Virus record (IMG/VR): IMGVR_UViG_3300037200_000146
Location: 1 to 44,305 of that record
Origin: a virus
DNA length: 44,305 bases
Reading direction: 5' to 3' (one strand)
How positions within the stretch are numbered: position 1 is the first letter of the stretch; each line of letters opens with the position of its first letter. This document shows, piece by piece, positions 1-44,305 of this stretch. Below the pieces are notes generated by a model. That model saw only the letters and a list, made by a program, of their open reading frames with translations, did no database searches and had not been told where the DNA came from. A program made the translations under genes and the position numbers.

Positions 1-127
1 ATTGTAAACACTAGAAATAACTTTTGAGGTTGTGAGAATTCCGCCAGTGTCAGTTAAGCCATCTTCCCCATCGAAAACCCATGAGCCAATTTGAGCGCTG
101 TAATTACTCACGTCTAAAGCGAGATCA
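1..127. repeat. Terminal direct repeat copy 1, identical to 44179..44305 (circular-closure overlap)
   Basis: attgtaaacactagaaataac...cgtctaaagcgagatca is present at both ends; compared base by base. Confidence 0.95.
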
Positions 128-798
128 GAGCCGTCCCCCACGATTCCAAGAGAAGCTAAACCACTATAACCGTGCACCGCGACCTGGTTACTAGCGTTCA
201 AAGTGTCTGTGTAAATATTTCCACCGGAATCTGATAGAACATCTCCCCCATCAAAAGACCAGCCTCCGAAATAAGCGCTACCATTTCCATTGATCGCCCA
301 GGTTGCAGAGTTTGGGCTAAGAACAGGATTCGGGGTTCCATCATTTCCACCTTCGATGCTAAGATTATTTGAGCCAACGCCAAAAATTGCATTCCCGGCT
401 GAATCGTCTAGCGTATTATTCAAGGTCTGCACGCTTCCGTTGTAGGATACCGAGAGTGACGGTGTAGATGAGCTGATCCCTTGAGAGAACACATCCAAAG
501 GATCGGTCATGTTCGCCAAGCCGTTTATAATCACATTATTGGTAACAGCTAAGGCACCCGGATCAGTGAGCGTTGTGCCGTCCCAAGTGCCGAATCCACC
601 AAAAGCCCCTGAATTGTTGAACTGTATGGAGCCAGAAGAACCTCCTGGGGTGACAGGGGTCCCACCGCTTACAAGGCAGCTTTGTCCTGGGACATTATAA
701 ATTCCAGAGCTACATGAAGATTTAAAAATAACTGGAGGATAAAGAGTTTGAGCTGATACAAACCCCGAGAAAAGAAAGCCTAAAAGTATTTTCTTCAT
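1..798 (-). CDS. N-terminal part of a junction-spanning gene: secreted, tail-fibre-like Gly/Ser/Asn-rich protein (continues 44178..43690; about 428 aa in total)
   Basis: ATG at 798..796. I checked every plus-strand triplet from 1 to 798 and found no TTA/CTA/TCA, so the minus frame is open. It is in frame with ORF 43690..44289 through the overlap. N-terminus MKKILLGFLFSGFVSAQ looks like a Sec signal peptide. Contains IQFNNSGAFGGFGTWDG. Confidence 0.7.
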   Translation of the reverse strand, partial: MKKILLGFLFSGFVSAQTLYPPVIFKSSCSSGIYNVPGQSCLVSGGTPVTPGGSSGSIQFNNSGAFGGFGTWDGTTLTDPGALAVTNNVIINGLANMTDPLDVFSQGISSSTPSLSVSYNGSVQTLNNTLDDSAGNAIFGVGSNNLSIEGGNDGTPNPVLSPNSATWAINGNGSAYFGGWSFDGGDVLSDSGGNIYTDTLNASNQVAVHGYSGLASLGIVGDGSDLALDVSNYSAQIGSWVFDGEDGLTDTGGILTTSKVISSVYN

Positions 799-804
799 AA
801 TGAT

Positions 805-1149
805 TTATGGAAACAAATTCATATCCAATTCGCCTGAATTAGCCGTGGCGCTAACAGCACGAATAGAAACCCTAACTCCGGCGTTTAAGGATCTAGGAAA
901 ACATCCCCCTCCTGCTGGAAGCAAGAGATACCTTACCTCATTTCCAGCACTCCCGACTCCGATTTCCATGGTTTGACCGCTTGAATCGGCCGCACAAAGA
1001 TTTCCAACCGTATACGTGGTTGAAGCAAAAATTTGAACCCAAGAACTCGTTCCAACGTTTGTGCTTGAATAAACGATTCTGTCAGTGAGAGTTGGAATGG
1101 TTTGGGCAAAAGCTGTGGTTGAAATTAGAAAAAAGAGATATTTTATCAT
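805..1149 (-). CDS. Small secreted protein, unknown function
   Basis: 114-aa ORF with signal-peptide-like N-terminus MIKYLFFLISTTAFAQ. No domain recognised. Confidence 0.55.
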   Translation of the reverse strand: MIKYLFFLISTTAFAQTIPTLTDRIVYSSTNVGTSSWVQIFASTTYTVGNLCAADSSGQTMEIGVGSAGNEVRYLLLPAGGGCFPRSLNAGVRVSIRAVSATANSGELDMNLFP

Positions 1150-1213
1150 TTACCCTTAAGGGTAACTTAAAACCTCAGGAATTCAATGCGCATAAATTGC
1201 CGTGCGCGGCGCG

Positions 1214-1762
1214 CTATAATTCGCCAACAACAATATCTAAAAGGTCGGGCAAGGAAACCGGATAGAAGTCCCAGATATCGACCCCCACATTTATCATCCT
1301 ATCCTTTTGTTTCCAGTGCTGATGAACATGGCCATGAAAAAGCCAATCCCCTTCATCTTTTAGTCTATGTTCAAAATGGCGTTCATCGGCCTCAAAACCT
1401 GCATAAGGGAAGTGAGAAAGGTTAAAATTTCCAAACTTCATACTATGAACGGTTCCAAACTTCATACTATGAACGGCCGTTTTAAATCCAAGTTTTAGCC
1501 ATTTTTCAGCCCTGTTAACCACGTCATGATTTCCAATTATTAGATGCTTTTCGCCGTTCAGTCTTTCAATTATGGCCCTAGCTTTTGTGGTCCCACCAAA
1601 AATAACATCCCCCAAAAAATACACAGTATCGTCTTGTGAAACCACCTTGTTGTAATTTGATATAAGGGTTTCGTTCATTTCCTCAACAGATGAGAATGGT
1701 CGGTTGCAATATTTAATGACGTTTTTATGCCAATAATGAGTATCGGACGTGAACCAAATCAT
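1214..1762 (-). CDS. Calcineurin-like metallophosphoesterase
   Basis: Motifs FTSDTHYWH, LGDVIFGG, IIGNHD and FHGHVHQH, in the usual MPP order. Confidence 0.85.
   Translation of the reverse strand: MIWFTSDTHYWHKNVIKYCNRPFSSVEEMNETLISNYNKVVSQDDTVYFLGDVIFGGTTKARAIIERLNGEKHLIIGNHDVVNRAEKWLKLGFKTAVHSMKFGTVHSMKFGNFNLSHFPYAGFEADERHFEHRLKDEGDWLFHGHVHQHWKQKDRMINVGVDIWDFYPVSLPDLLDIVVGEL
1429..1476. repeat. Perfect 24-bp tandem duplication, in frame within the phosphoesterase
   Basis: ttccaaacttcatactatgaacgg occurs twice; protein reads VHSMKFG-VHSMKFG. Confidence 0.95.
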
Positions 1763-1829
1763 GATAGCCTTTTCTTAGGTTTTGGTCTTCGAATAGTGAT
1801 CACCTTACTATAATCAGGTTTTTGATAGC

Positions 1830-2054
1830 TCATCCCAGCTCGCCTAGCTTTCGATACACGGAATCGAGGGTTTCACGAGCAGCCCTTCCATGCTGACCAT
1901 ACATAGCTTCATTACCGTAACCTTCCAAAGCCCCGATCATCTCTCGCACGATGGCTGCTAAGGAGTCGATTAAGGCTTCTCTTTCACTGTTTCCGTATGA
2001 AGTGCCACATATTTCATCCAATTTCTCCATGGCTTTGGTTTTCGGCGTGGTCAT
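1830..2054 (-). CDS. Hypothetical protein
   Basis: 74-aa ORF with an ATGA overlap to the upstream gene. Its first codons (TPKTKAME) lie in the 25-bp repeat. An alternative start is the ATG at 2030. Confidence 0.5.
   Translation of the reverse strand: MTTPKTKAMEKLDEICGTSYGNSEREALIDSLAAIVREMIGALEGYGNEAMYGQHGRAARETLDSVYRKLGELG
2024..2048. repeat. 25-bp perfect direct repeat, right-hand partner at 3271..3295
   Basis: tctccatggctttggttttcggcgt at both sites, bracketing the HNH + cargo cassette. Confidence 0.9.
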
Positions 2055-2752
2055 TTACATTCCTTCAAAAGCCGAAGAAGTTCATTGGCAAATTTTTCAT
2101 AGACGTAGGCGGCGGCGGAGACGGCGGCGACGGCGGCGTAGGCGGCGGCGGCGGCGGAGGCGACGGTGTAGGCGGTGGCGGCGGCGGAGACGGCGGCGGC
2201 GGCGGCGTAGGCGGCGGCGGCGGCGGAGGCGACGGTGTAGGCGACGGTGTAGGCGACGGTGTAGGCGGTGGCGGCGGCGGAGACGGCGGCGGCGGCGGAG
2301 GCGGCGGCGTAGGGTTCAAAATCTTTGGCTGGAGCCTTTCTTTCAATTAACGCGATAACATCTTGAATGTTTTTCTTAATTTCTGGATATTTTTCATGAT
2401 CAAAAGTATCTAAGGTGCTTTTTAAAACAAAGATGATGAACGGGTCTTTAATCCTTTCAAGATCAACACCTATATGAATGCAGTTTAAGAATTCTGAAGG
2501 CCAAACCCTCGCTCGCTCTAACGGTAGTCCCTCAAAAATATTGTCTTCAACTCTTGCCAGCCATTCAGGAATTCCAAGCTCAGTTTCATAATTTTTGTGA
2601 TTAGAGCCATGAATAGTGCAGCCCACTCCGCATCCACGCCCATCTTCCCAATACTTCCCTTTAATTATTTCATCGTTTTCAATATGCCCCAATACTCTGT
2701 TAACGTAGAAAGTCTTTACTTCTAATTTTCCATTAAAAGAAATTAAACCCAC
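2051..2752 (-). CDS. Hypothetical protein with an Ala-rich low-complexity C-terminal region
   Basis: GTG start 6 nt after GGAGGG. N-terminus MGLISFNGKLEVKTFYVNRVLGHI is paralogous to the N-terminus of the adjacent HNH gene. The AAAxSAAATAYTVA repeats are encoded by the GGC-rich tract. Confidence 0.6.
   Translation of the reverse strand: MGLISFNGKLEVKTFYVNRVLGHIENDEIIKGKYWEDGRGCGVGCTIHGSNHKNYETELGIPEWLARVEDNIFEGLPLERARVWPSEFLNCIHIGVDLERIKDPFIIFVLKSTLDTFDHEKYPEIKKNIQDVIALIERKAPAKDFEPYAAASAAAAVSAAATAYTVAYTVAYTVASAAAAAYAAAAAVSAAATAYTVASAAAAAYAAVAAVSAAAYVYEKFANELLRLLKECK
2103..2313. repeat. GGC/GCC-rich complex microsatellite; several frames on both strands (poly-R and poly-G on plus, Ala-rich and poly-P on minus) are stop-free here
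   Basis: (ggc)n runs interspersed with gtaggc, ggagac and gacggtgtaggc units. The ORF track shows poly-R, poly-G, poly-P and poly-A readings of the same DNA. Confidence 0.9.
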
Positions 2753-3264
2753 AATTCCCTCCGTATCACTTTAGCAACAAGCGATTTACTGATTTTGAAA
2801 TGAGTAGCCAGTGCCGTATAAGACCATCCAGTAGCATGTTGGGATCTAATGTCTTTTGCTATTTTTTGATTTATTTTAGCAGCAGGATTCTCAGTACCAC
2901 CATATGATCGTCGATTTTTGCTGTTTTCTTTATGAGAGACCACTCTTAAGTTTTCAATACGGTTGTCTATTTTAATCCGATTTATATGATCTAAAATGTG
3001 CCCATTGGGGATTATTTTCCCGGCAGCTAGCCAAACGACTTGATGAGCCTTTACTTGTTTTCTTCTTCCATTTAAATGAACGGTGCCGACTATGTATCCT
3101 CTAGCCGATTTGCATTTCATTGGTCCTCGTCTAGTAAACACATTGCCAGTTTTTATGTCAGCACGAAGACTCCCATTTTTTAATGCCCCAATAATATGTG
3201 CAAGCACTCGATTCACATATTTAGTCTTAACTTTGAGATCATTGTTAAACGATAGCAAACTCAT
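2743..3264 (-). CDS. Free-standing HNH homing endonuclease with a C-terminal HTH
   Basis: GYIVGTVHLNGRRKQVKAHQVVWLAAGKIIPNGHILDHINRIKIDNRIENLRVVSHKENSKN is an HNH_3-type pattern. The tail GWSYTALATHFKISKSLVAKVI is HTH-like. Confidence 0.85.
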   Translation of the reverse strand: MSLLSFNNDLKVKTKYVNRVLAHIIGALKNGSLRADIKTGNVFTRRGPMKCKSARGYIVGTVHLNGRRKQVKAHQVVWLAAGKIIPNGHILDHINRIKIDNRIENLRVVSHKENSKNRRSYGGTENPAAKINQKIAKDIRSQHATGWSYTALATHFKISKSLVAKVIRRELWV

Positions 3265-3270
3265 TTTTTC

Positions 3271-3295
3271 TCTCCATGGCTTTGGTTTTCGGCGT
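3271..3295. repeat. 25-bp perfect direct repeat, partner of 2024..2048
   Basis: Identical string, located between the stop at 3301 and the HNH start at 3264. Confidence 0.9.
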
Positions 3296-3300
3296 AGAAA

Positions 3301-3486
3301 TCAATTTAGATTCCTTTTTAAAAGCCATTCCACATACTTTCGGCCTTCCCCGGTTAGCCTATATAACGGTTCACCGTTCTTAAAGCCTACAACTTCCATA
3401 TGACCCAATTCGATACATTCTAGAATGCCTTCTTCAGCATCTTGCTCAGTAAGTTCATCATCCAAGAAATCCTTTTTAGAGTTCAT
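3301..3486 (-). CDS. Hypothetical small acidic protein
   Basis: Start taken at MNSKKDF (ATG 3486), which forms an ATGA overlap with the upstream stop. The ORF track extends it to 3546. Confidence 0.5.
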   Translation of the reverse strand: MNSKKDFLDDELTEQDAEEGILECIELGHMEVVGFKNGEPLYRLTGEGRKYVEWLLKRNLN

Positions 3487-3689
3487 ATCGTCTCCGATGG
3501 AAACGCGGCAAGAGCTTCTTTGAGCGGACCGGAAAGCATCCCGCACCTATCGCGCTCCCACTCCAAAGCAGGTTTCGCGTGCAACAAAGCCCAGCGAGCG
3601 ATGGGAACACAGCGTAGGAGATCCTTGTCATGAATCTCAAGGAAAAATCTTTCGAGTTCATCTAGGTCGTCTAATGTCGCTTCAGTCAT
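3483..3689 (-). CDS. Hypothetical protein (MTEATLDDLDELERFF...)
   Basis: ATG at 3689 preceded by GGAGGA. Same frame as track ORF 3483..3902, whose TTG-initiated extension contains (TA)18. Confidence 0.55.
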   Translation of the reverse strand: MTEATLDDLDELERFFLEIHDKDLLRCVPIARWALLHAKPALEWERDRCGMLSGPLKEALAAFPSETI

Positions 3690-3765
3690 GTGATTCCTCC
3701 ATAGGCTTGTCGATAAGCGCGAGGGCTTCGGCTGCCATCTTGGGCTCATTGCCATTCTGGTCATG

Positions 3766-3906
3766 CTAATAGCCGTCGCCGTCGCCGTAGCCGTAGCCGT
3801 TGCCGTCGCCGTAGCCGTTGCCGTCGCCGTAGCCGTAGCCGTCGCCGTAGCCGTTGCCGTCGCCGTAGCCGTTGCCGTGACTATTTTGGGATTCGTCCCC
3901 AATCAT
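3766..3906 (-). CDS. Candidate 46-aa Gly-Tyr/Asn/Asp repeat peptide (alternative reading of the hexamer repeat)
   Basis: ATG at 3906 overlaps the upstream stop as TAATG. Reads MIGDESQNSHGNGYGDGNGYGDGYGYGDGNGYGDGNGYGYGDGDGY, then TAG. It is below the ORF-track length cutoff. Confidence 0.3.
   Translation of the reverse strand: MIGDESQNSHGNGYGDGNGYGDGYGYGDGNGYGDGNGYGYGDGDGY
3772..3879. repeat. 18 tandem hexamers GCCGTN
   Basis: Counted 18 units. Only the sixth base varies (c/a/t/g). The minus strand reads either (Thr-Ala)18 or Gly-[Asn/Tyr/Asp/His] repeats, depending on frame. Confidence 0.95.
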
Positions 3907-4250
3907 TATTTCAGATACTTTTCCCATTTGGCCTCATTGCATTTAATTGAACCGATAACTGTCAATTCGTGGAATGAAACTTCGGGAACAGTATCAAGCT
4001 TTGTGTTTGATGTAGGGCCGCTTTCGGCAATTTCGCCAAGTCCCTTTGACGTTCCCCACACGCGAATGGTCGCAGCGTTATTAAGCCTCATTGAGCTTCC
4101 CTTTTTAGTTAGGGTTCCAACAAATATCCACCCACGCTGAAGAATCACTATCTGCGTGCCCAAATCTTCAATGCAGCAGCTCGATTCATTGCCCTGAAAG
4201 AGGCTTTTTAACTGTTTAATTTCACCCAAAGTTAGGTCGTCTAGTTTCAT
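3906..4250 (-). CDS. Hypothetical protein
   Basis: 114-aa ORF, translationally coupled to its neighbours. Confidence 0.55.
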   Translation of the reverse strand: MKLDDLTLGEIKQLKSLFQGNESSCCIEDLGTQIVILQRGWIFVGTLTKKGSSMRLNNAATIRVWGTSKGLGEIAESGPTSNTKLDTVPEVSFHELTVIGSIKCNEAKWEKYLK

Positions 4251-4621
4251 GTTTTCTCCTTATTAGTTTCCTCAAACATCTTCTCGATTTTAGCGAGAGT
4301 ATTTTCTGCTTTAGAACAACTCGCGGAAGTCTCGACAAAGTATTCCAAAGCCCCCATCGCCTCCCGCATTGCCTCGCAGAGCTTTAACACGGTGGAGGGG
4401 TCAGCATTGGCGATATGTTCAGCGTTTTTTGTCCACGTAATTATGCCATCCGCCGAATCGGTGTGAGTCGGTAATCCCGTTATGCCATCGCCTTTTATTG
4501 GGTCCTTAATGAGCTGCCAAACTTTTGCAAACTTTTGCCTGTGCCTAACAACCCAAGGTCCGGGACAAGCGGCTTTCGCGGATGCCTCCAGGCGCGATAG
4601 GGTTTCGGTGAGGGTTTTCAT
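4247..4621 (-). CDS. Ead/Ea22-like protein (tentative)
   Basis: Contains CPGPW ... NAEHIANADPSTVLKLCEAM, which resembles the Ea22-family pattern. Confidence 0.4.
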   Translation of the reverse strand: MKTLTETLSRLEASAKAACPGPWVVRHRQKFAKVWQLIKDPIKGDGITGLPTHTDSADGIITWTKNAEHIANADPSTVLKLCEAMREAMGALEYFVETSASCSKAENTLAKIEKMFEETNKEKT

Positions 4622-5238
4622 TTCTCTTCACCGAGGATTCTGGCTTCGGCGGCTTTAAATCCTTGTTCATATCCGACAAGATAAGTATGCCTCGCGATGT
4701 TGTGAGCTTGATCTCCGGTCACGGTTACTGGGATTTCATAAGAGGTTTCCCATGATTTATTAAAGGCAGTGTACGCCGCACGCGATTGTTCCAGCATTTG
4801 CTCTGTAGCCATCCTCGATGCGGTGACGGGACGGATTCGATCTCGAAGCCAGCGGGAACATGCCCAAAATCCACAATCCCAAGCCCATTCTTTTGGATGC
4901 GATTGAGTCGGCTGATTATGGCATTGGGCTTTTATTTCCTCCTCGCTCGGCATCGTGAATGAGGCGGGCTTAGTGGAAATAGCCACAAGCTGGCTCCAAT
5001 TGGACTCGAGCTGTTGCTCCATGACAGAGCGAACCTCTTTTGAGCAAGCCTGTATATGGGAAAACTGACTCATATAAGCTTTTTTAGTGATCGTGATAGT
5101 CTCCAAATCCAGCCCATCCCTGTCAAACTCAACGCCCGAATGCTCAGCGGTCGCGGAGAAAGCGACCTGTTCCTGAATCTTTTTTATAGTTTCCTTTGAT
5201 GATTCAACGAAAGCTTTGCCCCGCTCATCGTCACTCAT
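4618..5238 (-). CDS. Hypothetical protein
   Basis: Start taken at MSDDERGK (ATG 5238, ATGA overlap with the upstream stop). The track ORF extends to 5265. Confidence 0.55.
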   Translation of the reverse strand: MSDDERGKAFVESSKETIKKIQEQVAFSATAEHSGVEFDRDGLDLETITITKKAYMSQFSHIQACSKEVRSVMEQQLESNWSQLVAISTKPASFTMPSEEEIKAQCHNQPTQSHPKEWAWDCGFWACSRWLRDRIRPVTASRMATEQMLEQSRAAYTAFNKSWETSYEIPVTVTGDQAHNIARHTYLVGYEQGFKAAEARILGEEK

Positions 5239-5528
5239 CTCGAAGCCTCCACAAGTTTCTTCCAAAGCTCACCGAACTCATCATCGTAAATACATTGGGC
5301 AGAATTACCCGAGAATCTTGTGAGGATGTTTTTCAGGTCCAGGCGAGTAATTGTGATTTCTTCGGGTTCAGCGGGCTCTATTTTGAATCCGAGATGTTCA
5401 AAACAGTAAGTAACTATTTCATAATTCGAGACGACAACTCTATCGCAAAGATATTTTTCGGTCTCATCGACCCATGGAAACGGTCCATATTTTATTCCGC
5501 AAGAATGGACCAAAAACACTTGCTTCAC
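5235..5528 (-). CDS. Hypothetical protein
   Basis: 97-aa ORF in an operon-like array. Confidence 0.5.
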   Translation of the reverse strand: MKQVFLVHSCGIKYGPFPWVDETEKYLCDRVVVSNYEIVTYCFEHLGFKIEPAEPEEITITRLDLKNILTRFSGNSAQCIYDDEFGELWKKLVEASR

Positions 5529-5614
5529 GATTCTCCTTTAAAATCCCAAGAGCGAACCCCGCACCATGCGGTTTAGAACCGAACAGGAGGACAAGGAATA
5601 ACCACCTGCGCAGC

Positions 5615-6013
5615 TCACGGCTCACCCTTGGAACGTTCACGATCCAATTCTTCCATGAGAGATTTTGCAACATTGACAGCTTCTTTTGCTGTGAATTTGT
5701 GGCCTGCCATCAATTGAGAAGCCATCCATTCGAGTTTCGTGAGGCCTCCCGAGATGGGAGGCAACGAATTTGCTCGATACGCGCCCTCCTTCTCGCCGAG
5801 GATTCGGGCTTCATCTATGCTGACTTTCATAATCAACCCACAAATTTTTTCAGTCTGGGCTTTGGTATCATCTTGGACTTGTCGAAGTGCTTTTAAGATA
5901 AACCCCGATAGGTTTTTAAAAAATCTGTGGTCTACCACTTCTTTAATGGATTTATAGCCATAAGCCTTAAGTGCAGTTTGAAGCGCGAGGGTTTCTAACT
6001 CTTGGAGGGTCAT
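5615..6013 (-). CDS. Hypothetical protein
   Basis: 132-aa ORF. Confidence 0.5.
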   Translation of the reverse strand: MTLQELETLALQTALKAYGYKSIKEVVDHRFFKNLSGFILKALRQVQDDTKAQTEKICGLIMKVSIDEARILGEKEGAYRANSLPPISGGLTKLEWMASQLMAGHKFTAKEAVNVAKSLMEELDRERSKGEP

Positions 6014-6240
6014 CTTTCCTTATCCATGGATATTGATTCCGATTTATCAGCCAAGGTCGCGGCCGCATAAGCCTCTTTTATGCCAGCCTCAAAGAAGTAT
6101 GCCACGACAAGAAGAAGGGCCTGGCGCTCTATACCAGGTCTTCCTTCAACCGCCTTCCAAACGGCAGTTGATTCCATATAACTCATGAACTTTAAAAATC
6201 CTGGATGATTTTCAGACATTTCATCGAATTTATATTTCAT
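6010..6240 (-). CDS. Hypothetical protein
   Basis: 76-aa ORF with 4-nt overlaps on both sides. Confidence 0.5.
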   Translation of the reverse strand: MKYKFDEMSENHPGFLKFMSYMESTAVWKAVEGRPGIERQALLLVVAYFFEAGIKEAYAAATLADKSESISMDKER

Positions 6241-6566
6241 GCGGCTATTTTAAGGGACTCAACTCCTAAAACCTCTTCGATTTTCTTTAAAACATACCGA
6301 GGAATAGTAAGCGTCTCACCTGGGCGAACAGCATCGGCAAAAACATTTAAGCTTTTAACCGATGGGATCTTTCCGTCAAAACGCGCATAAGCCATGACTC
6401 CGTTTGAGGATAAGACTTTTGCTTTTGTTAGTTTTGTATTGAAGAAAATCCCCATAGATCCAGGAGCTAGAGCCTCGATTTTTACCCCGGCCTTAGAGGC
6501 AATCCGCGATAATCCGTCGTGCCCACATCTTAAGTCACTATCAACAAAGCAATGCATCATTTTCAT
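6237..6566 (-). CDS. IS66 Orf2 (TnpB-accessory)-like protein
   Basis: VDSDLRCGHDGLSRIA...GSMGIFFNTKLTKAKVLSSNGVMAYARFDGKI parallels the IS66 Orf2 pattern DMRkGfDGL...lFvF.n.r.d.lKvL. Confidence 0.5.
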   Translation of the reverse strand: MKMMHCFVDSDLRCGHDGLSRIASKAGVKIEALAPGSMGIFFNTKLTKAKVLSSNGVMAYARFDGKIPSVKSLNVFADAVRPGETLTIPRYVLKKIEEVLGVESLKIAA

Positions 6567-6829
6567 CGCAGCGCTCCTAACACTTCAGAAAGATTCCTGG
6601 TATTAGTGATGATTACAAAGTCAGTGTGAGTTGTTCCCCCAGGACGGCGAGCGGTGGTCTTTGAAGGGGGTTGATGTATCACAACATTAACGCCCTTTTT
6701 TTTCGCCTGTTTTCTCATTCGATACCGATAAGAATAAAGAGACGATGTTGGAATGCTGTAAGCCTTACAGGCGGCCGTAACCTTCGATCCTCCATTAATC
6801 ATTTCTTTTACTTTTTCATATTTGTTCAT
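6563..6829 (-). CDS. HTH protein resembling IS66 Orf1 / IS3-type transposase N-terminal HTH
   Basis: GGSKVTAACKAYSIPTSSLYSYRYRMRK is HTH_Tnp_1-like. It sits directly upstream of, and overlaps, the Orf2-like gene. Confidence 0.4.
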   Translation of the reverse strand: MNKYEKVKEMINGGSKVTAACKAYSIPTSSLYSYRYRMRKQAKKKGVNVVIHQPPSKTTARRPGGTTHTDFVIITNTRNLSEVLGALR

Positions 6830-7023
6830 TAAATTAATCCTTTCTCTTTTAGAACCGCTTTTATTTGAAACCTAATTTGATGCCATTTGTTTATGTCCAA
6901 TGTTTTATGGAGCCATAATAAATAATCTGGATCATATTCCACGATGTCCTTTAGTTTCTTTCCCTTATAGGCACCAAAATCTAATTCCTCATTCATCGCT
7001 TTATAAACATAAGGCTCAACCAT
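6829..7023 (-). CDS. DUF3820-like small protein (FGKYKGK...DPDYLLWL motif)
   Basis: Contains DFGAYKGKKLKDIVEYDPDYLLWL. Confidence 0.5.
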   Translation of the reverse strand: MVEPYVYKAMNEELDFGAYKGKKLKDIVEYDPDYLLWLHKTLDINKWHQIRFQIKAVLKEKGLI

Positions 7024-7981
7024 GAGGCGGAGTTGTTTTCCTATTTTTCAACATGTAAGAACAAAAAGAATCGACTTTATCGATGGGTAAATCGTGAAGG
7101 GAATCGATGCTTAAATATTGTTTAATGCTTGCGTGGATATCATTTTTATTCCAGTTGGCCTCGTTGGCCGTTCCATAAATCTTTTGAAGCTGTTTGTAAT
7201 CAAGCCTTTTCTTTTCCTCTAAGGGCTCAAGGAAATCATTAATGGGAGGTGGTTCATTGGGGGGTGGTTCATTGGAGGGTGGAGGGTCTAAGGAAGTGGT
7301 AGTGGGGTATGTGACGGAAGTCGAGACTGAAGATATCTCCGTTTGCGGGGATGTAGGCGAAGCTGAAGGAGGTATTAGGTTTTTTTTTGGATCTTCCTCT
7401 GGAGGAGGGGTGACGTCTTTTACATCTGGCATTTCTTCTTTAACATATAGACCGCTTAAATGTTGTGGAAAGGCTTTACGAAGGGCAAGGGCTTCGGCGA
7501 CCTTTGCTAACATGAGGGCTGGTTTCTCATGCCACATTTTTGTAAGTTCGCCTGTTTGTTTTCGTAGAGCGTATTCATTGAAATGAGCTACGGCCCAGAG
7601 AGGCTCTTTAAAATCCGAACGAAGAATGCCAACTTTAGCGGCTTCAGGCGTGGCATCTCCTTTCCAAAAATCAGACCATTTACCATCCATTCCGCACCAA
7701 AGAGGGCCGAGTTGTCCTGCATATTTTCCGCTGCGTTCTGCAACAAGCCGCTGGCCATCGATTGATATTTGAGGGGTCATTTTTGCAACTTTTTGTTTTA
7801 ATTCTGGATCATAATCCCAGCGTTTTATGCAATAGATTTGACGAAGGAAGGGATCAAGCCCGGTTACTTCGCAAATGTGGAGGAATAACTTTAATTCATC
7901 GTCCGTGGCACCCTTGGCAATTTGGCGCTTGATCAAAGATATTTGTTCAAGTGGCAGGCCTGATTTGGCTATTTCATTCAT
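7016..7981 (-). CDS. recT: RecT/Bet-family single-strand annealing recombinase with a Pro-rich C-terminal tail
   Basis: Contains DDELKLFLHICEVTGLDPFLRQIY, ISIDGQRLVAERSG and KPALMLAKVAEALALRKAFP. Confidence 0.85.
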   Translation of the reverse strand: MNEIAKSGLPLEQISLIKRQIAKGATDDELKLFLHICEVTGLDPFLRQIYCIKRWDYDPELKQKVAKMTPQISIDGQRLVAERSGKYAGQLGPLWCGMDGKWSDFWKGDATPEAAKVGILRSDFKEPLWAVAHFNEYALRKQTGELTKMWHEKPALMLAKVAEALALRKAFPQHLSGLYVKEEMPDVKDVTPPPEEDPKKNLIPPSASPTSPQTEISSVSTSVTYPTTTSLDPPPSNEPPPNEPPPINDFLEPLEEKKRLDYKQLQKIYGTANEANWNKNDIHASIKQYLSIDSLHDLPIDKVDSFCSYMLKNRKTTPPHG

Positions 7982-8023
7982 TCTACTTACCTAGGCATGA
8001 GTAACAAAATATGTCAACGGATT

Positions 8024-8051
8024 TTGTCATAACAGATTTTCTTGTATTAAG
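8024..8051 (+). promoter_or_regulatory. Candidate sigma70-type promoter for the rightward arm
   Basis: TTGTCA (8024..8029), then a 15-16 nt spacer, then TG-T-ATTAAG / TATTAA (8043..8051). Confidence 0.3.
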
Positions 8052-8059
8052 TGCCATTT

Positions 8060-8780
8060 TCCTTTTCAATTCTTGCCCCGAGCAGAGCAGAGGGTACGAG
8101 AGGGTACTTCCCTATATGAGAAGTAGGTTGTTTTAAACGAGGCGACAAGCTCTTTGATGTCGGGCTTTAACCGACTTATGCCGTAACCCCCTTGCGCGAG
8201 GATGGTCTGGTTCCAGAGGCCCCCTATGGCGTGTTACCCAGATGTAACGGTCATTGCTGTCTCTCTTGCCCGTCGCTTTCGCTTTCGGTCTTCGAGTAAT
8301 AGTTGTGGCCCAGCCTTTCAAATGGGGAGACCCCCCCAATAGGCTTGCTTCTGCGCGTTTTTGGTTACGGTGCCCGCGTGCCATGCCAATAAGGCATTCT
8401 ATTTGCGGCTCTTCCCAGCATCGGCTATTTTCGAATTGATTTTTGACACCGACTTAGGTATCTTGGATCTATTCGAACTTGCATTCAAATACCCTAAGGC
8501 CTCGATTCGGAGTTGTAAAGACCCGGATCGGGGCTTTTCGGTATTTATTTTCCATGCTAGTCAAAAGATTCCTATAGCGGCGTGGAATAAGCTGTGGCTC
8601 CTCGGTTCTTGAAGACCGCAGAGGACTAGAAGGGTTAGGAGATGTCGAAAGACTGAGAATAGTCCCGGCCACTGGAGACACGCATGGAGAAGGAGCTACA
8701 CATCCATTTCACCGAACTGTAAGCTTAAGGTGAAATAGCCGGGGTAGCGCCCGGCCTATAGGAACTTTAATGCCCTTTTT
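8060..8780 (+). ncRNA. Candidate large structured non-coding RNA (class unknown)
   Basis: About 720 nt with no convincing ORF and visibly more G+C than the flanks. Local hairpins include gtcgg-gctttaa-ccgac (8159..8175), gttac-ccagat-gtaac (8232..8247), ttcacc...ggtgaa (8708..8733) and gccggg-gtagcg-cccggc (8739..8756). It lies directly upstream of a tRNA. Strand is inferred from context only. Confidence 0.3.
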
Positions 8781-8784
8781 TTGA

Positions 8785-8875
8785 TGAGGAGTACCCGAGT
8801 TGGTAGCAGGGACCGGACTGTTAATCCGGTGGAGTGAAATATCTCCCGCCGCACGTTCGAGTCGTGCCTCCTCAG
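8785..8875 (+). tRNA. Type II (long variable arm) tRNA; hand-folded anticodon is GUU
   Basis: Acceptor tgaggag/ctcctca (7 bp). D arm is ccc-gagttggtagca-ggg. Anticodon stem ccgga/tccgg with loop CTGTTAA. Variable arm ggag-tgaaatat-ctcc. T arm gcacg-TTCGAGT-cgtgc. Discriminator is G and no CCA is encoded. Confidence 0.75.
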
Positions 8876-8921
8876 ATTCCCTAGTTTTTAGTTATAGCGA
8901 GTTTAGGGTAAATTATCCCAA

Positions 8922-9290
8922 ATGCCTTATACTTTGGAATTCGAGATCCCAGGCCTGCCAAAGCTTATTAATGCCCAATCCAGAGGCCACTGGGCCGTTG
9001 GATGGCGAGAGGCTAAGAAATGGAAGTTCGCTGTTCGCATGTTCGCACGACCTAATCGCCCCGAGATCCCTTTAAAAAGGGCACGGATAACTCTTACGAG
9101 ATTTTCGTGCTCAAAGTCCGGTCCTGACGTAGATAACCTCGCGGGCTCTTGGAAACATGTGCAGGACGGCCTAAAAGACGCTGGGATCATCGAGGACGAC
9201 TCACCCGCGCATATTGAGGCCATTTACGAATGGAGGCCTTGTGGGCGCGGCCAGGGCCGGATAAGGGTAAAAATTGAGGAGATAAATTGA
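8922..9290 (+). CDS. rusA: RusA-family Holliday junction resolvase
   Basis: Contains PDVDNLAGSWKHVQDGLKDAGIIEDDSPAHI, followed by GRIRVKIEE. Confidence 0.8.
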   Translation: MPYTLEFEIPGLPKLINAQSRGHWAVGWREAKKWKFAVRMFARPNRPEIPLKRARITLTRFSCSKSGPDVDNLAGSWKHVQDGLKDAGIIEDDSPAHIEAIYEWRPCGRGQGRIRVKIEEIN

Positions 9291-9568
9291 TGTTTGCAGG
9301 CCCCGACGTTATTTGTTGCGTGACGGGTAGCCCAGGCGGCGACATTCACCATTTACTGACCCGTAAGTCACATCCTGAGTTTAAAGACAAAAGTTGGAAT
9401 CAAATACCATTAAGCCATTCTCTTCACGTCATGATTCACGCAAAAGGCCTAAATTATATGGCCAGAAACTTTCCCTCCATTGAAACCTGGTTAATCGAAA
9501 ATGGTTGGGAACGAGATGAATTTAAGAAAAAATGGTTTCATCCGGCCGCCGTGCAGCGTGATAATTAA
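9287..9568 (+). CDS. Small Cys/His-motif protein, possibly His-Me finger/HNH-like
   Basis: Contains CCVTGSPGGDIHHLL...WNQIPLSHSLHVMIHAKG. Confidence 0.35.
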   Translation: MMFAGPDVICCVTGSPGGDIHHLLTRKSHPEFKDKSWNQIPLSHSLHVMIHAKGLNYMARNFPSIETWLIENGWERDEFKKKWFHPAAVQRDN

Positions 9569-9614
9569 GAATATTCTTGTAAACTGCGGGCAAATTTTGT
9601 AATCACTATATGGC

Positions 9615-9812
9615 ATGAAGACTAAATCCTTAATTGATCAAGCACTAAAATCAAAGAAAATTCATCGTACTGGCCATAGAGTTACGGCAGACGTATGGGA
9701 AACTCTTATGGCTCTATCTGAAACAACGGGGCTTTCGGTTAATGAGATCATCAATACCGCGGTTTTGGACCTAATTGCTAAAGAATCCTATCGCTTAAAA
9801 GAAGCCGCATAG
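9615..9812 (+). CDS. Small DNA-binding-like protein (possible ribbon-helix-helix)
   Basis: 65-aa ORF; the segment LSETTGLSVNEIINTAVLDLIAKE is RHH-like. Confidence 0.35.
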   Translation: MKTKSLIDQALKSKKIHRTGHRVTADVWETLMALSETTGLSVNEIINTAVLDLIAKESYRLKEAA

Positions 9813-9837
9813 CAACACATTTTGTTGTCGTTTCTTG

Positions 9838-9867
9838 TTGACAAGCCACATCAATTACTCCTATGGC
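9838..9867 (+). promoter_or_regulatory. Candidate promoter
   Basis: TTGACA (9838..9843), a 17-18 nt spacer, then a weak -10 (ctatggc), upstream of the ATG at 9875. Confidence 0.25.
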
Positions 9868-9874
9868 TTAAGGT

Positions 9875-10045
9875 ATGAATGAGGCGACTAAAGAACAAAC
9901 GGTAGTTTCCCAGCTAAGCGAGGTCATAGAGCTAATTGAATCTGGAGCCATCGCCGATGCTCTTTACCTTCTAAAAGACCTCAAAATGAGATTTGAAATG
10001 AAGGATAGGATAGTGGGTTGTGGAGGGGGGGATTCCGCAGCATGA
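9875..10045 (+). CDS. Hypothetical 56-aa protein (below the ORF-track cutoff)
   Basis: ATG 9875 after AAGG. Reads MNEATKEQTVVSQLSEVIELIESG.... The stop TGA overlaps the next ATG as ATGA. Confidence 0.45.
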   Translation: MNEATKEQTVVSQLSEVIELIESGAIADALYLLKDLKMRFEMKDRIVGCGGGDSAA

Positions 10046-10290
10046 AAGACCGTATCGATGAAATTTACGCGAAAATCTTGAAGCTCCAAAAAGATGTTCT
10101 AGGAATTAGAATCGATCTACCTGTCACGGCCAAAGAGAGTCAAAGCGCCCTTCGTTACATGGAACAGTATTTATCAAATGCTCTTGATCATGGGGTTAGC
10201 GCTTGTCGACATATCGAGCAGGAGGCCCCGCAGTTATTGGCCCTAGGTCATGATGAAACGGTCGTATTGAGTAATGACACCATTTTCTAA
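10042..10290 (+). CDS. Hypothetical protein
   Basis: Start taken at MKDRIDEIYAKIL (ATG 10042). The track ORF starts at 10018 on an alternative start codon. Confidence 0.5.
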   Translation: MKDRIDEIYAKILKLQKDVLGIRIDLPVTAKESQSALRYMEQYLSNALDHGVSACRHIEQEAPQLLALGHDETVVLSNDTIF

Positions 10291-10359
10291 ATTTATTATC
10301 AGCACAGCCCTTTTAGGAATACAGCTAGCGTGGTTGTATTATATTTGTACTCATTAATT

Positions 10360-10734
10360 ATGAAATTAAGCAGCGAAGCCCTTAAAGGGCAACAACGATA
10401 TGGTTCCAGTGCTCTTTGGGATGAAGCATTTGATGAGATACGAGAAAGATTAATAAAGATTGGAACTCCTGTTATAGACGAAGTAAATGATTATATGTTT
10501 AACGTTCCAAGAGCCGAAATCGAATTAAGAAAACAAGCTCCTGTTCCTGAATTTGATGCAACGTTGTCTTCCAACGATACAAACTTAGAAGACATGATCG
10601 AGATAAAGGTAAATGGATTTTATGAAATGAAACAGACACTCCCACATTGTGAATGTGGAGCAGCGGCTTGCGGATTTAAAGATGCGGGTCCGAGTCACTA
10701 CAGCTATTGCCCGTTATATAGAAATGCAGATTAA
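10360..10734 (+). CDS. Hypothetical protein with a C-terminal Cys cluster
   Basis: Start taken at MKLSSEALKG. The C-terminal region PHCECGAAACGF...YCPLY has a zinc-binding look. Confidence 0.5.
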   Translation: MKLSSEALKGQQRYGSSALWDEAFDEIRERLIKIGTPVIDEVNDYMFNVPRAEIELRKQAPVPEFDATLSSNDTNLEDMIEIKVNGFYEMKQTLPHCECGAAACGFKDAGPSHYSYCPLYRNAD

Positions 10735-10883
10735 GCCCCTAAGTAAGCAATCCTAGCCGCAAGATAATCAGCCCACGCGGATTCTCTGAGTCTTAAATAA
10801 TAGGGGTGAGTGTTATCCATTTTAGACCAACGAAGGTAGCATTCAATCCAGATTTGTTTTCGTTCCTCAAGACTTAAACTCAT
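10731..10883 (-). CDS. Hypothetical 50-aa protein (below the ORF-track cutoff)
   Basis: ATG at 10883 in an ATGA overlap with the stop of 10880..11068. Reads MSLSLEERKQIWIECYLRWSKMDNTHPYYLRLRESAWADYLAARIAYLGA. Confidence 0.45.
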   Translation of the reverse strand: MSLSLEERKQIWIECYLRWSKMDNTHPYYLRLRESAWADYLAARIAYLGA

Positions 10884-11068
10884 GCAGTAGCCTCGGCTTC
10901 CTCATTAACAAAAAGTCTTTCTTGTTTCTCGGTGATTCGCACAATGGCATCATCAAAATCACAGAAACTTAGGCATGCTCTTTTAACCCAAGAAAGAATT
11001 TCTTCGTCCTCAAGGCCCGGTTCGGTTAAAATCAAAAGCTCTAATCGAACAGCTTTTTTTAGTGCCAT
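10880..11068 (-). CDS. Hypothetical protein
   Basis: 62-aa ORF, in reverse orientation within the rightward arm. Confidence 0.45.
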   Translation of the reverse strand: MALKKAVRLELLILTEPGLEDEEILSWVKRACLSFCDFDDAIVRITEKQERLFVNEEAEATA

Positions 11069-11179
11069 AGATTTAGTTTACAGGGTTTTTGTCTTTTAAT
11101 GGGCTTGCGCACTGCGCGTCGTCTCTTTTTTCTATCGGGAGAATTGTCTGAACATTCTAGCATAAGACCAACGCCACTT

Positions 11180-11416
11180 TTACGTTTCATGGATTTCCTC
11201 ATCTTGAAAATCAATCTTTAAACATTTCCAGGCGTTTATAGGTATCTGAATCGAGCCGCCTTCATCTAAATCAATCCACAATTCAGACCAACACGCCGAG
11301 AAATCCCTATGCCAATGAACAAAATCGCCGTCCTTAAAGAATTTAAGGCGACGTTGTTTCCCCGTTTTATCGACGTAGCGCCTCACTCGAATTTTGGTAG
11401 TCGCCATTGTTCCCAC
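11180..11416 (-). CDS. Hypothetical protein
   Basis: 78-aa ORF; the start could be the internal MATTKIRV. Confidence 0.45.
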   Translation of the reverse strand: MGTMATTKIRVRRYVDKTGKQRRLKFFKDGDFVHWHRDFSACWSELWIDLDEGGSIQIPINAWKCLKIDFQDEEIHET

Positions 11417-11645
11417 ACAGAGAATCGGTCAAAAGTTTGAATTCTGTTTCCGAATACGGCCGCAAATCCCTGGATAGGCTCACTTAAGAGCCATAATTTC
11501 TGTTGTGCATAGCCGCATGGCAACACCCTCCCGACGCAGGACTTCCAATTCCGCCAGCGCGCCAACTATATTCGTTGCAGGGGACTCTATGTTACGATAA
11601 TCAGACAATTACGTCTTTCTGATTAAAGCAGAATGGACCTTGTAA

Positions 11646-11685
11646 AGAGCATCGAGGTCGCAACCCTTGATGCTCTTTTTTTTTC
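11646..11685 (+). terminator. Rho-independent terminator
   Basis: agagcatcgagg-tcgcaa-cccttgatgctct followed by a run of 9 T. Confidence 0.6.
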
Positions 11686-11801
11686 TAATTTTTTAATTCG
11701 AACCTTTATTTACCAACTTGTATTTCCCTCGACCCACGTTTTTAAGCACTCATACCAGTATGCGGGTAAATTAATTGGACGGAATATCTAAATTTTGACG
11801 A

Positions 11802-12509
11802 TTAAAGCTTATAACTTGGAACCGCAATCGCGCCCGATCCTAGTGATAGCCATTCATACCCAATAAGCGTTCCGTTAAAGGTAAAATTAGCCGTGCAGTT
11901 TGAAAGAAGGCCACTTATCCCAAGACTTGAATAAAGCCCAAATCCAGAGCCTGCAACAATTATCCCGCCATTTACATTGCCTGAGACATCCCAAGAAAAG
12001 GTTCCTGGGTTATAGCTAGCAGTTCCTAAATCACCTAGATTCACATTGTTTAGAGTTCCATTCATCACGCCAATGAACATGGATGTCGCGCTCATTAAGT
12101 TTAAGTTACTTATGGTTCCAGCCATTGAACTAAACATCACAGAATTTAAGTTTGAAATCGTGTATCCTGCTCCGTCTAATTGACCACTAAAGACGGCTAT
12201 TGAGGAAAGGCCATTGGCATTGATATTGCTTGTTAATTCATAATAAGCTTCGGGAAAGTCTGAGATATGAGAAAGGTCGGTGACACTTGATATTAGGTAT
12301 GGAGAACTACTTAGTCCTGACCCTCCTTGGAATGTGTATGATGACGGCGTGGGCACTACTACAGGATTAGAAGCATCCGGAGTTGATGCGGGTTCAAGAG
12401 CTGGAACGGCAGTGCTTTCACTTGCCAATCCACCACCGGCTGACTCACATCCGGCTAGCAGACTTAGCCCAATAAAAATACTGCAAACATTTGTGGTCTT
12501 GTTGTTCAT
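11802..12509 (-). CDS. Lipoprotein, surface-protein-like (moron-like, reverse orientation)
   Basis: MNNKTTNVCSIFIGLSLLAGC carries the lipobox LAG|C. The segment GSGLSSSPYLISSVTDLSHI...YELTSNINANG...FSGQLDGAGYTISNL is GLUG-like. Confidence 0.6.
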   Translation of the reverse strand: MNNKTTNVCSIFIGLSLLAGCESAGGGLASESTAVPALEPASTPDASNPVVVPTPSSYTFQGGSGLSSSPYLISSVTDLSHISDFPEAYYELTSNINANGLSSIAVFSGQLDGAGYTISNLNSVMFSSMAGTISNLNLMSATSMFIGVMNGTLNNVNLGDLGTASYNPGTFSWDVSGNVNGGIIVAGSGFGLYSSLGISGLLSNCTANFTFNGTLIGYEWLSLGSGAIAVPSYKL

Positions 12510-12620
12510 GCTCCTATTATAACACATTGCGTTAGAAAGTGGGTAATAAACGATGGCTGTAAGCTAGCGAAACTTGGGGTCATTTCATCGCACCGCGACG
12601 GGTATTTCTTGCCGGTATAT

Positions 12621-12648
12621 TTTACAATGGGATAGGGGCACGTATAAA
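12621..12648 (+). promoter_or_regulatory. Candidate sigma70-type promoter upstream of the methyltransferase/packaging operon
   Basis: TTTACA, a 16-nt spacer, then TATAAA(T). It is followed by GGGGGAGGG and the TTG start at 12668. Confidence 0.4.
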
Positions 12649-12667
12649 TGGTGCAGGGGGAGGGCTT

Positions 12668-12850
12668 TTGCTAGAAAAGCTTGGGTTATCGTTTACAGCC
12701 ATTTTTAACAGTGCAAGAACCACGGTCGATGGTGGATGGAGAATAACCTTTGATCTCTCAAACACCGATTCAGACAAAATTTCCGAAATCGCTGCCCTTC
12801 AACATCAACTTTTACAAATAGCTATTATCCCAATTGGTGATTCTGAGTGA
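12668..12850 (+). CDS. Hypothetical protein
   Basis: TTG start after a strong SD. The stop overlaps the methyltransferase GTG start. Confidence 0.45.
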   Translation: MLEKLGLSFTAIFNSARTTVDGGWRITFDLSNTDSDKISEIAALQHQLLQIAIIPIGDSE

Positions 12851-14337
12851 TTCATCACGGCTGTTGTCTTGATATTCTAAAAACCCTCCAAGAAAATTCA
12901 GTCGATTCTGTAATTACAGACCCGCCTTATGGCCTAAGCTTTATGGGGAAGAAATGGGATTATGACGTTCCTTCAATCGATATTTGGCGAGAGGCTCTTA
13001 GGGTTCTTAAGCCTGGTGGGCATCTACTTAGCTTTGGTGGGACTAGGACGTATCATCGGATGGCTGTGGCTGTCGAAGACGCGGGATTCGAAATAAGAGA
13101 TCAAATTCAATGGCTGTATGGTTCGGGTTTTCCTAAATCGCATAATCTCAAAGATGAGTGGCAAGGATGGGGATCGGCTTTAAAGCCAGCGAATGAGCCT
13201 ATATGTCTCGCGCGAAAGCCTTTATCTGAAAAGACCTTGGCTTTGAATGTGCAGAGATGGGGGACGGGGGGATTGAACATTGATGCGAGTAGAGTTGAGG
13301 CTGCTGACCAAGCCACTTTAGACGCCGCAGTGAAGCGAATGGCCGGCAACGAAGTGACTGGGTGGGTGACGTCTGGTTCTAAATCGGTACAACCAAAGTC
13401 GGCCCAAGGCCGCTTCCCCGCTAATCTAATCCTAGATGAGCAGACATCTCTTATGCTCGATGAGCAGAGCGGTCAGTCTCGCGGAGACTCGCGATTAAAG
13501 AAAATTCATGTAGGGGCGGCGGGGAACGGAAATACTCATGGTCATATGTCCCCAGCGCAAAATGGTAGCCCCTGCTACTCCGATTCAGGCGGCGCAAGCA
13601 GGTTTTTTCTACGCGTAAAATATGATAATGCTGAATTATGTGGAAACGAGAATATAAAGGCCGCCGTTATGTCTGTTGGAAGGAAAACGGTAAACAGAAA
13701 AGACAACTTGAACATCGATGGGTCTATGCGCAAGCCAATGGACCAATTCCAGATGGGCACCATATCCATCACAGAGATGGGAACTCACTCAATAATGAGC
13801 TTTCCAATCTTGAATGCCTCCACAAAGATATTCACTGGGACTTGCACAATCGAGACCGCGAGGACCATAGAAAAATCTTTGGTAGAGAATGTCGAAGGTG
13901 TCAGCGTTGTCAGCGATACAGAAGTCTTGCTTCATTTACCAAACGAAAAGCAGGAACGTATCACGGGTATTGTAAACCTTGCGTTAGAGAGTATCTCAGT
14001 GAGTGGCGAGATAAAAACCGTGAACATTGGAACTCATATCACCGAGAGTACCGGAGCAAGTAGATTCCTATATTGTGCGAAGGCCAGTAAATCAGAACGC
14101 AATGGCTCAACGCATCCAACCATGAAACCCATAAAGCTCATGACCTATCTTTGCCGCCTTATCACCCCGCCTAAAGGAATTATTTTGGACCCATTTATGG
14201 GAAGCGGTTCCACAGGAGTTGCGGCTAAGAACCTAGGCTTTGAATTCATCGGCATTGAGCGTGAAGCTGAATATGTAGAAATCGCTAAGCGTAGAATCAT
14301 GAAAATAACACAAGATTACAGCGAAAGACTGTTATGA
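12847..14337 (+). CDS. Beta-class DNA methyltransferase (N6-adenine likely) interrupted by a 154-codon in-frame insertion
   Basis: Motif IV is SVITDPPYG. Also present are HPTMKPIKLMTYL and motif I ILDPFMGSGSTGVAA near the C-terminus. GASRF occurs twice (13591.. and 14053..), flanking non-methyltransferase-like sequence. Confidence 0.85.
   Translation: MIHHGCCLDILKTLQENSVDSVITDPPYGLSFMGKKWDYDVPSIDIWREALRVLKPGGHLLSFGGTRTYHRMAVAVEDAGFEIRDQIQWLYGSGFPKSHNLKDEWQGWGSALKPANEPICLARKPLSEKTLALNVQRWGTGGLNIDASRVEAADQATLDAAVKRMAGNEVTGWVTSGSKSVQPKSAQGRFPANLILDEQTSLMLDEQSGQSRGDSRLKKIHVGAAGNGNTHGHMSPAQNGSPCYSDSGGASRFFLRVKYDNAELCGNENIKAAVMSVGRKTVNRKDNLNIDGSMRKPMDQFQMGTISITEMGTHSIMSFPILNASTKIFTGTCTIETARTIEKSLVENVEGVSVVSDTEVLLHLPNEKQERITGIVNLALESISVSGEIKTVNIGTHITESTGASRFLYCAKASKSERNGSTHPTMKPIKLMTYLCRLITPPKGIILDPFMGSGSTGVAAKNLGFEFIGIEREAEYVEIAKRRIMKITQDYSERLL
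13606..14067 (+). mobile_element. 462-nt insertion in the methyltransferase carrying an out-of-frame HNH gene (boundaries approximate)
   Basis: The GASRF duplication is offset by exactly 462 nt. The copies differ only synonymously (ggc gca agc agg ttt versus gga gca agt aga ttc). Confidence 0.6.
13638..14063 (+). CDS. HNH homing endonuclease overprinted on the methyltransferase ORF in a different frame
   Basis: EHRWVYAQANGPIPDGHHIHHRDGNSLNNELSNLECLHKDIHWDLH is an HNH_3 pattern, followed by a CRRCQRC...CKPC Cys cluster. (13638-12847) mod 3 = 2. Confidence 0.8.
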   Translation: MWKREYKGRRYVCWKENGKQKRQLEHRWVYAQANGPIPDGHHIHHRDGNSLNNELSNLECLHKDIHWDLHNRDREDHRKIFGRECRRCQRCQRYRSLASFTKRKAGTYHGYCKPCVREYLSEWRDKNREHWNSYHREYRSK

Positions 14338-14669
14338 CATTTAAAGTTGGAGATCCAAGGCCTCCAAATGCTGGAAAGAAAAAAGGGAGCAAAAGTAAAA
14401 AGTCACTTCTTGTAAAAGAGATTCTTGATAGCCACGGCATAAATTTAATTGAGAAAATAAACCAAAAAATTCCTCTATTGGCGGCCGATGAACAAGTTAA
14501 AACTTACATTGCCCTGCTCCCATACGTTTATCCAAAGCTCACCGCAATAGATCATTCAGGAACAATAACAACCAACCAATCGGGCTCTATCCAAGTTAGA
14601 TTATCGGAAGATGAACTAAAGGCCGAACTAAACGAAAACCTTAAAAAATTAAAGATGCTAGATGAATGA
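14334..14669 (+). CDS. Putative small terminase subunit (DUF5681-like N-terminus)
   Basis: Contains FKVGDPRPPNAGKKKGSKSK. It lies immediately upstream of, and overlaps, the large terminase. Confidence 0.45.
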   Translation: MTFKVGDPRPPNAGKKKGSKSKKSLLVKEILDSHGINLIEKINQKIPLLAADEQVKTYIALLPYVYPKLTAIDHSGTITTNQSGSIQVRLSEDELKAELNENLKKLKMLDE

Positions 14670-17166
14670 ACCACTCATTAAAGCAGTCAAATTCTCAAGA
14701 GCACTGCGTATTGAGCGAGCAAGAAAAGAGCTCCTCGCATTCACAGTCCTCACAAAACCTGACTACCAGGTCAGTTGGCACCACAGAAAACTCTCTGCCA
14801 AGCTTGATGCTTTCGCCCGAGGAGACATCAAGTTTCTCATGGTATTCATGCCCCCACGGCATGGTAAGCTGTGCAGCGTGGATACCCCAATAATGACGCC
14901 AAACGGACTCACAACTCACGGCAATATCAAAAAGGGGGATTATGTTTTTCATCCCAGCGGAAAACCCATAAAGGTATTAGCTAAAAGCAGCCCCATTAAA
15001 TCAAACGCCAAGATTTATTTCTCAGATAGTTCGATAATTGAATGTCATTTAAATCATGAATGGACTGTTTTTGATCGGAGTTACGGTAGAGAGTTTACCT
15101 ATGAAACCCACCATTTTTTAAAGAAAACAAAATTTGGAAAAAAGATGAATTGTTTTTCTGGTGGAAGATCGAAATATCAATTACCTGAAATTTCAGCCCT
15201 TGAGTTTAAAGAAGCTGTTTTGCCAATGCATCCTTATGTATTGGGCGCATGGCTTGGAGATGGTACATCTAAAGCTCCTAGAATTACTCATGCACCTTCG
15301 GACAATGCGGTTATAAGTAAAATAGTTTCTTTAGGATTCAAAGTATCAAGCATAACCGTTCACCCAAAGTCAGGATGTTTAACCACAGCCTTTGCTGGAA
15401 CAAGGAACAATGCTGGCCCCATGAACGTTTCTCTGAAAAATCTTGGTTTAATAAAAAATAAACATATTCCACAAAAATATAAATTATCTTCAATTGAGCA
15501 GCGTTTAGAGCTCATAGCCGGTCTTATTGATACAGATGGGCATGTAGAGCCAAAAACGGGTCGAGTTAGAATAGTAACTGTCTCTAAAAAACTAGCCGAT
15601 GATATCTCTGATGTCGCTACAACTCTTGGATGGCATCCATATGTAACAATTCAAGAACCATCTCTTTCGAGTAGTGGGATACAGGGAAGAAAGTCTGTTT
15701 ACACGGTAGGATTTCAACCTGACAGAGAAATACCAGTGGCCTTAGATCGGAAAAAAATTAAGCGATTTGCTAAACGTAGACGAATAGGGATAGTGAAAGT
15801 CGAAGAAACAACAGATGGTAAATTAGGCCATTGCATTCAGGTGGATTCCCCAGATGGGCTATATCTTGTGGGAGAAAAACTTATCCCTACACACAATTCT
15901 GAGCTTGTTTCTCGCCGACTCCCCGCATTCCTCCACGGACTCTACCCAGACTGCGAAATCATGGCGGCTTCTTACCTGGATACGTTGGCTTCTGACATGA
16001 CCATTGACGTTCAAAACATCATCGATAGTCCACTTTATAAGGAGGTTTTTCCTGAAACATCTATTTACCCGCCAGGGACCAGCTACACTAAAGGAACAAG
16101 AAACTCTTCCGAGCATCACATTATCGGTCGAAGAGGTAAATATCGCGGCCAAGGTGTCGGAGGTTCTTTCACTGGAAAAGGGGCCAATTTCATAATTATC
16201 GATGACCCGATTAAAGGACGGGAAATTGCAGATAGCGTTGCATTTCGAGAACGACTCTGGAACTTCTACAACAACGATTTATTCTCACGGCTCGAGACCA
16301 ATCTTGAAACGGGAAGACAAGGGCAAATCCTAATCACTCAGACGCGCTGGCACGAAGATGATCTCTCGGGACGCCTCCTTGAACTAATGGCAAAAGATAA
16401 AAACTCGATTCAATGGGAGATTTTATCCTATCCAGCAATTAGGTGTGATATGGACACCGAGTCCGATACTAGAAAAATTGGCGAGCCGCTTTGGCCTGAG
16501 AAATACAACATTGATCAGCTAAATCAAATCAAAGCCAGCATCGGTCCGCGCGCATGGGGATCTCTTTATCAGCAATCACCAGTCCCAGATGGCGGCGGTT
16601 TATTTAAAGATGAGATGTTTGGCTTCTGCGACGTGAGCATTAAAGACGTTAGCTATTCATTCATTATGGCTGATACGGCCTACAAAGAAAAACAAGAGAA
16701 TGATTTCACTGTCTTTACACTCTTCGGCGTTAAAGAAGAACAGCTCTTTGTCGTCGATGTGTTACGGGCACAAATAAAGGCCTCGGATATCGAATCAGCA
16801 TTTGAGCCATTTGTTAGAAAATACTGTAGAACTTATGGATATCGTGGAACTTATATTGAGCCAAAGGGTCATGGGATTTACCTAAATCAAGCTTGGGCCA
16901 AGAAGGGTCTCATGATTCCAGGCGATACAGATATCGAGGAATTCTACAAGGACAGGCGCTTTGATAAAGTTGAGCGAGCTAATAACGTTGTTCCGCATCT
17001 TGCTAATCGTAAGGTTTACTTCAATAATCTTATTGGGAACAAGGAAGACTTAGTTGCGGAATGCTTAACATTTCCAAAGGGCAAGCATGATGATTTTTTA
17101 GATACTTTAGTTGATGGCCTAAAAATGGCTTATGGGCGATCAATATCAATGTTTGATGTTTACTAA
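14662..17166 (+). CDS. terL: Terminase large subunit, intein-containing
   Basis: The extein has a P-loop-like MPPRHGKL|...|SELVS, then FIIIDDPIKG (Walker B-like) and a nuclease-half motif pattern (ADTAYK..., HDDFLDTL). Confidence 0.85.
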   Translation: MNEPLIKAVKFSRALRIERARKELLAFTVLTKPDYQVSWHHRKLSAKLDAFARGDIKFLMVFMPPRHGKLCSVDTPIMTPNGLTTHGNIKKGDYVFHPSGKPIKVLAKSSPIKSNAKIYFSDSSIIECHLNHEWTVFDRSYGREFTYETHHFLKKTKFGKKMNCFSGGRSKYQLPEISALEFKEAVLPMHPYVLGAWLGDGTSKAPRITHAPSDNAVISKIVSLGFKVSSITVHPKSGCLTTAFAGTRNNAGPMNVSLKNLGLIKNKHIPQKYKLSSIEQRLELIAGLIDTDGHVEPKTGRVRIVTVSKKLADDISDVATTLGWHPYVTIQEPSLSSSGIQGRKSVYTVGFQPDREIPVALDRKKIKRFAKRRRIGIVKVEETTDGKLGHCIQVDSPDGLYLVGEKLIPTHNSELVSRRLPAFLHGLYPDCEIMAASYLDTLASDMTIDVQNIIDSPLYKEVFPETSIYPPGTSYTKGTRNSSEHHIIGRRGKYRGQGVGGSFTGKGANFIIIDDPIKGREIADSVAFRERLWNFYNNDLFSRLETNLETGRQGQILITQTRWHEDDLSGRLLELMAKDKNSIQWEILSYPAIRCDMDTESDTRKIGEPLWPEKYNIDQLNQIKASIGPRAWGSLYQQSPVPDGGGLFKDEMFGFCDVSIKDVSYSFIMADTAYKEKQENDFTVFTLFGVKEEQLFVVDVLRAQIKASDIESAFEPFVRKYCRTYGYRGTYIEPKGHGIYLNQAWAKKGLMIPGDTDIEEFYKDRRFDKVERANNVVPHLANRKVYFNNLIGNKEDLVAECLTFPKGKHDDFLDTLVDGLKMAYGRSISMFDVY
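14872..15897 (+). mobile_element. Intein (342 aa) with a LAGLIDADG homing endonuclease domain
   Basis: Starts CSVDTPIMTPNG and ends LIPTHN|S. The two LAGLIDADG motifs are LGAWLGDGTS and IAGLIDTDGHV. Confidence 0.85.
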
Positions 17167-17187
17167 ATAGTTTCAGGGGGACAACGG

Positions 17188-19365
17188 GTGGGCAAAAAAG
17201 TTACAAAGAAGAGCGCTATTAAAAATGTTTCACGTGGAACAAAAAAGGTCGAGAACGCAAGCGCAAATGAATTCATAGGGTTCGGTCAGCCTCCATTTGG
17301 AGGCTTAGCTGGCATTCCAGGCGGCCAAACATTTCAACCCGTTGAAGACACCACAACAATGTTTACCAATCTTCGTTGGTATCTCATATCAAACTTTAGA
17401 CAAGTCCTCTCTCAAGGTTATGTGGAGCTAGGACTAATACAAACCATTGTGAACGTTCCTATTGATGATGGATTGCGGGGCGGAGTTTTGCTTAAATCCA
17501 GACAATTAGATGAAAGCCAAATCAGGGAACTCCAAATATCACTCGACCGTGACGACGATATCAATACATGCGGATGGGCAGCAAAGTGGAATAGATTATA
17601 CGGTGGTGCTGGAATTCTTATACTCACAGATGATCAAGACCCCGAAGAACCATTCGACATCTCAAAAATCACGAAAGATACGGACTTAGAGTTTCGCGCT
17701 GTAGATATGTGGGAGCTGTTCTGGGATAAACAGAACACCGAAGGATATGACCCGCAAATCCAAGCGCAAGATTTTGAGTTCTACAGCTATTACTCCGAAA
17801 ATATTCATAAATCGCGAGTCATGCGTCTTAAGTCCATTCAGGCTCCAAGCTTTATTCGTCCACGCTTAAGGGGTTGGGGAGTTTCGGTTGTTGAGGCGCT
17901 AGTTCGCTCCATCAATCAATACCTAAAAGCAACAGACCTTGGCTTTGAAGTGCTCGATGAATTTAAGATCGATTACTATAAGCTAAAAAACCTAGCCAGT
18001 TCTCTTCTCTCCCCTAATGGTTTCGAGAAAACAGCTAGACGAATTCAGAATATGAATCTGCAAAAGAACTATAACCATGCCGTTGTAATGGATACCGAGG
18101 ATGATTTCATCCAAAAGCAGTTGTCCTTTGCGGGCTTGGCTGAGGCAATGGACGGTATTCGTATGCAGGTCGCGGCCGACATGAGGATGCCCATAACAAA
18201 GCTCTTCGGGACTTCGGTTAGCAAGGGATTCGCAACAGATCAAAACGACATGGAAAACTACAATTCCATGGTCGAATCTGAGGTAAGAAACAAACTCAAA
18301 TACGACATTCTTCGAATATGCGAAATTAAATGCCAAAAACTATTTGGATTTATCCCAGATGACATGGAGCTTGAATTCAAACCGCTTCGTGAGCTTAGTG
18401 CCATTGACCAAGAAACGGTTCGCACGCAGAAATTCACAAGACTTCAAGCTGCGGCCGATACGGGCCGTATTTCACTTCAAGAATATAGGGATGCAGCTAA
18501 CAAGGGTAATCTCTTTGATATTCAACTCGATACCACAGAAGACGGTATCGACATTGGTGACAACGAAGAAACTGAAGTCGCAGGCGAGGAAGAATCGCGT
18601 GATCCCGAAAAGGATTTAGACGTCGAAGATCCGGGCGCTAATCGAGAAGACACGAGAAAAGTTCGAGCCGATATCAATGTAGAGCCCACTGCGCCAGGCG
18701 CAAAGAAAATGAATTTTAAAAATGAAAAGAAGTTTGAGGAATCGAAACATCCTAGAGCCGATGATGGAAAATTTGGAAAAGGTGGCAGCTCTACTACATC
18801 AAAAAAATCCATTAAGCGGGACTCATTAGTTCCGCAAGGAGAGGTTGGGACTCTTTTAAGAGAACATAAGGAAGATTTCGAAAAACTAGGTAAAGCCGAG
18901 CCTGAATTGAAAACGGCGATTTATGAGTGGAGTCGTGCAGGTTATCAATATGCACGCGCTCTTCAACAAGGAAAAAAATTAAAAGGAGAAGAAAAGGAAA
19001 TTGGTGAAAGTGTATTAAATGGAATGCACGCCAATTTCGATAAGCTTCCCATTTATGAGGGCCCGTTAACAAGAGATCTTCAATTCGATGATTGGGATCA
19101 GGCGTTGAATGTTTTTAAACCAGGAAACACTTTTGAGACAGATGCATATAGTTCCTTTACGGCTAAAGAGGGGTATAGCAATAGGAAATGTCGATTAATT
19201 ATAGAGAAAAATACTAAGGGCAGAGCTGTTTGGGGCCTATCTCAAGCTAAGGATGAGGCAGAAGTTATTGTACCCAAAGGGCAAAAATATGTTATTGACA
19301 AGGTGCGTCAAAACGACGATGGTCCTCCTTACGTATTGGTGTATTTAAAAGAGGTGAATGAATGA
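17188..19365 (+). CDS. Portal protein (DUF1073-like) fused to a C-terminal ADP-ribosyltransferase-like domain
   Basis: 725 aa, directly after terL. An acidic linker is followed by the R-S-E pattern LTRDL, AYSSFT and DEAEVIVPKG. Confidence 0.7.
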   Translation: MGKKVTKKSAIKNVSRGTKKVENASANEFIGFGQPPFGGLAGIPGGQTFQPVEDTTTMFTNLRWYLISNFRQVLSQGYVELGLIQTIVNVPIDDGLRGGVLLKSRQLDESQIRELQISLDRDDDINTCGWAAKWNRLYGGAGILILTDDQDPEEPFDISKITKDTDLEFRAVDMWELFWDKQNTEGYDPQIQAQDFEFYSYYSENIHKSRVMRLKSIQAPSFIRPRLRGWGVSVVEALVRSINQYLKATDLGFEVLDEFKIDYYKLKNLASSLLSPNGFEKTARRIQNMNLQKNYNHAVVMDTEDDFIQKQLSFAGLAEAMDGIRMQVAADMRMPITKLFGTSVSKGFATDQNDMENYNSMVESEVRNKLKYDILRICEIKCQKLFGFIPDDMELEFKPLRELSAIDQETVRTQKFTRLQAAADTGRISLQEYRDAANKGNLFDIQLDTTEDGIDIGDNEETEVAGEEESRDPEKDLDVEDPGANREDTRKVRADINVEPTAPGAKKMNFKNEKKFEESKHPRADDGKFGKGGSSTTSKKSIKRDSLVPQGEVGTLLREHKEDFEKLGKAEPELKTAIYEWSRAGYQYARALQQGKKLKGEEKEIGESVLNGMHANFDKLPIYEGPLTRDLQFDDWDQALNVFKPGNTFETDAYSSFTAKEGYSNRKCRLIIEKNTKGRAVWGLSQAKDEAEVIVPKGQKYVIDKVRQNDDGPPYVLVYLKEVNE

Positions 19366-19625
19366 AAATCAACGATGTTATTAATCAAGCGCTCAACTCT
19401 CCTTTAGAAGACCGAAAAGAAGATTCCACTCAAATTACTCGAAATGATCTTGAAAAGTTCGTTAACGAATATGGATTAATACCGAACAATCCAGAACTGC
19501 TCCAAAAAGCCATTAATGGCTATGATCTTTTAAATGTGAAACCAAAAGAAAAGAACACTTGGATCATAAACATGTATAGAAAGCTTGGCGGGGGAAGCGA
19601 ATTTAAAAAGGGGAAAAAGGAATGA
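19362..19625 (+). CDS. Hypothetical protein
   Basis: 87-aa ORF, coupled to the portal stop. Confidence 0.5.
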   Translation: MKINDVINQALNSPLEDRKEDSTQITRNDLEKFVNEYGLIPNNPELLQKAINGYDLLNVKPKEKNTWIINMYRKLGGGSEFKKGKKE

Positions 19626-19780
19626 GAAAAGGACCATTGAAGGGGAGAAGTCTTAATTCAAAAAAAGACAAAAACGGTAATCGCGGTTGGGAAGAGGTCA
19701 AATCTAAAAAGGATCGCGTAAAGGCAAAAAAAGAAAAGAACAAAATTTATAAAGCTTCAAGATTCGGGGGGATCAAATGA
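19622..19780 (+). CDS. Hypothetical 52-aa highly basic protein (below the ORF-track cutoff)
   Basis: Reads MRKGPLKGRSLNSKKDKNGNRGWEEVKSKKDRVKAKKEKNKIYKASRFGGIK, with ATGA overlaps at both ends. Confidence 0.4.
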   Translation: MRKGPLKGRSLNSKKDKNGNRGWEEVKSKKDRVKAKKEKNKIYKASRFGGIK

Positions 19781-20229
19781 ACGACATGGGGAATTGGATG
19801 CCGGGGATGACGCTTGAGATGGTTGAAAAGGCTACAATTCAAGCCGCTTTTCATTTCTATAGAGGAAATAAAACACAGACATCAATTGCTCTTGGATGTT
19901 CCGTTAGAACTCTAGATACAAAATTGGAGAAGTATGAAGCCGACCGAGAACTTGCAAGAATCCGATATGAACAAGAAAAACGAGAACGAGCAAGTATGCT
20001 CGAACGAATGCGTGGAATCCACCCCACAGAAGCCGTTGAATCGTCGAGGTCAAGCCTTTACCATGCCGATTCCGGGGTTCACCTGGAATCCCCTACTTTC
20101 ACTGGAAAGGAACCGGCCGTGCCCGTGCCTGAGCGGCCGCAAGTTCAAGAGATGTTGTCTAATGAAGCTTCCACGGGCAGTCCCGGAAAAGGAAGCAGCA
20201 AGATTCCGCGCGCTAATAAGAATGGGTAA
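19777..20229 (+). CDS. Fis-type HTH (HTH_8-like) DNA-binding protein
   Basis: LEMVEKATIQAAFHFYRGNKTQTSIALGCSVRTLDTKLEKYE matches the Fis/NtrC C-terminal HTH pattern. The C-terminal half is low-complexity. Confidence 0.6.
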   Translation: MNDMGNWMPGMTLEMVEKATIQAAFHFYRGNKTQTSIALGCSVRTLDTKLEKYEADRELARIRYEQEKRERASMLERMRGIHPTEAVESSRSSLYHADSGVHLESPTFTGKEPAVPVPERPQVQEMLSNEASTGSPGKGSSKIPRANKNG

Positions 20230-20332
20230 GGTTGTTTTCAACACGTTGGAGAACGATTCTGTTTTAAAGGAATTAGGATATGAATTACCAAAGCCTAAAG
20301 AATCCAATGAAAAACTCCCAGACCCTAGTTGA
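19934..20332 (+). CDS. SEC-C motif protein (start uncertain; ATG 20063 is plausible), overlapping the HTH gene in another frame
   Basis: RNRPCPCLSGRKFKRCC is a SEC-C metal-binding motif. Confidence 0.5.
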   Translation: MKPTENLQESDMNKKNENEQVCSNECVESTPQKPLNRRGQAFTMPIPGFTWNPLLSLERNRPCPCLSGRKFKRCCLMKLPRAVPEKEAARFRALIRMGKVVFNTLENDSVLKELGYELPKPKESNEKLPDPS

Positions 20333-22259
20333 ACTCCCATCGATAAAAGAAACGACGGAGGATTATGAAGCGCTCGAAAGCTACATCAAAAAGATCTTCA
20401 AGAAAGAAATCTATATCCCCCTTATTAGTGAATTTGGTGGAAATAGTAGGGTCATTAAGAACTCGGCAGAAACCTTATTATCTGCAATACAAAGTGGGAG
20501 AATACAGTTTTATCGTGGCGTGTTCTCAGGCGAGTTCAACTCGGAAATCTCAAAAGAGTTAAAAAAGCTTGGCGCTACATGGGATAGGTCTAAAAAGGCA
20601 TGGAAGCTACCATCGGCTGATTTACCGCTTGATGTTCGCATGGCCATCTCAGCCTCAGCCTCCCAGTTTCAGAGAAAGCTTGAAAAAATAGATAGAATTT
20701 TGGCGGCCATAAGCCCGGAAGAGTTAGCCGGATCAATGCAAATGACCAGGTTCTTTGATTCAGCTTTATGGAAGGTTGAAAAGTCCTTAAAAAAATCCAT
20801 GAAGAATCTTGTTGTTCAACCTGAGCTAACAAAGGAACAAAGACAACGTATCGCTGATGAATGGCAAAACAACATGAAGCTTTGGATTCATGATTTCACC
20901 GAAAAAGAAATAAAAGAACTTCGAGGTAAGATCCAAAAGACCATATTCGCCGGCAATCGATACGAATCAGCCATTAAGACAATTCAAAAATCCTATCAAG
21001 TTTCAGCCAATAAAGCCAAGTTCTTAGCCAGACAAGAAACGATGCTTTTGATGACTAAGTTCAAGGAAACAAGATACCAAGATGCAGGCGTTAACGAATA
21101 CAAATGGCGCTGTGTAAAAGGAACCCCGCTTCATCCAGTTCGTCCCATGCACAAGGCGCTTAATGACAGGTCCGAGAAGGGTGAGATATTTCGATTCGAT
21201 CAACCTCCCGTTGATGATCCAAAAGGCGGAAGACATAACCCCTCACAAAATTATAATTGCTTACCTGGCAACACAGTCGTGAGTTTCGACCAACCTGTAT
21301 TGAAGATATTTAAACGTAGATACACGGGAAAAACGGCCATACTTGTCACGGACGACAATGTGGTCATTGAGACGACAGGAAATCATCCTATATTGACGAA
21401 CTCCGGCTGGCGTCCCGCCAATGAGGTCAATCTCGGTGATTATCTTTTCAAGCGCGTAGGGGAAAGCATCGATATCAAAAAGATGAATGGCCAATATGTG
21501 GAAGCCGGCATTGAGGATATATTTAGTGCGCTTTCTATTTGTTCTCCAATAATGGTTGACAGACTTTCCAGTTCTGATTTCCACGGCGATGTCATTGAAG
21601 ACAAGCAAGTCGACATTATAAGTCCCAATCGCGAATTGATTCTTAACGGGATAACCGAGCTTTATGAAATGTTCGAAGAATTCCTTTTCAAGGGGACCTT
21701 CTCTTCTCGAACAAGATTTAGCTCTTTTGATAAGACTACTACGACGTGGGGGCTTGCCTCTGACAGCTTCATTGGCTTTTTTAACGAGCTTACGCTTTTC
21801 CTTCAAAGACATTCTCCCGAATCTAAGTGTATTAGCCTCCGAGCCAGATCTCTTCTTGATCCCACAAAGCTTAAGCCATCTGGAAATAGTACTCCGTTTA
21901 ACTCTATATTTTTTAGCGACGGCAAGTTCACTCATCCCAAACTTGTAATCCTTAATAGCGTGATGATTAATGGGTGTTGTATTCCAGGAAACGAATCTAC
22001 CGACTCTTTCGATAGAGACTCCCCTTTCTCTAAGGCGCTCGCTGAGCAAGTCGGGATTGACTTTAAGTCTGCGTCCGATTTCAGCAATAGTGCGCTTGGA
22101 GCCTCGATAAAGCCTCTCCGCATCATCGATAAGAGTTTCAGGGATTTTAGCGGTCACGTTTACAACCTCCAAACTGGTATGAATTGGTATTATGCTAATA
22201 GCCTAGTAATGGCAAATTGTCGCTGCACGGCCGTTCCTGTTGTGCGATTCAAAAAGTAA
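20280..22259 (+). CDS. MuF / SPP1 gp7-like minor head morphogenesis protein, intein-containing
   Basis: YKWRCVKGTPLHPVRPMHKALN..., then GGRHNPSQNYN|intein|CRCTAVPV. The NCRC ending typical of the family is restored only after excision. Confidence 0.75.
   Translation: MNYQSLKNPMKNSQTLVELPSIKETTEDYEALESYIKKIFKKEIYIPLISEFGGNSRVIKNSAETLLSAIQSGRIQFYRGVFSGEFNSEISKELKKLGATWDRSKKAWKLPSADLPLDVRMAISASASQFQRKLEKIDRILAAISPEELAGSMQMTRFFDSALWKVEKSLKKSMKNLVVQPELTKEQRQRIADEWQNNMKLWIHDFTEKEIKELRGKIQKTIFAGNRYESAIKTIQKSYQVSANKAKFLARQETMLLMTKFKETRYQDAGVNEYKWRCVKGTPLHPVRPMHKALNDRSEKGEIFRFDQPPVDDPKGGRHNPSQNYNCLPGNTVVSFDQPVLKIFKRRYTGKTAILVTDDNVVIETTGNHPILTNSGWRPANEVNLGDYLFKRVGESIDIKKMNGQYVEAGIEDIFSALSICSPIMVDRLSSSDFHGDVIEDKQVDIISPNRELILNGITELYEMFEEFLFKGTFSSRTRFSSFDKTTTTWGLASDSFIGFFNELTLFLQRHSPESKCISLRARSLLDPTKLKPSGNSTPFNSIFFSDGKFTHPKLVILNSVMINGCCIPGNESTDSFDRDSPFSKALAEQVGIDFKSASDFSNSALGASIKPLRIIDKSFRDFSGHVYNLQTGMNWYYANSLVMANCRCTAVPVVRFKK
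21258..22217 (+). mobile_element. Intein (320 codons) with no recognisable sense-strand endonuclease domain
   Basis: N-terminal region CLPGNTVVSF...TTGNHPILTNSGW. C-terminal region GHVYNLQTGMNWYYANSLVMAN|C, with Ala in the penultimate position. Confidence 0.7.
21261..22172 (-). CDS. Antisense ORF nested in the intein: HTH + PD-(D/E)XK (Vsr/DUF559-like) putative homing endonuclease
   Basis: 303 aa. HTH-like segments are KRTIAEIGRRLKV and MSELAVAKKYRVKRSTISRWLK. The nuclease core is LEKEFFEHFIKLGYPVKNQFAIGTYNVDLLVFNDIAVEIRTGK...KYILNAGFHILAIH. Confidence 0.6.
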   Translation of the reverse strand: MEVVNVTAKIPETLIDDAERLYRGSKRTIAEIGRRLKVNPDLLSERLRERGVSIERVGRFVSWNTTPINHHAIKDYKFGMSELAVAKKYRVKRSTISRWLKLCGIKKRSGSEANTLRFGRMSLKEKRKLVKKANEAVRGKPPRRSSLIKRAKSCSRREGPLEKEFFEHFIKLGYPVKNQFAIGTYNVDLLVFNDIAVEIRTGKSVNHYWRTNRKRTKYILNAGFHILAIHLFDIDAFPYALEKIITEIDLIGGTPAGVRQYRMISCRLNDHIVVRDKYGRFSRVSTFKYLQYRLVETHDCVAR

Positions 22260-22337
22260 CGCAAAATCTTCCGGCAGTAATGTAGCGACAATTTTACCTA
22301 TTGAATTAATTTAGATTTCCTTCACACTGAAAGTTCG

Positions 22338-23462
22338 GTGGGGCAAGTTAACAATTCGCACGGACAGATATTCTACGGGATGCATTTTGTCCCAGGCGTC
22401 GCCGAATACGGTGAGCCCGGTAAAGACGCATTCAGAATTTTCATCAACGAAGATACCATCCGTAAAATGAACCCGAGCTTTGCCGGTCGCCCTATCTTTG
22501 TTGAGCACGTCGATGAAGTAGATCCGAATCTTTCAGACCTTCGAAAAGAGGCCGATGGCTGGGTTGTCGATAGTTTCTACAACGCTGCCGACGGTAAAAC
22601 CTGGGCAAAATTTATTGTTGTAAGTGAGATTGGCTTAAGCGCGATCCGTCGCGGATGGAAGCTTTCAAACGCTTATGTGCCCAAGTCTTTTGGCGATGGC
22701 GGTCTTTGGAATGGCGTCTCTTACCAAAAGGAAGTTACCTCTGCTGAGTTTGAACATTTAGCAATCGTATCTAATCCTCGTTACGAAGAATCAGTCATCA
22801 TGAGTCCTGATCAATTCAAGGCTTATAACGAAGAAAAAACCACCGAATTAAAAAAGTTTGCAAACTCAAAAAAAGGAGAAACAAAAATGGGATTTAGCAT
22901 CTTCAAGAAACAGAAAGTTGAGAACTCTCTCGACTTGGAAGGGTTGGTAGTTGAACTGCCAAAGTCCAAGAAAGAACTTTCACTTACCAAAGTCATTAAT
23001 GATTATGACACCATTCTTAACATGAACGGCTACGCCAACGGCGACCACATGGTTAAGTGTGGGAACGATGAAATGTCAGTCAATGACCTTGTTAAAAAGC
23101 ACATGGAAGCCTGCAATGAACTCGAAAAAATGAAGTCTGCCAAGTCCATGGAAGGCGGCGAGCCCGGAAAAGGAGCTGACGATGATGATCCGGCTGCGAA
23201 AAATAGTGAAGAATCTTTGGATGAAGATCTCGGGGAAGTCGGAAGTCGTGGTGGTGACAAGCATCTATCCAATGAAGAAGAAGGCGATTCGGGCGACGAA
23301 GGTAAAGACAAAGATAAAAAAGACAAGATGAAAAATGCCCGTGAAAAGGCAAAAGCTGTGAAAAACGCTCCATTCAAAATGTTTGAAGATGCGGTGCCCT
23401 CAGTTGAACTCTCAATGGACCAAGTAGCTCGCGGGAAAGCCCGTTACGGCTCGGGCCAATAA
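22338..23462 (+). CDS. Head scaffolding / prohead-protease-like protein (DUF2213-like)
   Basis: Contains GVAEYGEPGKDAFRIFINEDTIRKM...GRPIFVEHV. The C-terminal tail is acidic and Lys-rich. The start is uncertain (GTG 22338 or ATG 22380). Confidence 0.6.
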   Translation: MGQVNNSHGQIFYGMHFVPGVAEYGEPGKDAFRIFINEDTIRKMNPSFAGRPIFVEHVDEVDPNLSDLRKEADGWVVDSFYNAADGKTWAKFIVVSEIGLSAIRRGWKLSNAYVPKSFGDGGLWNGVSYQKEVTSAEFEHLAIVSNPRYEESVIMSPDQFKAYNEEKTTELKKFANSKKGETKMGFSIFKKQKVENSLDLEGLVVELPKSKKELSLTKVINDYDTILNMNGYANGDHMVKCGNDEMSVNDLVKKHMEACNELEKMKSAKSMEGGEPGKGADDDDPAAKNSEESLDEDLGEVGSRGGDKHLSNEEEGDSGDEGKDKDKKDKMKNAREKAKAVKNAPFKMFEDAVPSVELSMDQVARGKARYGSGQ

Positions 23463-23482
23463 GAAAGGAAAGGAATTAAAAA

Positions 23483-24256
23483 ATGGCTTTAACAGCAGGC
23501 GTATTATCAAAAGTTCTTATCGGCCAAAGCACGGCCGTCCTGGCATCCACCGCTGCAAGCGGTGGAACAGGTCCCTATACCCAACAATGGTATAGCTCAA
23601 CGGTTACTGGGTTTACCCCCGGTTCGAGTAACTTAATCCCCGGCGCAACTGGACTCTCTTTGAGTCAATCAGGCCTTATTCCGGGAGTCACCAATTATTA
23701 TGTGGTGGTTTATACCGACGTGGGAGCAAGTACGACGATTAACTCAGCTCAACTTACGGTAGCTCAAGAACCTTCTCTTTCTCAAAACCAATTTGCGCAA
23801 TCGCCCCTCGTCGGTGTTGTCGATCTTAAAGTCGGCCCCACGAACGTTGTAGCTGCGCAAGTTGACGTAAGTGTGAGTTCACAGATTTATCCGGGACAAT
23901 CCGTAAAAATTGTTCCGAACACGGTCGGCGGAATTCTCAGAGTTGCTCCTTGTGCTGCTAACTCTGATGCATGTATCGGTTTTGCGATTTTCAACATCAA
24001 AGACATTCAATATGCCAACGGGCTTGCAAGCTCTGGGCAAAATTTGGAAGTAGCTCTTTGGGGCTCTGTGATTTGGTGTTACGCAACTGGGGCTATCACT
24101 CAAGGTCAGCGCGCTTGTCTTGATGTTAGCTATGTCGGCGGCGTTCAAGCTACAGGAAATTCTGCAACGGTTGTCGGTATGGCTTTTGACGGTGCTGCAA
24201 GTGCCGGTCTTATCCGAGTCATGTTGTTACCTAACGGCGCTTACGCAACAGCTTAA
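23483..24256 (+). CDS. Head decoration protein (DUF2190-like) with an N-terminal Ig-like domain
   Basis: The N-terminus has GGTGPYTQQWYSS. The C-terminus has CIGFAIFNIKD...GSVIWCYATGAITQGQRACLD. Confidence 0.55.
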   Translation: MALTAGVLSKVLIGQSTAVLASTAASGGTGPYTQQWYSSTVTGFTPGSSNLIPGATGLSLSQSGLIPGVTNYYVVVYTDVGASTTINSAQLTVAQEPSLSQNQFAQSPLVGVVDLKVGPTNVVAAQVDVSVSSQIYPGQSVKIVPNTVGGILRVAPCAANSDACIGFAIFNIKDIQYANGLASSGQNLEVALWGSVIWCYATGAITQGQRACLDVSYVGGVQATGNSATVVGMAFDGAASAGLIRVMLLPNGAYATA

Positions 24257-24280
24257 TAAAGAAGGGGAGATAAAATTTAA

Positions 24281-25336
24281 ATGAGAAAGCAACCCGTAAT
24301 TACAAACTCTAAGGGCGCACCAATCGTCCTTAACGAAAGAGAAGCCCATGTGGCTAACTATTGGGAACGTCATATCAAGAACTCTCTTGGATATGAAGTT
24401 GCCATCACAACCCTGACCCAAATCGTTAAGAAAGTCTCTGAGCAAAAGCTCTACCAAATTGCTCCGGCCGACTATCTTCCGATTCGTGTTGGTGAAGGAA
24501 CCTGGAGTTCTAACCTGACCACGTTCCGTAGCTATGACATCGCTGACGAATTCGAAAGCGGTATCATCAACTCAGGCGATTCGAACACGCGTCTTAGCGT
24601 GGGTGATGCCGGTGTTGATGCTCTGAACATCAAGGTCAACAACTGGGCTAAAAACTGCGGTTGGTCGATCTTTGCTCTGGAGCAAGCTGCTAAATCAGGA
24701 AACTGGGATCTTGTTTCGGCTAAAGAAAAAACCCGTAAACGTAACTGGGATCTCGGGATTCAGCGTGTGGCATTCCTCGGCGCTCGTGGTCAAAACGCAT
24801 CAAACGGTTCTTGCCTTGGTCTCTTAAACCAAGCTGGAATCACTTTCGATACCACTTTGATCACCGCTCCGTTGTCAGGCCTTGCTCCTACAAACCTTTC
24901 GACCTTCCAACAACTAGCGATTCAGCGCTATCGGGCTAACTGTAGCTATACGTCTTTCCCGACCCACTTTATCGTTCCGGAATCGGATTATAACGGCATG
25001 GCAGCGCAAGCTTCGGCTACCTTCCCGATGAAATCGATTTTGGAACTTTTGGAAGAAGGTTTCCAAATCATCACCAGGAACAAGAACTTTAAAATCTTGC
25101 CCCTTGTGTATGCTCAAGCTGCAAATGCAGGTGGATCGCTGCCCTCACAAGCTGCGACCCAAATGTATGCGTTCTTGAACTATGATGAAGAATCGCTTCG
25201 CATGGATATTCCCTTGGATTACACGAATACCCTCGCGAACAGCTTGGATAACTTTATGTTCCAAAACGCTGGCTATGGCCAATTCACCGGCGTCTTGGCA
25301 TATCGTCCGGCTGAGCTCTATTACGCTGGATTCTAA
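24281..25336 (+). CDS. Major capsid protein (DUF2184-like)
   Basis: 351 aa. Contains QKLYQIAPADYLPIRVGEGTWSSNLTTFRSYD. It follows the scaffold and decoration genes. Confidence 0.75.
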   Translation: MRKQPVITNSKGAPIVLNEREAHVANYWERHIKNSLGYEVAITTLTQIVKKVSEQKLYQIAPADYLPIRVGEGTWSSNLTTFRSYDIADEFESGIINSGDSNTRLSVGDAGVDALNIKVNNWAKNCGWSIFALEQAAKSGNWDLVSAKEKTRKRNWDLGIQRVAFLGARGQNASNGSCLGLLNQAGITFDTTLITAPLSGLAPTNLSTFQQLAIQRYRANCSYTSFPTHFIVPESDYNGMAAQASATFPMKSILELLEEGFQIITRNKNFKILPLVYAQAANAGGSLPSQAATQMYAFLNYDEESLRMDIPLDYTNTLANSLDNFMFQNAGYGQFTGVLAYRPAELYYAGF

Positions 25337-25402
25337 TCTCTGTTCGGTGCCCGAGGTGGAGCTGATATCTGCCTCGGGCATTGATTTTAGGGAGGAGTAA
25401 GT

Positions 25403-25834
25403 TTGTTTGTCGCACCGACTGTTCAGCAATTTCAAACTCAGTTCATTAGGGATTTCCCGTATGGGACAGACCCCAATGTTTCTATTTTGGATGCTGACAT
25501 TATTAATGCGTTCAATCTTACGGATATAACGATTAACCCAAGGCTTTGGGATAATCAGACCTCTTATCAAATCGCTTATGGATATCTTGCGGCTCACTTC
25601 TTAGTTTTAAATCTTCGTGCAAGCTCGCAAGGTTTGAATGGTCAGTACAATTGGGCTCAAAATTCTAAATCGGTGAACGGTGTCTCTGAAGCATTCACTA
25701 TTCCGCAAAGGGTGATCGATAACCCTGATTTCATGCAATACACGAAGACCAATTACGGAGCTCAGTATTTAAATCTACTGTGGCCTCTAATTGTTGGTCC
25801 AGCCATGAGCGTATGGGGAAGGACTAAAAGTTGA
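25403..25834 (+). CDS. Head-tail connector/adaptor protein (DUF4054-like)
   Basis: TTG start after AGGGAGGAG. Contains VQQFQTQFIRDFPYG. Confidence 0.5.
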   Translation: MFVAPTVQQFQTQFIRDFPYGTDPNVSILDADIINAFNLTDITINPRLWDNQTSYQIAYGYLAAHFLVLNLRASSQGLNGQYNWAQNSKSVNGVSEAFTIPQRVIDNPDFMQYTKTNYGAQYLNLLWPLIVGPAMSVWGRTKS

Positions 25835-26298
25835 GCGACGATATCGAATTTAAAACAAATGGACTCGATCAACTCATCAAATCCCTCAAGGGAAAGCTCC
25901 CCACTGTTCGCGTTGGTATTTTAGGTTCTCATGATGCGCGCCGAGGCGGAGTGAACGGTAATGCCGAGATCGGTGCAAAACATGAGTTTGGCGGAGATGG
26001 GATGCCTATCCGTTCGTTCTTAAGAGTTCCTATTTCAGAAAACATTGGTTCTTATTTAGAGAATTACGGAGCATTTGATGAAGACAATCTCAAAAAAGTC
26101 ATCAACGAAGGCAAGCTTAGCGTTTGGATGAAGCAAGTCGGGATTGTGGCCGAGAAAATTGTCGGCGACGCATTTGCAAGTGGTGGCTTTGGCAAATGGC
26201 CAAAATGGAAGGGTAATTACAAATCAAACACCGGATTGATCCTTGTTGATACCACGCAACTTCGAAACAGCATAACGAGTGAGGTTAAAGATGGCTAA
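25831..26298 (+). CDS. Head-tail joining / neck protein (by position)
   Basis: 155-aa ORF in the connector block. Confidence 0.4.
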   Translation: MSDDIEFKTNGLDQLIKSLKGKLPTVRVGILGSHDARRGGVNGNAEIGAKHEFGGDGMPIRSFLRVPISENIGSYLENYGAFDEDNLKKVINEGKLSVWMKQVGIVAEKIVGDAFASGGFGKWPKWKGNYKSNTGLILVDTTQLRNSITSEVKDG

Positions 26299-26695
26299 CA
26301 CCGGCACGATTGCTAATGCTGCGAATCTCCCGCTGTTTGCTAAATCAGGAACAACGCCTGACGTGAGCGGCGCGCTGCAAAGCTATTACCAATCTCTCAC
26401 ATTTGAGCCTCTTGTTAAAACCGTCACTGGTTTTCAAGTGGTTGAGACAGCCAATCCTATTAACTTTTGGGGCAATGTTCAGCCATATAATCAAAGACAG
26501 CTTATTCTTTTGCCGGTTGGACAAAGGGCTTGGACATGGATTTCCATATTTTGCGATCCTGTTGTCACGCTTCAGGTAGATGACGTGGTGCTTTTTAAAA
26601 ACAAGCAGACCAGAGTAATGGCGCGTCAGGATAACGCACTTTATGGTTTTATCAGACTAGATTGTGTTCAAGATTGGCTTGGGAGCGGCCCATGA
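26291..26695 (+). CDS. Tail completion / neck protein (by position)
   Basis: Start taken at the ATG after GAGG (MANTGTIANA). Confidence 0.4.
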   Translation: MANTGTIANAANLPLFAKSGTTPDVSGALQSYYQSLTFEPLVKTVTGFQVVETANPINFWGNVQPYNQRQLILLPVGQRAWTWISIFCDPVVTLQVDDVVLFKNKQTRVMARQDNALYGFIRLDCVQDWLGSGP

Positions 26696-27444
26696 CAACT
26701 CTCGCGCTTTCCCAATCTAAAACAGCAGTTGGAGCTAATATTACGGCATCGTTTTTGGCGACGGGAGGGACGTCGCCTTATACGTATTCCGTTCGCAGTG
26801 GGGGTGCCGGAGGAACAATCAATAGCTCAACTGGGCTCTACACGGCACCCCCTGCGGTTAGTCCAAATCCTTTACAGCTTTATGACACTATCCAAGTGGC
26901 AGATAATGCCAGCCCTAAGAATATCGCAACGGCCCAAATCTTTGTTGGAACTCCACTTCTTCTTTTCTGTGACATCATTCAAAATCAAATGGGGCTTGAT
27001 AACAACCACATTTATCTTTGGGAACAAAAGCTTTTCCAGCCAACCGATTCAAGTCTTTATGTAGCTGTCTCGGTTCTCTCATGTAAGCCGTTTGGGAATA
27101 CGAACTATTTTAACGGTTCAACCCAACAATCCATTCAATCGGTGAATATGTATGCCCAGCTTCAATTAGACATTATCTCCAGGGGACCTGCGGCCAGGGA
27201 TCAAAAAGAACTTGTGATTATGGCTCTTAACTCTAACTATTCACAAAGCCAACAACAAGGGAACGGCTTCTTTATAGGCGAGCTTCCTCCCGGATCTCAT
27301 TTTGTAAACTTATCAAACATAGATGGGGCAGCGATTCCATATCGATTCGCGATCTCTGTGGCCATGCAATATTTCGTCCAAAAGATTACGGCTGTTCCGT
27401 ATTTCAGTTCTTTCCCAACACCAACGGTGATCACAAATGCCTAA
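26692..27444 (+). CDS. Virion protein with an N-terminal Ig-like domain
   Basis: ATGA-coupled start MTTLALSQ. Contains GGTSPYTYSVRSGGAGGTINSSTGLYTAPP. Confidence 0.5.
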   Translation: MTTLALSQSKTAVGANITASFLATGGTSPYTYSVRSGGAGGTINSSTGLYTAPPAVSPNPLQLYDTIQVADNASPKNIATAQIFVGTPLLLFCDIIQNQMGLDNNHIYLWEQKLFQPTDSSLYVAVSVLSCKPFGNTNYFNGSTQQSIQSVNMYAQLQLDIISRGPAARDQKELVIMALNSNYSQSQQQGNGFFIGELPPGSHFVNLSNIDGAAIPYRFAISVAMQYFVQKITAVPYFSSFPTPTVITNA

Positions 27445-27457
27445 CGGAGGATTTTAA

Positions 27458-28888
27458 ATGGCTAACTTACCCTTTTCAGAAGTAGTAACGGTATCGGTCG
27501 CACAAGCGCCGGTCGGTGCTGCCGAATACAACACTAGCAACATTGCTATTTTTTCAAATGAAGTTTATGCGGATACCTTTGGAGATCTTGGATACCAAAT
27601 CTATCTCTCTCCACAACAAGTTGGGATTGATTTCGGCACCAATTCCAATACCTATCAAATGGCAGTGGCGATTTTCTCCCAACAACCAAATATTCTTCTT
27701 AATGGAGGATACCTGGTCGTTATTCCATTTGTTAATGCGGTTCAAACTTTGGCCCTTTCTGGAGTTGCGGCGAGCGGGACTTTTGAACTGACTCTTGGGG
27801 GGAATACTTCGGCCGCTATCAACTGGAACGATTCGGCTTCTGTTATTCAAGGAAAGCTTGTAGCTGCCTGGACTCAAGTGCCGGGAGTGGTTGTTTCTGG
27901 TTCAATTGCATCTGAATCTCTTGTGATTAGCCTGGATGGTCTATATGGACCCCAAAGCCTTATTACTGTGAGTGCAAATTCACTTATGACATCAGGTTCA
28001 GTTGCCATTACGGTTACGCCGTCAACCACGACTCCCGGTGAAACGCTAACCGGGGCAATTAACAGAAGCCAAGGACTTGTTCAATACTTTGGTATCATGG
28101 GAACTCTGATCTTTGATCAGGCCGATACTTTAGCTGCGGCCGCTGTGATTCAAACTATCAATGCTCTTGGATTCTTTGGCTCACGCACTGAAGCGGATAT
28201 TGAACCAGCAGGCACGCTTGATCTCCTAAGAAGTGGAACCCTTACACAGAGTCGAGGCCTCTATTATGGGGGTTCAACTGATTTGTCGGTCCTGCAGTTT
28301 ATGGCAGCTTATGCGGGCCGTGGTTTGTCAGTTGTTTTCTCAGCATCACTGACAACTCTGACCATGAATTTGAAACAACTCTCAGGCATTCAACCTGACC
28401 CATCCATGACTCCTGCGATTAAAGCTCTGGCAGAAGCTGCCGGAGCCGATATCTATGCAAGCCTTAATGGAACTCCTGGGGTCATCTCTTTCGGTGCCAA
28501 TGATTATTTCGATGATCAATACAATATCCAATGGTTTGTGGGAGCGCTTCAAATCGCTCTTTTTAATCTCTTACAGGCAACCTCAACCAAGATTGCACAG
28601 ACCGAGAGTGGCATGTATCAGCTTAAAAACGCAGCTCGGCAAGTGTGCGAACAAGCCGTTTCTAACGGGTTCTTGGCTCCAGGTTCCTGGAATAGCTCTG
28701 AGTTCTTTGGGAATCAGGCGCTATTTATCTCTAATATTTCACAACAAGGTTACTACATTTACTCAAGCCCCATTTCTGAACAGTCCGAGAGTATCCGAAT
28801 TGCTAGAGAAGCCCCGTTAATCCAAGTCGCAGTTAAATATGCAGGAGCCATCCAAACGGCATCGCTCCTTGTGATCGTGAACCAATAA
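27458..28888 (+). CDS. Tail sheath protein (DUF3383-like)
   Basis: 476 aa, immediately upstream of the tube, chaperone and tape measure genes. The N-terminus is MANLPFSEVVTVSV. Confidence 0.65.
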   Translation: MANLPFSEVVTVSVAQAPVGAAEYNTSNIAIFSNEVYADTFGDLGYQIYLSPQQVGIDFGTNSNTYQMAVAIFSQQPNILLNGGYLVVIPFVNAVQTLALSGVAASGTFELTLGGNTSAAINWNDSASVIQGKLVAAWTQVPGVVVSGSIASESLVISLDGLYGPQSLITVSANSLMTSGSVAITVTPSTTTPGETLTGAINRSQGLVQYFGIMGTLIFDQADTLAAAAVIQTINALGFFGSRTEADIEPAGTLDLLRSGTLTQSRGLYYGGSTDLSVLQFMAAYAGRGLSVVFSASLTTLTMNLKQLSGIQPDPSMTPAIKALAEAAGADIYASLNGTPGVISFGANDYFDDQYNIQWFVGALQIALFNLLQATSTKIAQTESGMYQLKNAARQVCEQAVSNGFLAPGSWNSSEFFGNQALFISNISQQGYYIYSSPISEQSESIRIAREAPLIQVAVKYAGAIQTASLLVIVNQ

Positions 28889-28899
28889 AGGAGATAAGT

Positions 28900-29355
28900 A
28901 TGAGTGCTGTAGCATTAACCGGCTCTGATACCGTCATCATCAATAACAGGAACATCGTTGACCTGGCTGATGGGGATTGTGTCACCCTTGAATTTCCAAA
29001 CGATATCGCCAACGCTAAGATTGGTAAAAACGGGAACGCCATTTATGGGTTAAACCAAATGGGAAACCTGGCTGAGGTTAAACTTAGGGTGATTAGGGGA
29101 AGTGCCGATGATAACTTCCTAAATAACCTAATCTCTCAGCAACAAGCCAATTTTGCAGGCACCGTTCTAATGATTGGTGAGTTCATCAAGCAATTAGGCG
29201 ATGGCGCAGGAAACATCACCTCTGACACTTACATTTTGGCGGGGGGAATTATGCAAAAGCAAATCCCGGCTAAAAGTAACGTGGAAGGTGACACGGAGCA
29301 AAGCGTTTCGATCTACATGATGAAGTTCACCAGCGCACCTAGGGTCTTAACTTAA
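28900..29355 (+). CDS. Tail tube protein (DUF3277-like)
   Basis: 151 aa, following the sheath gene. Confidence 0.6.
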   Translation: MSAVALTGSDTVIINNRNIVDLADGDCVTLEFPNDIANAKIGKNGNAIYGLNQMGNLAEVKLRVIRGSADDNFLNNLISQQQANFAGTVLMIGEFIKQLGDGAGNITSDTYILAGGIMQKQIPAKSNVEGDTEQSVSIYMMKFTSAPRVLT

Positions 29356-29356
29356 T

Positions 29357-29737
29357 ATGAAGCTTCCTAGTGGCGCGGAACTCCGCATTACTTTGGCTCC
29401 CTTTTCAGATGCAAAAGCCCTTTATCAGGCTTTCTTAGAAGAGGTGAAAACCCTTAAATGGGAAGCTACAACCGAGATCGACACGAATTTTATCAAGGAT
29501 ATTTTTTGTGTAGGGCTTGCCTCAAAGAAATTTGAGGGAGCTCTATGGAAATGTATGGAACGTGCTCTTTATAATAATTTAAAGATCACGGATCAGACAT
29601 TTGAGCCAGAAGAGGCAAGACAGGATTATGTTCCAGTTTGCTTTGAAGTCGCGAAGGAAAACATCACGCCTTTTACGAAGACCCTTATGCCGCTGTTCTC
29701 TCGAGTCGGGGGGATGTTGGCCAAAAGCCCCGCATAA
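29357..29737 (+). CDS. Tail assembly chaperone (short form)
   Basis: 126 aa, located between the tube and tape measure genes. Confidence 0.6.
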   Translation: MKLPSGAELRITLAPFSDAKALYQAFLEEVKTLKWEATTEIDTNFIKDIFCVGLASKKFEGALWKCMERALYNNLKITDQTFEPEEARQDYVPVCFEVAKENITPFTKTLMPLFSRVGGMLAKSPA

Positions 29738-29910
29738 GGGTCGATGATCAGGACGTGCTCATTCACTTTCGCCTCGTGAAAGCAGGATATGGGACTTTAA
29801 AGGAGGTTGAAGATATGGATGCCAGAACCGTTCTTCAAGCCCTTCATTACGAAAAATTCATAAGTGATTACGAATCTGCTTACGTTGAACTTAATAGGAA
29901 AAAGGACTAG
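29707..29910 (+). CDS. Frameshift extension of the tail assembly chaperone (-1 frame; slip site not determined)
   Basis: The -1 frame is open from before 29707 to the TAG at 29908..29910. It has no start codon of its own until a Met about 27 codons from its 3' end. It reads ...RVDDQDVLIHFRLVKAGYGTLKEVEDMDARTVLQALHYEKFISDYESAYVELNRKKD. Candidate slip sites are G6 (29708..29713) and ccaaaag (29721..29727). Confidence 0.55.
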   Translation, partial: RGDVGQKPRIRVDDQDVLIHFRLVKAGYGTLKEVEDMDARTVLQALHYEKFISDYESAYVELNRKKD

Positions 29911-29912
29911 CC

Positions 29913-31052
29913 GTGCAAGTCGGAGAATTATTTATATCTCTTGGTCTTAAAGGCGCTGATGTGGTCGAAAAAGGAATCAAGGGCGCAAAAGATGGCATGG
30001 GAGCATTGGCTTCAATGTCTCTTGAGGCGAAAGCAGCGGTTCTTGCGTTAACCGCCGCTCTTGAAGAAGGTGCCCGCAGGTCCCTGGTTGAAGGAACTGA
30101 TTTAGTTAATTTCAGCACCGAAACCGGAATTGCCATAGATAAAATCGGAGCCCTCAAGAATGAGTTTAGACAATTTGGCTCGGGAGCAGAAAGTGGTCTT
30201 CTGGGCACACTAAAACAAATTCAAAGCGTTATTACAGATGTTCGGTTTAATGAGGGAACCTCGGGGGAGTTTAACTTATTTAAAAACCTAACGGGTGCTG
30301 ATCCTGAGAAAATGAAGCACGATTCCGTATATGTTTTAGAAAAAGCACGCGAACTAGCTCATAAATTAAAGGATGATCCACAAGGGTTAAAAAAGATATT
30401 AAAAGGCGTTGGGATCTCAGATGAAAATGTTGTTGCAGGACTCATGCGAGGAAGTAACGATTTAACTAATCTAAAGCCTGGAAATATCATTAATGCCTCT
30501 GAAGCTGCGACTTTAGATAAAACTAACATTCAGCTTTTGAATCTTTGGGACAATATAAAGAAATTCGCAGGACATGAGACCGTGAAGTTTGGTCCAAGCT
30601 TTGTAAAAGATTTGATTAAAGTAACTGAAGTTGTTTTACAACTAACCAAAGCTCTTTTGGAATTAGGTAATTCTCTTGGTGTTTTTAAACTTATGGACAC
30701 TTTAATCTCATCTATCGCGGATAAAACCGGAAATGGTATTAAGGATGCCAATGGTCACATTCAATCGCAACAGAGTAATTTTCAAAAGGGAATAGAATCC
30801 GTAAAAAGTATTGGCCATTCAAATCCATTTACGGGGGGTGAAACTCATCCTTATTCAACTAAGAAATTTATGGATGATTTTCTTAAAGGCCTTCATTCAA
30901 TTAAAGACGTGGCCGGCCATGGAACACAGAATCATGCAAGTAATACAACGGTCAATATTCATGGCGTTGAAGGGGCAGAAGATGCCGTTAGTGAATTAAA
31001 GCGTGCAATCGCTCTTACGGTTCCTCGCTATAATAGAAATCAGGTAGCTTAA
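29913..31052 (+). CDS. Tape measure protein (short, 379 aa)
   Basis: GTG start. The protein is helical and Ala/Leu/Lys-rich. Position follows the chaperone. Confidence 0.65.
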   Translation: MQVGELFISLGLKGADVVEKGIKGAKDGMGALASMSLEAKAAVLALTAALEEGARRSLVEGTDLVNFSTETGIAIDKIGALKNEFRQFGSGAESGLLGTLKQIQSVITDVRFNEGTSGEFNLFKNLTGADPEKMKHDSVYVLEKARELAHKLKDDPQGLKKILKGVGISDENVVAGLMRGSNDLTNLKPGNIINASEAATLDKTNIQLLNLWDNIKKFAGHETVKFGPSFVKDLIKVTEVVLQLTKALLELGNSLGVFKLMDTLISSIADKTGNGIKDANGHIQSQQSNFQKGIESVKSIGHSNPFTGGETHPYSTKKFMDDFLKGLHSIKDVAGHGTQNHASNTTVNIHGVEGAEDAVSELKRAIALTVPRYNRNQVA

Positions 31053-31053
31053 G

Positions 31054-31947
31054 ATGGCTGTAGGGATTTCAAATTTACCAACAGGTGTGTCAACAATAAC
31101 CAGTGCGATCACATCGGCCGCGAATCTTTTATTTGTTAGCCCCCAGCAAACGGTAGGATATCAACCACAGCCTCCTCCTGGAGGTCCTCAGCAATCAGCT
31201 ATTGTTTTTCACTATGAGGGGGAGCAAACCTCAACCCTAGAAAGCGATATTACTGATCACTTCATCGAAGACAATACAGCCATTCAGGATCAAATCTCAT
31301 TAAAGCCCATCATCATAACAACCCACGGGTTTGTTGGTGAGCTAAATGATGTAGCTCCTCTTGGTCTTCAAACCCTTCAACAAGCAGCTCAAAAGCTTGT
31401 AGCAATTGGAGCTTATACTCCAGGCTTATCGGCTACGGCTCTTCTGGCCTACAATGAGGCCGCTTTTGCCTATCAAACGGCGACAAGTGCAGCATCATCC
31501 GTTGTGGCATCATGGAATACGTTAAATAATTCTGGAGCTGGCGGTGAAAATGTTATCAATGGCAATTCTAATGTTAGTCAAGCCAATCCATTTGTTGGAA
31601 CAAAGCAAGGTAGTCAAACCATTCAACAGCAATATTACCAAAACTTTTATTCTTATTGGATAACAAGAACGCTATTCACGATTCAAACTCCTTGGGCGAT
31701 TTTTCAGAATATGGCGATTCGAACTATTCGCGCAATACAGGATGCTGAAACTAATACGATAACTGATTTTGAAATCAGCTTTAAGCAAATGCGGTTTGCT
31801 GACACTCAGTCAATCCTAGATGGAACCGTGGTTGACTCCTCTAACACTCAAGGACAGCTTCAATATCAGTCTCAATCGGCTGTGAGTAATGGAACTCAGC
31901 CAATGAACATTCCCTCATCAACCACCCTAACGAGTATGTTGGCATGA
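31054..31947 (+). CDS. Tail/baseplate protein (possibly DNA-circulation-like)
   Basis: Assigned by position after the tape measure gene. Confidence 0.35.
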   Translation: MAVGISNLPTGVSTITSAITSAANLLFVSPQQTVGYQPQPPPGGPQQSAIVFHYEGEQTSTLESDITDHFIEDNTAIQDQISLKPIIITTHGFVGELNDVAPLGLQTLQQAAQKLVAIGAYTPGLSATALLAYNEAAFAYQTATSAASSVVASWNTLNNSGAGGENVINGNSNVSQANPFVGTKQGSQTIQQQYYQNFYSYWITRTLFTIQTPWAIFQNMAIRTIRAIQDAETNTITDFEISFKQMRFADTQSILDGTVVDSSNTQGQLQYQSQSAVSNGTQPMNIPSSTTLTSMLA

Positions 31948-31948
31948 T

Positions 31949-32299
31949 ATGTTTCAAATAGAGAATCTTACAGACAATGCTCTTCAGGTCCAAACATTAA
32001 TACTAGAAGATGGTACTTCCATATTGATGACGTTATATTTTAGCCAAGTCGCCCAAGGGTGGTTCATTCAGAACTTAACCTATGGAACATTTATTTTGAG
32101 TGGGTTTAAGGTCGTTAATTCACCAAATCTCCTATATCAGTGGCAAAATATTTTACCATTCGGGTTGGCTTGTTTTTCTATAAATAACAATGCTATTGAC
32201 CCAAGTTTCGTTGGTGATTTTCTTTCCGGTAATTCGAGCTTGTATATTTTAACTCAAGCCGAATGCCAGCAATACGCGGAGTTTTTAAGTGGCCAATAA
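31949..32299 (+). CDS. Baseplate-module protein, unknown role
   Basis: 116-aa ORF. Confidence 0.35.
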   Translation: MFQIENLTDNALQVQTLILEDGTSILMTLYFSQVAQGWFIQNLTYGTFILSGFKVVNSPNLLYQWQNILPFGLACFSINNNAIDPSFVGDFLSGNSSLYILTQAECQQYAEFLSGQ

Positions 32300-33179
32300 A
32301 CTCGGAAGAAATTATCTTTTATCAGTTCAACTTGATCCGACATCTACCGATAGGATTGAAATTCAGCCCCCCTTTACTCTTGAATTTGATATTGTAAAAA
32401 ACACTTTTGGCAGTGGAAACGAAGCTTCATTTAGAATTTATAATCTATCAAAAGACACGAGAGGCGATTTAAGGTTTGATTCCACAAATATTGGGGTCAA
32501 TAGAAATGTTACCATGTATGCTGGATATGGAGATAAGCTGTCTCTGATTTTTTCAGGAAACATGACTCAAGCCTATTCTGTTCGAGAGGGTAATAATTTC
32601 ATAACCCAAATCTTTAGTAGAGATTGTGGTTTAGCTGTATCAAATTCTCAAAGCTCAATAACAATATCATCTGGAACTGCTAGAAAACAAATTCTTGAAA
32701 CATTGATAAAATCTTTAAATGTGCCTGCCTATGGAAACGTTACCGTCGGTACTATAGGAAACAATTTTACTGATGTTAATTTACGTGGAACGTCTATGAG
32801 TGGAAATACAGTTGATATTATAAATGATTTGTCTGGTAACGGGCTTTCATTTGATAATGGCAAGGCTTACGTTTTAGACGATGGAGAATGTATCCAGGGA
32901 GATTTTGAGCTTATTAACGCTAGCACTGGATTACTTGGTACTCCTTGGCTTGAAAATTTCTTTGTAAGACTCCAGATGCTATTTGAGCCGAGAGTATTAA
33001 TGAACCAATTAATAACTCTCGATAGCATAACGGCTGATTCTGATTTTAGTAAGCAATACAAGGTTATCTCAGTAAAACATAGGGGAATGATTTCCGATGC
33101 TGTTTGTGGAGATGCGATAACGGAACTTACTCTATCGTCCGGACAGGGATCTCTTAGTGTTGTGGGTCTAGGTGTTTAA
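32289..33179 (+). CDS. Baseplate hub-like protein
   Basis: Assigned by position upstream of the spike gene. Contains PPFTLEFDIVKN...FRIYNLS. Confidence 0.45.
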   Translation: MANKLGRNYLLSVQLDPTSTDRIEIQPPFTLEFDIVKNTFGSGNEASFRIYNLSKDTRGDLRFDSTNIGVNRNVTMYAGYGDKLSLIFSGNMTQAYSVREGNNFITQIFSRDCGLAVSNSQSSITISSGTARKQILETLIKSLNVPAYGNVTVGTIGNNFTDVNLRGTSMSGNTVDIINDLSGNGLSFDNGKAYVLDDGECIQGDFELINASTGLLGTPWLENFFVRLQMLFEPRVLMNQLITLDSITADSDFSKQYKVISVKHRGMISDAVCGDAITELTLSSGQGSLSVVGLGV

Positions 33180-33880
33180 TGGCTAGCAATCTACCAACTC
33201 CCAATTTTAACTATTTCAAGGTTGATTACAGTCTTCATGATGTTTTGGACCTTTTTGGCACGAATCTTCTTTTCGATTTTAATTGTCATGCAGTAGGAAT
33301 GGTTCAATCGTTTAACTCTGAAAATCAAACAGTCACTGCGACTATCAACTACACCAAGACATTTTTAGTCCCAAATCCCAACCAACCAGAAACCGATCCA
33401 ATCCCGACATACATTCAACAGCCAATGAATTATCCAGTTCTTATTGATTGTCCGGTTGTAATTATGGGTGGAGGCCCTGCTTATTTAACCTTTCCCATTG
33501 CTCAAGGAGACGAATGCCTTGTTCTATTTAACGATAGAGACATCGATAATTGGTTTGCGACGGGCCAAGTAGCACCTCCTGCTACGGGAAGACTTCACTC
33601 ATTCTCGGATGGTATTGTCCTTGTTGGCCTTCGTTCAAAAGCTCGCTCAATTCAAAGCTATGATACCAATAGAGCATTGATAACGAATGGAAATGCAAGA
33701 GTCGGAATTAATCCAAATACGAATAAATGTTCAATCATAAATAATGCTGCAACTCTTAATGGTGCCCTGCAAACTCTGATTAATGGGATTTTAGGAATGA
33801 CCTCAGGTGGTAATCCAATGGTTGATGTCACGGGGGACATTGCTTCTGCTATTACTCAGTTAGGAGATTTGCTTGAATAA
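33179..33880 (+). CDS. Baseplate central spike (gpV / Gp138_N-like)
   Basis: Contains GMVQSFNSENQTVTATINY, PVVIMGGGPAYLTFPIAQGDECLVLFNDRDIDNWF and HSFSDGIVLVGL. Confidence 0.65.
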   Translation: MASNLPTPNFNYFKVDYSLHDVLDLFGTNLLFDFNCHAVGMVQSFNSENQTVTATINYTKTFLVPNPNQPETDPIPTYIQQPMNYPVLIDCPVVIMGGGPAYLTFPIAQGDECLVLFNDRDIDNWFATGQVAPPATGRLHSFSDGIVLVGLRSKARSIQSYDTNRALITNGNARVGINPNTNKCSIINNAATLNGALQTLINGILGMTSGGNPMVDVTGDIASAITQLGDLLE

Positions 33881-33898
33881 ATTAATTTGGGGTCATGT

Positions 33899-34324
33899 AT
33901 GATTGTTAGATCATTAGATTCGAATCATGATTGGACTTTTGGGCAAGGACTCAATAACTATTTATCTAATAGCGCTGCCGTCGCTCAAAATATAGATACC
34001 CGCCTTCTTATGGTTTTAAACGATTGCTTTTTTGCCACAAATCAAGGGATTGATTGGTTCAATTTTTTAAGCTCTAAATCTCAATTGGCTCTATCTCTTG
34101 CGGTTCAGTCAACAATCTTGAATACGACAGGTGTAACGGGCCTTGTAAGTTCGAATGTTTCTCTAAACGATCCTACGCGAGAGATAACAATGAATTATAC
34201 AGTAAATACGGTCTACACGGGGCAACAGGTTTCTGGCCCTATTTCATTGACCTCTTCGTTCATTTTAACCGAATCCGGTGATATTCTATCCACGGAGCAA
34301 GGGGGAGGGCTAATCAATGGCTAA
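33899..34324 (+). CDS. Baseplate wedge protein (gpW/gp25-like, by position)
   Basis: Start taken at the ATG (MIVRSLDSNHDW). Confidence 0.45.
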   Translation: MIVRSLDSNHDWTFGQGLNNYLSNSAAVAQNIDTRLLMVLNDCFFATNQGIDWFNFLSSKSQLALSLAVQSTILNTTGVTGLVSSNVSLNDPTREITMNYTVNTVYTGQQVSGPISLTSSFILTESGDILSTEQGGGLING

Positions 34325-35723
34325 CAGCATTGGGCCAACAGGGGTCACTACAGATAGCCAGGCAACTCTTCTTGCCTATTATACCGCTACGTTTCAAGCC
34401 ATTTACGGAGCATCAATTGTCTTAACTCCCGACTCACCAGATGGCCAATGGATGAATATCCTGATCCAAGCAACGCTTGATCTTCAGGACTTCGTAACGA
34501 ATGTGAATGCCTATTTTGATCCAGACCAAGCCCAAGGCGTCATTTTAGACCAAAGAGTCGCCATAAACGGCATTCAGCGCATGGGCGGTACTTTCACCAC
34601 TACCGATGTCTCGATTACGGTAAACCAGGCCCTAAATCTCTATGGCTTAGATCAAAGCGCTCAATCTATTTACACCGTTGCTGATTCTTCAGGAAACCAA
34701 TGGGAGCTTGTAAATTCTATAAATATTGCGAGTCCTGGGACTTATTCTCTTCTTTTCCAGGCCGCAAATCCTGGAGCAGTTCTCACAGTTCCAAATACAA
34801 TCACAATTCCCGTTACTATCGTTCTAGGCGTTACAAATATCAACAATCCAAACTCTTATTTAACCTTAGGGATTGCCGAAGAAACCGACTATGCGCTTAG
34901 AATTCGTCGTCAACAATCAACAGCTATTGCAGGTCAGGGCTATCAAGCAAGTTTATTGGCGGCTCTTCTAAATATTAATGGCGTAACATCCGCTTTTGTC
35001 TATGAAAATACCACGGGAACCACAGATGCTAATGGAGTTCCTGGCCATTCGATTTGGGTAATTGTTGCAGGTTCAGGATCTCCTGGAGCCATTGCTAATG
35101 CCATTTATACCAAGAGAAATGCAGGGGCTGGGATGAAAGGTTCTCAAAGCTTTCCTATTACCTTACCCGGTGGAAATGTCATCGATATTTTGTGGGATGA
35201 TGTTGAATCCGAGACTTTGTTTATTAAATTCACAGCCACATCTCTTAATGGAACAACGCCGCCAAATATTGCAGCAATTCGTTCGGGACTTCCATCAAGT
35301 TTTGTTCCGGGAGTCTATGGTCAGGTTAATATCAACGCGCTTGCAGCAGCGGTTCAGGCTATTGACCCGAATACTTTAGTTACAGGGGGCGGATTCTCAA
35401 CCTCGTCCGGCGGGACATACACAACTACTCTAACGCCATCGGCTCTTAATATGCAGTTCTCGGTAACATCTCCTGATATCATCATTCTGCCGATCATCTT
35501 GAACCCGACAAGCGATACTGTTGCTCCTAGTGCCACGATTCAATTCTCAGCCCTTGGAGGATATGGAACATACACTTACTCGATTGCAACTAACGTTAGT
35601 GGAGGTTCAATTAATTCAAGCTCTGGCCTATATACGGCTGGAACGTCGTCATCCGGAACCGACGTGGTTCGGGTGACGGATGCACTTGGTAACTTCACGA
35701 ACGTCAATGTGGTGGTCACATAA
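34317..35723 (+). CDS. Baseplate J-like protein with a C-terminal Ig-like domain
   Basis: 468 aa. The C-terminus has GGYGTYTYSIATNVSGGSINSSSGLYTAG. Confidence 0.6.
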   Translation: MANSIGPTGVTTDSQATLLAYYTATFQAIYGASIVLTPDSPDGQWMNILIQATLDLQDFVTNVNAYFDPDQAQGVILDQRVAINGIQRMGGTFTTTDVSITVNQALNLYGLDQSAQSIYTVADSSGNQWELVNSINIASPGTYSLLFQAANPGAVLTVPNTITIPVTIVLGVTNINNPNSYLTLGIAEETDYALRIRRQQSTAIAGQGYQASLLAALLNINGVTSAFVYENTTGTTDANGVPGHSIWVIVAGSGSPGAIANAIYTKRNAGAGMKGSQSFPITLPGGNVIDILWDDVESETLFIKFTATSLNGTTPPNIAAIRSGLPSSFVPGVYGQVNINALAAAVQAIDPNTLVTGGGFSTSSGGTYTTTLTPSALNMQFSVTSPDIIILPIILNPTSDTVAPSATIQFSALGGYGTYTYSIATNVSGGSINSSSGLYTAGTSSSGTDVVRVTDALGNFTNVNVVVT

Positions 35724-36358
35724 TGGCCACGATGACAACAGCAGATTTGGCCGCTTATTACGCCAACCTGCTGATCATTCAATACTCTACGTCTCCGAAG
35801 GCGATTGCCACGATTCAGGGAACGGTTCTTCCTTATTTAATGGATCAGCTCCCAAACCAAATATTGAATGCTTACAATATCAATGCAGCTCTTGGACCAA
35901 TCGCAGTTGGAACGCAGCTAGATATTATCGGTAAATACATTGGCGTTTCTAGAACAGTAAACGGCCCCAATGGCCCGGTTTCCTTAGATGATGATGATTT
36001 TTTAACTCTGATGCAGTTTGTGATTATTAAAAATACAACGAACAGTTCTCTTGCGTCGATTGTTAGCTTGATAACCACATTTTTCCCAGGAGAAGTTTTC
36101 ATAACAGATTCCGCTAATATGCAAATCGCATATACAATTGTTGAATCTCTTGGAAGTGCGAATCTATTATATGCTCTTCAATTTGGAAATTATTTACCAG
36201 TACCAATGGCCGTGGGAATTTCTGTTACTGTTATTCCGTCTTACACGAATCCATTTTTTACTTTCAGCACTTATTCGGTAAACGCTACTGGGCCAGGATT
36301 TCAGTCGTATTTCAATCTTGTTCTTAATACTCCGTGGTTACAATACAACGGAACGTAG
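35723..36358 (+). CDS. Baseplate protein (DUF2612-like)
   Basis: Contains DLAAYYANLLIIQYSTSPKAIATIQG. Confidence 0.5.
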   Translation: MATMTTADLAAYYANLLIIQYSTSPKAIATIQGTVLPYLMDQLPNQILNAYNINAALGPIAVGTQLDIIGKYIGVSRTVNGPNGPVSLDDDDFLTLMQFVIIKNTTNSSLASIVSLITTFFPGEVFITDSANMQIAYTIVESLGSANLLYALQFGNYLPVPMAVGISVTVIPSYTNPFFTFSTYSVNATGPGFQSYFNLVLNTPWLQYNGT

Positions 36359-36366
36359 GAGATTAA

Positions 36367-37467
36367 ATGGCAAAATTATCACGCATCTTTCAAAACATTT
36401 TTGGATCAAGTGCCGGAACTGATCAAATTGCAGTATTTGGAAGCAAATTTGCAGGTTCTCCTGCTTTCACGACCAATCCCGCCACAGCACAGTCCTTATC
36501 AAATTTCTTGGCGGGCTGGTTCCAGGCTGTGATTGCTACACCAAACGGCAATTCTCCTTGTATTGAGGACATGAACGCTCTTTTCAATATTTTGACCTAC
36601 CAAATAGCGTATGGTTTTCAGGCCGGCGTCCCAGAATGGGATTCAAGCACCATATATTTCACCGGGAGTCTTGCGACATCAATCGGCACCGGACAGGTTT
36701 ATGTCTCTCTCCAAGATTCAAACGTTGGTAACGCTCTAACCAACACTTCATATTGGCAACTAAATGGAGCTGGAATTAGAAGTGTATCGTCAAATTATTC
36801 CATTGCTGCTTTTGATGAAACGATTTTAGGAAATGCTTCAAGCGCTGCATTCGCAATCACTCTCCCCACCGCTGTCGGGATTCAAGGCCAGACTTATGTT
36901 TTAAAGAAAACCGATTCAAGCTTTAATGCGGTTTCTATCAACACGGCATCTTCTCAGACAATAGATGGTGCTTCTTCAACATCGTTAAATACTCAAAACG
37001 AATGTCTAACGATAGTATCAGATGGGGCCAATTGGCAGACGGTTCAAAGACTTATTCCCTCTAATTGGGTTTCTTATACACCAACGTTTGTTGGGCTTGG
37101 AACTCCAACATCGGTTCAAATGTATTATTCAAGGGATGGAGCTGATTTATTACTTCGTGGGAATTTTACTATTGGAACACCAACGGCAGTGAATGCTTCG
37201 ATTGGATTACCATCCGGGCTTGCAATTGATTCTGTAACAGTTGGTAATACTTATGTCGGTGGACAGCTAACACAAAACGTGATCTCTGGAACCAGGCTTA
37301 TGTCGATGCTAATCGCCACGGGCGCAACTTCAATTACCATGGCAAGAACAGAAAATAATACATCAAACGATCCTTTGGTTCCCGAAACTGGAAGTGCAGC
37401 TTGGCCTATTAATATCACGGGTAGTATGTGGGCTAGAGTTCCAATTGCAGGGTGGGGAACGTTCTAA
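36367..37467 (+). CDS. Tail fibre protein
   Basis: Assigned by position after the baseplate. The composition is fibre-like. Confidence 0.5.
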   Translation: MAKLSRIFQNIFGSSAGTDQIAVFGSKFAGSPAFTTNPATAQSLSNFLAGWFQAVIATPNGNSPCIEDMNALFNILTYQIAYGFQAGVPEWDSSTIYFTGSLATSIGTGQVYVSLQDSNVGNALTNTSYWQLNGAGIRSVSSNYSIAAFDETILGNASSAAFAITLPTAVGIQGQTYVLKKTDSSFNAVSINTASSQTIDGASSTSLNTQNECLTIVSDGANWQTVQRLIPSNWVSYTPTFVGLGTPTSVQMYYSRDGADLLLRGNFTIGTPTAVNASIGLPSGLAIDSVTVGNTYVGGQLTQNVISGTRLMSMLIATGATSITMARTENNTSNDPLVPETGSAAWPINITGSMWARVPIAGWGTF

Positions 37468-37485
37468 AGAAATTTAAGGAGAACC

Positions 37486-39195
37486 ATGAAAAAGTATCTA
37501 GCAATTTTACTAGCTATATCTAGCAAAACCTTTTCGGCAAACGTTCCTATTTCTCAACTTCCCCTTGAATCGGCGTCGGCTACTGGTGTTAATGATTCTC
37601 TACCATTTGTTTCTGCAACGGTAGATATCACCAAAAGAGTGACTCTTTGGGATCTTATAAATCTCCCCCCCATGGTTTCCACATATGCGCCTTTGGCTAA
37701 TCCTACATTCACAGGGGTTGTCACGGCTCCTTCGTTTGTAGGATCTTTGACGGGGAACGCTACAAATGTCAGCGGAACAGTTTTAGTTGGGCATGGTGGA
37801 ACAGGTCTAACGTCTCCTGGGACAAGCGGAAACGTCCTGACATCAAATGGAAGTGCGTGGGTAAGTTCAGCTCCATCGACTAGTGGAACAGTAACTTCAG
37901 TAGCGTTAACGACTCCATCTTGGCTTACGGTTGGTGGATCACCCATTACATCGAGCGGAACTTTAGCTGTTACCGGAACAAGCGAGAGTCAAAACTTATT
38001 CTTAGCCTCCCCTAACGGATCAAGCGGTGTCATGGCACCAAGAGCGATTGTATCGGCAGATGTTCCAACCCTTAATCAAAATACAAGCGGAACCGCCGCT
38101 AACATTACAGCCACTTCAAATTCCTCGCTAACAACGCTATCGGCTTTAAGTCTTCCGGCCACTCAATTATCGGGAACCCTTCAGGCAGCACAGTTTCCAG
38201 CACTCTTAGGTGATTTAACCACAACCGCTGGCTCCCTTTCCACAGTTCTTGCCTCGGTTAACTCTAATGTCGGGTCATTTACTAACGCCAATATTACAGT
38301 GAATGCGAAGGGTCTTATCACTGCTGCAGCGAATGGGACGGCAGCATCGTTTACGGCTCCCCTTCCTGTGCCCTACACCAGCATTTCAACAACGGGTTAT
38401 GTTTTTACGGTCTCAAGTGCGAATGCCACAGTTGGAGCGACTTATACAAACAACAGCAATACCTATACGGTTTTATCGACGATTTCATCTGGAACTCTTT
38501 TGTTCTGTTCTCAAGCAAGCGCACCTACATCTACTGGAACTCTAACAAAGGCCAGCGGAACGGGGGATTCGACCATAACCTTTACGGCAGAACAAGCTAT
38601 TGGGACATACACGGTTCCAACATCCCCGGCCCCTTTATATCTCTCAATTGAGGTTTACGGAGGAGGCGGAGGAGGAGGAGCAAATGGCACAGGAAATCCC
38701 GGAGGCGGATCAGTTACAACTCTCAGTCTTTTTGGTTATTCAGGTGTTATTGCAACAGGTGGTACGGGAGGCACTGCATCGACTGGTGCGGGTGGAGTGG
38801 CCGGGGCCGCGACTGTAAATTCTCCTTATCAAGTTATCTCAAAAGGTGGGGAAAGCGGAGCTGCGGCTGGCGGAAGCGGTCAAGCGGCCGGCGGCGTTGG
38901 CGGAGAAACCCCTCTCTTTGGCCGCGGAAGCGGTGGAACTGGTGGAGGTGGAGCAGGTGTCTCGGCTGTTACCAATAGTGGGGCCGGTGGAGGCGGTGCT
39001 GGTGGTTATGCATCAGATGGAGGGGCCGGCGGCGGCGGCGGCGGGGGATGGGCCAAGGTCATTTTAAGTAGCCCTTCTGGGACTTATCCCGTAGCACTTG
39101 CAACAGGCGGAACAGGTCCTACGGCCGGTGCAGGTGGTTATGGCGGAGGGGCCGGGGGGAGCGGATACGTTGTTATCACTCCTTACTATCAATGA
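37486..39195 (+). CDS. Tail fibre / receptor-binding protein with a glycine-rich C-terminal domain
   Basis: Contains PLANPTFTGVVTAPSFVGSLTGNATN (fibre repeat) and C-terminal GGGGGGG... tracts. The N-terminus MKKYLAILLAISSKTFSA is signal-peptide-like. Confidence 0.65.
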   Translation: MKKYLAILLAISSKTFSANVPISQLPLESASATGVNDSLPFVSATVDITKRVTLWDLINLPPMVSTYAPLANPTFTGVVTAPSFVGSLTGNATNVSGTVLVGHGGTGLTSPGTSGNVLTSNGSAWVSSAPSTSGTVTSVALTTPSWLTVGGSPITSSGTLAVTGTSESQNLFLASPNGSSGVMAPRAIVSADVPTLNQNTSGTAANITATSNSSLTTLSALSLPATQLSGTLQAAQFPALLGDLTTTAGSLSTVLASVNSNVGSFTNANITVNAKGLITAAANGTAASFTAPLPVPYTSISTTGYVFTVSSANATVGATYTNNSNTYTVLSTISSGTLLFCSQASAPTSTGTLTKASGTGDSTITFTAEQAIGTYTVPTSPAPLYLSIEVYGGGGGGGANGTGNPGGGSVTTLSLFGYSGVIATGGTGGTASTGAGGVAGAATVNSPYQVISKGGESGAAAGGSGQAAGGVGGETPLFGRGSGGTGGGGAGVSAVTNSGAGGGGAGGYASDGGAGGGGGGGWAKVILSSPSGTYPVALATGGTGPTAGAGGYGGGAGGSGYVVITPYYQ

Positions 39196-39277
39196 GCACT
39201 GAAACCATAAGAGTACCAATCTCGGGGCGGATAATCGTGAAAGAAAATTATTAGTAATTTTTGACACTGGGGGGTGT

Positions 39278-39526
39278 ATGAAAAACGATTACAATGAATG
39301 GATGACATGGGATAAGGCCAAAGACGCATTACTCTGTGGAGCCTGTTCTCTAGTAATTTGGATATTTGGCGAGATGCGAAGTGATTTTCGTCATATGACT
39401 CAAGCCGTCGAGGGCTTATCCATTAAAATGGAGAACATTTCAGTTGATCAGATAAACCAGTTAAATGATTTAAAAGATCACGAATTAAGAATTAGAGACT
39501 TAGAAAAACATGGATGGCATGGGTGA
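39278..39526 (+). CDS. Membrane protein with one TM segment and a coiled coil (holin or i-spanin-like)
   Basis: TM-like segment ALLCGACSLVIWIFG, followed by QINQLNDLKDHELRIRDLEK. Confidence 0.4.
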   Translation: MKNDYNEWMTWDKAKDALLCGACSLVIWIFGEMRSDFRHMTQAVEGLSIKMENISVDQINQLNDLKDHELRIRDLEKHGWHG

Positions 39527-39606
39527 ATCCACGTAACTGGGTAACTGGTTTCCTTTCCATTCATTTTGGGTATAATGTTCTTAAATTTTTAAGAGGGAGA
39601 AATAAC

Positions 39607-39840
39607 ATGGTCGATTTAGTAGATAAACAATTAGGTCCTGTGGCTCTTAGTGTATCGTTCTCTGGAGGAAATCTTGTTGTTTCCTTAGGCGATGCTGCTA
39701 TTGGCGTTTCGAACGTTCTTAACATTTCTGAAAAACTAGTTTTGAGCGCAATCTTGGCTCAAATTCCTGCAGGTTCCACTGAGGCCTCTATTGGAGGAAT
39801 GATTGTAAGTGTTGTTGAAGCTGCATCGGGCGCTGTCTAA
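39607..39840 (+). CDS. Small hydrophobic protein
   Basis: ATG after GAGGGAG. The protein is rich in Gly, Ala, Val and Ser. Confidence 0.4.
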   Translation: MVDLVDKQLGPVALSVSFSGGNLVVSLGDAAIGVSNVLNISEKLVLSAILAQIPAGSTEASIGGMIVSVVEAASGAV

Positions 39841-40215
39841 TTGGATGAATCGCCCGGGACTGTAGATATAACCAACCTGGTTTCAACTCTACAATCCACT
39901 TTTGTAACGTGGGCCACAGCTTATGTTGTGGCCCAAACTATTGCCATTCCTTACATGACTTGGATTGCTCTACCATTCGTAAATTACATTTATAAATCTT
40001 TGGTCGGCTGGCTTTTGGGTATTTTGTCTAATTCAACAGTAATGATGGCTTTCTTCATGAATACGGCCATAAAGAAAGCAAGCCAAGCCCAAGATTACCT
40101 AGATGCGGTTAATGCAAAAAACAGTCTTCCAAATACCGTAACTCAGGCTCAATATAAACAATATGAACAAAACGAAATTAGCGCTTTTAATAGTCTTGTT
40201 TCTCTTACTAGTTAA
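39841..40215 (+). CDS. Putative holin (multi-TM)
   Basis: Hydrophobic stretches include FVTWATAYVVAQTIAIPYMTWIALPFV and LVGWLLGILSNSTVMMAFFM. Confidence 0.45.
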   Translation: MDESPGTVDITNLVSTLQSTFVTWATAYVVAQTIAIPYMTWIALPFVNYIYKSLVGWLLGILSNSTVMMAFFMNTAIKKASQAQDYLDAVNAKNSLPNTVTQAQYKQYEQNEISAFNSLVSLTS

Positions 40216-40615
40216 TCTTTTATTGTGCTCATGCTCGATAAAACCGCCGAACGTTTATGTTTTTGAGGATTTAGAACAACACATAGTTATTGACCCTAAA
40301 ACAGCGGACCTCATTTGGGAACCAAGTCCAACCTGTATGGATGAAATTCAAGAGCCTCAATGTGGCCACGGCGTGGCCATTATGTCAGGCGATGAAGTTT
40401 ACATTGGAGATAATGCCAATAATCTTTTTAAAGGTAAAAAATGGAGCGATTTGAAAGCTGAAAGTGTTTATGTCCCAGCGGTTGAGAGTTATGCCCCACT
40501 ATCAACCTACATTATAAATTCTTGTAAAGCGGCTAATTGCGATTCTCAGGTTGATCAATTTCAGGTAAAGCTTAATTCCTTAAATGGCATAGTAAATGCA
40601 ATTGAAAACCCTTGA
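40163..40615 (+). CDS. Lipoprotein-like protein, possibly a spanin component
   Basis: MNKTKLALLIVLFLLLVNLLLCSCS is signal plus lipobox-like. Its start lies within the preceding gene. Confidence 0.45.
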   Translation: MNKTKLALLIVLFLLLVNLLLCSCSIKPPNVYVFEDLEQHIVIDPKTADLIWEPSPTCMDEIQEPQCGHGVAIMSGDEVYIGDNANNLFKGKKWSDLKAESVYVPAVESYAPLSTYIINSCKAANCDSQVDQFQVKLNSLNGIVNAIENP

Positions 40616-40740
40616 GAGGGAAGGTGTGCAGTCCGAGTAGTGGTCCTATGAAATTTTCAGCGCGATGGTTCATAGTGAATTAGCAAGGCTGTATAGGAAA
40701 AATAAAATCAAAAGAACAGGACCGGGTATGTATAAATCCT

Positions 40741-40783
40741 AAAAAAATAACCCCCGGCAAGGTCTGATACACCAAGCCGAGGG
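40741..40783 (-). terminator. Candidate terminator for the leftward arm
   Basis: The minus strand reads ccctcggc-(17 nt)-gccggggg followed by TTATTTTTTT. The stem has one mismatch and the loop is large. Confidence 0.35.
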
Positions 40784-40901
40784 CAAATCTGGAGCCCCTT
40801 GTGAGAACCCTAGATGGTCTGGGTCAATTCTTAGCTGAAATCAGCCTCCGGAACAAGCTTCCGGGAAAGGTGACAAGCTCATAAGTATTCGGACCGCACC
40901 T

Positions 40902-41768
40902 TTAAACGTTACAATAGGAAATTAAGGCCTGCAAGTCGTTGATGTCACCTTGAAATAGGTCTGTATCCCCGAGGTTACTTACTCCTGGGATGCGCCCACT
41001 GCCACTTGTTTGCCAAGCGTTCCAGGCGCTCCAGGGCGGAGGCGGCGCTATTTGAGATTCTGGATTATAGTTCGCCAAAATCACGGGATATTCGAGAAGG
41101 AACGAATTATCGCCAATGAGCTCTTGCATGATATACTCGCCACAATAAATCCAGCATCGTTTCTTGGCTTGAGTTTTAACGGTTTCAAGGAATGATTTAA
41201 TCCATATTAGATCTCCGGCAGCGCTATAAGGATCTCCATCAGTGGTTTCATAGTCTAATACCATAAAATCTTTTGCCCCTATCCCCGAAGACACGCTATA
41301 GGATACAAATTGAGAAGCTTGAGCGATAGGATCTTCTGCAAGATTCACAAAGTGATACGATCCGCATATAAGACCAGAGGCTTTAGCTAAAGACAAGTTT
41401 TTAGGAAAAGCCGAATCCTTATAATCAAGTCCCTGGGTAGCCTTTAGATAAGTCCAAACTACACCACCGTTAAACATATCTTGAAAGCTTGATATCTCAT
41501 CTCCTGAATAACCATCAAACCCCTTGAGACGACTTGAACTCAATGGCTTAGGTGGTATTGAGACAACTGTATTATTAATCGGAGCTGGCGCTGTATTGAT
41601 TATCGTAGGAGCGGATTGCTTCATGGCTAAGCCAAGAGCGTAGTTTATCGCAGCACCGCAGGTTTCATCGCCCGGATCTCCATCGACTCCAAGGCCTGCT
41701 CCGTTGGTATTGTTTAGGTAGTTTTGAACAAGTTCAACTTGCGCGGTTGAGAAGTCCGATGGTTTCAT
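40902..41768 (-). CDS. Endolysin: peptidoglycan-binding domain + GH25 muramidase
   Basis: The N-terminal part has VQNYLNNTNGAGLGVDGDPGDETCGAAINYALG (PG_binding_1-like). The catalytic part has GFDGYSGDEIS...WTYLKATQGLDYKDSAF...GSYHF (GH25 pattern). Confidence 0.75.
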   Translation of the reverse strand: MKPSDFSTAQVELVQNYLNNTNGAGLGVDGDPGDETCGAAINYALGLAMKQSAPTIINTAPAPINNTVVSIPPKPLSSSRLKGFDGYSGDEISSFQDMFNGGVVWTYLKATQGLDYKDSAFPKNLSLAKASGLICGSYHFVNLAEDPIAQASQFVSYSVSSGIGAKDFMVLDYETTDGDPYSAAGDLIWIKSFLETVKTQAKKRCWIYCGEYIMQELIGDNSFLLEYPVILANYNPESQIAPPPPWSAWNAWQTSGSGRIPGVSNLGDTDLFQGDINDLQALISYCNV

Positions 41769-41777
41769 TTGGCTCCT

Positions 41778-42719
41778 TTAGTAAACCTCAATAGAGTCTT
41801 CGTTCCTCGAACGAAAATATCGTCTAAGATCGTCTCGAAGTTGAGGCTTTGTTCCAGTCAGCTTTATAAGACCTTGGAAGTCTTTGGCAATATCCCTGTC
41901 TGGATCAAACTGATTTTTTGTGATTATATCCCAACGTGTTTGATATCCTCTAGCAGTCTTTGGACCATGCCAATGGTGAAGAATGGTTCCTGGTACATAA
42001 CCTATATTTCTTTGAAGATTCTTTGCTCGATCCTGCCATATTTTTAGATTTTTTAGGTAATTTGGATGCACGCCAACTGGAACAGTCTCTTCAACTCGAT
42101 CAAGAAGAGCATAAACCATATGGTGATCAGCCGATCCACAAATTGCGAAATCCATAAGACCGCAGACCGTATCAAAGAACTTTCTTGTGGCGGCCCATGC
42201 AAAGCCTGGATGTGGGAATGTGTATTCCTTATTCCATTTAGGGGATAGACGTCCTTCATGAAGATAAACCCATCCAAAGGATTTGTGTGTGTGAAGAGCT
42301 TCTCCTTTAGGACCTAAATCAATTGCTGAATCAAACATTTGAACTACATCATAGTGTTGAAGGGCATGCATGGTTTCAAGAGCCCAATCAGGTCGCACAA
42401 ATGATATATCAGCGTCAATCCATGCAATCCCTTCGACTTTGGGGTCCATGGAAATAATCTTTGCTACGGCAACATTTATCATAGCCTCTTTTTGCCATAC
42501 TTCTTGATCGGATCTTAATTGAATATGATTTGGATTTTCTTTTGATGTGACTTCAAATGAACGATCACCGTGTGCAATTTCAACCACAATAAGTTTTGAG
42601 CCAGTGGCTTCCATGCGCTTTTCGAAATCAAGGAAAAGAGCATATCGGCTTTTAAATCTTACAGGATTTGAAATCACCGCAACTATATAAAAATGATCAA
42701 GAAGATGCCCATTCTTCAT
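41778..42719 (-). CDS. GT-A fold glycosyltransferase-like protein
   Basis: Contains FYIVAVISNP...IAWIDADISF, a DxD-like motif in a GT-A-type context. Confidence 0.4.
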   Translation of the reverse strand: MKNGHLLDHFYIVAVISNPVRFKSRYALFLDFEKRMEATGSKLIVVEIAHGDRSFEVTSKENPNHIQLRSDQEVWQKEAMINVAVAKIISMDPKVEGIAWIDADISFVRPDWALETMHALQHYDVVQMFDSAIDLGPKGEALHTHKSFGWVYLHEGRLSPKWNKEYTFPHPGFAWAATRKFFDTVCGLMDFAICGSADHHMVYALLDRVEETVPVGVHPNYLKNLKIWQDRAKNLQRNIGYVPGTILHHWHGPKTARGYQTRWDIITKNQFDPDRDIAKDFQGLIKLTGTKPQLRDDLRRYFRSRNEDSIEVY

Positions 42720-42741
42720 GCCCTTACCCCCAAAAAAACTA

Positions 42742-42837
42742 TTACCAGCTAGACATTAAGAATAGGGCTAAAATACAAAGACCGATAGTTAAAACTAATG
42801 TAGCGGTATTAATTTGTTCTTCTTCGCGAGGTGTCAT
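42742..42837 (-). CDS. 31-aa single-TM peptide (below the ORF-track cutoff)
   Basis: ATGA overlap with the upstream stop. Reads MTPREEEQINTATLVLTIGLCILALFLMSSW. Confidence 0.35.
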   Translation of the reverse strand: MTPREEEQINTATLVLTIGLCILALFLMSSW

Positions 42838-43229
42838 TGGAGTGGCACGTTTGGTAAAACAGTTAGGATACCTAGACCATGAAAATAGTAAGTGTTACCG
42901 CTAATCACGGCCTCAGTAAGGATTTCCTTATTAGGTCCAAGCCCTAAGCTTTCAGTATCGGCAGCTTGGAGGGCTATGATGAAAAACCCTGTATTATTGA
43001 CCTGATCAGCGTTAGCCGTATGTTGGGAGTTTGGGATTGAGTAAACGCCGCTGCCATTTGGCTCGGTAATAAACGTCGTAAAAGTAGCTCCCGTAAGATT
43101 AAAGGGAGATCCATTGGCCATAGCCACAAGTCCAAGCGTAGGGGAATCTCCTTGGGAAACGACAATGGCATTTAAATTAGATTGGTTTATGGCATTTTGA
43201 GAAATAAGGATTAAAGCATCTTGAGTCAT
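42834..43229 (-). CDS. Hypothetical beta-rich protein (possibly BppU_N/Ig-like structural)
   Basis: 131-aa ORF. Contains NLTGATFTTFITEPNGSGV.... Confidence 0.4.
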   Translation of the reverse strand: MTQDALILISQNAINQSNLNAIVVSQGDSPTLGLVAMANGSPFNLTGATFTTFITEPNGSGVYSIPNSQHTANADQVNNTGFFIIALQAADTESLGLGPNKEILTEAVISGNTYYFHGLGILTVLPNVPLQ

Positions 43230-43278
43230 AAGTTATTAAGAACTTGTTCAACTTGATCAGATGAAAAATCAGATGGCT

Positions 43279-43680
43279 TCATGGCGACGGGCAGCTCAAA
43301 GTTACTGTGCCATCTGAGTTACAGGCGACCGAGCAAGGCTCAGCCGGAAGAGACCCGGATACCTGAGCGTTAACAAAGGAGCTTAAAGCTATGTATGCGG
43401 TGTGAAGCTTGCAGGCAAAGGGTGTGCCGCTCGAGGGATCAACCAGTGCGGCCCAGGCGTTGGCAGGGGTTAAGAGCTTATTCTTCCACACGGCATTATA
43501 TTGTCTAAGAGCGCTAGAAACTATGAGGGCTTTCATACTAGCAGCCCCCTGCTGAACCTGATTCGCAAGGCAGCTCTGTTGAATTGCCAGCGTGCTCGCA
43601 CTTGTGGCTGGGCACGAAGGAAGCATCTGGGCGACTGCGATATTAGTGATCAGTCCTAATGTTAGGAAATATTTTCTCAT
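43279..43680 (-). CDS. Small secreted Cys-containing protein
   Basis: MRKYFLTLGLITNIAVAQ is a signal peptide. The mature part has several Cys residues. Confidence 0.5.
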   Translation of the reverse strand: MRKYFLTLGLITNIAVAQMLPSCPATSASTLAIQQSCLANQVQQGAASMKALIVSSALRQYNAVWKNKLLTPANAWAALVDPSSGTPFACKLHTAYIALSSFVNAQVSGSLPAEPCSVACNSDGTVTLSCPSP

Positions 43681-43689
43681 GACACTCCT

Positions 43690-44305
43690 TTATTGAATTC
43701 TTAAAAATGAACCTGTTGTGTTGATAGCCTGATAAGCGATGGCTGTGTTTTGAGCTAACGTTGGGCTAGCCCCAACCGCAACGGTGCCGGTGACTGTAGT
43801 CGTTGTCACGGTTCGATTTGAGACGTAGCGAAGAATCTGCCCCACTCTTGTGGTCGATGGAAGGGCAATTGTCAGCGCTGTGAGCAGCGTGGTCGAGGTG
43901 TCATAAATCGTCTCATCGTTATTTGAGGTGTTAAAGGTCGCGGTAGCCGTGGTATTGGACGTCATCGTGACCGAAGGGTTTACTGTCGCTGAGCTGAATA
44001 AACCAAGGCTCACGAGCCCCGCTCCCACGTCTCCTGAGGGCTGAGTTACTGGAGCGGCTCCAAACCAGGCTTGCTTATTTCCAGTTTGAACTTGCCACAT
44101 GGTATTGTTCGAACCATCTAACGCGCTATATCCCCCTGCATAGTCGGTAACTAAGGCAGCGTTCGTCCCGTTTTGAAAATTGTAAACACTAGAAATAACT
44201 TTTGAGGTTGTGAGAATTCCGCCAGTGTCAGTTAAGCCATCTTCCCCATCGAAAACCCATGAGCCAATTTGAGCGCTGTAATTACTCACGTCTAAAGCGA
44301 GATCA
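43690..44305 (-). CDS. C-terminal part of the junction-spanning fibre-like gene (44179..44305 duplicates 1..127)
   Basis: ORF track 43690..44289. The frame continues upstream through the repeat into 1..798. Confidence 0.7.
   Translation of the reverse strand, partial: DLALDVSNYSAQIGSWVFDGEDGLTDTGGILTTSKVISSVYNFQNGTNAALVTDYAGGYSALDGSNNTMWQVQTGNKQAWFGAAPVTQPSGDVGAGLVSLGLFSSATVNPSVTMTSNTTATATFNTSNNDETIYDTSTTLLTALTIALPSTTRVGQILRYVSNRTVTTTTVTGTVAVGASPTLAQNTAIAYQAINTTGSFLRIQ
44179..44305. repeat. Terminal direct repeat copy 2, identical to 1..127
   Basis: Same 127-nt string as the window start. Confidence 0.95.

Follow-up and report, generated by a model that had tools for sequence, protein, structure and literature searches.

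Lambda tR', the leader terminator situated behind PR', and the dicBF operon of Qin-type prophages, whose non-coding modules yield DicF (Rfam RF00039), are familiar non-coding elements of phage operons. The large ornate RNAs GOLLD and ROOL, the latter with an average length of 581 nt (PMC2864571, PMC5737381, PMC12286853), are often found near tRNAs and in prophages (PMC5737381). The replication origin (ori) of the lactococcal Ceduovirus phages is a non-coding stretch between divergent early and late gene blocks, which works without phage proteins (PMC7150918). This ori is flanked by two early promoters and supports plasmid replication. Transcription from an early promoter yields a non-coding RNA (PE1-T), which is needed for replication. 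The ori occurs in three unrelated, interchangeable types, termed c2, bIL67 and 923 (PMC7150918).

The window analysed here, i.e., the whole stretch of 44,305 bp, is a complete virus record with terminal repeats (IMG/VR record IMGVR_UViG_3300037200_000146). Leftward genes extend from approximately position 8000 down through the start of the record, the first of them encoding RecT. The rightward arm begins with a 91-nt tRNA (8785-8875), continues with a RusA-like resolvase and then runs on into the structural genes. At 52% identity, the major capsid protein resembles its counterpart in the Bdellovibrio phage phi1422, but the early regions of the two phages differ; based on this degree of resemblance, the host of the window phage is uncertain. 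Further capsid relatives (51-67% identity) reside on phage-sized contigs (L019-L022), which were binned with metagenome-assembled genomes labelled as Peribacteria, WWE3, Leptospiraceae and Bdellovibrionales. These contigs are probably mis-binned, and therefore, their bin labels are unsafe for host assignment. The early regions of the capsid-related phage contigs in the four metagenome-assembled genomes are different and do not contain the element described below.

Between RecT and RusA lies a gap (8060-8780), for which a first-pass annotation had proposed a single structured RNA of about 0.7 kb, transcribed as the beginning of the rightward arm and abutting the tRNA. A tRNA gene indeed adjoins the end of the gap, starting at 8785. 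Yet, instead of one RNA the gap comprises five segments with different histories, and a terminator-like hairpin as well as a 169-nt phage-specific insertion intervene between the tRNA and the conserved part. Judged from its alignment, this conserved part is a discrete non-coding module, which is conserved above the neighbouring genes.

Two sources of comparison are used throughout. The sister phage (IMGVR_UViG_3300037136_000114, termed G001; its locus, L002) is a complete genome of 45.5 kb and 97% identical to the window in RecT, tRNA and RusA. L034 and L035 are two Logan contigs that were reached via RusA homologues and are identical to each other over the conserved element; in RusA they share 52% identity with the window, and they harbour ERF in place of RecT. 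The features of the locus are as follows (window coordinates, unless stated otherwise):

7016-7981, leftward: RecT (Pfam RecT, E 8e-29).
7983-8057, minus strand: small ORF directly upstream of RecT, 24 aa here and 40 aa in the sister phage (L002 2278-2400, minus strand).
8062-8489, no strand assigned: conserved non-coding element of ~430 nt, defined by the nhmmer match to L034 4212-4623.
8089-8107, plus strand: tandem AGAGGGTAC, two copies 10 nt apart, overlapping conserved block A.
8159-8175, plus strand: candidate hairpin, stem GUCGG/CCGAC and loop GCUUUAA, identified by manual inspection of the alignment and contained in the minimum free energy (MFE) fold of the window.
8352-8423 region, plus strand: candidate helix 8352-8357/8375-8380 with two compensatory pairs, enclosing an invariant 17-nt loop.
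8430-8486, no strand assigned: segment weakly similar in the window, the sister phage and L034, from the alignments.
8487-8553, plus strand: long hairpin of 7 + 18 pairs (-36.1 kcal/mol) followed by AUUUAUUUU, from fold z-scores.
8566-8734, no strand assigned: 169-nt insertion, in this phage only.
8735-8784, plus strand: conserved 5' leader of the tRNA with hairpin 8739-8756 and a T7 run, a block 97% identical in the sister phage.
8785-8875, plus strand: 91-nt tRNA with a long variable arm (type II body) and the Asn anticodon GUU (ARAGORN; Rfam tRNA, 50.5 bits).
8922-9290, rightward: RusA-like resolvase (PHROG 34).
L002 2423-3656 in the sister phage, leftward: two-gene cassette (321 aa and 149 aa), which occupies the slot of the element.

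The first-pass annotation was right in finding no credible gene in the gap: the ORFs comprise at most 83 aa, overlap each other and match no Pfam or PHROG family. In an identical Logan contig the gene caller also left the RecT-RusA interval empty, and stop-codon recoding under alternative genetic codes opened no long frame in the gap. The features put forward in favour of a structured RNA fared unequally. The G+C content is raised (0.501 vs. 0.439 for the genome, 95th percentile of 721-nt windows), but this is not specific for the gap, as the G+C-rich island extends past it through the tRNA and RusA to ~9350 (G+C there 0.523). Short perfect hairpins are present, but their number of 7 does not exceed chance (dinucleotide-shuffle mean 5.35, with 27% of the shuffles reaching 7; genome windows average 6.3). 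The repeat GAGGGTAC is real, its two copies in the genome being those at 8090-8097 and 8100-8107; the exact repetition of AGAGGGTAC is found in this phage only. A sliding local fold scan yielded z-scores near 0 throughout the gap save for hairpin 8487-8546, which was absent from the hairpins listed initially. Since this hairpin is the sole local outlier, the z-score of the whole region (-2.85, from 20 shuffles only) is probably owed largely to it. G+C content and short hairpins are uninformative here; the real signals are the single long hairpin and the conservation seen in a distant relative.

Affiliation of the gap with GOLLD, ROOL, group I introns, tmRNA or RNase P, as considered previously, is contradicted by Rfam cmscan, which finds the tRNA alone, even at E up to 10: within 7900-9000 the tRNA (50.5 bits) was accompanied by two chance-level matches, and the sister locus gave the same result. 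Within the reach of these models, group I and II introns, tmRNA, RNase P, OLE, raiA, HEARO and DicF of Rfam 15 gave no covariance-model match either, and cmscan of the whole window against Rfam 15 at gathering thresholds returned 0 matches. This whole-window run missed even the tRNA, which scored 50.5 bits in the 1.1-kb run (gathering threshold, 29); long-arm tRNAs can escape detection when fast filters are applied to long inputs.

The right part of the gap is headed by hairpin 8487-8546, the only one that folds far above chance (z -5.5 to -6.9 on the plus strand, -2.8 on the minus strand). The hairpin is 92% identical in the sister phage, where the changes retain pairing via G-U, and its tail AUUUAUUUU overlaps the final stem pairs. 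By sequence, the hairpin resembles an intrinsic terminator or attenuator placed where the rightward arm begins; a simple terminator scan missed it, because stem and tail are beyond the limits of the scan. The following insertion (8566-8734) folds at chance level (z -0.1) and has no homologue in any collection searched; the sister phage has ~12 nt in its place. Within the insertion a 12-codon ORF, MEKELHIHFTEL (8684-8722), is preceded by GGAG at 6-nt spacing. In the adjacent hairpin 8739-8756, G-U changes in the sister phage leave five of the six pairs intact, which holds for the plus strand only. Since both hairpins keep such plus-only G-U pairing, 8487-8784 probably serves as a transcribed leader for the tRNA together with the rightward arm. 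The tRNA itself is identical in the sister phage (L002 3864-3954), and over its 5' half it matches tRNA-Asn from phiKZ-like Pseudomonas phages at 88-93% identity. The tRNA-Asn of L034 and L035 is an ordinary one of 78 nt, which is encoded on the other strand at a distance of 2.5 kb from the element, compared to 296 nt in the window.

The left part of the gap contains the conserved element. Using nhmmer, window 8062-8489 aligns with L034 4212-4623 at E 1.5e-28 (blastn E 3e-18). The site in L034 is also gene-free, lies between two leftward genes in the same orientation relative to RusA as in the window, and extends up to the ribosome-binding site of the leftward gene that follows. The element and 49 nt of RusA are the only DNA-level matches between the window and the L034/L035 loci, and the element shows a DNA identity of 66%, compared to 57% for RusA and 56% for a shared 109-aa gene. 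The G+C content of the element is 0.47-0.50 (L034 copy 0.47, 75th percentile). Identity is concentrated in runs of 15, 9, 21, 9, 17 and 14 nt (8080-8094, 8163-8171, 8270-8290, 8302-8310, 8357-8373 and 8412-8425), which alternate with stretches of 20-50% identity and many indels.

Codon-periodic substitution, which had been named as the sign that would speak against an RNA, is absent from the only homologue of the element. Mismatches fall on the codon phases as 43/40/51 (p = 0.47), whereas the two flanking genes used as controls show a third-position excess (p = 0.002 each). The gap runs of the alignment (6, 6, 2, 7, 3 and 7, 2, 1, 3, 5, 16, 6) are mostly not multiples of three. A 106-codon minus-strand frame of the window is split in two by stops in L034, a 105-codon plus-strand frame of L034 is devoid of an ATG and is interrupted in the window by two stops and one frameshift, and no open frame is common to the two copies. 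The 83-aa ORF, compared with 1.84 billion protein representatives, matched only low-complexity stretches of long proteins. Codon-usage scores of the gap ORFs are at off-frame level, yet this scoring is not discriminating, since the score of RusA, a genuine gene, is close to zero as well.

Next to the right border, segment 8430-8486 is located just upstream, in the leftward sense, of either the element or the two-gene cassette in all three phages, and as judged from these alignments is a probable promoter region. A sigma-70 consensus scan of 8062-8489 on both strands found no site, a consensus which may not be that of the host. In L034 the first leftward gene and RusA are separated by a 76-nt divergent spacer (4925-5000), which contains GTTACAG repeats and the near-palindrome GTTACAGTGTAAC; by its sequence the spacer looks like an operator and has no counterpart in the window.

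A third copy of the element was not found in any collection searched, leaving two distinct sequences in total. Both copies were compared with 50,697 GenBank phage records (blastn, word size 11), which yielded no match except for the tRNA, and GenBank plasmids contained no copy either. Scanning IMG/VR with four words of the region, including the two best-conserved blocks, was empty or at chance level, and a metagenome scan with a 20-mer of the hairpin gave one chance match in a high-GC bacterial contig. The element was likewise not found in a word scan of genome contigs, among 80 RusA-linked IMG/VR loci (nhmmer) or in 3 x 401 genomes of three phyla. The gene-free gaps beside the closer RusA homologues L033 and L038 have no colinear words in common with the element, the short contigs of other RusA homologues were uninformative in this respect, and word-based protein searches starting from two neighbouring genes retrieved known relatives only.

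The comparison with the sister phage places the element in a mosaic genome. Only three pieces of the gap are common to the two phages, namely 7990-8066, 8490-8565 (92% identity) and 8735-8900. The first piece is 97% identical to L002 2285-2361 and is accounted for by the small ORF 7983-8057, the stop codon of which overlaps the RecT start (TAGAATG). The C-terminal 23 residues of this ORF are shared with the sister phage, and the N-terminus is different, since a mosaic junction lies inside the ORF. In place of 8067-8489 the sister phage contains 1370 nt with two leftward genes coding for proteins of 321 and 149 aa. The possibility that the element is a decayed copy of these genes was rejected, as tblastn and tblastx revealed no similarity to them in the window. 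Over the whole genomes, which are 89-99% identical along most of their length, 19 window-specific segments of 60-1066 nt were counted, and in terms of sequence the lineage is exchanging modules very actively. Some of these segments coincide with an HNH cassette and with the C-terminal domain of the portal protein.

The two proteins encoded by the sister cassette have no match in Pfam, PHROGs, NCBIfam or PDB sequence searches; the 149-aa protein carries a CxxC...CxxC motif. The N-terminus of the 321-aa protein aligns with Lin1244_N at E 0.14 (13.3 bits, below the cut-off of 25). This domain, which we take to be that of phage replisome organisers, gives only a hint from sequence that the cassette may play a role in replication. 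A single-sequence AlphaFold model of the 321-aa protein was unusable (pLDDT 38.5). As the sister genes have neither a family match nor a usable structure model, the argument that the modules in this slot perform equivalent functions is weak.

Taken together, the gap, a mosaic of modules with separate histories, would represent the divergent control region of a complete 44-kb phage. In this arrangement 8487-8784 would constitute the 5' leader of the rightward arm, composed of the terminator-like hairpin, the phage-specific insertion and the conserved tRNA leader. The element 8062-8489 would stand at the head of the leftward early operon, beside RecT in the window and one gene further in within the phage that carries ERF. 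We tentatively favour the view that the element is an origin-like or cis-acting, swappable module of this operon, which would be transcribed leftward together with the early genes and act either as an RNA or as an RNA-dependent DNA site. The most specific guess would be a host-dependent, transcription-primed replication origin modelled on the Ceduovirus ori with its PE1-T transcript, and such an origin-like element would fill the slot that a two-gene cassette occupies in a near-identical sister phage. The element may correspond to an RNA-dependent origin of the c2 type or, alternatively, to a processed leader RNA. Among ~23 early-arm proteins scanned with Pfam and PHROGs no replication initiator, helicase or primase was recognised. 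Several features argue against an origin: the element is not A+T-rich, by eye it contains no iteron array or DnaA box, unlike typical origins, and the L034 copy is located one gene inside the operon, away from the point of divergence. The cumulative GC skew has its minimum near 6.5 kb, yet it tracks the orientation of the genes and gives no decisive indication of an origin.

The direction in which the element is read separates the two main RNA-based alternatives. The earlier assignment to a rightward transcript is not supported for the element, which lies between two leftward genes in L034 and has an A/T skew matching leftward-transcribed DNA. Over 8150-8449 this skew is -0.33, a sign typical of leftward genes, with a minus strand that is A-rich like sense strands. 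Based on the operon position in L034, the skew and the upstream segment 8430-8486, leftward transcription of the element with the early operon is most likely. A rightward reading is indicated by plus-only G-U pairs in helices that join conserved blocks, and by the terminator-like hairpin directly after the element, which is kept in the sister phage that lacks the element and has no counterpart in L034.

On the rightward reading, the element would be an independent, trans-acting gene for a structured plus-strand RNA of ~430-490 nt, which ends at the 8487-8546 terminator. We consider this explanation doubtful, albeit with a number of observations in its favour. The conservation pattern of blocks and variable hairpins fits such a gene, the G+C content is raised in the window phage and a strong terminator-like hairpin marks the 3' end. 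The counterpart of hairpin 8159-8175 in L034 is GAGAG/CUCUC, where three of the five pairs are changed on both sides and the loop GCUUUAA is invariant, and helix 8352-8357/8375-8380 contributes its two compensatory pairs. The invariant blocks 8080-8098 and 8264-8288 can pair together. Likewise, invariant 8418-8423 offers a pairing partner for the loop bases 8368-8373; an insert of variable length lies between the two, and this pairing spans a hairpin found only in the window. Both pairings require plus-strand G-U, and G-U pairs that are workable on the plus strand only occur in several of the candidate helices linking invariant blocks.

Folding of the aligned copies is less favourable to a plus-strand gene. 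The consensus fold reaches a z-score of -2.2 on the plus strand, but the minus strand is equal or better (-2.8), the local z-scores are ~0 across the element, and the structure conservation index (SCI) is 0.43 (n = 2 distinct sequences). Compensatory pairs number 9, against an average of 7.9 and a maximum of 14 in column-shuffled alignments (n = 2 sequences); with only two distinct sequences in existence, covariation is not statistically established. Furthermore, the predicted L034 fold favours a pairing that competes with hairpin 8159-8175. Of other candidates, helix 8180-8188/8363-8371 (P = 0.92 in the window) was rejected due to three mismatches in L034 upon checking by hand, and a tolerant enumeration of conserved stems was discarded, since it produced hundreds of spurious stems. 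All in all, the alignment is no more than suggestive of a conserved RNA fold in the element. The genomic context likewise speaks against a plus-strand gene: in L034 no plus-strand terminator follows the element, so that the RNA would enter a gene in antisense, the G+C content there is not notably raised (0.47, 75th percentile), and the terminator hairpin of the window is also present in the sister without the element. Moreover, no plus-strand promoter is recognisable in a sigma-70 consensus scan, although this consensus may not be that of the host.

The earlier suggestion of a large RNA of some new kind survives in part: a conserved element that does not code for protein is real, but its compensatory pairs are not above those of shuffled alignments. 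In its boldest form, this suggestion would make the element a new class of large phage RNA that takes over, as RNA, the job of the two sister proteins, perhaps in the start of replication or in anti-host-defence, which we consider unlikely.

In the leftward direction, the element could also be a cis-regulatory, processed leader or intercistronic RNA on the minus strand, which would control antitermination, processing, stability or translation of the downstream genes of the early operon, or yield small RNAs. Orientation and position relative to the leftward genes are alike in both phages, the L034 copy is intercistronic and reaches the next ribosome-binding site, and the A-rich minus strand and its consensus z-score of -2.8 are in agreement with this role. 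Nevertheless, an RNA confined to such a role seems rather unlikely. Rfam yields no match to DicF or any leader family, the element is devoid of a minus-strand terminator/antiterminator pair, and an exchange with a two-gene cassette is not obviously expected for a leader. Antitermination sites of the lambda nut or HK022 put type were not found in the element; the boxA-like GCTCTTTGA, situated 2 nt before hairpin 8159-8175, is present on the plus strand only, i.e., the strand opposite to the leader, and is not conserved in L034.

It is improbable that the element is functionless passenger DNA, be it the remnant of a decayed gene or the result of a recent recombinational transfer. In favour of this, mosaicism is high in the lineage, where 19 window-specific segments were counted relative to a 97%-identical sister, and the neighbouring insertion 8566-8734 lacks a homologue and folds at chance level. 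However, divergence in the element is strongly uneven, and the presence of identical runs of 14-21 nt beside indel-rich segments of 20-45% identity argues for constraint rather than uniform decay or recent transfer. The element is also better conserved than the flanking protein genes and contains no trace of a shared reading frame. Finally, small proteins overlooked by the gene callers are very improbable: there are ORFs of 41-83 aa on both strands, the 12-codon ORF with its GGAG (8684-8722) and the 24-codon ORF 7983-8057 that is partly common to the sister, but neither periodicity, shared frames nor family matches were found, the 83-aa ORF has low-complexity matches only, and codon usage is at off-frame level, though RusA also scores poorly.

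The reading as an origin-like or cis-acting module can be placed among the systems outlined at the beginning. With GOLLD and ROOL the element shares a length of several hundred nt, the lack of coding capacity, the location in a phage genome and a tRNA gene in the neighbourhood. In contrast, its conserved part spans ~430 nt, compared to 581 nt for ROOL, and gives no covariance-model match at E up to 10; it is separated from the tRNA by a hairpin and the 169-nt insertion, and a multi-junction fold is not demonstrated. The resemblance to lambda tR' concerns the flanking hairpin 8487-8546, which has a U-rich tail, precedes the first rightward gene, is kept in both sister phages and shows plus-strand-specific pairing; on the other hand, neither an antiterminator of the Q or N kind nor a conserved site of the nut or qut type was identified. 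Similar to the DicF-yielding modules of dicBF, the element is a conserved, RNA-like non-coding sequence in an early-left operon and intercistronic in one of two phages, yet it is far longer than DicF and has no Rfam match.

By position and behaviour, the non-coding Ceduovirus ori fits as the closest described analogue of the element. The differences are evident: blastn against GenBank phages reveals no sequence match to the c2, bIL67 or 923 ori, the element is not A+T-rich, its L034 copy is located one gene inside the operon, and a consensus scan found no sigma-70-like site in it, a consensus that may not be the host's. Moreover, the alternative module in the sister phage consists of two protein genes rather than another non-coding ori. 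Like the Ceduovirus ori, however, the region in the window is gene-free, contains no ORF with a ribosome-binding site and is situated where the divergent blocks meet and the early operon begins; in both cases unrelated modules are interchangeable among otherwise similar phages. Should the element be a functional RNA or an RNA-dependent origin, the phage pair would represent a natural experiment, in which 430 nt of non-coding DNA stand against two proteins. Pairs of this kind are rare, and in them function is directly testable by module swapping. If an RNA does the job of the sister's protein cassette, both modules would be natural swap partners and directly comparable. As a functional RNA or origin, the element would add a family missing from Rfam to the growing set of non-coding modules that head early operons.

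Follow-up and report, generated by a model that had tools for sequence, protein, structure and literature searches.

An HNH_3 homing-endonuclease gene nested out of frame in the continuous reading frame of a phage DNA methyltransferase

The window analysed here is the whole 44,305-nucleotide stretch of IMG/VR virus record IMGVR_UViG_3300037200_000146, a Bdellovibrio-phage-phi1422-like contig with 44% GC. One of its genes encodes a beta-class DNA methyltransferase with thousands of homologues at 55-67% identity. The protein matches PF01555 (N6_N4_Mtase) in Pfam (6e-34, 118 bits against a cut-off of 26.7) and, as read from the sequence, its motif order is that in which DPPY precedes the FxGxG AdoMet motif. 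Within this gene, in a different frame, lies a gene for an HNH endonuclease. Such an overprinted arrangement had been claimed in a preliminary description of the sequence, and all of its features are in place, as follows.

12847..14337, plus strand: host gene, a beta-class N6/N4 DNA methyltransferase; a single ORF of 496 aa with the insertion and 342 aa without it
12919-12930, plus strand: DPPY catalytic motif (motif IV), 5' of the insertion; D25, P26, P27 and Y28 are invariant in the homologue alignment
13591-13605, plus strand: left GASRF copy (GGC GCA AGC AGG TTT), the native end of the GGASRFF motif
13609..14070, plus strand: insertion (13606-14067 is equally valid, the boundary being ambiguous within the repeat); 462 nt, or 154 host-frame codons
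13623..13634, plus strand: three stops in the HNH frame before its ATG (TGA 13623, TAA 13626, TGA 13632)
13624..13629, plus strand: GATAAT, a -10-like hexamer by sequence only, 8 nt upstream of the HNH ATG
13638..14063, plus strand: HNH_3 homing-endonuclease gene; 141 aa, ATG start, frame +2 (offset 2) relative to the methyltransferase
13707..13847, plus strand: HNH catalytic core, LEHRW...HHIHHRDGN..NN..NLE...H...H; H44, H45, N57, H66 and H70 are invariant in the family alignment
13899..13982, plus strand: C-terminal CxxC...CxxC zinc-ribbon of the HNH protein; C88, C91, C112 and C115 are invariant in the family alignment
14053-14067, plus strand: right GASRF copy (GGA GCA AGT AGA TTC), overlapping the HNH C-terminus and its TAG stop
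14061-14063, plus strand: HNH stop TAG, which spans the adjoining AGT and AGA codons of the right GASRF copy
14071..14334, plus strand: C-terminal part of the methyltransferase (YCAKASKSERN...), in frame with the N-terminal part and conserved in all carriers
14113-14130, plus strand: HPTMKP, in the C-terminal part of the methyltransferase
14194-14214, plus strand: FMGSGST, in the C-terminal part of the methyltransferase

The insertion is bordered by a short direct repeat. The two GASRF copies are exactly 462 nt apart and, as first described, their codons differ only synonymously, the third base being different in four of the five. The left copy and Y409 fall on the family motif, with G249-F254 aligned there by MAFFT. 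The motif had been taken to occur once as a rule in family members. This holds for the 55 homologues, in which GGASRFFY.AKAS is found once, but not for a subset of family members in which duplication of the entire target-recognition module has given two GGASRFF motifs. The GASRF pair was considered as a remnant of a tandem duplication of this module and the idea rejected, since the spacer between the copies has no methyltransferase or Pfam similarity and its host-frame dN/dS exceeds 1. The complete five-residue repeat is peculiar to the window, the right junction in relatives keeping just R-F-x-Y. A CTA codon stands at both junctions (13609 and 14068). The first residue of the insert is variable (L, M or K), and the residue that follows it is Y or R.

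Alignment to uninterrupted homologues maps the insertion precisely. The insert is absent from the closest homologues, P0002, P0005 and P0006 (59-67% identity), and the empty sites in relatives L070 and L071 read GGASRFF/YVAKAS, the slash marking the insertion point; the empty-site DNA of L070 is GGCGGCGCCTCCCGATTTTTCTACGTGGCGAAGGCA. Read in the host frame, the insert forms a stop-free spacer, LRVKYDN...ITESTGASRFL, which includes the peptides LRVKYDNAELCGNENIK and IFTGTCTIETAR and matches no Pfam family. The suspicion that these 154 codons are not native to the methyltransferase is thus well founded. A stretch of the host-frame translation, NLNIDGS, resembles the GLNIDAS motif and was considered as its relic; this was rejected, since NIDG is the +1-frame reading of the conserved EHRW codons of the HNH gene. 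In the AlphaFold model of the 496-aa protein, made with 55 homologues, the mean pLDDT is 58 and the insert scores 23-62 with a small helical element. Both GASRF copies lie in low-confidence regions of the model, which shows neither how the copies pack, nor which of them is used, nor where the loop exits.

The HNH ORF fills nearly the entire insert, leaving about 29-47 nt of non-HNH sequence upstream and about 7 nt downstream. Its assignment to HNH_3, with a stop inside the right GASRF copy, is secure: the product matches PF13392 over residues 26-63 at 8.7e-14 (51.3 bits against a gathering cut-off of 24.8). The HNH frame is open only from 13635 onward, and a fusion of the methyltransferase N-terminus with the HNH protein through a frameshift is ruled out, as would be any product entering the HNH frame from upstream, because three stops in that frame directly precede the ATG. 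The GATAAT hexamer may be part of an internal promoter, from which an HNH mRNA with a short leader or none would be made. TATAAT is found at the matching place in relatives L055, L057 and L063, and GGAGG or AAGGAG is present in relatives L057 and L059. A promoter and terminator scan, whose overall counts were at shuffle level, gave no full sigma-70 promoter upstream of the HNH ATG, and no convincing Shine-Dalgarno sequence precedes this ATG in the window. The HNH protein has no match among PDB sequences at E<=1. Among 50,697 GenBank phages, tblastn with the protein gave no match at 1e-5, with insignificant matches to the HNH core at E<=1, and megablast with the gene gave none; no HNH relative was found in 185,579 representative bacterial and archaeal genomes scanned with the HNH protein and with a seven-sequence alignment.

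Whether the open host frame could be a product of chance is hardly settled by the window itself. Redrawing synonymous codons from the codon usage of the window gave on average 2.0 host-frame stops and, in about 8% of trials, none. With the 5.24 stops per 100 codons that the genes of the window have on average in their +1 frame, P is ~5e-4, but junk-looking open runs of 100-136 codons occur in alternate frames elsewhere in the window. A synonymous shuffle that retained the HNH gene's own codons introduced no host-frame stop in 77% of trials, which is uninformative because stop avoidance is built into the codon and residue composition. Taken alone, then, the open frame in the window is weakly significant (P ~0.08 given the HNH protein sequence), and the part of the preliminary description that set this openness against chance gains little from shuffling within the window. 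It does stand on the comparative data, which make chance untenable.

The relatives were found by searches anchored on the HNH gene, which are hence unbiased as to the openness of the host frame. In 37 distinct embedded HNH genes, amounting to 6,526 codons, not one stop occurs in the host frame, while the third frame has 7.7 per 100 codons. The two alternate frames of 24 free-standing relatives contain 5.9 and 9.6 stops per 100 codons. An open methyltransferase frame spans the HNH gene in 15 of 16 metagenomic relatives and in all close IMG/VR relatives, and under a codon-usage null the summed log10 P of openness is -72. This comparative evidence is decisive. The HNH frame is under purifying selection, with dN/dS of 0.10-0.14 against relatives at pS of 0.63-0.84, whereas the spacer peptide is unconstrained in the host frame, in which dN/dS over the insert is 1.1-1.8. 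Downstream of the insert, the methyltransferase has pN/pS of 0.28-0.49 with pS saturated, and HPTxKP and FxGSG are intact across deeply diverged carriers. With synonymous sites saturated and host-frame stops absolutely avoided, the proposal that selection keeps the host frame translatable is upheld. Carriage is patchy across the family. HNH genes that are 50-72% identical are present at the window's insertion site in methyltransferases that are just 35-49% identical in their N-terminal parts; one same-site carrier, L003, is a methyltransferase fused to ParB. Related HNH genes also lie out of frame inside true inteins of terminase or methyltransferase genes (L013-L016, L025-L027 and L059), and stop avoidance is seen as well where the HNH gene lies within terminase-gene inteins.

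The locus most probably represents a homing-endonuclease gene that is tolerated as a translated, largely unstructured loop of the methyltransferase, with no splicing. A free-standing-type HNH_3 gene with a short 5' leader would have inserted at GGASRFF/Y, its length being an exact multiple of three. Ribosomes translating the methyltransferase would pass through the element one base downstream of the HNH frame, and the product would be the 496-aa enzyme, in which a 154-residue, unconstrained and largely disordered spacer would loop out, with the target-recognition module on one side of it and the AdoMet-binding C-terminal part on the other. Host-frame stops would be purged by selection through depletion of F, L, I, M and V in the HNH protein and through the choice of NTY codons. 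In the window, T occupies position 2 in 12.8% of the HNH codons, compared with 27% genome-wide, and two of the 18 such codons end in A or G. The HNH protein would be produced on its own, with translation starting at the ATG at 13638 and transcription possibly at the internal promoter, and the element would spread when this protein cuts insertion-free alleles at the conserved motif and the element is copied in during repair. On this model the read-through enzyme would be active and homing would be ongoing; purifying selection on the HNH gene, its invariant catalytic residues and the patchy distribution are indirect signs of homing and of HNH expression.

The open frame might instead be kept for the sake of gene expression. 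The methyltransferase stop overlaps the ATG of the next gene (ATGA at 14334-14337), and the same type of overlap is found in relatives L001 and L002, so that a premature stop could uncouple translation of the genes that overlap downstream or bring about Rho-dependent polarity, while the read-through protein itself could be an inactive by-product. The methylase has also been reported to be dispensable in some relatives of phage ShiLan (PMC11855218). Against this, the part downstream of the insert keeps HPTxKP and FxGSG, with pN/pS in the range given above, across deeply diverged carriers, and the N-terminal catalytic motifs are intact too. The same stop avoidance is moreover found in terminase-gene inteins, whose host protein must be made. 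This explanation is therefore unlikely.

Removal of the 462 nt from the mRNA, the alternative offered in the preliminary description, as an intron of group I or of some other class that carries the HNH ORF and leaves the open frame incidental, is very unlikely. HNH genes are commonly housed by phage group I introns, and group I intron-encoded HNH endonucleases such as I-HmuI of SPO1 interrupt conserved phage genes at conserved motifs. Such introns depend on a ribozyme core, and their host frame is typically interrupted by stops. The window element shows neither: less than about 55 nt of it lies outside the HNH ORF, far too little for such a core. Divergent phage introns are known to escape the Rfam intron models, and in this case the covariance-model scan gave no Rfam match at the gathering score over the whole window and none even at E<=10 on 13300-14400. 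The short repeat at the flanks loosely recalls the guide-sequence pairing discussed for ShiLan, whose published relatives were negative with RNAweasel (PMC11855218). An intron would also leave unexplained why 37 diverged elements with saturated synonymous sites contain no host-frame stop.

The spacer could also be removed from the protein, either in an intein-like reaction of a non-canonical type or through proteolysis of the disordered loop, to give a ligated or two-piece methyltransferase. As with inteins, translation in the host frame runs through the element; some related HNH genes lie out of frame within true inteins; and a spacer that is predicted to be disordered would be accessible to proteases. 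Against this, the 496-aa protein has no Hint, Intein_splicing or other intein match in Pfam, as had been surmised from the absence of Hint blocks. The junctions are equally unlike those of an intein: the first insert residue is L, M or K, the following residue is Y or R rather than C, S or T, and there is no terminal His-Asn. The unconstrained evolution of the spacer is incompatible with a catalytic splicing domain, and removal at the protein level is accordingly hard to credit. Least credible of all is a methyltransferase pseudogene disrupted by the insertion, with a frame open by chance like the alternate-frame runs seen elsewhere in the window, or a ribosome hop from GASRF to GASRF between the matching CTA codons. 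The comparative survey excludes chance, and conservation of the part downstream of the insert excludes a pseudogene. Bypass of the T4 gene 60 kind depends on a stop immediately following the take-off codon and on a gap of roughly 50 nt; here there is no stop in the host frame, the gap is 462 nt, and a hop would make the open frame needless.

A translated loop that carries an out-of-frame endonuclease gene has a close parallel in the 'ShiLan domain' of mycobacteriophage methylases, the splicing-free arrangement first described in 2025, for which the same interpretation was reached (Genes 2025, PMC11855218). The host family is the same, Mantra gp64 aligning to the window methyltransferase at 37-59% identity in segments. 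In both, the insert is in frame, stop-free and a multiple of three, and is nearly filled by an HNH_3 gene on the same strand at offset 2 (Mantra). In both, a host motif is directly repeated (EPVVVARKP and EPIVVARKP there, GASRF here), signatures of introns and inteins are lacking, the spacer is modelled by AlphaFold with low confidence and a small helical element, and the distribution is patchy (PMC11855218). The differences are nevertheless considerable. The ShiLan domain is inserted after EPxVxARKP, which corresponds to about residue 125 of the window protein and is empty here, rather than after GGASRFF. Its HNH protein has 195-229 aa with flanking zinc fingers and a GTG start, compared with 141 aa, a single C-terminal zinc ribbon and an ATG start in the window, and the two proteins are 29% identical over 82 aa (pairwise E 0.003), sharing only the Pfam family. 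Its hosts are GC-rich actinophages as opposed to a contig with 44% GC, and the HNH lineage of the window is without a match in GenBank phages. Because the insertion sites differ and the HNH proteins are only remotely alike, the window element is of the same kind as the ShiLan domain and not of the same lineage.

Other known systems share some of these features. The helicase-methylase gp60 of Pacc40 has an insertion with a putative out-of-frame HNH gene and an open host frame (PMC11855218). By this description, on which the comparison rests, this is another and independent case of an endonuclease gene inserted out of frame in a phage methylase, differing in methylase family, site and endonuclease, with a less certain HNH assignment. 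Inteins of Actinobacteriophages also include cases with the homing endonuclease in another frame and a stop-free host frame (bioRxiv 10.1101/2025.01.02.630785). The inteins noted above, with relatives of the window's HNH family, have exactly this arrangement. The published endonucleases are, however, endonuclease VII-like and not HNH_3, and their junk-frame peptide leaves with the intein by protein splicing, whereas the window element has no splicing domain. Another such system is mobE in nrdA of Aeromonas phage Aeh1. It is likewise an HNH homing-endonuclease gene inside a conserved phage gene and reportedly gives 'genes in pieces' with neither intron nor intein and with host function kept. 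In Aeh1 the host gene is broken into two ORFs that are translated separately and whose products reassemble, unlike the one continuous ORF of the window.

To our knowledge, homing endonuclease genes have been thought to persist in essential or useful genes only by way of self-splicing introns, inteins or gene splitting. The window element uses neither splicing nor splitting; the host protein probably carries the out-of-frame translation of the endonuclease gene as a loop. The phenomenon itself has been known since 2025; what the window contributes is an independent case from outside the actinophages. We believe the comparison set to be the first quantitative evidence for strong selection on a stop-free frame while the spacer sequence drifts.

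Within one methyltransferase family the arrangement is found at several sites, and it is found inside inteins too. The HNH positions observed comprise at least three or four loops of the methyltransferase family, CxC...CxxC zinc-clasp loops, and the middles of mini-inteins in methyltransferase and terminase genes. A bolder reading, which we regard as evenly balanced between true and false, is that in a dedicated HNH_3 clade an alternate frame free of stops has become a permanent trait, heritable and portable, so that any tolerant host position could be colonised with no RNA or protein splicing. The duplicated border motif (GASRF here, EPxVxARKP in ShiLan) would then serve as a structural adaptor for looping out, and the read-through enzyme would be fully active. 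If this is correct, homing endonuclease genes would have a third general way of life, one that is widespread among uncultivated phages far outside the actinophages. Permissive loops are marked by the insertion sites, which could help in methyltransferase engineering. Since gene callers annotate the long ORF alone, nested endonucleases are systematically missed; in the JGI annotation, the present locus is one 464-aa 'DNA modification methylase'.

The features of the methyltransferase, its GASRF pair and the HNH gene in a different frame are all present where the preliminary description had placed them:

12847 to 14337, + strand: methyltransferase ORF, 496 aa, Pfam N6_N4_Mtase 6e-34
13591-13605 and 14053-14067, + strand: the two GASRF copies, spaced exactly 462 nt apart
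13638..14063, + strand: HNH ORF, 141 aa, offset 2 relative to the methyltransferase (host) frame, Pfam HNH_3 8.7e-14

The methyltransferase has DPPY close to its N-terminus and HPTMKP and FMGSGST close to its C-terminus. The codons of the two GASRF copies differ, synonymously as described, at the third base in four of five positions. The HNH_3 assignment, first made by eye, is borne out by the profile match, and the TAG stop of this ORF (14061-14063) does fall within the right repeat. Stops in the HNH frame at 13623, 13626 and 13632 directly precede its ATG, and therefore a methyltransferase-HNH fusion or a frameshift product entering from upstream is ruled out. The host-frame translation of the 154 codons (the spacer) gives nothing significant in Pfam.

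The methyltransferase protein with the insertion deleted finds thousands of homologues at 55-67% identity, the majority of 320-400 aa and with one GGASRFFY(C/V)AKAS motif each. In a 56-sequence alignment, the left GASRF copy and Y409 match the family motif, while the region between them is a gap in all other sequences. The empty site reads GGC GGC GCC TCC CGA TTT TTC / TAC GTG GCG AAG in the DNA of two close insertion-free homologues. The 154 codons are not a native methyltransferase domain. In the database copy of the window protein (P0001, JGI) the translation continues uninterrupted across them, under the name 'DNA modification methylase'. The element is missing from the closest methyltransferases, while in far more distant ones the exact window site holds an HNH gene of 50-72% identity (locus L003, a ParB fusion whose N-terminal part is 42.6% identical; locus L057, 37%), a distribution that is evidence for mobility of the element. 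In all same-site carriers the left border is a perfect GGASR(F/Y)F and the right a regenerated R-F-x-Y, followed by xAKAS; full GASRF identity at both borders is found only in the window. In most carriers the HNH stop overlaps the codons just before the right R-F-x-Y, usually as xxT/AGR, and in L003 and L060 the HNH ORF extends slightly further into host sequence.

Most likely, ribosomes read through the insert and make a methyltransferase with a tolerated spacer, while the HNH protein is translated separately and the element spreads by homing. The main rival is that the frame would be kept open for translational coupling or polarity and not for enzyme activity. Downstream of the insert, the methyltransferase part of the carriers has a pN/pS of 0.28-0.49 with pS saturated, and HPTxKP and FxGSG are intact; this part is still under purifying selection. 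The AlphaFold model, in which the spacer has a pLDDT of 23-62 and residues 335-382 form a small helix-hairpin-helix, is too poor to reveal the packing of the duplicated strand.

An open frame arising by chance is unlikely, although the window alone says little about it. With the HNH amino acids fixed and codons drawn from window usage, the host frame is open in about 8% of trials; when the HNH gene's own codons are shuffled it is open in 77%, because stop avoidance is built into the composition of this gene. T occupies codon position 2 in 12.8% of window HNH codons; the genome-wide figure is 27%, and free-standing HNH_3 relatives have 22%. Of these window codons with T at position 2, just two end in A or G, and no purine follows either. 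Alternate-frame stop-free runs also occur inside other long ORFs, with translations that look junk-like:

28410-28817, 26696-27061, 38286-38648, 18287-18616, 38652-38975 and 27489-27788, + strand: six runs of 100-136 codons

Long off-frame open runs are therefore not rare in this genome, and openness judged from the window alone is barely meaningful. The earlier suggestion that it reflects selection draws little support from the window controls but is upheld by the comparative survey, in which IMG/VR and JGI metagenomes were searched with HNH proteins as anchors, a design with no bias toward or against host-frame openness. For 15 of the 16 metagenomic relatives of the window HNH (46-72% identity), the HNH+1 frame is open across the gene as part of a long ORF, in each case a PF01555-type methyltransferase; the remaining one is an HNH domain, 42% identical, in frame inside a 1,067-aa ORF. 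The searches together gave 37 distinct embedded HNH genes (6,526 codons): their host frame is free of stops and their third frame has 7.7 per 100 codons, whereas the two alternate frames of 24 free-standing relatives have 5.9 and 9.6. Under a codon-usage null the summed per-locus probabilities give log10 P = -72, an upper bound on independence since the loci are related; synonymous sites are nevertheless saturated among the embedded loci. On these counts, the comparative evidence for a meaningful open host frame is decisive.

Comparison of the window with six same-site relatives gives the HNH frame a pS of 0.63-0.84 and a dN/dS of 0.10-0.14, and the host frame read from those same bases a dN/dS of 1.1-1.8; the HNH protein is thus constrained and the spacer free to change. 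H44, H45, N57, H66, H70 and four zinc cysteines are invariant, and the endonuclease is presumably active. The absence of stops is the sole conserved feature of the insert's host frame.

Removal of the insert as an intron, which the preliminary description had raised, is unlikely: Rfam has no match anywhere in the window at the gathering score and no relevant one near the insertion site at E<=10, and the HNH ORF leaves fewer than about 55 nt of the insert unoccupied. Removal of the spacer at the protein level is also unlikely. As had been noted by eye, Hint or intein domains are absent (Pfam search of the methyltransferase protein), and the insert begins with L, M or K and is followed by Y or R, junction residues that differ from those required by inteins. 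The insert is probably neither intron nor intein. Translational bypass, in which the insert would be skipped during translation, is likewise unlikely.

As to expression of the HNH protein, GATAAT lies 8 nt before its ATG (13621-13629 region), and same-site relatives have TATAAT upstream (L055, L057, L063), some with GGAGG or AAGGAG. A sister lineage (L009-L011) has the sigma-70-like consensus TTGACA-17-[CG]ATAAT just before the nested gene, its -35 box supplied by native methyltransferase codons for G-L-D. These motifs hint at an internal promoter whose mRNA would have a short leader or none; a consensus promoter scan upstream of the HNH gene in the window called none.

Inserts of this kind are already in the literature (Arsenault, Gosselin & Gogarten, Genes 2025, PMC11855218). 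In mycobacteriophage methylases, the so-called ShiLan domain is an insert of 202 aa, free of stops, that conceals a 195-aa HNH in the third frame, with about 11 host residues repeated across it, intron and intein signals absent and an AlphaFold model in which the insert is looped out; that study is without experiments (PMC11855218). The copy in phage Mantra shares methyltransferase family and frame offset with the window, but it follows EPVVVARKP, a site that is empty in the window, and the two HNH proteins are only remotely similar. The window HNH lineage has no relative among GenBank phages or representative prokaryotic genomes. The window (44.3 kb, 43.9% GC), which covers its JGI contig from end to end, is probably a near-complete phi1422-like phage genome. 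Two of its other ORFs are:

17167-19362, + strand: portal-like ORF, sharing 51% identity with the portal protein of phi1422, a Bdellovibrio phage of 45.4 kb
14662-17166, + strand: terminase large subunit, 834 aa, with an in-frame LAGLIDADG intein

Because of this portal identity and GC content, the insert is a further example of the ShiLan kind, outside actinophages. The terminase intein (residues 269-342: Pfam LAGLIDADG_3 4e-8, Hom_end 2e-7; LIAGLIDTDGHV motif visible) means that the phage has another homing element, of the conventional sort, two genes after the methyltransferase.

Related HNH genes occupy other sites. A sister sub-lineage, with a 36% identical HNH, sits after AKASKSERNAGL (L001, L006-L011). 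A second HNH_3 family, to which the published ShiLan HNH is related (33%, 5e-10), lies in a loop after GFPKS with host frame HNH+2 (L002, L018-L024, L028-L030). In the host frame its borders are CxC ... CxxC, e.g. GCDC...CGSCGK (L002, L018-L024; e.g. L002:5001-6629, residues ~120-270), which may form a putative zinc clasp joining the spacer ends. In L028-L030 (e.g. L028:2896-3228) a 111-aa remnant retains the C-terminal part of the HNH only, and the host frame between CxC and CxxC is still stop-free; the endonuclease gene appears to decay there without closure of the host frame. Members of both families are also found out of frame mid-intein, in terminases (L013-L016) and methyltransferases (L025-L027, L059). 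In L013-L016 and L025-L027 these are inteins proper (Hint_2 and Intein_splicing match in L014) whose centre, junk when read in the host frame, holds an HNH_3 endonuclease gene in a different frame. Inteins with out-of-frame endonucleases, of endonuclease VII-like type, are described in a preprint of the same group (bioRxiv 10.1101/2025.01.02.630785); HNH_3 may be an additional type. One methyltransferase ORF, L059:878-3607, has two nested elements: an intein (YG/CPSEDTEILV...VTGN/SGFPK), whose middle looks like an out-of-frame reading of the second, ShiLan-related family as in L025-L027, and, at the GGASRYF site, an HNH from the window's family, also out of frame.

In seven homologous methyltransferases (P0008, P0014, P0015, P0022, P0038, P0040 and P0088) the whole target-recognition module is tandemly duplicated, and the duplication is delimited by the motifs of the two HNH insertion sites, NEPICVARKP (ShiLan) and GGASRFF (window). 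Speculatively, such duplications might come from repair of endonuclease cuts at these motifs.

Follow-up and report, generated by a model that had tools for sequence, protein, structure and literature searches.

A Phage_portal_3-type portal protein that ends in a predicted ADP-ribosyltransferase domain

Phage portal proteins fused to an ADP-ribosyltransferase (ART) have been recorded before, in computational catalogues (Iyer et al., 2022; PMC9503650), and the phage studied here is a further example. As in the polyvalent effectors described by Iyer et al. (2017, 2022; PMC5512222, PMC9503650), the portal is the N-terminal anchor, an Alt/VIP2-like ART of the R-S-E clade lies at the C-terminus, and the gene belongs to a terminase-portal-MuF block; packaging and injection are predicted in that catalogue. 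The other cargo domains found on portals of relatives (InPase, NUDIX, PBECR and Zeta) also match those of the catalogue. Our data differ from the catalogue, as described, in the strict association of cargo with the motif [FW][DE]ExKHPRxxDGKFG, which we call here the junction motif, and in a portal C-terminal module that appears to be split off into an ORF of its own; literature searches yielded no description of either.

A comparable layout occurs in the MuF (SPP1 gp7-like) toxins, such as the Enterococcus faecalis V583 prophage EFV toxin (Jamet et al., 2017; PMC5576092), in which a minor head protein anchors variable C-terminal effectors that include ARTs; delivery together with the DNA is hypothesized both for these toxins and for our phage. 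The anchors, however, are different: a portal, expected in 12 copies per virion, versus MuF, with 1–2 copies in SPP1. Additionally, the MuF protein of our phage is devoid of an effector, and we saw neither a clear immunity gene nor any indication that the phage is temperate. The Pbunavirus portals (PB1, E217 and Pa193) belong to the same Pfam family and also consist of a body, a long linker and a C-terminal enzyme, but the cargo of PB1 is an InPase pyrophosphatase and not an ART (in PB1 gp18, PF06381 spans aa 115–463 and InPase aa 639–757); reading through the PB1 sequence revealed no HPR motif, and the portal body of our phage is distant from the Pbunavirus portals (phmmer E 3e-4 to 2e-3).

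Two further ARTs are pertinent. T4 Alt, an R-S-E ART stored in the phage head, acts on host proteins right after injection (PMC5512222). The ART described here differs from it in its covalent link to the portal. Alt, an arginine-specific enzyme, is made as an independent protein; it enters the head by means of a capsid-targeting sequence and is shortened by the prohead protease. The second is Tre1, a type VI secretion effector of Serratia proteamaculans (PDB 6DRE/6DRH), which is the best match of our ART among solved structures both by sequence (E 0.056, 18% identity) and by fold (E 1.6e-10, TM 0.71), and whose R, S-T-S and E-A-E motifs align with it residue for residue. Tre1 is delivered by type VI secretion and paired with an ARH-type immunity protein, whereas no ARH-type immunity gene was seen among the ORFs scanned in the phage.

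The window, that is, the whole stretch of DNA that was analysed (44,305 nt; positions 1–44,305 of IMG/VR record IMGVR_UViG_3300037200_000146), contains the features collected in Table 1. A protein identical to the product of the fusion gene is present in a public collection as P0003, with precomputed matches to PF06381 and PF03496. The first-pass annotation, made from the sequence alone, had described a portal-like body at the N-terminus, and this is borne out by the matches to Phage_portal_3 (PF06381, aa 78–417, E 4.6e-57, 193.8 bits versus a cut-off of 33.8) and to PHROG 146 'portal protein' (aa 70–502, E 3.2e-75). The sequence also matches the solved portals of Pam3 (8hds, E 2.4e-17), Pa193 and E217 gp19, and is 51% identical over aa 20–448 to the portal of Bdellovibrio phage phi1422; profiles and solved portals both place it in the Phage_portal_3/TIGR01555 (HI1409) family. 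The gene occupies the position expected for a portal, after that for the large terminase (TerL) and before those for MuF and the major capsid protein, an arrangement shared with phi1422. As judged from these comparisons, its product is a true portal protein, and the phage, with a genome of ~44 kb, is a tailed phage resembling phi1422 and E217; by homology, we infer that this portal forms a dodecameric ring at one vertex of the capsid.

Table 1. Coordinates of the features of the fusion gene and of its neighbours in the window
Feature	Position	Strand	Details
Large terminase with LAGLIDADG intein	14662..17166	+	Matches to LAGLIDADG_3 and Hom_end; immediately upstream of the portal
Portal-ART fusion gene	17188..19365	+	Single uninterrupted ORF; GTG start; 725 aa; stop included
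Portal body, Phage_portal_3/TIGR01555 type	17188..18531	+	aa 1-448; Pfam, PHROG and solved-portal matches
Acidic linker TTEDGIDIGDNEETEVAGEEESRDPEKDLDVEDPG	18532..18636	+	aa 449-483; direct reading
Second linker half, basic, Gly/Ser-rich	18637..18840	+	aa 484-551; without Pfam domain
Junction motif FEESKHPRADDGKFGKGG	18733..18786	+	aa 516-533; consensus [FW][DE]ExKHPRxxDGKFG
Predicted ADP-ribosyltransferase domain, R-S-E clade	18841..19362	+	aa 552-725 (~175 aa); PF03496, AF2, Foldseek
Catalytic-motif Arg R629 in YEGPLTRDL	19072..19074	+	Strand 1 of core; invariant; aligns with Arg of Tre1 (6dre_B)
S656-F657-T658 in AYSSFTAKE	19153..19161	+	S-x-T variant of S-T-S; S656 invariant; aligns with S-T-S of Tre1
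E690-A-E692 in KDEAEVIVPKG	19255..19263	+	ExE, ARTT loop/strand 5; aligns with EAE of Tre1
Small ORF, 87 aa	19362..19625	+	Overlaps portal stop (ATGA); putative positional equivalent of split-off portal C-terminal module
HTH_8 (Fis-type) small protein	19777..20229	+	Pfam E 6.7e-07; between portal and MuF
MuF homologue with intein	20280..22259	+	Phage_Mu_F aa 214-327; Intein_splicing/PT-HINT aa 337-402
Major_capside	24281..25336		Preceded by MuF, then DUF2213 protein

The gene order TerL-portal-(small ORF)-HTH_8-MuF is the same in phi1422 and in metagenomic relatives, and the HTH_8 gene was found at the same position in phi1422 and in four other loci (L003, L004, L007 and L010). At the position of the terminase gene the relatives encode Terminase_6N/6C, and their MuF proteins are 321–341 aa long. 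The MuF homologue from the window has Pfam matches to Phage_Mu_F and to intein domains only, and none to an ART, in agreement with the previous observation that MuF lacks the ART and the portal carries it; PHROG 595, which combines MuF and ART, matches both the MuF and the ART region of the phage. The DUF2213 protein is the sole candidate for a head protease or scaffold.

The portal body is connected to the ART domain through a charged linker of ~100 aa. The linker had been described as strongly acidic, and aa 449–484 (36 residues, one alanine more than TTEDGIDIGDNEETEVAGEEESRDPEKDLDVEDPG) do contain 16 acidic (Asp/Glu) and two basic (Lys/Arg) residues; there are 22 basic and 17 acidic residues in aa 485–575, an interval that extends beyond the second linker half into the ART domain. 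The second linker half, with its conserved junction motif, had been overlooked.

The ADPrib_exo_Tox profile (PF03496) matches the protein at 31.6 bits (E 1.3e-07), which exceeds the curated GA cut-off of 23.4, and the score is 33.1 bits for the C-terminal fragment alone. An AlphaFold2 (AF2) model of the domain, built from a 15-sequence alignment, has a mean pLDDT of 92.0 and a pTM of 0.86, and consists of three helices followed by seven strands, that is, an N-terminal helical lobe and a split beta-sheet core; the folded domain in the model agrees with the interval originally assigned to the ART (18841–19365, aa 552–725). A single-sequence AlphaFold prediction of the region was poor (pLDDT 54) and the alignment-based model was used instead. 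Foldseek retrieved 118 matches to this model from the PDB at E<=0.001; all 50 matches listed are R-S-E ARTs, with probability 1.00 and TM 0.6–0.73, the top ones being Tre1, XopAI, Vis, C3 and ExoS (~1e-10), as well as a Listeria ART, ExoS/T, Certhrax, HopU1 and SpvB. In BFVD, the fold is matched by ARTs of phages, among them the Alt-type 'RNA polymerase ADP-ribosylase' as well as fusions to MuF or portal proteins, and the ART fold was likewise matched in UniProt viral entries annotated as portals.

All three motifs of the R-S-E signature quoted in the first-pass annotation are present where they had been placed, in the right order and spacing. In the AF2 model, R629 lies within strand E76-82 and S656-F657-T658 within strand E106-109, while E692 starts strand E143-146; these are the strands expected, and this secondary-structure placement is consistent with a predicted NAD+ pocket lined by the three motifs. 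Residues R629, S656, E690 and E692 do not vary among 15 homologues, and R, S and both E are among the only seven invariant columns in an alignment of two ART subtypes, of which type-1 ARTs are mutually 38–66% identical and the second type is 17–21% identical. Both the order and the conservation of the motifs are those of the R-S-E clade, with S-x-T as the middle motif. The profile match, the predicted fold, this conservation and the recurrence in relatives described below all uphold the initial reading of a portal joined via a charged linker to a C3/VIP2-type ART. From sequence and model, the domain is a complete R-S-E mono-ADP-ribosyltransferase, C3/VIP2/Alt-like and with intact motifs, for which catalysis is predicted, and it is apparently active as an enzyme.

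A C-terminal cargo is present on 19 of the 120 closest portals, and it is of at least six kinds (two ART types, GNAT, ParB-like, a HEIGH-motif domain, and others or unknowns); 12 of the 120 carry an ART, nine of type 1 and three of type 2. The cargo behaves as a mobile cassette, because cargo-bearing portals are scattered among cargo-less ones: the nearest portal body is cargo-less for 15 of the 19, and the three nearest relatives of the portal studied here (75% identity) are all without cargo. By these comparisons, the ART domain belongs with the interchangeable cargo of Phage_portal_3-type portals. The locus has the attributes of a head-anchored effector: a head anchor fused to an effector, a location in the packaging/head module, and an effector that varies among similar anchors. 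The closest ART relatives elsewhere are on other portal families (PF04860 plus MuF plus ART, with or without Zeta toxin) and on MuF; the same ART type is also found as a standalone protein, P0001, with the junction motif at its N-terminus, encoded between the portal and MuF genes.

The ART subfamily is rare: an exhaustive profile search among 1.84 billion representatives retrieved only 11 clusters at E<=1e-30, and when the ART region was searched by tblastn, none of 50,697 cultured-phage records matched at 1e-3. Word-indexed searches with the ART domain or its alignment retrieved two to three proteins, a low count that reflects a limit of the search and not rarity, and missed the portal fusions, which were found by whole-protein and exhaustive profile searches.

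The junction motif precedes the cargo in all 19 cargo-bearing portals, and occurs in none of the 101 cargo-less ones. It is present in at least 119 IMG/VR viral contigs or loci, where it is placed behind four portal Pfam families, S78 prohead proteases and a DUF2213 scaffold, as well as N-terminally in small genes, many of which directly follow portal-sized ones; it also recurs along giant polyvalent proteins, with as many as 15 copies in P0144 (7334 aa). The cargo on portals, proteases and scaffolds includes topoisomerase IB, Zeta toxin, PBECR RNase and NUDIX. The motif was compared with Pfam DUF5661 and is not the same. It is unmentioned in the polyvalent-protein paper (Iyer et al.), and no paper was retrieved when the literature was searched for the HPR motif in various spellings, which is not proof that it is undescribed; tblastn with a 26-aa motif peptide against cultured phages, a search that is too insensitive, gave one weak match, to an HI1409-family portal. 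We tentatively propose, with rather less than even confidence, that this ~15-residue motif is a general, so far undescribed 'cargo tag' of tailed phages, which could mark proteins for processing, for loading into the capsid, or for both. A purely 'targeting' role of the motif would be redundant once the cargo is fused to the portal.

In seven relatives, the ORF found at the position of 19362..19625 encodes FDxASYxADGG...WxFxVWxYKKxGGKF, a normal portal ending. In the 87-aa ORF from the window, all that is left is INxAxxxPL at the N-terminus and WIINMYRKLGGG at the C-terminus. When all ORFs from the window were scanned with an HMM of this module, the 87-aa ORF ranked first, although with a non-significant E=1, and its equivalence to the module is thus proposed because of its position and the relatives. 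With the ART ending the portal ORF, the usual portal C-terminal module would then be encoded by a small overlapping ORF of its own. The PDB contains no meaningful sequence match to this module. Additionally, an ORF starting M-x-L-x-x-[IV]-N-x-A-[FL]-D-x-P-L follows eight of the nine type-1 ART genes, fused or standalone; it is mostly overlapping or tightly coupled, and is found also in unrelated contexts (L001, L002). Looked for as part of ordinary portal sequence, the INxAFDxPL peptide was found in none of 268 proteins and is absent from all portals; in the ORFs after type-1 ARTs, it might regulate or plug the enzyme.

In E217 and Pa193, the C-terminal barrel of gp19 projects into the head and residues 529–765 (~240 aa) are without density (PMC10329688, PMC11456595), the region that in their close relative PB1 corresponds to the InPase cargo; placement of the ART inside the head would agree with these published structures of related myophage portals. 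Because portal C-termini project into the capsid, up to twelve copies of the ART would lie within each head, where the DNA channel opens inwards. Following the framework of head-packaged ARTs (PMC9503650, PMC5512222, PMC5576092), the overall explanation that we favour, and deem fairly probable, is a portal-anchored ART that is stored in the capsid, released, injected and modifies the host. We infer the linker cleavage, the injection and the host-modifying or anti-defence role. The ART would probably be cut loose from the portal within the flexible linker, for which the junction motif is the best candidate site or signal, and would exit with the DNA at infection, like T4 Alt; on reaching the cytoplasm of the host, it would consume NAD+ and mono-ADP-ribosylate arginine residues on one or more host proteins, and the host would be redirected or disarmed at the earliest stage of infection. 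Within the R-S-E clade, ExE rather than QxE goes with arginine targets. The scattered, swappable nature of the cargo suggests a role in an arms race, in host takeover or counter-defence, and the ART should be dispensable for assembly because the closest portals are without the domain. A folded domain tethered to the portal could reach the host only if cleaved.

Alternatively, the ART could act only late, in the producing cell, or stay tethered in the capsid, so that the fusion would provide co-expression or sequestration and the enzyme would never be delivered. There are phage ARTs that are not packaged, such as ModA and ModB of T4; a linker of ~100 aa would be far too short to pass a myophage tail while attached, and both linker cleavage and the protease are candidates only. 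ARTs that counter defences against the packaging apparatus have also been considered (Iyer et al., 2022; PMC9503650). However, this is not easily reconciled with the standalone P0001, where an ART with an N-terminal junction motif is encoded between portal and MuF genes; besides, topoisomerase IB, Zeta, PBECR and NUDIX on portals, proteases and scaffolds fit capsid loading better than late action, and delivery has a precedent in Alt and the MuF fusions. We consider this alternative unlikely, although it is the most probable of those weighed here.

Less probable still, and in our view improbable, is a polymorphic toxin of the MuF type, delivered by the particle against competing bacteria and with the overlapping small ORF as its immunity protein. 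The polymorphic C-terminal domains on a conserved anchor, the interbacterial nature of Tre1 and the coupling to type-1 ARTs of an ORF with a conserved start, whose peptide is foreign to portals, would all suit such a system, but the rest of the downstream ORF is in seven relatives the portal's own C-terminal module, with no known immunity fold, and there is no ADP-ribosylhydrolase or macro domain among the ORFs scanned. MuF toxins are essentially confined to temperate phages (PMC5576092), and the association with temperate phages of polymorphic toxin systems (Zhang et al., 2012; Jamet et al., 2017) was not found here: no integrase, repressor or lysogeny module was detected among the ORFs scanned, which is absence of evidence and not proof, the closest relative in culture came from sewage as a free phage, and the relatives are free contigs of ~44–45 kb.

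The change of S-T-S to S-F-T could point to a degenerate, catalytically dead ART fold that is kept for structural reasons, either within the portal crown or for assembly of the head; we regard this as very improbable, since R, S and ExE are invariant both among the type-1 ARTs and across the far more divergent second type, and the closest portals are entirely without the domain, which is therefore not needed for assembly. Finally, that portal and ART genes were wrongly joined by an assembly or frame artefact, as could be imagined from one distant phage (L001) whose homologous ART has a gene of its own downstream of the portal gene, was rejected as extremely improbable because the architecture recurs in independent samples: the frame is continuous across 17188..19365, the identical P0003 heads a cluster with four member sequences, and the same in-frame architecture, with differing linker lengths, is shown by at least 11 other portals that are independent and stem from different samples.

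The reading that we prefer, a portal-anchored ART that would be stored in the head and injected, bears on how phages may act on their hosts at the onset of infection. Proteins injected with phage DNA act before phage gene expression and, because of this, they are prime candidates for host takeover and anti-immunity functions. Apart from T4 Alt, the P1 Dar proteins and the N4 vRNAP, few injected phage proteins have, to our knowledge, been characterised. A portal with up to twelve copies of an ART would be a clean and genetically tractable case. Likewise, the motif linked to cargo offers a testable handle on cargo release and on finding packaged effectors in metagenomes and, if its proposed role is true, the junction motif could serve to list head-loaded, injected phage proteins and let their release be tested.

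Reading the ORF directly, with Pfam and PHROG profiles, bore out every descriptive statement of the first-pass annotation, namely a portal-like body, an acidic linker and the R, S and E motifs, with their coordinates; likewise, a Pfam scan found no ART match in the MuF homolog, which had been said to lack this domain. The second half of the linker was absent from that annotation.

Features of the portal-ART gene, its surroundings and the related loci discussed in the text
Feature	Position	Strand	Remarks
Portal-ART gene	17188..19365	+	single uninterrupted ORF, GTG start, 725 aa
Phage_portal_3 domain	aa 78–417		Pfam, E 4.6e-57
PHROG 146 'portal protein' match	aa 70–502		PHROG profile
Acidic linker	aa 449–483		16 acidic and 2 basic among the 36 residues of aa 449–484
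Second linker half	aa 484–551		Lys/Gly/Ser-rich; includes FEESKHPRADDGKFGKGG
Junction motif	18733..18786	+	[FW][DE]ExKHPRxxDGKFG
ART region	18841..19365 (aa 552–725)
Catalytic motif residues	R629; S656-F-T658; E690-A-E692		direct reading of ORF
ADPrib_exo_Tox match	aa 645–710		Pfam, 31.6 bits; curated cut-off 23.4
87-aa ORF at module position	19362..19625	+	ATGA overlap with portal-ART stop
MuF gene with intein	20280..22259	+
303-aa ORF inside MuF gene	21261..22172	-	HTH_23 and weak REase (MTES_1575-like) matches
Large terminase, 834 aa	14662..17166	+	LAGLIDADG_3/Hom_end at aa 269–342
N6/N4 DNA methylase, 496 aa	12847..14337	+	just upstream of packaging genes
RecT recombinase and HNH endonuclease	7016..7981	-	opposite-strand early arm
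L001, ORF after type 1 ART	10820-11125
L002, ORF after type 1 ART	5374-6498
L008, 78-aa gene between portal and MuF	6859-7095		Acb2_Tad1_hairpin match
L131 (Pseudomonas phage PB1), gp18	1112-3418		annotated 'minor head protein'; Phage_portal_3 plus C-terminal InPase (aa 639–757, E 2.2e-43)

The profile search and structure prediction proposed as checks of the ART assignment both came out in its favor, with ADPrib_exo_Tox scoring above its curated cut-off and an ART fold recovered by AlphaFold and Foldseek. The AlphaFold model from the single sequence was uninformative (pLDDT 54); that from a 15-homolog alignment (mean pLDDT 92.0, pTM 0.86) has three helices at the N-terminus of the domain and then a seven-stranded core. 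Foldseek retrieved 118 PDB matches at E ≤ 0.001, and all 50 of the matches listed were ARTs of the R-S-E clade; Tre1 (6DRH/6DRE; E 1.6e-10, TM 0.71) is the best solved relative by sequence as well, and further matches included XopAI, Vis, a Listeria ART toxin, ExoS/ExoT, C3 exoenzymes, Certhrax, HopU1 and SpvB. The catalytic Arg, S-F-T and E-A-E align, respectively, with the Arg, S-T-S and E-A-E of Tre1. Type 1 domains, the kind found in the window (nine portal-borne and three free), are 38–66% identical to the window ART, and three type 2 domains are 17–21% identical; only seven columns are invariant across both types, among them those of R629, S656, E690 and E692. The usual ART layout has the Arg in strand 1, S-T-S in strand 2 and ExE ahead of strand 5; the modeled positions of R629 (first core strand), S656 (third) and E692 (start of the fifth) are consistent with it, given the short extra strands in the model. 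From the modeled fold, the Foldseek matches and the aligned and invariant motif residues, the domain is probably a complete, active enzyme. In this clade, ExE instead of QxE suggests an arginine acceptor. The protein displays every testable feature of both the R-S-E ART and the Phage_portal_3 families.

The window, ca. 44 kb, appears to be a whole phage genome, with the gene order large terminase with a LAGLIDADG intein, portal-ART, 87-aa ORF, HTH_8 protein, MuF with intein, DUF2213 (Pa193 gp24-like) protein, major capsid protein and DUF3383/E217 gp31-like sheath protein, followed by further tail genes. The nearest cultured phage, Bdellovibrio phage phi1422, shares this gene order and a portal 51% identical to that of the window, but its portal lacks the C-terminal extension. 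No ADP-ribosylhydrolase, macro domain or integrase was seen among the window ORFs scanned. The terminases of relatives measure 432–463 aa without an intein, or 640 aa, in which case precomputed annotation shows a weak Intein_splicing match. The methylase, RecT and HNH genes are ordinary phage content.

An identical protein (P0003) exists in the public collection, and a whole-protein search retrieved 1770 relatives. The best 120 of these have 474–1041 aa and portal bodies mostly 60–75% identical, and 19 carry long C-terminal extensions. The cargo comprises nine type 1 ARTs, three more canonical type 2 ARTs (e.g., P0031, PF03496, E 8.7e-19), one GNAT acetyltransferase, a weak ParB_N below the Pfam cut-off (P0099), a domain ParB-like by eye (P0056) and one HEIGH zincin-like motif, and several extensions have no recognizable domain. 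When portal bodies were clustered, 15 of the 19 portals with cargo had a cargo-less nearest neighbor, and the three portals closest to that of the window (75% identity) are all cargo-less; therefore, the cargo acts like a cassette subject to gain, loss or exchange. It is hardly conceivable that the fusion is an assembly artifact, since independent contigs from different samples share the same in-frame architecture with differing linker lengths. The window protein is a portal whose C-terminus bears an intact R-S-E ART, and it belongs to a polymorphic cargo system.

An exhaustive ART profile search of 1.84 billion representative proteins found 1202 relatives at E ≤ 0.001 and only 11 at E ≤ 1e-30. 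Close relatives again reside on head proteins, as Phage_portal_3 with ART, ART with InPase, MuF with ART, and Phage_portal (PF04860) with MuF and ART, with or without Zeta toxin; a free-standing homolog (P0001) is encoded precisely in the interval that separates a Mu-type portal gene from the MuF gene. The 974-aa portal of locus L008 has two cargo domains plus the ART, and the L008 gene matching Acb2_Tad1_hairpin, an anti-CBASS/Thoeris sponge family, suggests that the portal-MuF interval is a hotspot of counter-defense genes.

The junction motif, followed by a Gly run, stands just ahead of the cargo in each of the 19 portals with cargo, and the 101 cargo-less ones all lack it. It is also present near the N-terminus of the standalone P0001 and, in 15 copies, one ahead of each module, in an ART-containing protein of 7334 aa that the profile search retrieved. 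A degenerate DNA pattern for KHPRxxDGKFG matched at least 119 IMG/VR stretches (L012–L130), chance expectation being, by a rough estimate, well below a handful. The 71 non-redundant motif-bearing ORFs scanned included 28 portals from four Pfam families (Phage_portal_3, Phage_portal_2, Portal_Mu and Phage_portal), two S78 prohead proteases and one DUF2213 protein. In 32 small proteins, the motif is mostly 13–44 residues from the N-terminus (up to ca. 100 in a few); many of the small genes begin no more than a few bases from where a portal-sized ORF ends. The attached domains include ARTs, topoisomerase IB, Zeta toxin, PBECR1, InPase, NUDIX, LPD1/LPD3 and rubrerythrin-like. Several small motif proteins start with an odd M-x-K-H-I-H-I-H-type histidine repeat.

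Ordinary portals of the family end in a module of ca. 70 aa, FDxASYxADGG...WxFxVWxYKKxGGKF. Where an ART ends the portal ORF, the module is found in a separate ORF (87–133 aa) directly after it, mostly overlapping the portal-ART stop codon (seven relatives). The window 87-aa ORF keeps only the ends of the pattern, and the module HMM did not detect it significantly (E = 1). Among the ORFs following type 1 ARTs (window, L001–L004 and L006–L009), eight of nine share the N-terminal peptide M-x-L-x-x-[IV]-N-x-A-[FL]-D-x-P-L, kept even where the ORF has nothing else in common with the others, including two unrelated contexts, and seen in no portal or other protein compared. The peptide may have a role in regulation or immunity, or may mark the boundary of a cassette.

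The 303-aa antisense ORF lies within the MuF intein, save for a few codons at its end that reach into the N-extein, and the MuF sense frame has no stop over more than 900 nt of filler rich in Ser, Phe and Leu. Homologs of the antisense product (ca. 30% identity, E down to 6e-29) occur in 94 cultured-phage records; in those of the listed records that were checked, the annotation of this DNA goes no further than 'head protein' or 'hypothetical protein'. In Aaphi23, a homologous 338-aa frame lies on the strand opposite to that encoding the 800-aa head protein ORF42. The ORF resembles a conserved homing-type nuclease gene, so far unannotated, carried on the other strand of an intein, and our literature search found no description of such a nuclease.

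The C-terminal barrel of the E217 and Pa193 portals (gp19) points into the head, and density is missing for residues 529–765 (PMC10329688, PMC11456595); in PB1, a close relative, an InPase domain takes up the homologous region, and the InPase-bearing part of PB1 gp18 corresponds exactly to the density-less part of gp19 in both cryo-EM structures. By these related structures, the ART would hang inside the capsid in up to 12 copies per virion. By analogy with T4 Alt and MuF effectors (PMC5512222, PMC5576092, PMC9503650), it would be freed by cleavage in the flexible linker, leave the capsid together with the DNA and mono-ADP-ribosylate arginine on one or more host proteins as soon as infection begins. 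Cleavage would be required for delivery because the tether of ca. 100 aa is too short for a contractile tail; that the ART instead stays permanently tethered, or acts only in the producer cell, is unlikely. We consider it improbable that the ART and a partner form a toxin-immunity pair serving bacterial competition, and very improbable that the domain is dead and purely structural.

The protein fits the class of head-anchored packaged effectors, already described by comparative genomics, with portal fusions to PBECR, 2H, InPase and NUDIX on record (PMC5512222, PMC9503650). As Iyer et al. (2022) stated that portal proteins may bear phage ARTs as fusions (PMC9503650), and UniProt viral entries named 'Portal' include the same ART fold, this is a correct observation within a known class and not the first portal-ART. 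A literature search retrieved no description of the junction motif, which is conserved and an obvious candidate for a processing or loading signal. Both this motif and the split C-terminal module of the portal look new and are worth testing.

Follow-up and report, generated by a model that had tools for sequence, protein, structure and literature searches.

Can an intein that stays in one contiguous reading frame carry its homing endonuclease as a gene on its own opposite strand, and is such an antisense frame a real gene? The question was raised by a first-pass annotation of the window, a 44,305-nucleotide stretch of viral DNA (IMG/VR record IMGVR_UViG_3300037200_000146), which proposed a contiguous intein in a MuF-like head gene with a codon-aligned endonuclease frame antisense to it. 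Profile searches, predicted structures, a switch of the wobble position between the strands and the avoidance of stop-mirror codons support that proposal. We consider it likely that the element is a mobile class-1 intein inserted in MuF at ...N/CRC (the slash marks the insertion point), whose homing endonuclease is a separate, almost coextensive and codon-aligned gene of the opposite strand.

A contiguous intein in a MuF-like head gene

The sense ORF (20280..22259) encodes 659 aa, and its features are collected in Table 1 with those of the opposite strand. The N-extein matched Pfam Phage_Mu_F (E=3.7e-10) and NCBIfam phageSPP1_gp7 (E=3.7e-13), and was 46.6% identical to gp47, the intein-less MuF of Bdellovibrio phage phi1422. 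This homologue bore out the suggestion that excision recreates the NCRC ending of MuF/SPP1 gp7 proteins: removal of 21258..22217 leaves ...NYN/CRC..., in agreement with ...DYN/CRCMARPIVRF in the phi1422 protein. The ...N/CRC insertion site is common to most relatives, and related inteins with related antisense genes occupy two different MuF sites.

The 960-nt extent annotated for the intein also held, with the Hint blocks and both lobes present, and the phrog_15127 profile spanned its whole length. Cys1 of block A (21258-21260) is invariant in the alignments, block B TxxH is present as T40-G-N-H43 with T40, N42 and H43 invariant, and blocks F and G (GHVYNLQT...LVMAN) end in Asn followed by the +1 Cys. 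Curated intein profiles scored below their cutoffs (Pfam Intein_splicing, 23.5 bits vs 35.8; TIGR01445, 21 vs 24.5); precomputed PF14890 matches are available for many relatives. The AlphaFold model of the sense protein resembled the mini-intein structures Mtu RecA, Ssp/Npu DnaB and gp41-1 (prob 0.99-1.0), and the best Foldseek matches of its Hint lobes were almost all intein splicing domains (prob 0.99-1.0). The intein ends in Ala-Asn and thus lacks the penultimate His of block G; many relatives have His-Asn at this point and others Ser-Asn or Arg-Asn. Because inteins without the penultimate His are known to splice, its absence does not disqualify the element as a class-1 intein.

Model confidence differed sharply along the intein. 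In the N-terminal lobe, pLDDT was 71-93 as far as about codon 69 (protein residue 395) and 40-77 past it, where the wobble pattern described below was mixed or antisense-dominant; the lobe boundary at codon 121 is therefore approximate. The C-terminal lobe had a pLDDT of 76-94 and a sense-type wobble pattern. Between the lobes, codons 126-281 gave a pLDDT of 28-46, no residue reached 50% consensus in the sense alignment, and no endonuclease profile matched. These observations support the annotation's description of the sense centre as unselected filler, and by them a cryptic endonuclease in the sense centre was ruled out. A split intein was ruled out by the sense frame, which is uninterrupted in the window and in 80/80 relatives; these were fetched for frame checks from the >509 related IMG/VR loci found with the sense alignment.

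Table 1. Positions in the window of the features of the two overlapping genes
Feature	Position	Strand	Details
N-extein, MuF / SPP1 gp7-like head morphogenesis protein	20280..21257	+	ends ...HNPSQNYN
Class-1 intein, Cys1 ... Asn320	21258..22217	+	exactly 320 codons in one contiguous frame, CLPGN...LVMAN, then +1 Cys
N-terminal Hint lobe	21258..21620	+	intein codons 1-121; block A (Cys1), block B, F-H-G-D
Block B, TGNHPILT	21375-21398	+	within the N-terminal Hint lobe
Invariant sense motif F-H-G-D	21579-21590	+	within the N-terminal Hint lobe
Sense-frame 'mirror linker'	21633..22100	+	intein codons ~126-281; in the translated frame, no predicted fold
C-terminal Hint lobe	22101..22217	+	codons 282-320; blocks F and G, terminal Asn320 at 22215-22217
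GHVYNLQT (blocks F and G region)	22152-22175	+	in the C-terminal Hint lobe
C-extein	22218..22259	+	CRCTAVPVVRFKK plus stop; carries the +1 Cys (CRCTAVPV)
Antisense homing-endonuclease gene	21261..22157	-	probable GTG start, TAA stop, 298 aa
Putative Shine-Dalgarno, GGAGG	22166..22170	-	8 nt upstream of GTG; mirrors block-F Asn-Leu-Gln codons
Weak candidate promoter	22189..22216	-	TTTGCC, 16 nt, CATAAT; -10 element ends 31 nt before GTG
First three-helix HTH module	22026..22139	-	antisense residues 7-44; helices 7-19, 24-31, 35-44
Second HTH module	21867..21965	-	antisense residues 65-97; Pfam HTH_23 E=3e-5 in the window protein
Vsr/DUF559-like PD-(D/E)XK nuclease core	21417..21689	-	antisense residues 157-247
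C-terminal tail, predicted long beta-hairpin	21282..21392	-	antisense residues 256-292; overlaps the first ~45 N-terminal Hint codons

Frame, translation signals and selection on the opposite strand

The antisense reading that had been annotated as the gene runs from a TTG at 22172 to 21261 (303 codons), lies inside the intein and shares its triplet phase; its TAA stop is the complement of intein codon 2 (TTA). All of this was confirmed except the start. The GTG at 22157 (298 aa) is the more likely start codon, because relatives have an ATG at that aligned position. Read on the sense strand it is CAC (22155-22157), the block-F His codon, which is CAT in 46/52 relatives and CAC in 4/52. The adjoining block-F Leu codon is CTC in 31/52 and CTT in 11, which places GAGG or AAGG on the opposite strand in 42/52 relatives, and the antisense stop mirrors sense codons 2-12 in 49/52. 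The antisense ORF is not restricted to the filler; it also spans the whole N-terminal splicing lobe. A sigma-70 promoter scan found none on the minus strand. Promoter-like sites (score >=9) upstream of the antisense start were modestly enriched across relatives (33% vs 9%), and the candidate at 22189..22216 is weak and speculative.

In the codon-aligned register, each stop codon of one frame mirrors one Leu or Ser codon (TTA, CTA or TCA) of the other, so that synonymous choice alone can keep both frames open. The annotation had inferred that both strands avoid these codons, and the counts agree. TTA, CTA and TCA account for 21/340 extein codons vs 2/320 intein codons, both of the latter at the extreme ends, and 313 consecutive codons free of them have a probability of 7e-8 at the rate of the other phage genes (5.1%). 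When each of the two proteins was synonymously re-encoded 5000 times with the phage codon usage, the mirror frame was open for 298 codons in 0/5000 cases for each; open mirror runs averaged 56 and 64 codons, with maxima of 168 and 199, so that the length of the antisense frame exceeds all re-encodings of either protein. In the 14 other genes of the window, the longest open mirror-frame run was 139 codons. Across relatives, stop-mirror codons made up 0/2629 Leu/Ser codons under the antisense ORF, compared with 15.6% in the N-exteins and 16.7% in the last 20 intein codons, which lie past the antisense start; on the antisense strand the count was 0/2159. The avoidance extended to the antisense tail that overlaps the Hint lobe (0/722 Leu/Ser codons vs 15.6% in the exteins), and the antisense ORF was intact in 80/80 fetched loci. 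These results indicate selection for openness on both strands.

Substitution patterns in 52 non-redundant relatives were strand-specific. At intein codons 1-60 and 281-320, entropy was higher at sense position 3 than at position 1; at codons 121-280, position 1 (1.74-1.85) exceeded position 3 (1.33-1.65). The sense first position is the antisense wobble position, and it was the most variable one in the centre, a result that was also obtained with an alignment guided by the sense proteins. Close pairs had 0.257 differences per site at the antisense wobble position in the central region vs 0.128 at the sense wobble position. Conserved antisense residues were spread over many synonymous codons while the mirrored sense residues varied; antisense G74, for example, is encoded by GGG (18), GGA (18), GGC (9) and GGT (6) and is read in the sense frame as P, S, A or T. 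Codons 126-285 contained 21 antisense-only and 0 sense-only conserved columns, and codons 1-60 contained 0 antisense-only and 10 sense-only columns. These results indicate that the intein ends are under sense selection, that codons ~121-280 are under antisense selection and that the antisense frame is a real gene.

Fold and distribution of the antisense protein

The annotation had recognized two HTH-like segments and a Vsr/DUF559-type core in the antisense translation. Profile searches of both translations returned HTH, nuclease and intein/MuF matches, and AlphaFold predicted the antisense product with a mean pLDDT of 92.1 as two HTH modules and a Vsr/DUF559-like nuclease. The contrast with the pLDDT of the sense centre is imperfectly matched, because the alignment for the sense model, built from database proteins, was shallower (35 rows vs 66). 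The first HTH region matched the two-HTH protein 2lvs over residues 8-100 at the profile level (E=9e-5), and within the family HTH_23 matched 36/66 members (best 3.5e-12) and HTH_7 27/66. For the nuclease, the best Foldseek match in the PDB was 3r3p, the catalytic domain of I-Bth0305I (prob 1.0, TM 0.64-0.67), and profile matches were found to 3hrl (DUF559-like; 1.3e-4) and 3r3p (8.4e-4). Pfam MTES_1575 matched 15/66 family members and DUF559 7/66; on the single window sequence, Pfam nuclease families scored below their gathering thresholds, and a single-sequence search of PDB sequences with the antisense protein gave no meaningful match, so that a profile was needed. BFVD contained full-length structural matches to phage proteins labelled 'DNA mismatch endonuclease', NUMOD and DUF559.

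The invariant residues of the core are E157 (21687-21689), Y180, D183 (21609-21611) and E193 (21579-21581), and the window copy has all of the family-invariant residues (R88, A128, E157, Y180, D183 and E193). In the alignment with 3R3P, E157 corresponds to the first Glu and D183 to the Asp that is mutated to Ala there. The EDxHD motif is incomplete: the invariant set is E157, D183 and E193, the His and the last Asp are not conserved, and a conserved Arg lies near that position. The C-terminal tail showed no antisense-specific residue conservation, and its predicted hairpin may therefore be an artefact that echoes covariation of the sense (Hint) strand.

The family is widely distributed. With the antisense protein, tblastn found 117-118 GenBank phages in which the match was almost always antisense inside head or MuF genes, and phmmer found 1498 related protein clusters, 594 of them at E<=1e-10. 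The exhaustive phmmer search was needed: in a word-indexed protein search the antisense protein had no match and the sense intein one, and a locus search with the single antisense protein returned the source contig only. Carriers include phages of Salmonella, E. coli, Klebsiella, Vibrio, Aggregatibacter, Acinetobacter and Pseudomonas, and antisense ORFs of Gordonia phage Malisha and Mycobacterium phage Sejanus aligned with the window protein (E 1e-17 and 8e-13). The antisense genes were annotated only where the head gene is cut off at a contig end.

Related systems, alternative readings and implications

The arrangement is already known, which makes outdated the annotation's premise that the endonuclease of known inteins is a sense-frame domain. 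A 2025 preprint (Gosselin, Arsenault and Gogarten, bioRxiv 10.1101/2025.01.02.630785) was the first to report full inteins, from actinobacteriophages, with a VSR-like endonuclease encoded antisense, and the element in the window is a further member of a family that is far more widespread than reported. Both share a contiguous intein with a separate antisense endonuclease ORF, a VSR-like fold matching 3R3P, a sense endonuclease region that is unstructured in AlphaFold and hosts that include minor capsid (MuF-like) proteins; Gordonia and Mycobacterium phages of that study's collection are sequence relatives of the window antisense protein. Unlike those actinobacteriophages, the window belongs to an uncultured phage with a MuF closest to that of a Bdellovibrio phage, the family reaches phages of Proteobacteria and >500 IMG/VR contigs, and the antisense ORF of the window runs from a start within block F across the entire N-terminal lobe. 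As far as we found, earlier literature describes neither how broadly the family is distributed nor its codon-aligned register and shared translation signals.

Other systems resemble parts of the arrangement. Antisense or out-of-frame LAGLIDADG endonucleases in inteins (Ssp DnaX, Chloroflexus SpoVR-like) are credited to Gorbalenya 1998 and Gogarten 2002, and the cyanobacterial dnaX endonuclease is described as a same-strand +2 ORF in a 2026 preprint (bioRxiv 10.64898/2026.09.14.751524). Those cases also have an endonuclease outside the intein frame, a disordered in-frame centre and frame-specific purifying selection, but they involve a different nuclease family and cellular host genes. I-Bth0305I and the EDxHD Vsr-like homing endonucleases (Taylor et al. 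2011, PMC3239194; PDB 3R3P) likewise combine an N-terminal HTH/NUMOD region with a C-terminal Vsr-like catalytic domain; enzymes of this type are phage-borne, are tied to introns and inteins and include the best structural match of the window protein, although I-Bth0305I is intron-encoded in the sense orientation. In fractured genes (Dassa et al. 2009, PMC2677866), the halves of a split intein lie on either side of a free-standing endonuclease gene of the Vsr-like or GIY-YIG type. There too, phage-like DNA has a free-standing Vsr-like gene at the point where an intein has its endonuclease inserted, but this gene is co-oriented, the original orientation being kept, and the intein is broken into trans-splicing halves (PMC2677866), whereas in the window family the endonuclease is always on the opposite strand and the intein was contiguous in 80/80 loci. 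Long antiparallel overlapping genes of EHEC and Pseudomonas (PMC9927249, PMC8850804) also yield two proteins from opposite strands of one DNA; they are evolutionarily young and weakly conserved, whereas the window pair is kept across hundreds of divergent phages with both folds recognizable.

In the explanation that we favour, antisense transcription, splicing, the cleavage target and homing are the steps that we infer. Late head-gene mRNA would be translated straight across the intein; the Hint lobes (codons 1 to ~121 and ~282 to 320) would fold and splice the MuF protein, and the ~160 codons between them would form a structureless loop, the mirror translation of the endonuclease gene. An antisense transcript would be translated from the complement of the block-F His codon, with the complement of the adjacent Asn-Leu codons as its Shine-Dalgarno sequence, into a protein of two HTH DNA-binding modules, a helical linker and a Vsr/DUF559-like PD-(D/E)XK nuclease. 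This enzyme would cut, close to the insertion site, the MuF alleles of co-infecting phages that lack the intein, and recombinational repair would copy the intein and the endonuclease gene together. Points against this explanation are the negative sigma-70 scan of the minus strand, the sub-threshold scores of the single sequence for Pfam Intein_splicing and the nuclease families, the E-D-E catalytic set in place of the full EDxHD, and the C-terminal hairpin of the antisense model that may be a mirror artefact.

If the antisense ORF were instead a non-coding by-product, the mirror of a conserved sense protein left open by chance, related DNA would still give similar mirror-frame translations, and the sense frame must stay open regardless. 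Because any homologous DNA resembles itself in the mirror frame, the tblastn and HMM matches are not independent evidence on this point. This reading is strongly disfavoured, and we regard it as highly improbable, by the change of strand of the wobble position in the centre, the retention of antisense residues through synonymous changes where sense residues vary, the count of 0/2629 stop mirrors vs about 16% in the flanks, the conserved CAT/ATG start and Shine-Dalgarno sequence, the pLDDT of 92 vs 28-46, and the independent profile and fold matches to known nucleases and HTH proteins. One observation does count against our explanation here: in the N-terminal Hint lobe the antisense frame stays open although its tail lacks residue-level selection.

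The antisense protein could also be real and not, or not mainly, a homing enzyme, acting rather as a nuclease of inter-phage competition or exclusion or as a DNA-binding regulator housed in the intein. The departure from EDxHD would fit such a role, as would the view in the 2025 preprint that some VSR-like intein groups are apparently vertically inherited (10.1101/2025.01.02.630785). We nevertheless consider it unlikely, given that the gene is confined to and coextensive with the intein in all loci and that its architecture equals that of the homing enzyme I-Bth0305I; the occupation of two MuF sites by related inteins with antisense genes and the absence of an intein from the closest MuF homologue are what homing predicts. 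A relic, in which the endonuclease or the intein of this phage has become inactive, is a further reading that we hold to be quite improbable. The GTG in place of ATG, found at the start position in only 4/52 relatives, and the Ala at the penultimate intein position both speak for decay and count against our explanation, and a single copy of the exact element was found; against decay, all family-invariant residues are present, a strong GGAGG lies 8 nt ahead of the GTG, and both frames are intact over about 300 codons, as are blocks A and B, the terminal Asn and the Cys that follows it.

A wider reading of the mobile intein with its opposite-strand endonuclease, which we hold with somewhat better than even confidence, is that it represents no rare accident limited to actinobacteriophages and is instead an ancient, obligately bidirectional module, present in hundreds of unrelated phages of Proteobacteria and Actinobacteria, in which ~900 nt encode two folded proteins, the start codon and Shine-Dalgarno sequence are built from catalytic codons of block F, and the frame is held open through the N-terminal lobe. 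In such a module, a four-codon patch read as F-H-G-D in sense and (V/I)-A-V-E in antisense would be fixed in each of its nucleotides by the needs of both proteins. If this is true, no antiparallel overlapping gene pair known from prokaryotic viruses would be better conserved.

Annotation pipelines overlook such antisense genes, and inteins of this kind are probably mis-scored as decaying or as mini-inteins. Since some carriers can be cultured, Salmonella Jerseyviruses and E. coli Kagunaviruses among them, direct tests of expression, of splicing and of homing are feasible. The locus offers a clean example from nature of long antiparallel dual coding, with selection legible on each strand by itself, and it suggests a general rule that a codon-aligned register lets synonymous choices alone keep both frames open. 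For inteins, it means that mobility can be gained from a free-standing endonuclease gene without splitting or protein fusion, by hosting that gene on the opposite strand.

The MuF gene, its intein and the antisense frame

Residues 1-326 of the 659-aa precursor constitute a MuF/SPP1-gp7 head-morphogenesis domain (Pfam Phage_Mu_F, E = 3.7e-10; TIGR01641, E = 3.7e-13), and the sequence directly after the intein is CRCTAVPVVRFKK. The Hint-type ends proposed in the first-pass annotation were confirmed by their terminal motifs and by confident Hint lobes in the structural model. Deletion of the intein from the window yields the junction ...NYN|CRC..., and the reconstituted intein-less site reads ...CAAAATTATAAT|TGTCGCTGCACG.... 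That excision restores a MuF-type CRC ending was borne out by a search for intein-free homologues, in which the nearest one, gp47 of Bdellovibrio phage phi1422 (46.6% N-extein identity), was found to carry ...DYN|CRCMARPIVRF naturally at the insertion point. The window is contig UViG_3300037136_000114 of IMG/VR. Apart from the antisense ORF, all of its structural module (12.8-40.6 kb) is encoded on the plus strand. Two overlapping plus-strand ORFs of 150 and 132 aa (19777-20332) lie just 5′ of the MuF gene; in phi1422, the MuF homologue is directly preceded by a gene with the annotation 'putative sigma-54-dependent transcriptional regulator'.

Features of the MuF locus and of the predicted antisense product
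Feature	Position	Strand	Remarks
MuF precursor ORF	20280..22259	+	659 aa
Intein	21258..22217	+	960 nt; codons 327-646 of the precursor; CLPGN...TGNHPILT...GHVYNLQT...LVMAN
Antisense ORF as first noted	22172->21261	-	303 codons; codon phase exactly that of the sense frame
Likely antisense CDS	22157..21261	-	298 aa
HTH module 1, three-helix	antisense residues 7-44	-	AlphaFold2
HTH module 2, three-helix	antisense residues 65-97	-	AlphaFold2

The position and phase of the antisense ORF as first noted were upheld, as was its TAA stop, which is the complement of TTA at intein codon 2; its start, in contrast, is more likely a GTG at 22157. In relatives, the antisense protein begins with an ATG that mirrors the block F His (GHVYNL), whose codon is CAT in 46, CAC in 4 and AAT in 2 of 52 sequences. 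The window copy has CAC and hence GTG on the antisense strand, and because the relatives' ATG aligns with the mirrored His codon, we consider the 298-aa frame the likely CDS. The neighbouring block F Leu codon (CTC in 31 and CTT in 11 of the 52 sequences) supplies GAGG or AAGG 8 nt upstream, and the Shine-Dalgarno/start region of the window reads GGAGGttgtaaacGTG. In 49 of the 52 sequences, the stop is the mirror of a codon among sense codons 2-12, and the antisense gene thus runs from block F to block A of the intein. Neither a sigma-70 scan of the minus strand nor a second scan gave a convincing promoter for it.

Variants of the antisense frame were also seen. In Idiomarinaceae phage 1N2-2, AGG replaces the ATG, block F is degenerate (TPVYTVE) and the stop-to-stop frame remains open; this endonuclease copy may be in decay. 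Shorter antisense ORFs (~233-255 aa) occur in Salmonella phage W5, Cronobacter phage ES2 and most Salmonella Jerseyvirus matches, where the tblastn match begins at query residue ~56-68, so that the first HTH module appears to be absent.

Dual openness and strand-specific selection

Codons that read as stops on the opposite strand (TTA, CTA and TCA) account for 21 of 340 extein codons versus 2 of 320 intein codons, both at the extreme ends of the intein. Their rate in the other genes of the phage is 5.1%, at which a run of 313 codons free of them has a probability of 7e-8. When the sense intein or the antisense protein was recoded synonymously with phage codon usage (5000 versions each), the mirror frame stayed open for 298 codons in 0/5000 re-encodings of either protein; open runs averaged 56 and 64 codons, the longest reaching 168 and 199. 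The longest such run in 14 other genes of the window was 139 codons.

The predicted avoidance of these codons on both strands also held among the 52 sequences. As a fraction of Leu and Ser codons, they reached 266/1702 (15.6%) in the N-exteins and 23/138 (16.7%) in the last 20 intein codons, which lie upstream of the antisense start, versus 0/722 in intein codons 13-105, 0/1907 in the central region and 0/2159 on the antisense strand over the whole ORF. The constraint begins and ends at the boundaries of the antisense gene. Dual openness is cheap in the codon-aligned register, because what reads as a stop on one strand is a single Leu or Ser codon on the other, and that codon has synonyms. The antisense tail (residues ~241-298; window 21264-21437 and the same region of related loci L018-L097) stays open across the N-terminal Hint lobe, with the same count of 0/722, though it has no antisense-specific residue conservation.

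Because mirror-frame translations of homologous DNA are always similar, tests that separate the strands were used. The register places the first base of each sense codon at the third position of an antisense codon. Positional entropy across 52 non-redundant sequences was highest at sense position 3 in intein codons 1-60 and 281-320, indicating sense selection, whereas in codons 121-280 sense position 1 (1.74-1.85) exceeded sense position 3 (1.33-1.65), indicating antisense selection; codons 61-120 were mixed. Using the sense proteins as the alignment guide gave an identical pattern. Four closer pairs had 0.257 differences per site at the antisense wobble versus 0.128 at the sense wobble in the central region, and the reverse at the Hint ends. 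Conserved antisense residues are encoded by many synonymous codons as the mirrored sense residues drift: G74 uses GGG (18), GGA (18), GGC (9) and GGT (6) opposite P/S/A/T, and at least five Arg codons are used at each of R88, R103 and R121. Conserved columns were 21 antisense-only and 0 sense-only in intein codons 126-285, versus 0 and 10, respectively, in codons 1-60.

One short patch behaves differently. At 21579-21590 (sense intein codons 108-111; antisense residues 190-193), every nucleotide is frozen across 52 diverse relatives. Sense F-H-G-D, invariant or nearly so, mirrors the antisense catalytic (V/I)-A-V-E, with antisense codons GAA in 52/52, GTG in 47 and GCC in 47. E157 is free at its wobble position (GAA 32, GAG 19), as are the other catalytic residues, so both proteins seem, from codon usage, to need these four codons. 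AlphaFold confidence is low at sense F-H-G-D.

Predicted products of the two strands

The antisense product was modelled with a mean pLDDT of 92.1 (66-sequence alignment), and its two HTH modules are followed by a helical linker and an alpha/beta nuclease core (171-247); a C-terminal hairpin completes the model. The top PDB fold match was 3r3p, the catalytic domain of the homing endonuclease I-Bth0305I (prob 1.0, TM 0.64-0.67). The family profile matched 3hrl (DUF559-like, 1.3e-4), 3r3p (8.4e-4) and HTH proteins, and Pfam matches among the 66 members were to HTH_23 (36), HTH_7 (27), MTES_1575 (15) and DUF559 (7). Full-length structural matches in BFVD were phage 'DNA mismatch endonuclease', NUMOD and DUF559 proteins. 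Profile searches and structure prediction thus agree with the HTH segments and Vsr/DUF559-type nuclease first proposed. E157, Y180, D183 and E193 are invariant; I-Bth0305I has a full EDxHD set, whereas this family has E-D-E instead. In the hairpin region, residue-level selection is seen in the sense frame alone, and the modelled hairpin may be an echo of Hint covariation.

In the sense model, the Hint lobes (pLDDT 71-94) have mini-inteins as structural neighbours. Intein residues 126-281 have pLDDT 28-46 and no consensus in the sense alignment. The alignment behind the sense model was shallower than that for the antisense product (35 versus 66 rows), which bears on the pLDDT contrast. The first-pass view of the sense centre as filler agrees with these values and with the lack of sense-only conserved columns. 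Strand-specific selection and the predicted nuclease fold support the interpretation that a contiguous intein carries its homing endonuclease on the codon-aligned antisense strand.

Distribution, proposed mobility and published relatives

With the antisense protein as query, tblastn matched 117-118 GenBank phages, nearly all antisense to a gene annotated as head, MuF or minor capsid, with hosts including Edwardsiella, Aggregatibacter (Aaphi23), Klebsiella, Vibrio, Salmonella, E. coli, Cronobacter, Acinetobacter, Pseudomonas, Gordonia and Mycobacterium. Exhaustive phmmer gave 1498 protein clusters (594 at E<=1e-10), mostly of ~290-300 aa. The contexts looked up were contig ends with a truncated head gene, where gene callers consequently chose the antisense ORF; IMG names two of these proteins 'very-short-patch-repair endonuclease'. 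A sense-intein alignment search found >509 IMG/VR loci, and in 80/80 fetched loci both the sense frame and the antisense ORF (family HMM E 1e-40 to 1e-109) were uninterrupted. Public annotation is inconsistent: phage Snoke has the intein annotated and not the antisense gene, in Salmonella phage PK1 the antisense ORF is listed as a hypothetical protein that overlaps the head gene, and metagenome gene callers give the antisense protein only where a contig end cuts the head gene.

The best reading is a mobile intein with its homing enzyme as a separate antisense gene. The head-gene mRNA would be translated through a structureless mirror linker, after which the Hint lobes would splice; an antisense mRNA would yield the HTH-HTH-Vsr-like nuclease, which would cleave MuF alleles that lack the intein, at or close to ...N|CRC (insertion-site consensus CCnGG...AAn|TGcCGnTGt), and so drive their gene conversion. 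Mobility agrees with three observations: the nearest MuF has no intein, the antisense gene is strictly confined to the intein, and a second MuF site is occupied by related inteins that carry related antisense genes. This site, ...RTST|C..., lies ~25 residues upstream and is used in fEg-Eco06, Snoke and Mycobacterium phage Sejanus; its carriers are E. coli Kagunaviruses and Sejanus. In Salmonella phage W5, the intein is at ...HPN|CRS, though the MuF aligns closely with that of fEg-Eco06.

The arrangement is not unprecedented, contrary to the first-pass view that known inteins carry the endonuclease as a sense-frame domain. Gosselin et al. (bioRxiv 10.1101/2025.01.02.630785) described antisense VSR-like intein endonucleases of actinobacteriophages, with minor capsid proteins among their hosts, and supported them by AlphaFold models and by an HHpred match to 3R3P; for older cases of antisense LAGLIDADG enzymes, that preprint gives credit to Gorbalenya 1998 and Gogarten 2002. 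In the cyanobacterial dnaX intein, selection specific to one frame was reported for an out-of-frame endonuclease (bioRxiv 10.64898/2026.09.14.751524); the two preprints, from one laboratory, describe the Synechocystis/cyanobacterial dnaX intein endonuclease differently, as a +2 ORF in the later one. Split-intein halves can have co-oriented Vsr-like genes between them (Dassa et al. 2009, PMC2677866). The core idea is thus already in the literature, and since the window element belongs by sequence to the same family as the Gordonia and Mycobacterium phage examples, it is a further case of a recently described kind. According to the 2025 preprint, such ORFs usually fall outside the splicing domain, whereas that of the window covers the whole N-terminal splicing lobe. 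As far as we found, this coverage goes beyond the published description, as do the wide spread of the family beyond actinobacteriophages, the codon-aligned register of the two frames, a start codon and Shine-Dalgarno that lie within block F, and the four-codon patch frozen on both strands. The element represents striking biology that is testable in culturable phages.
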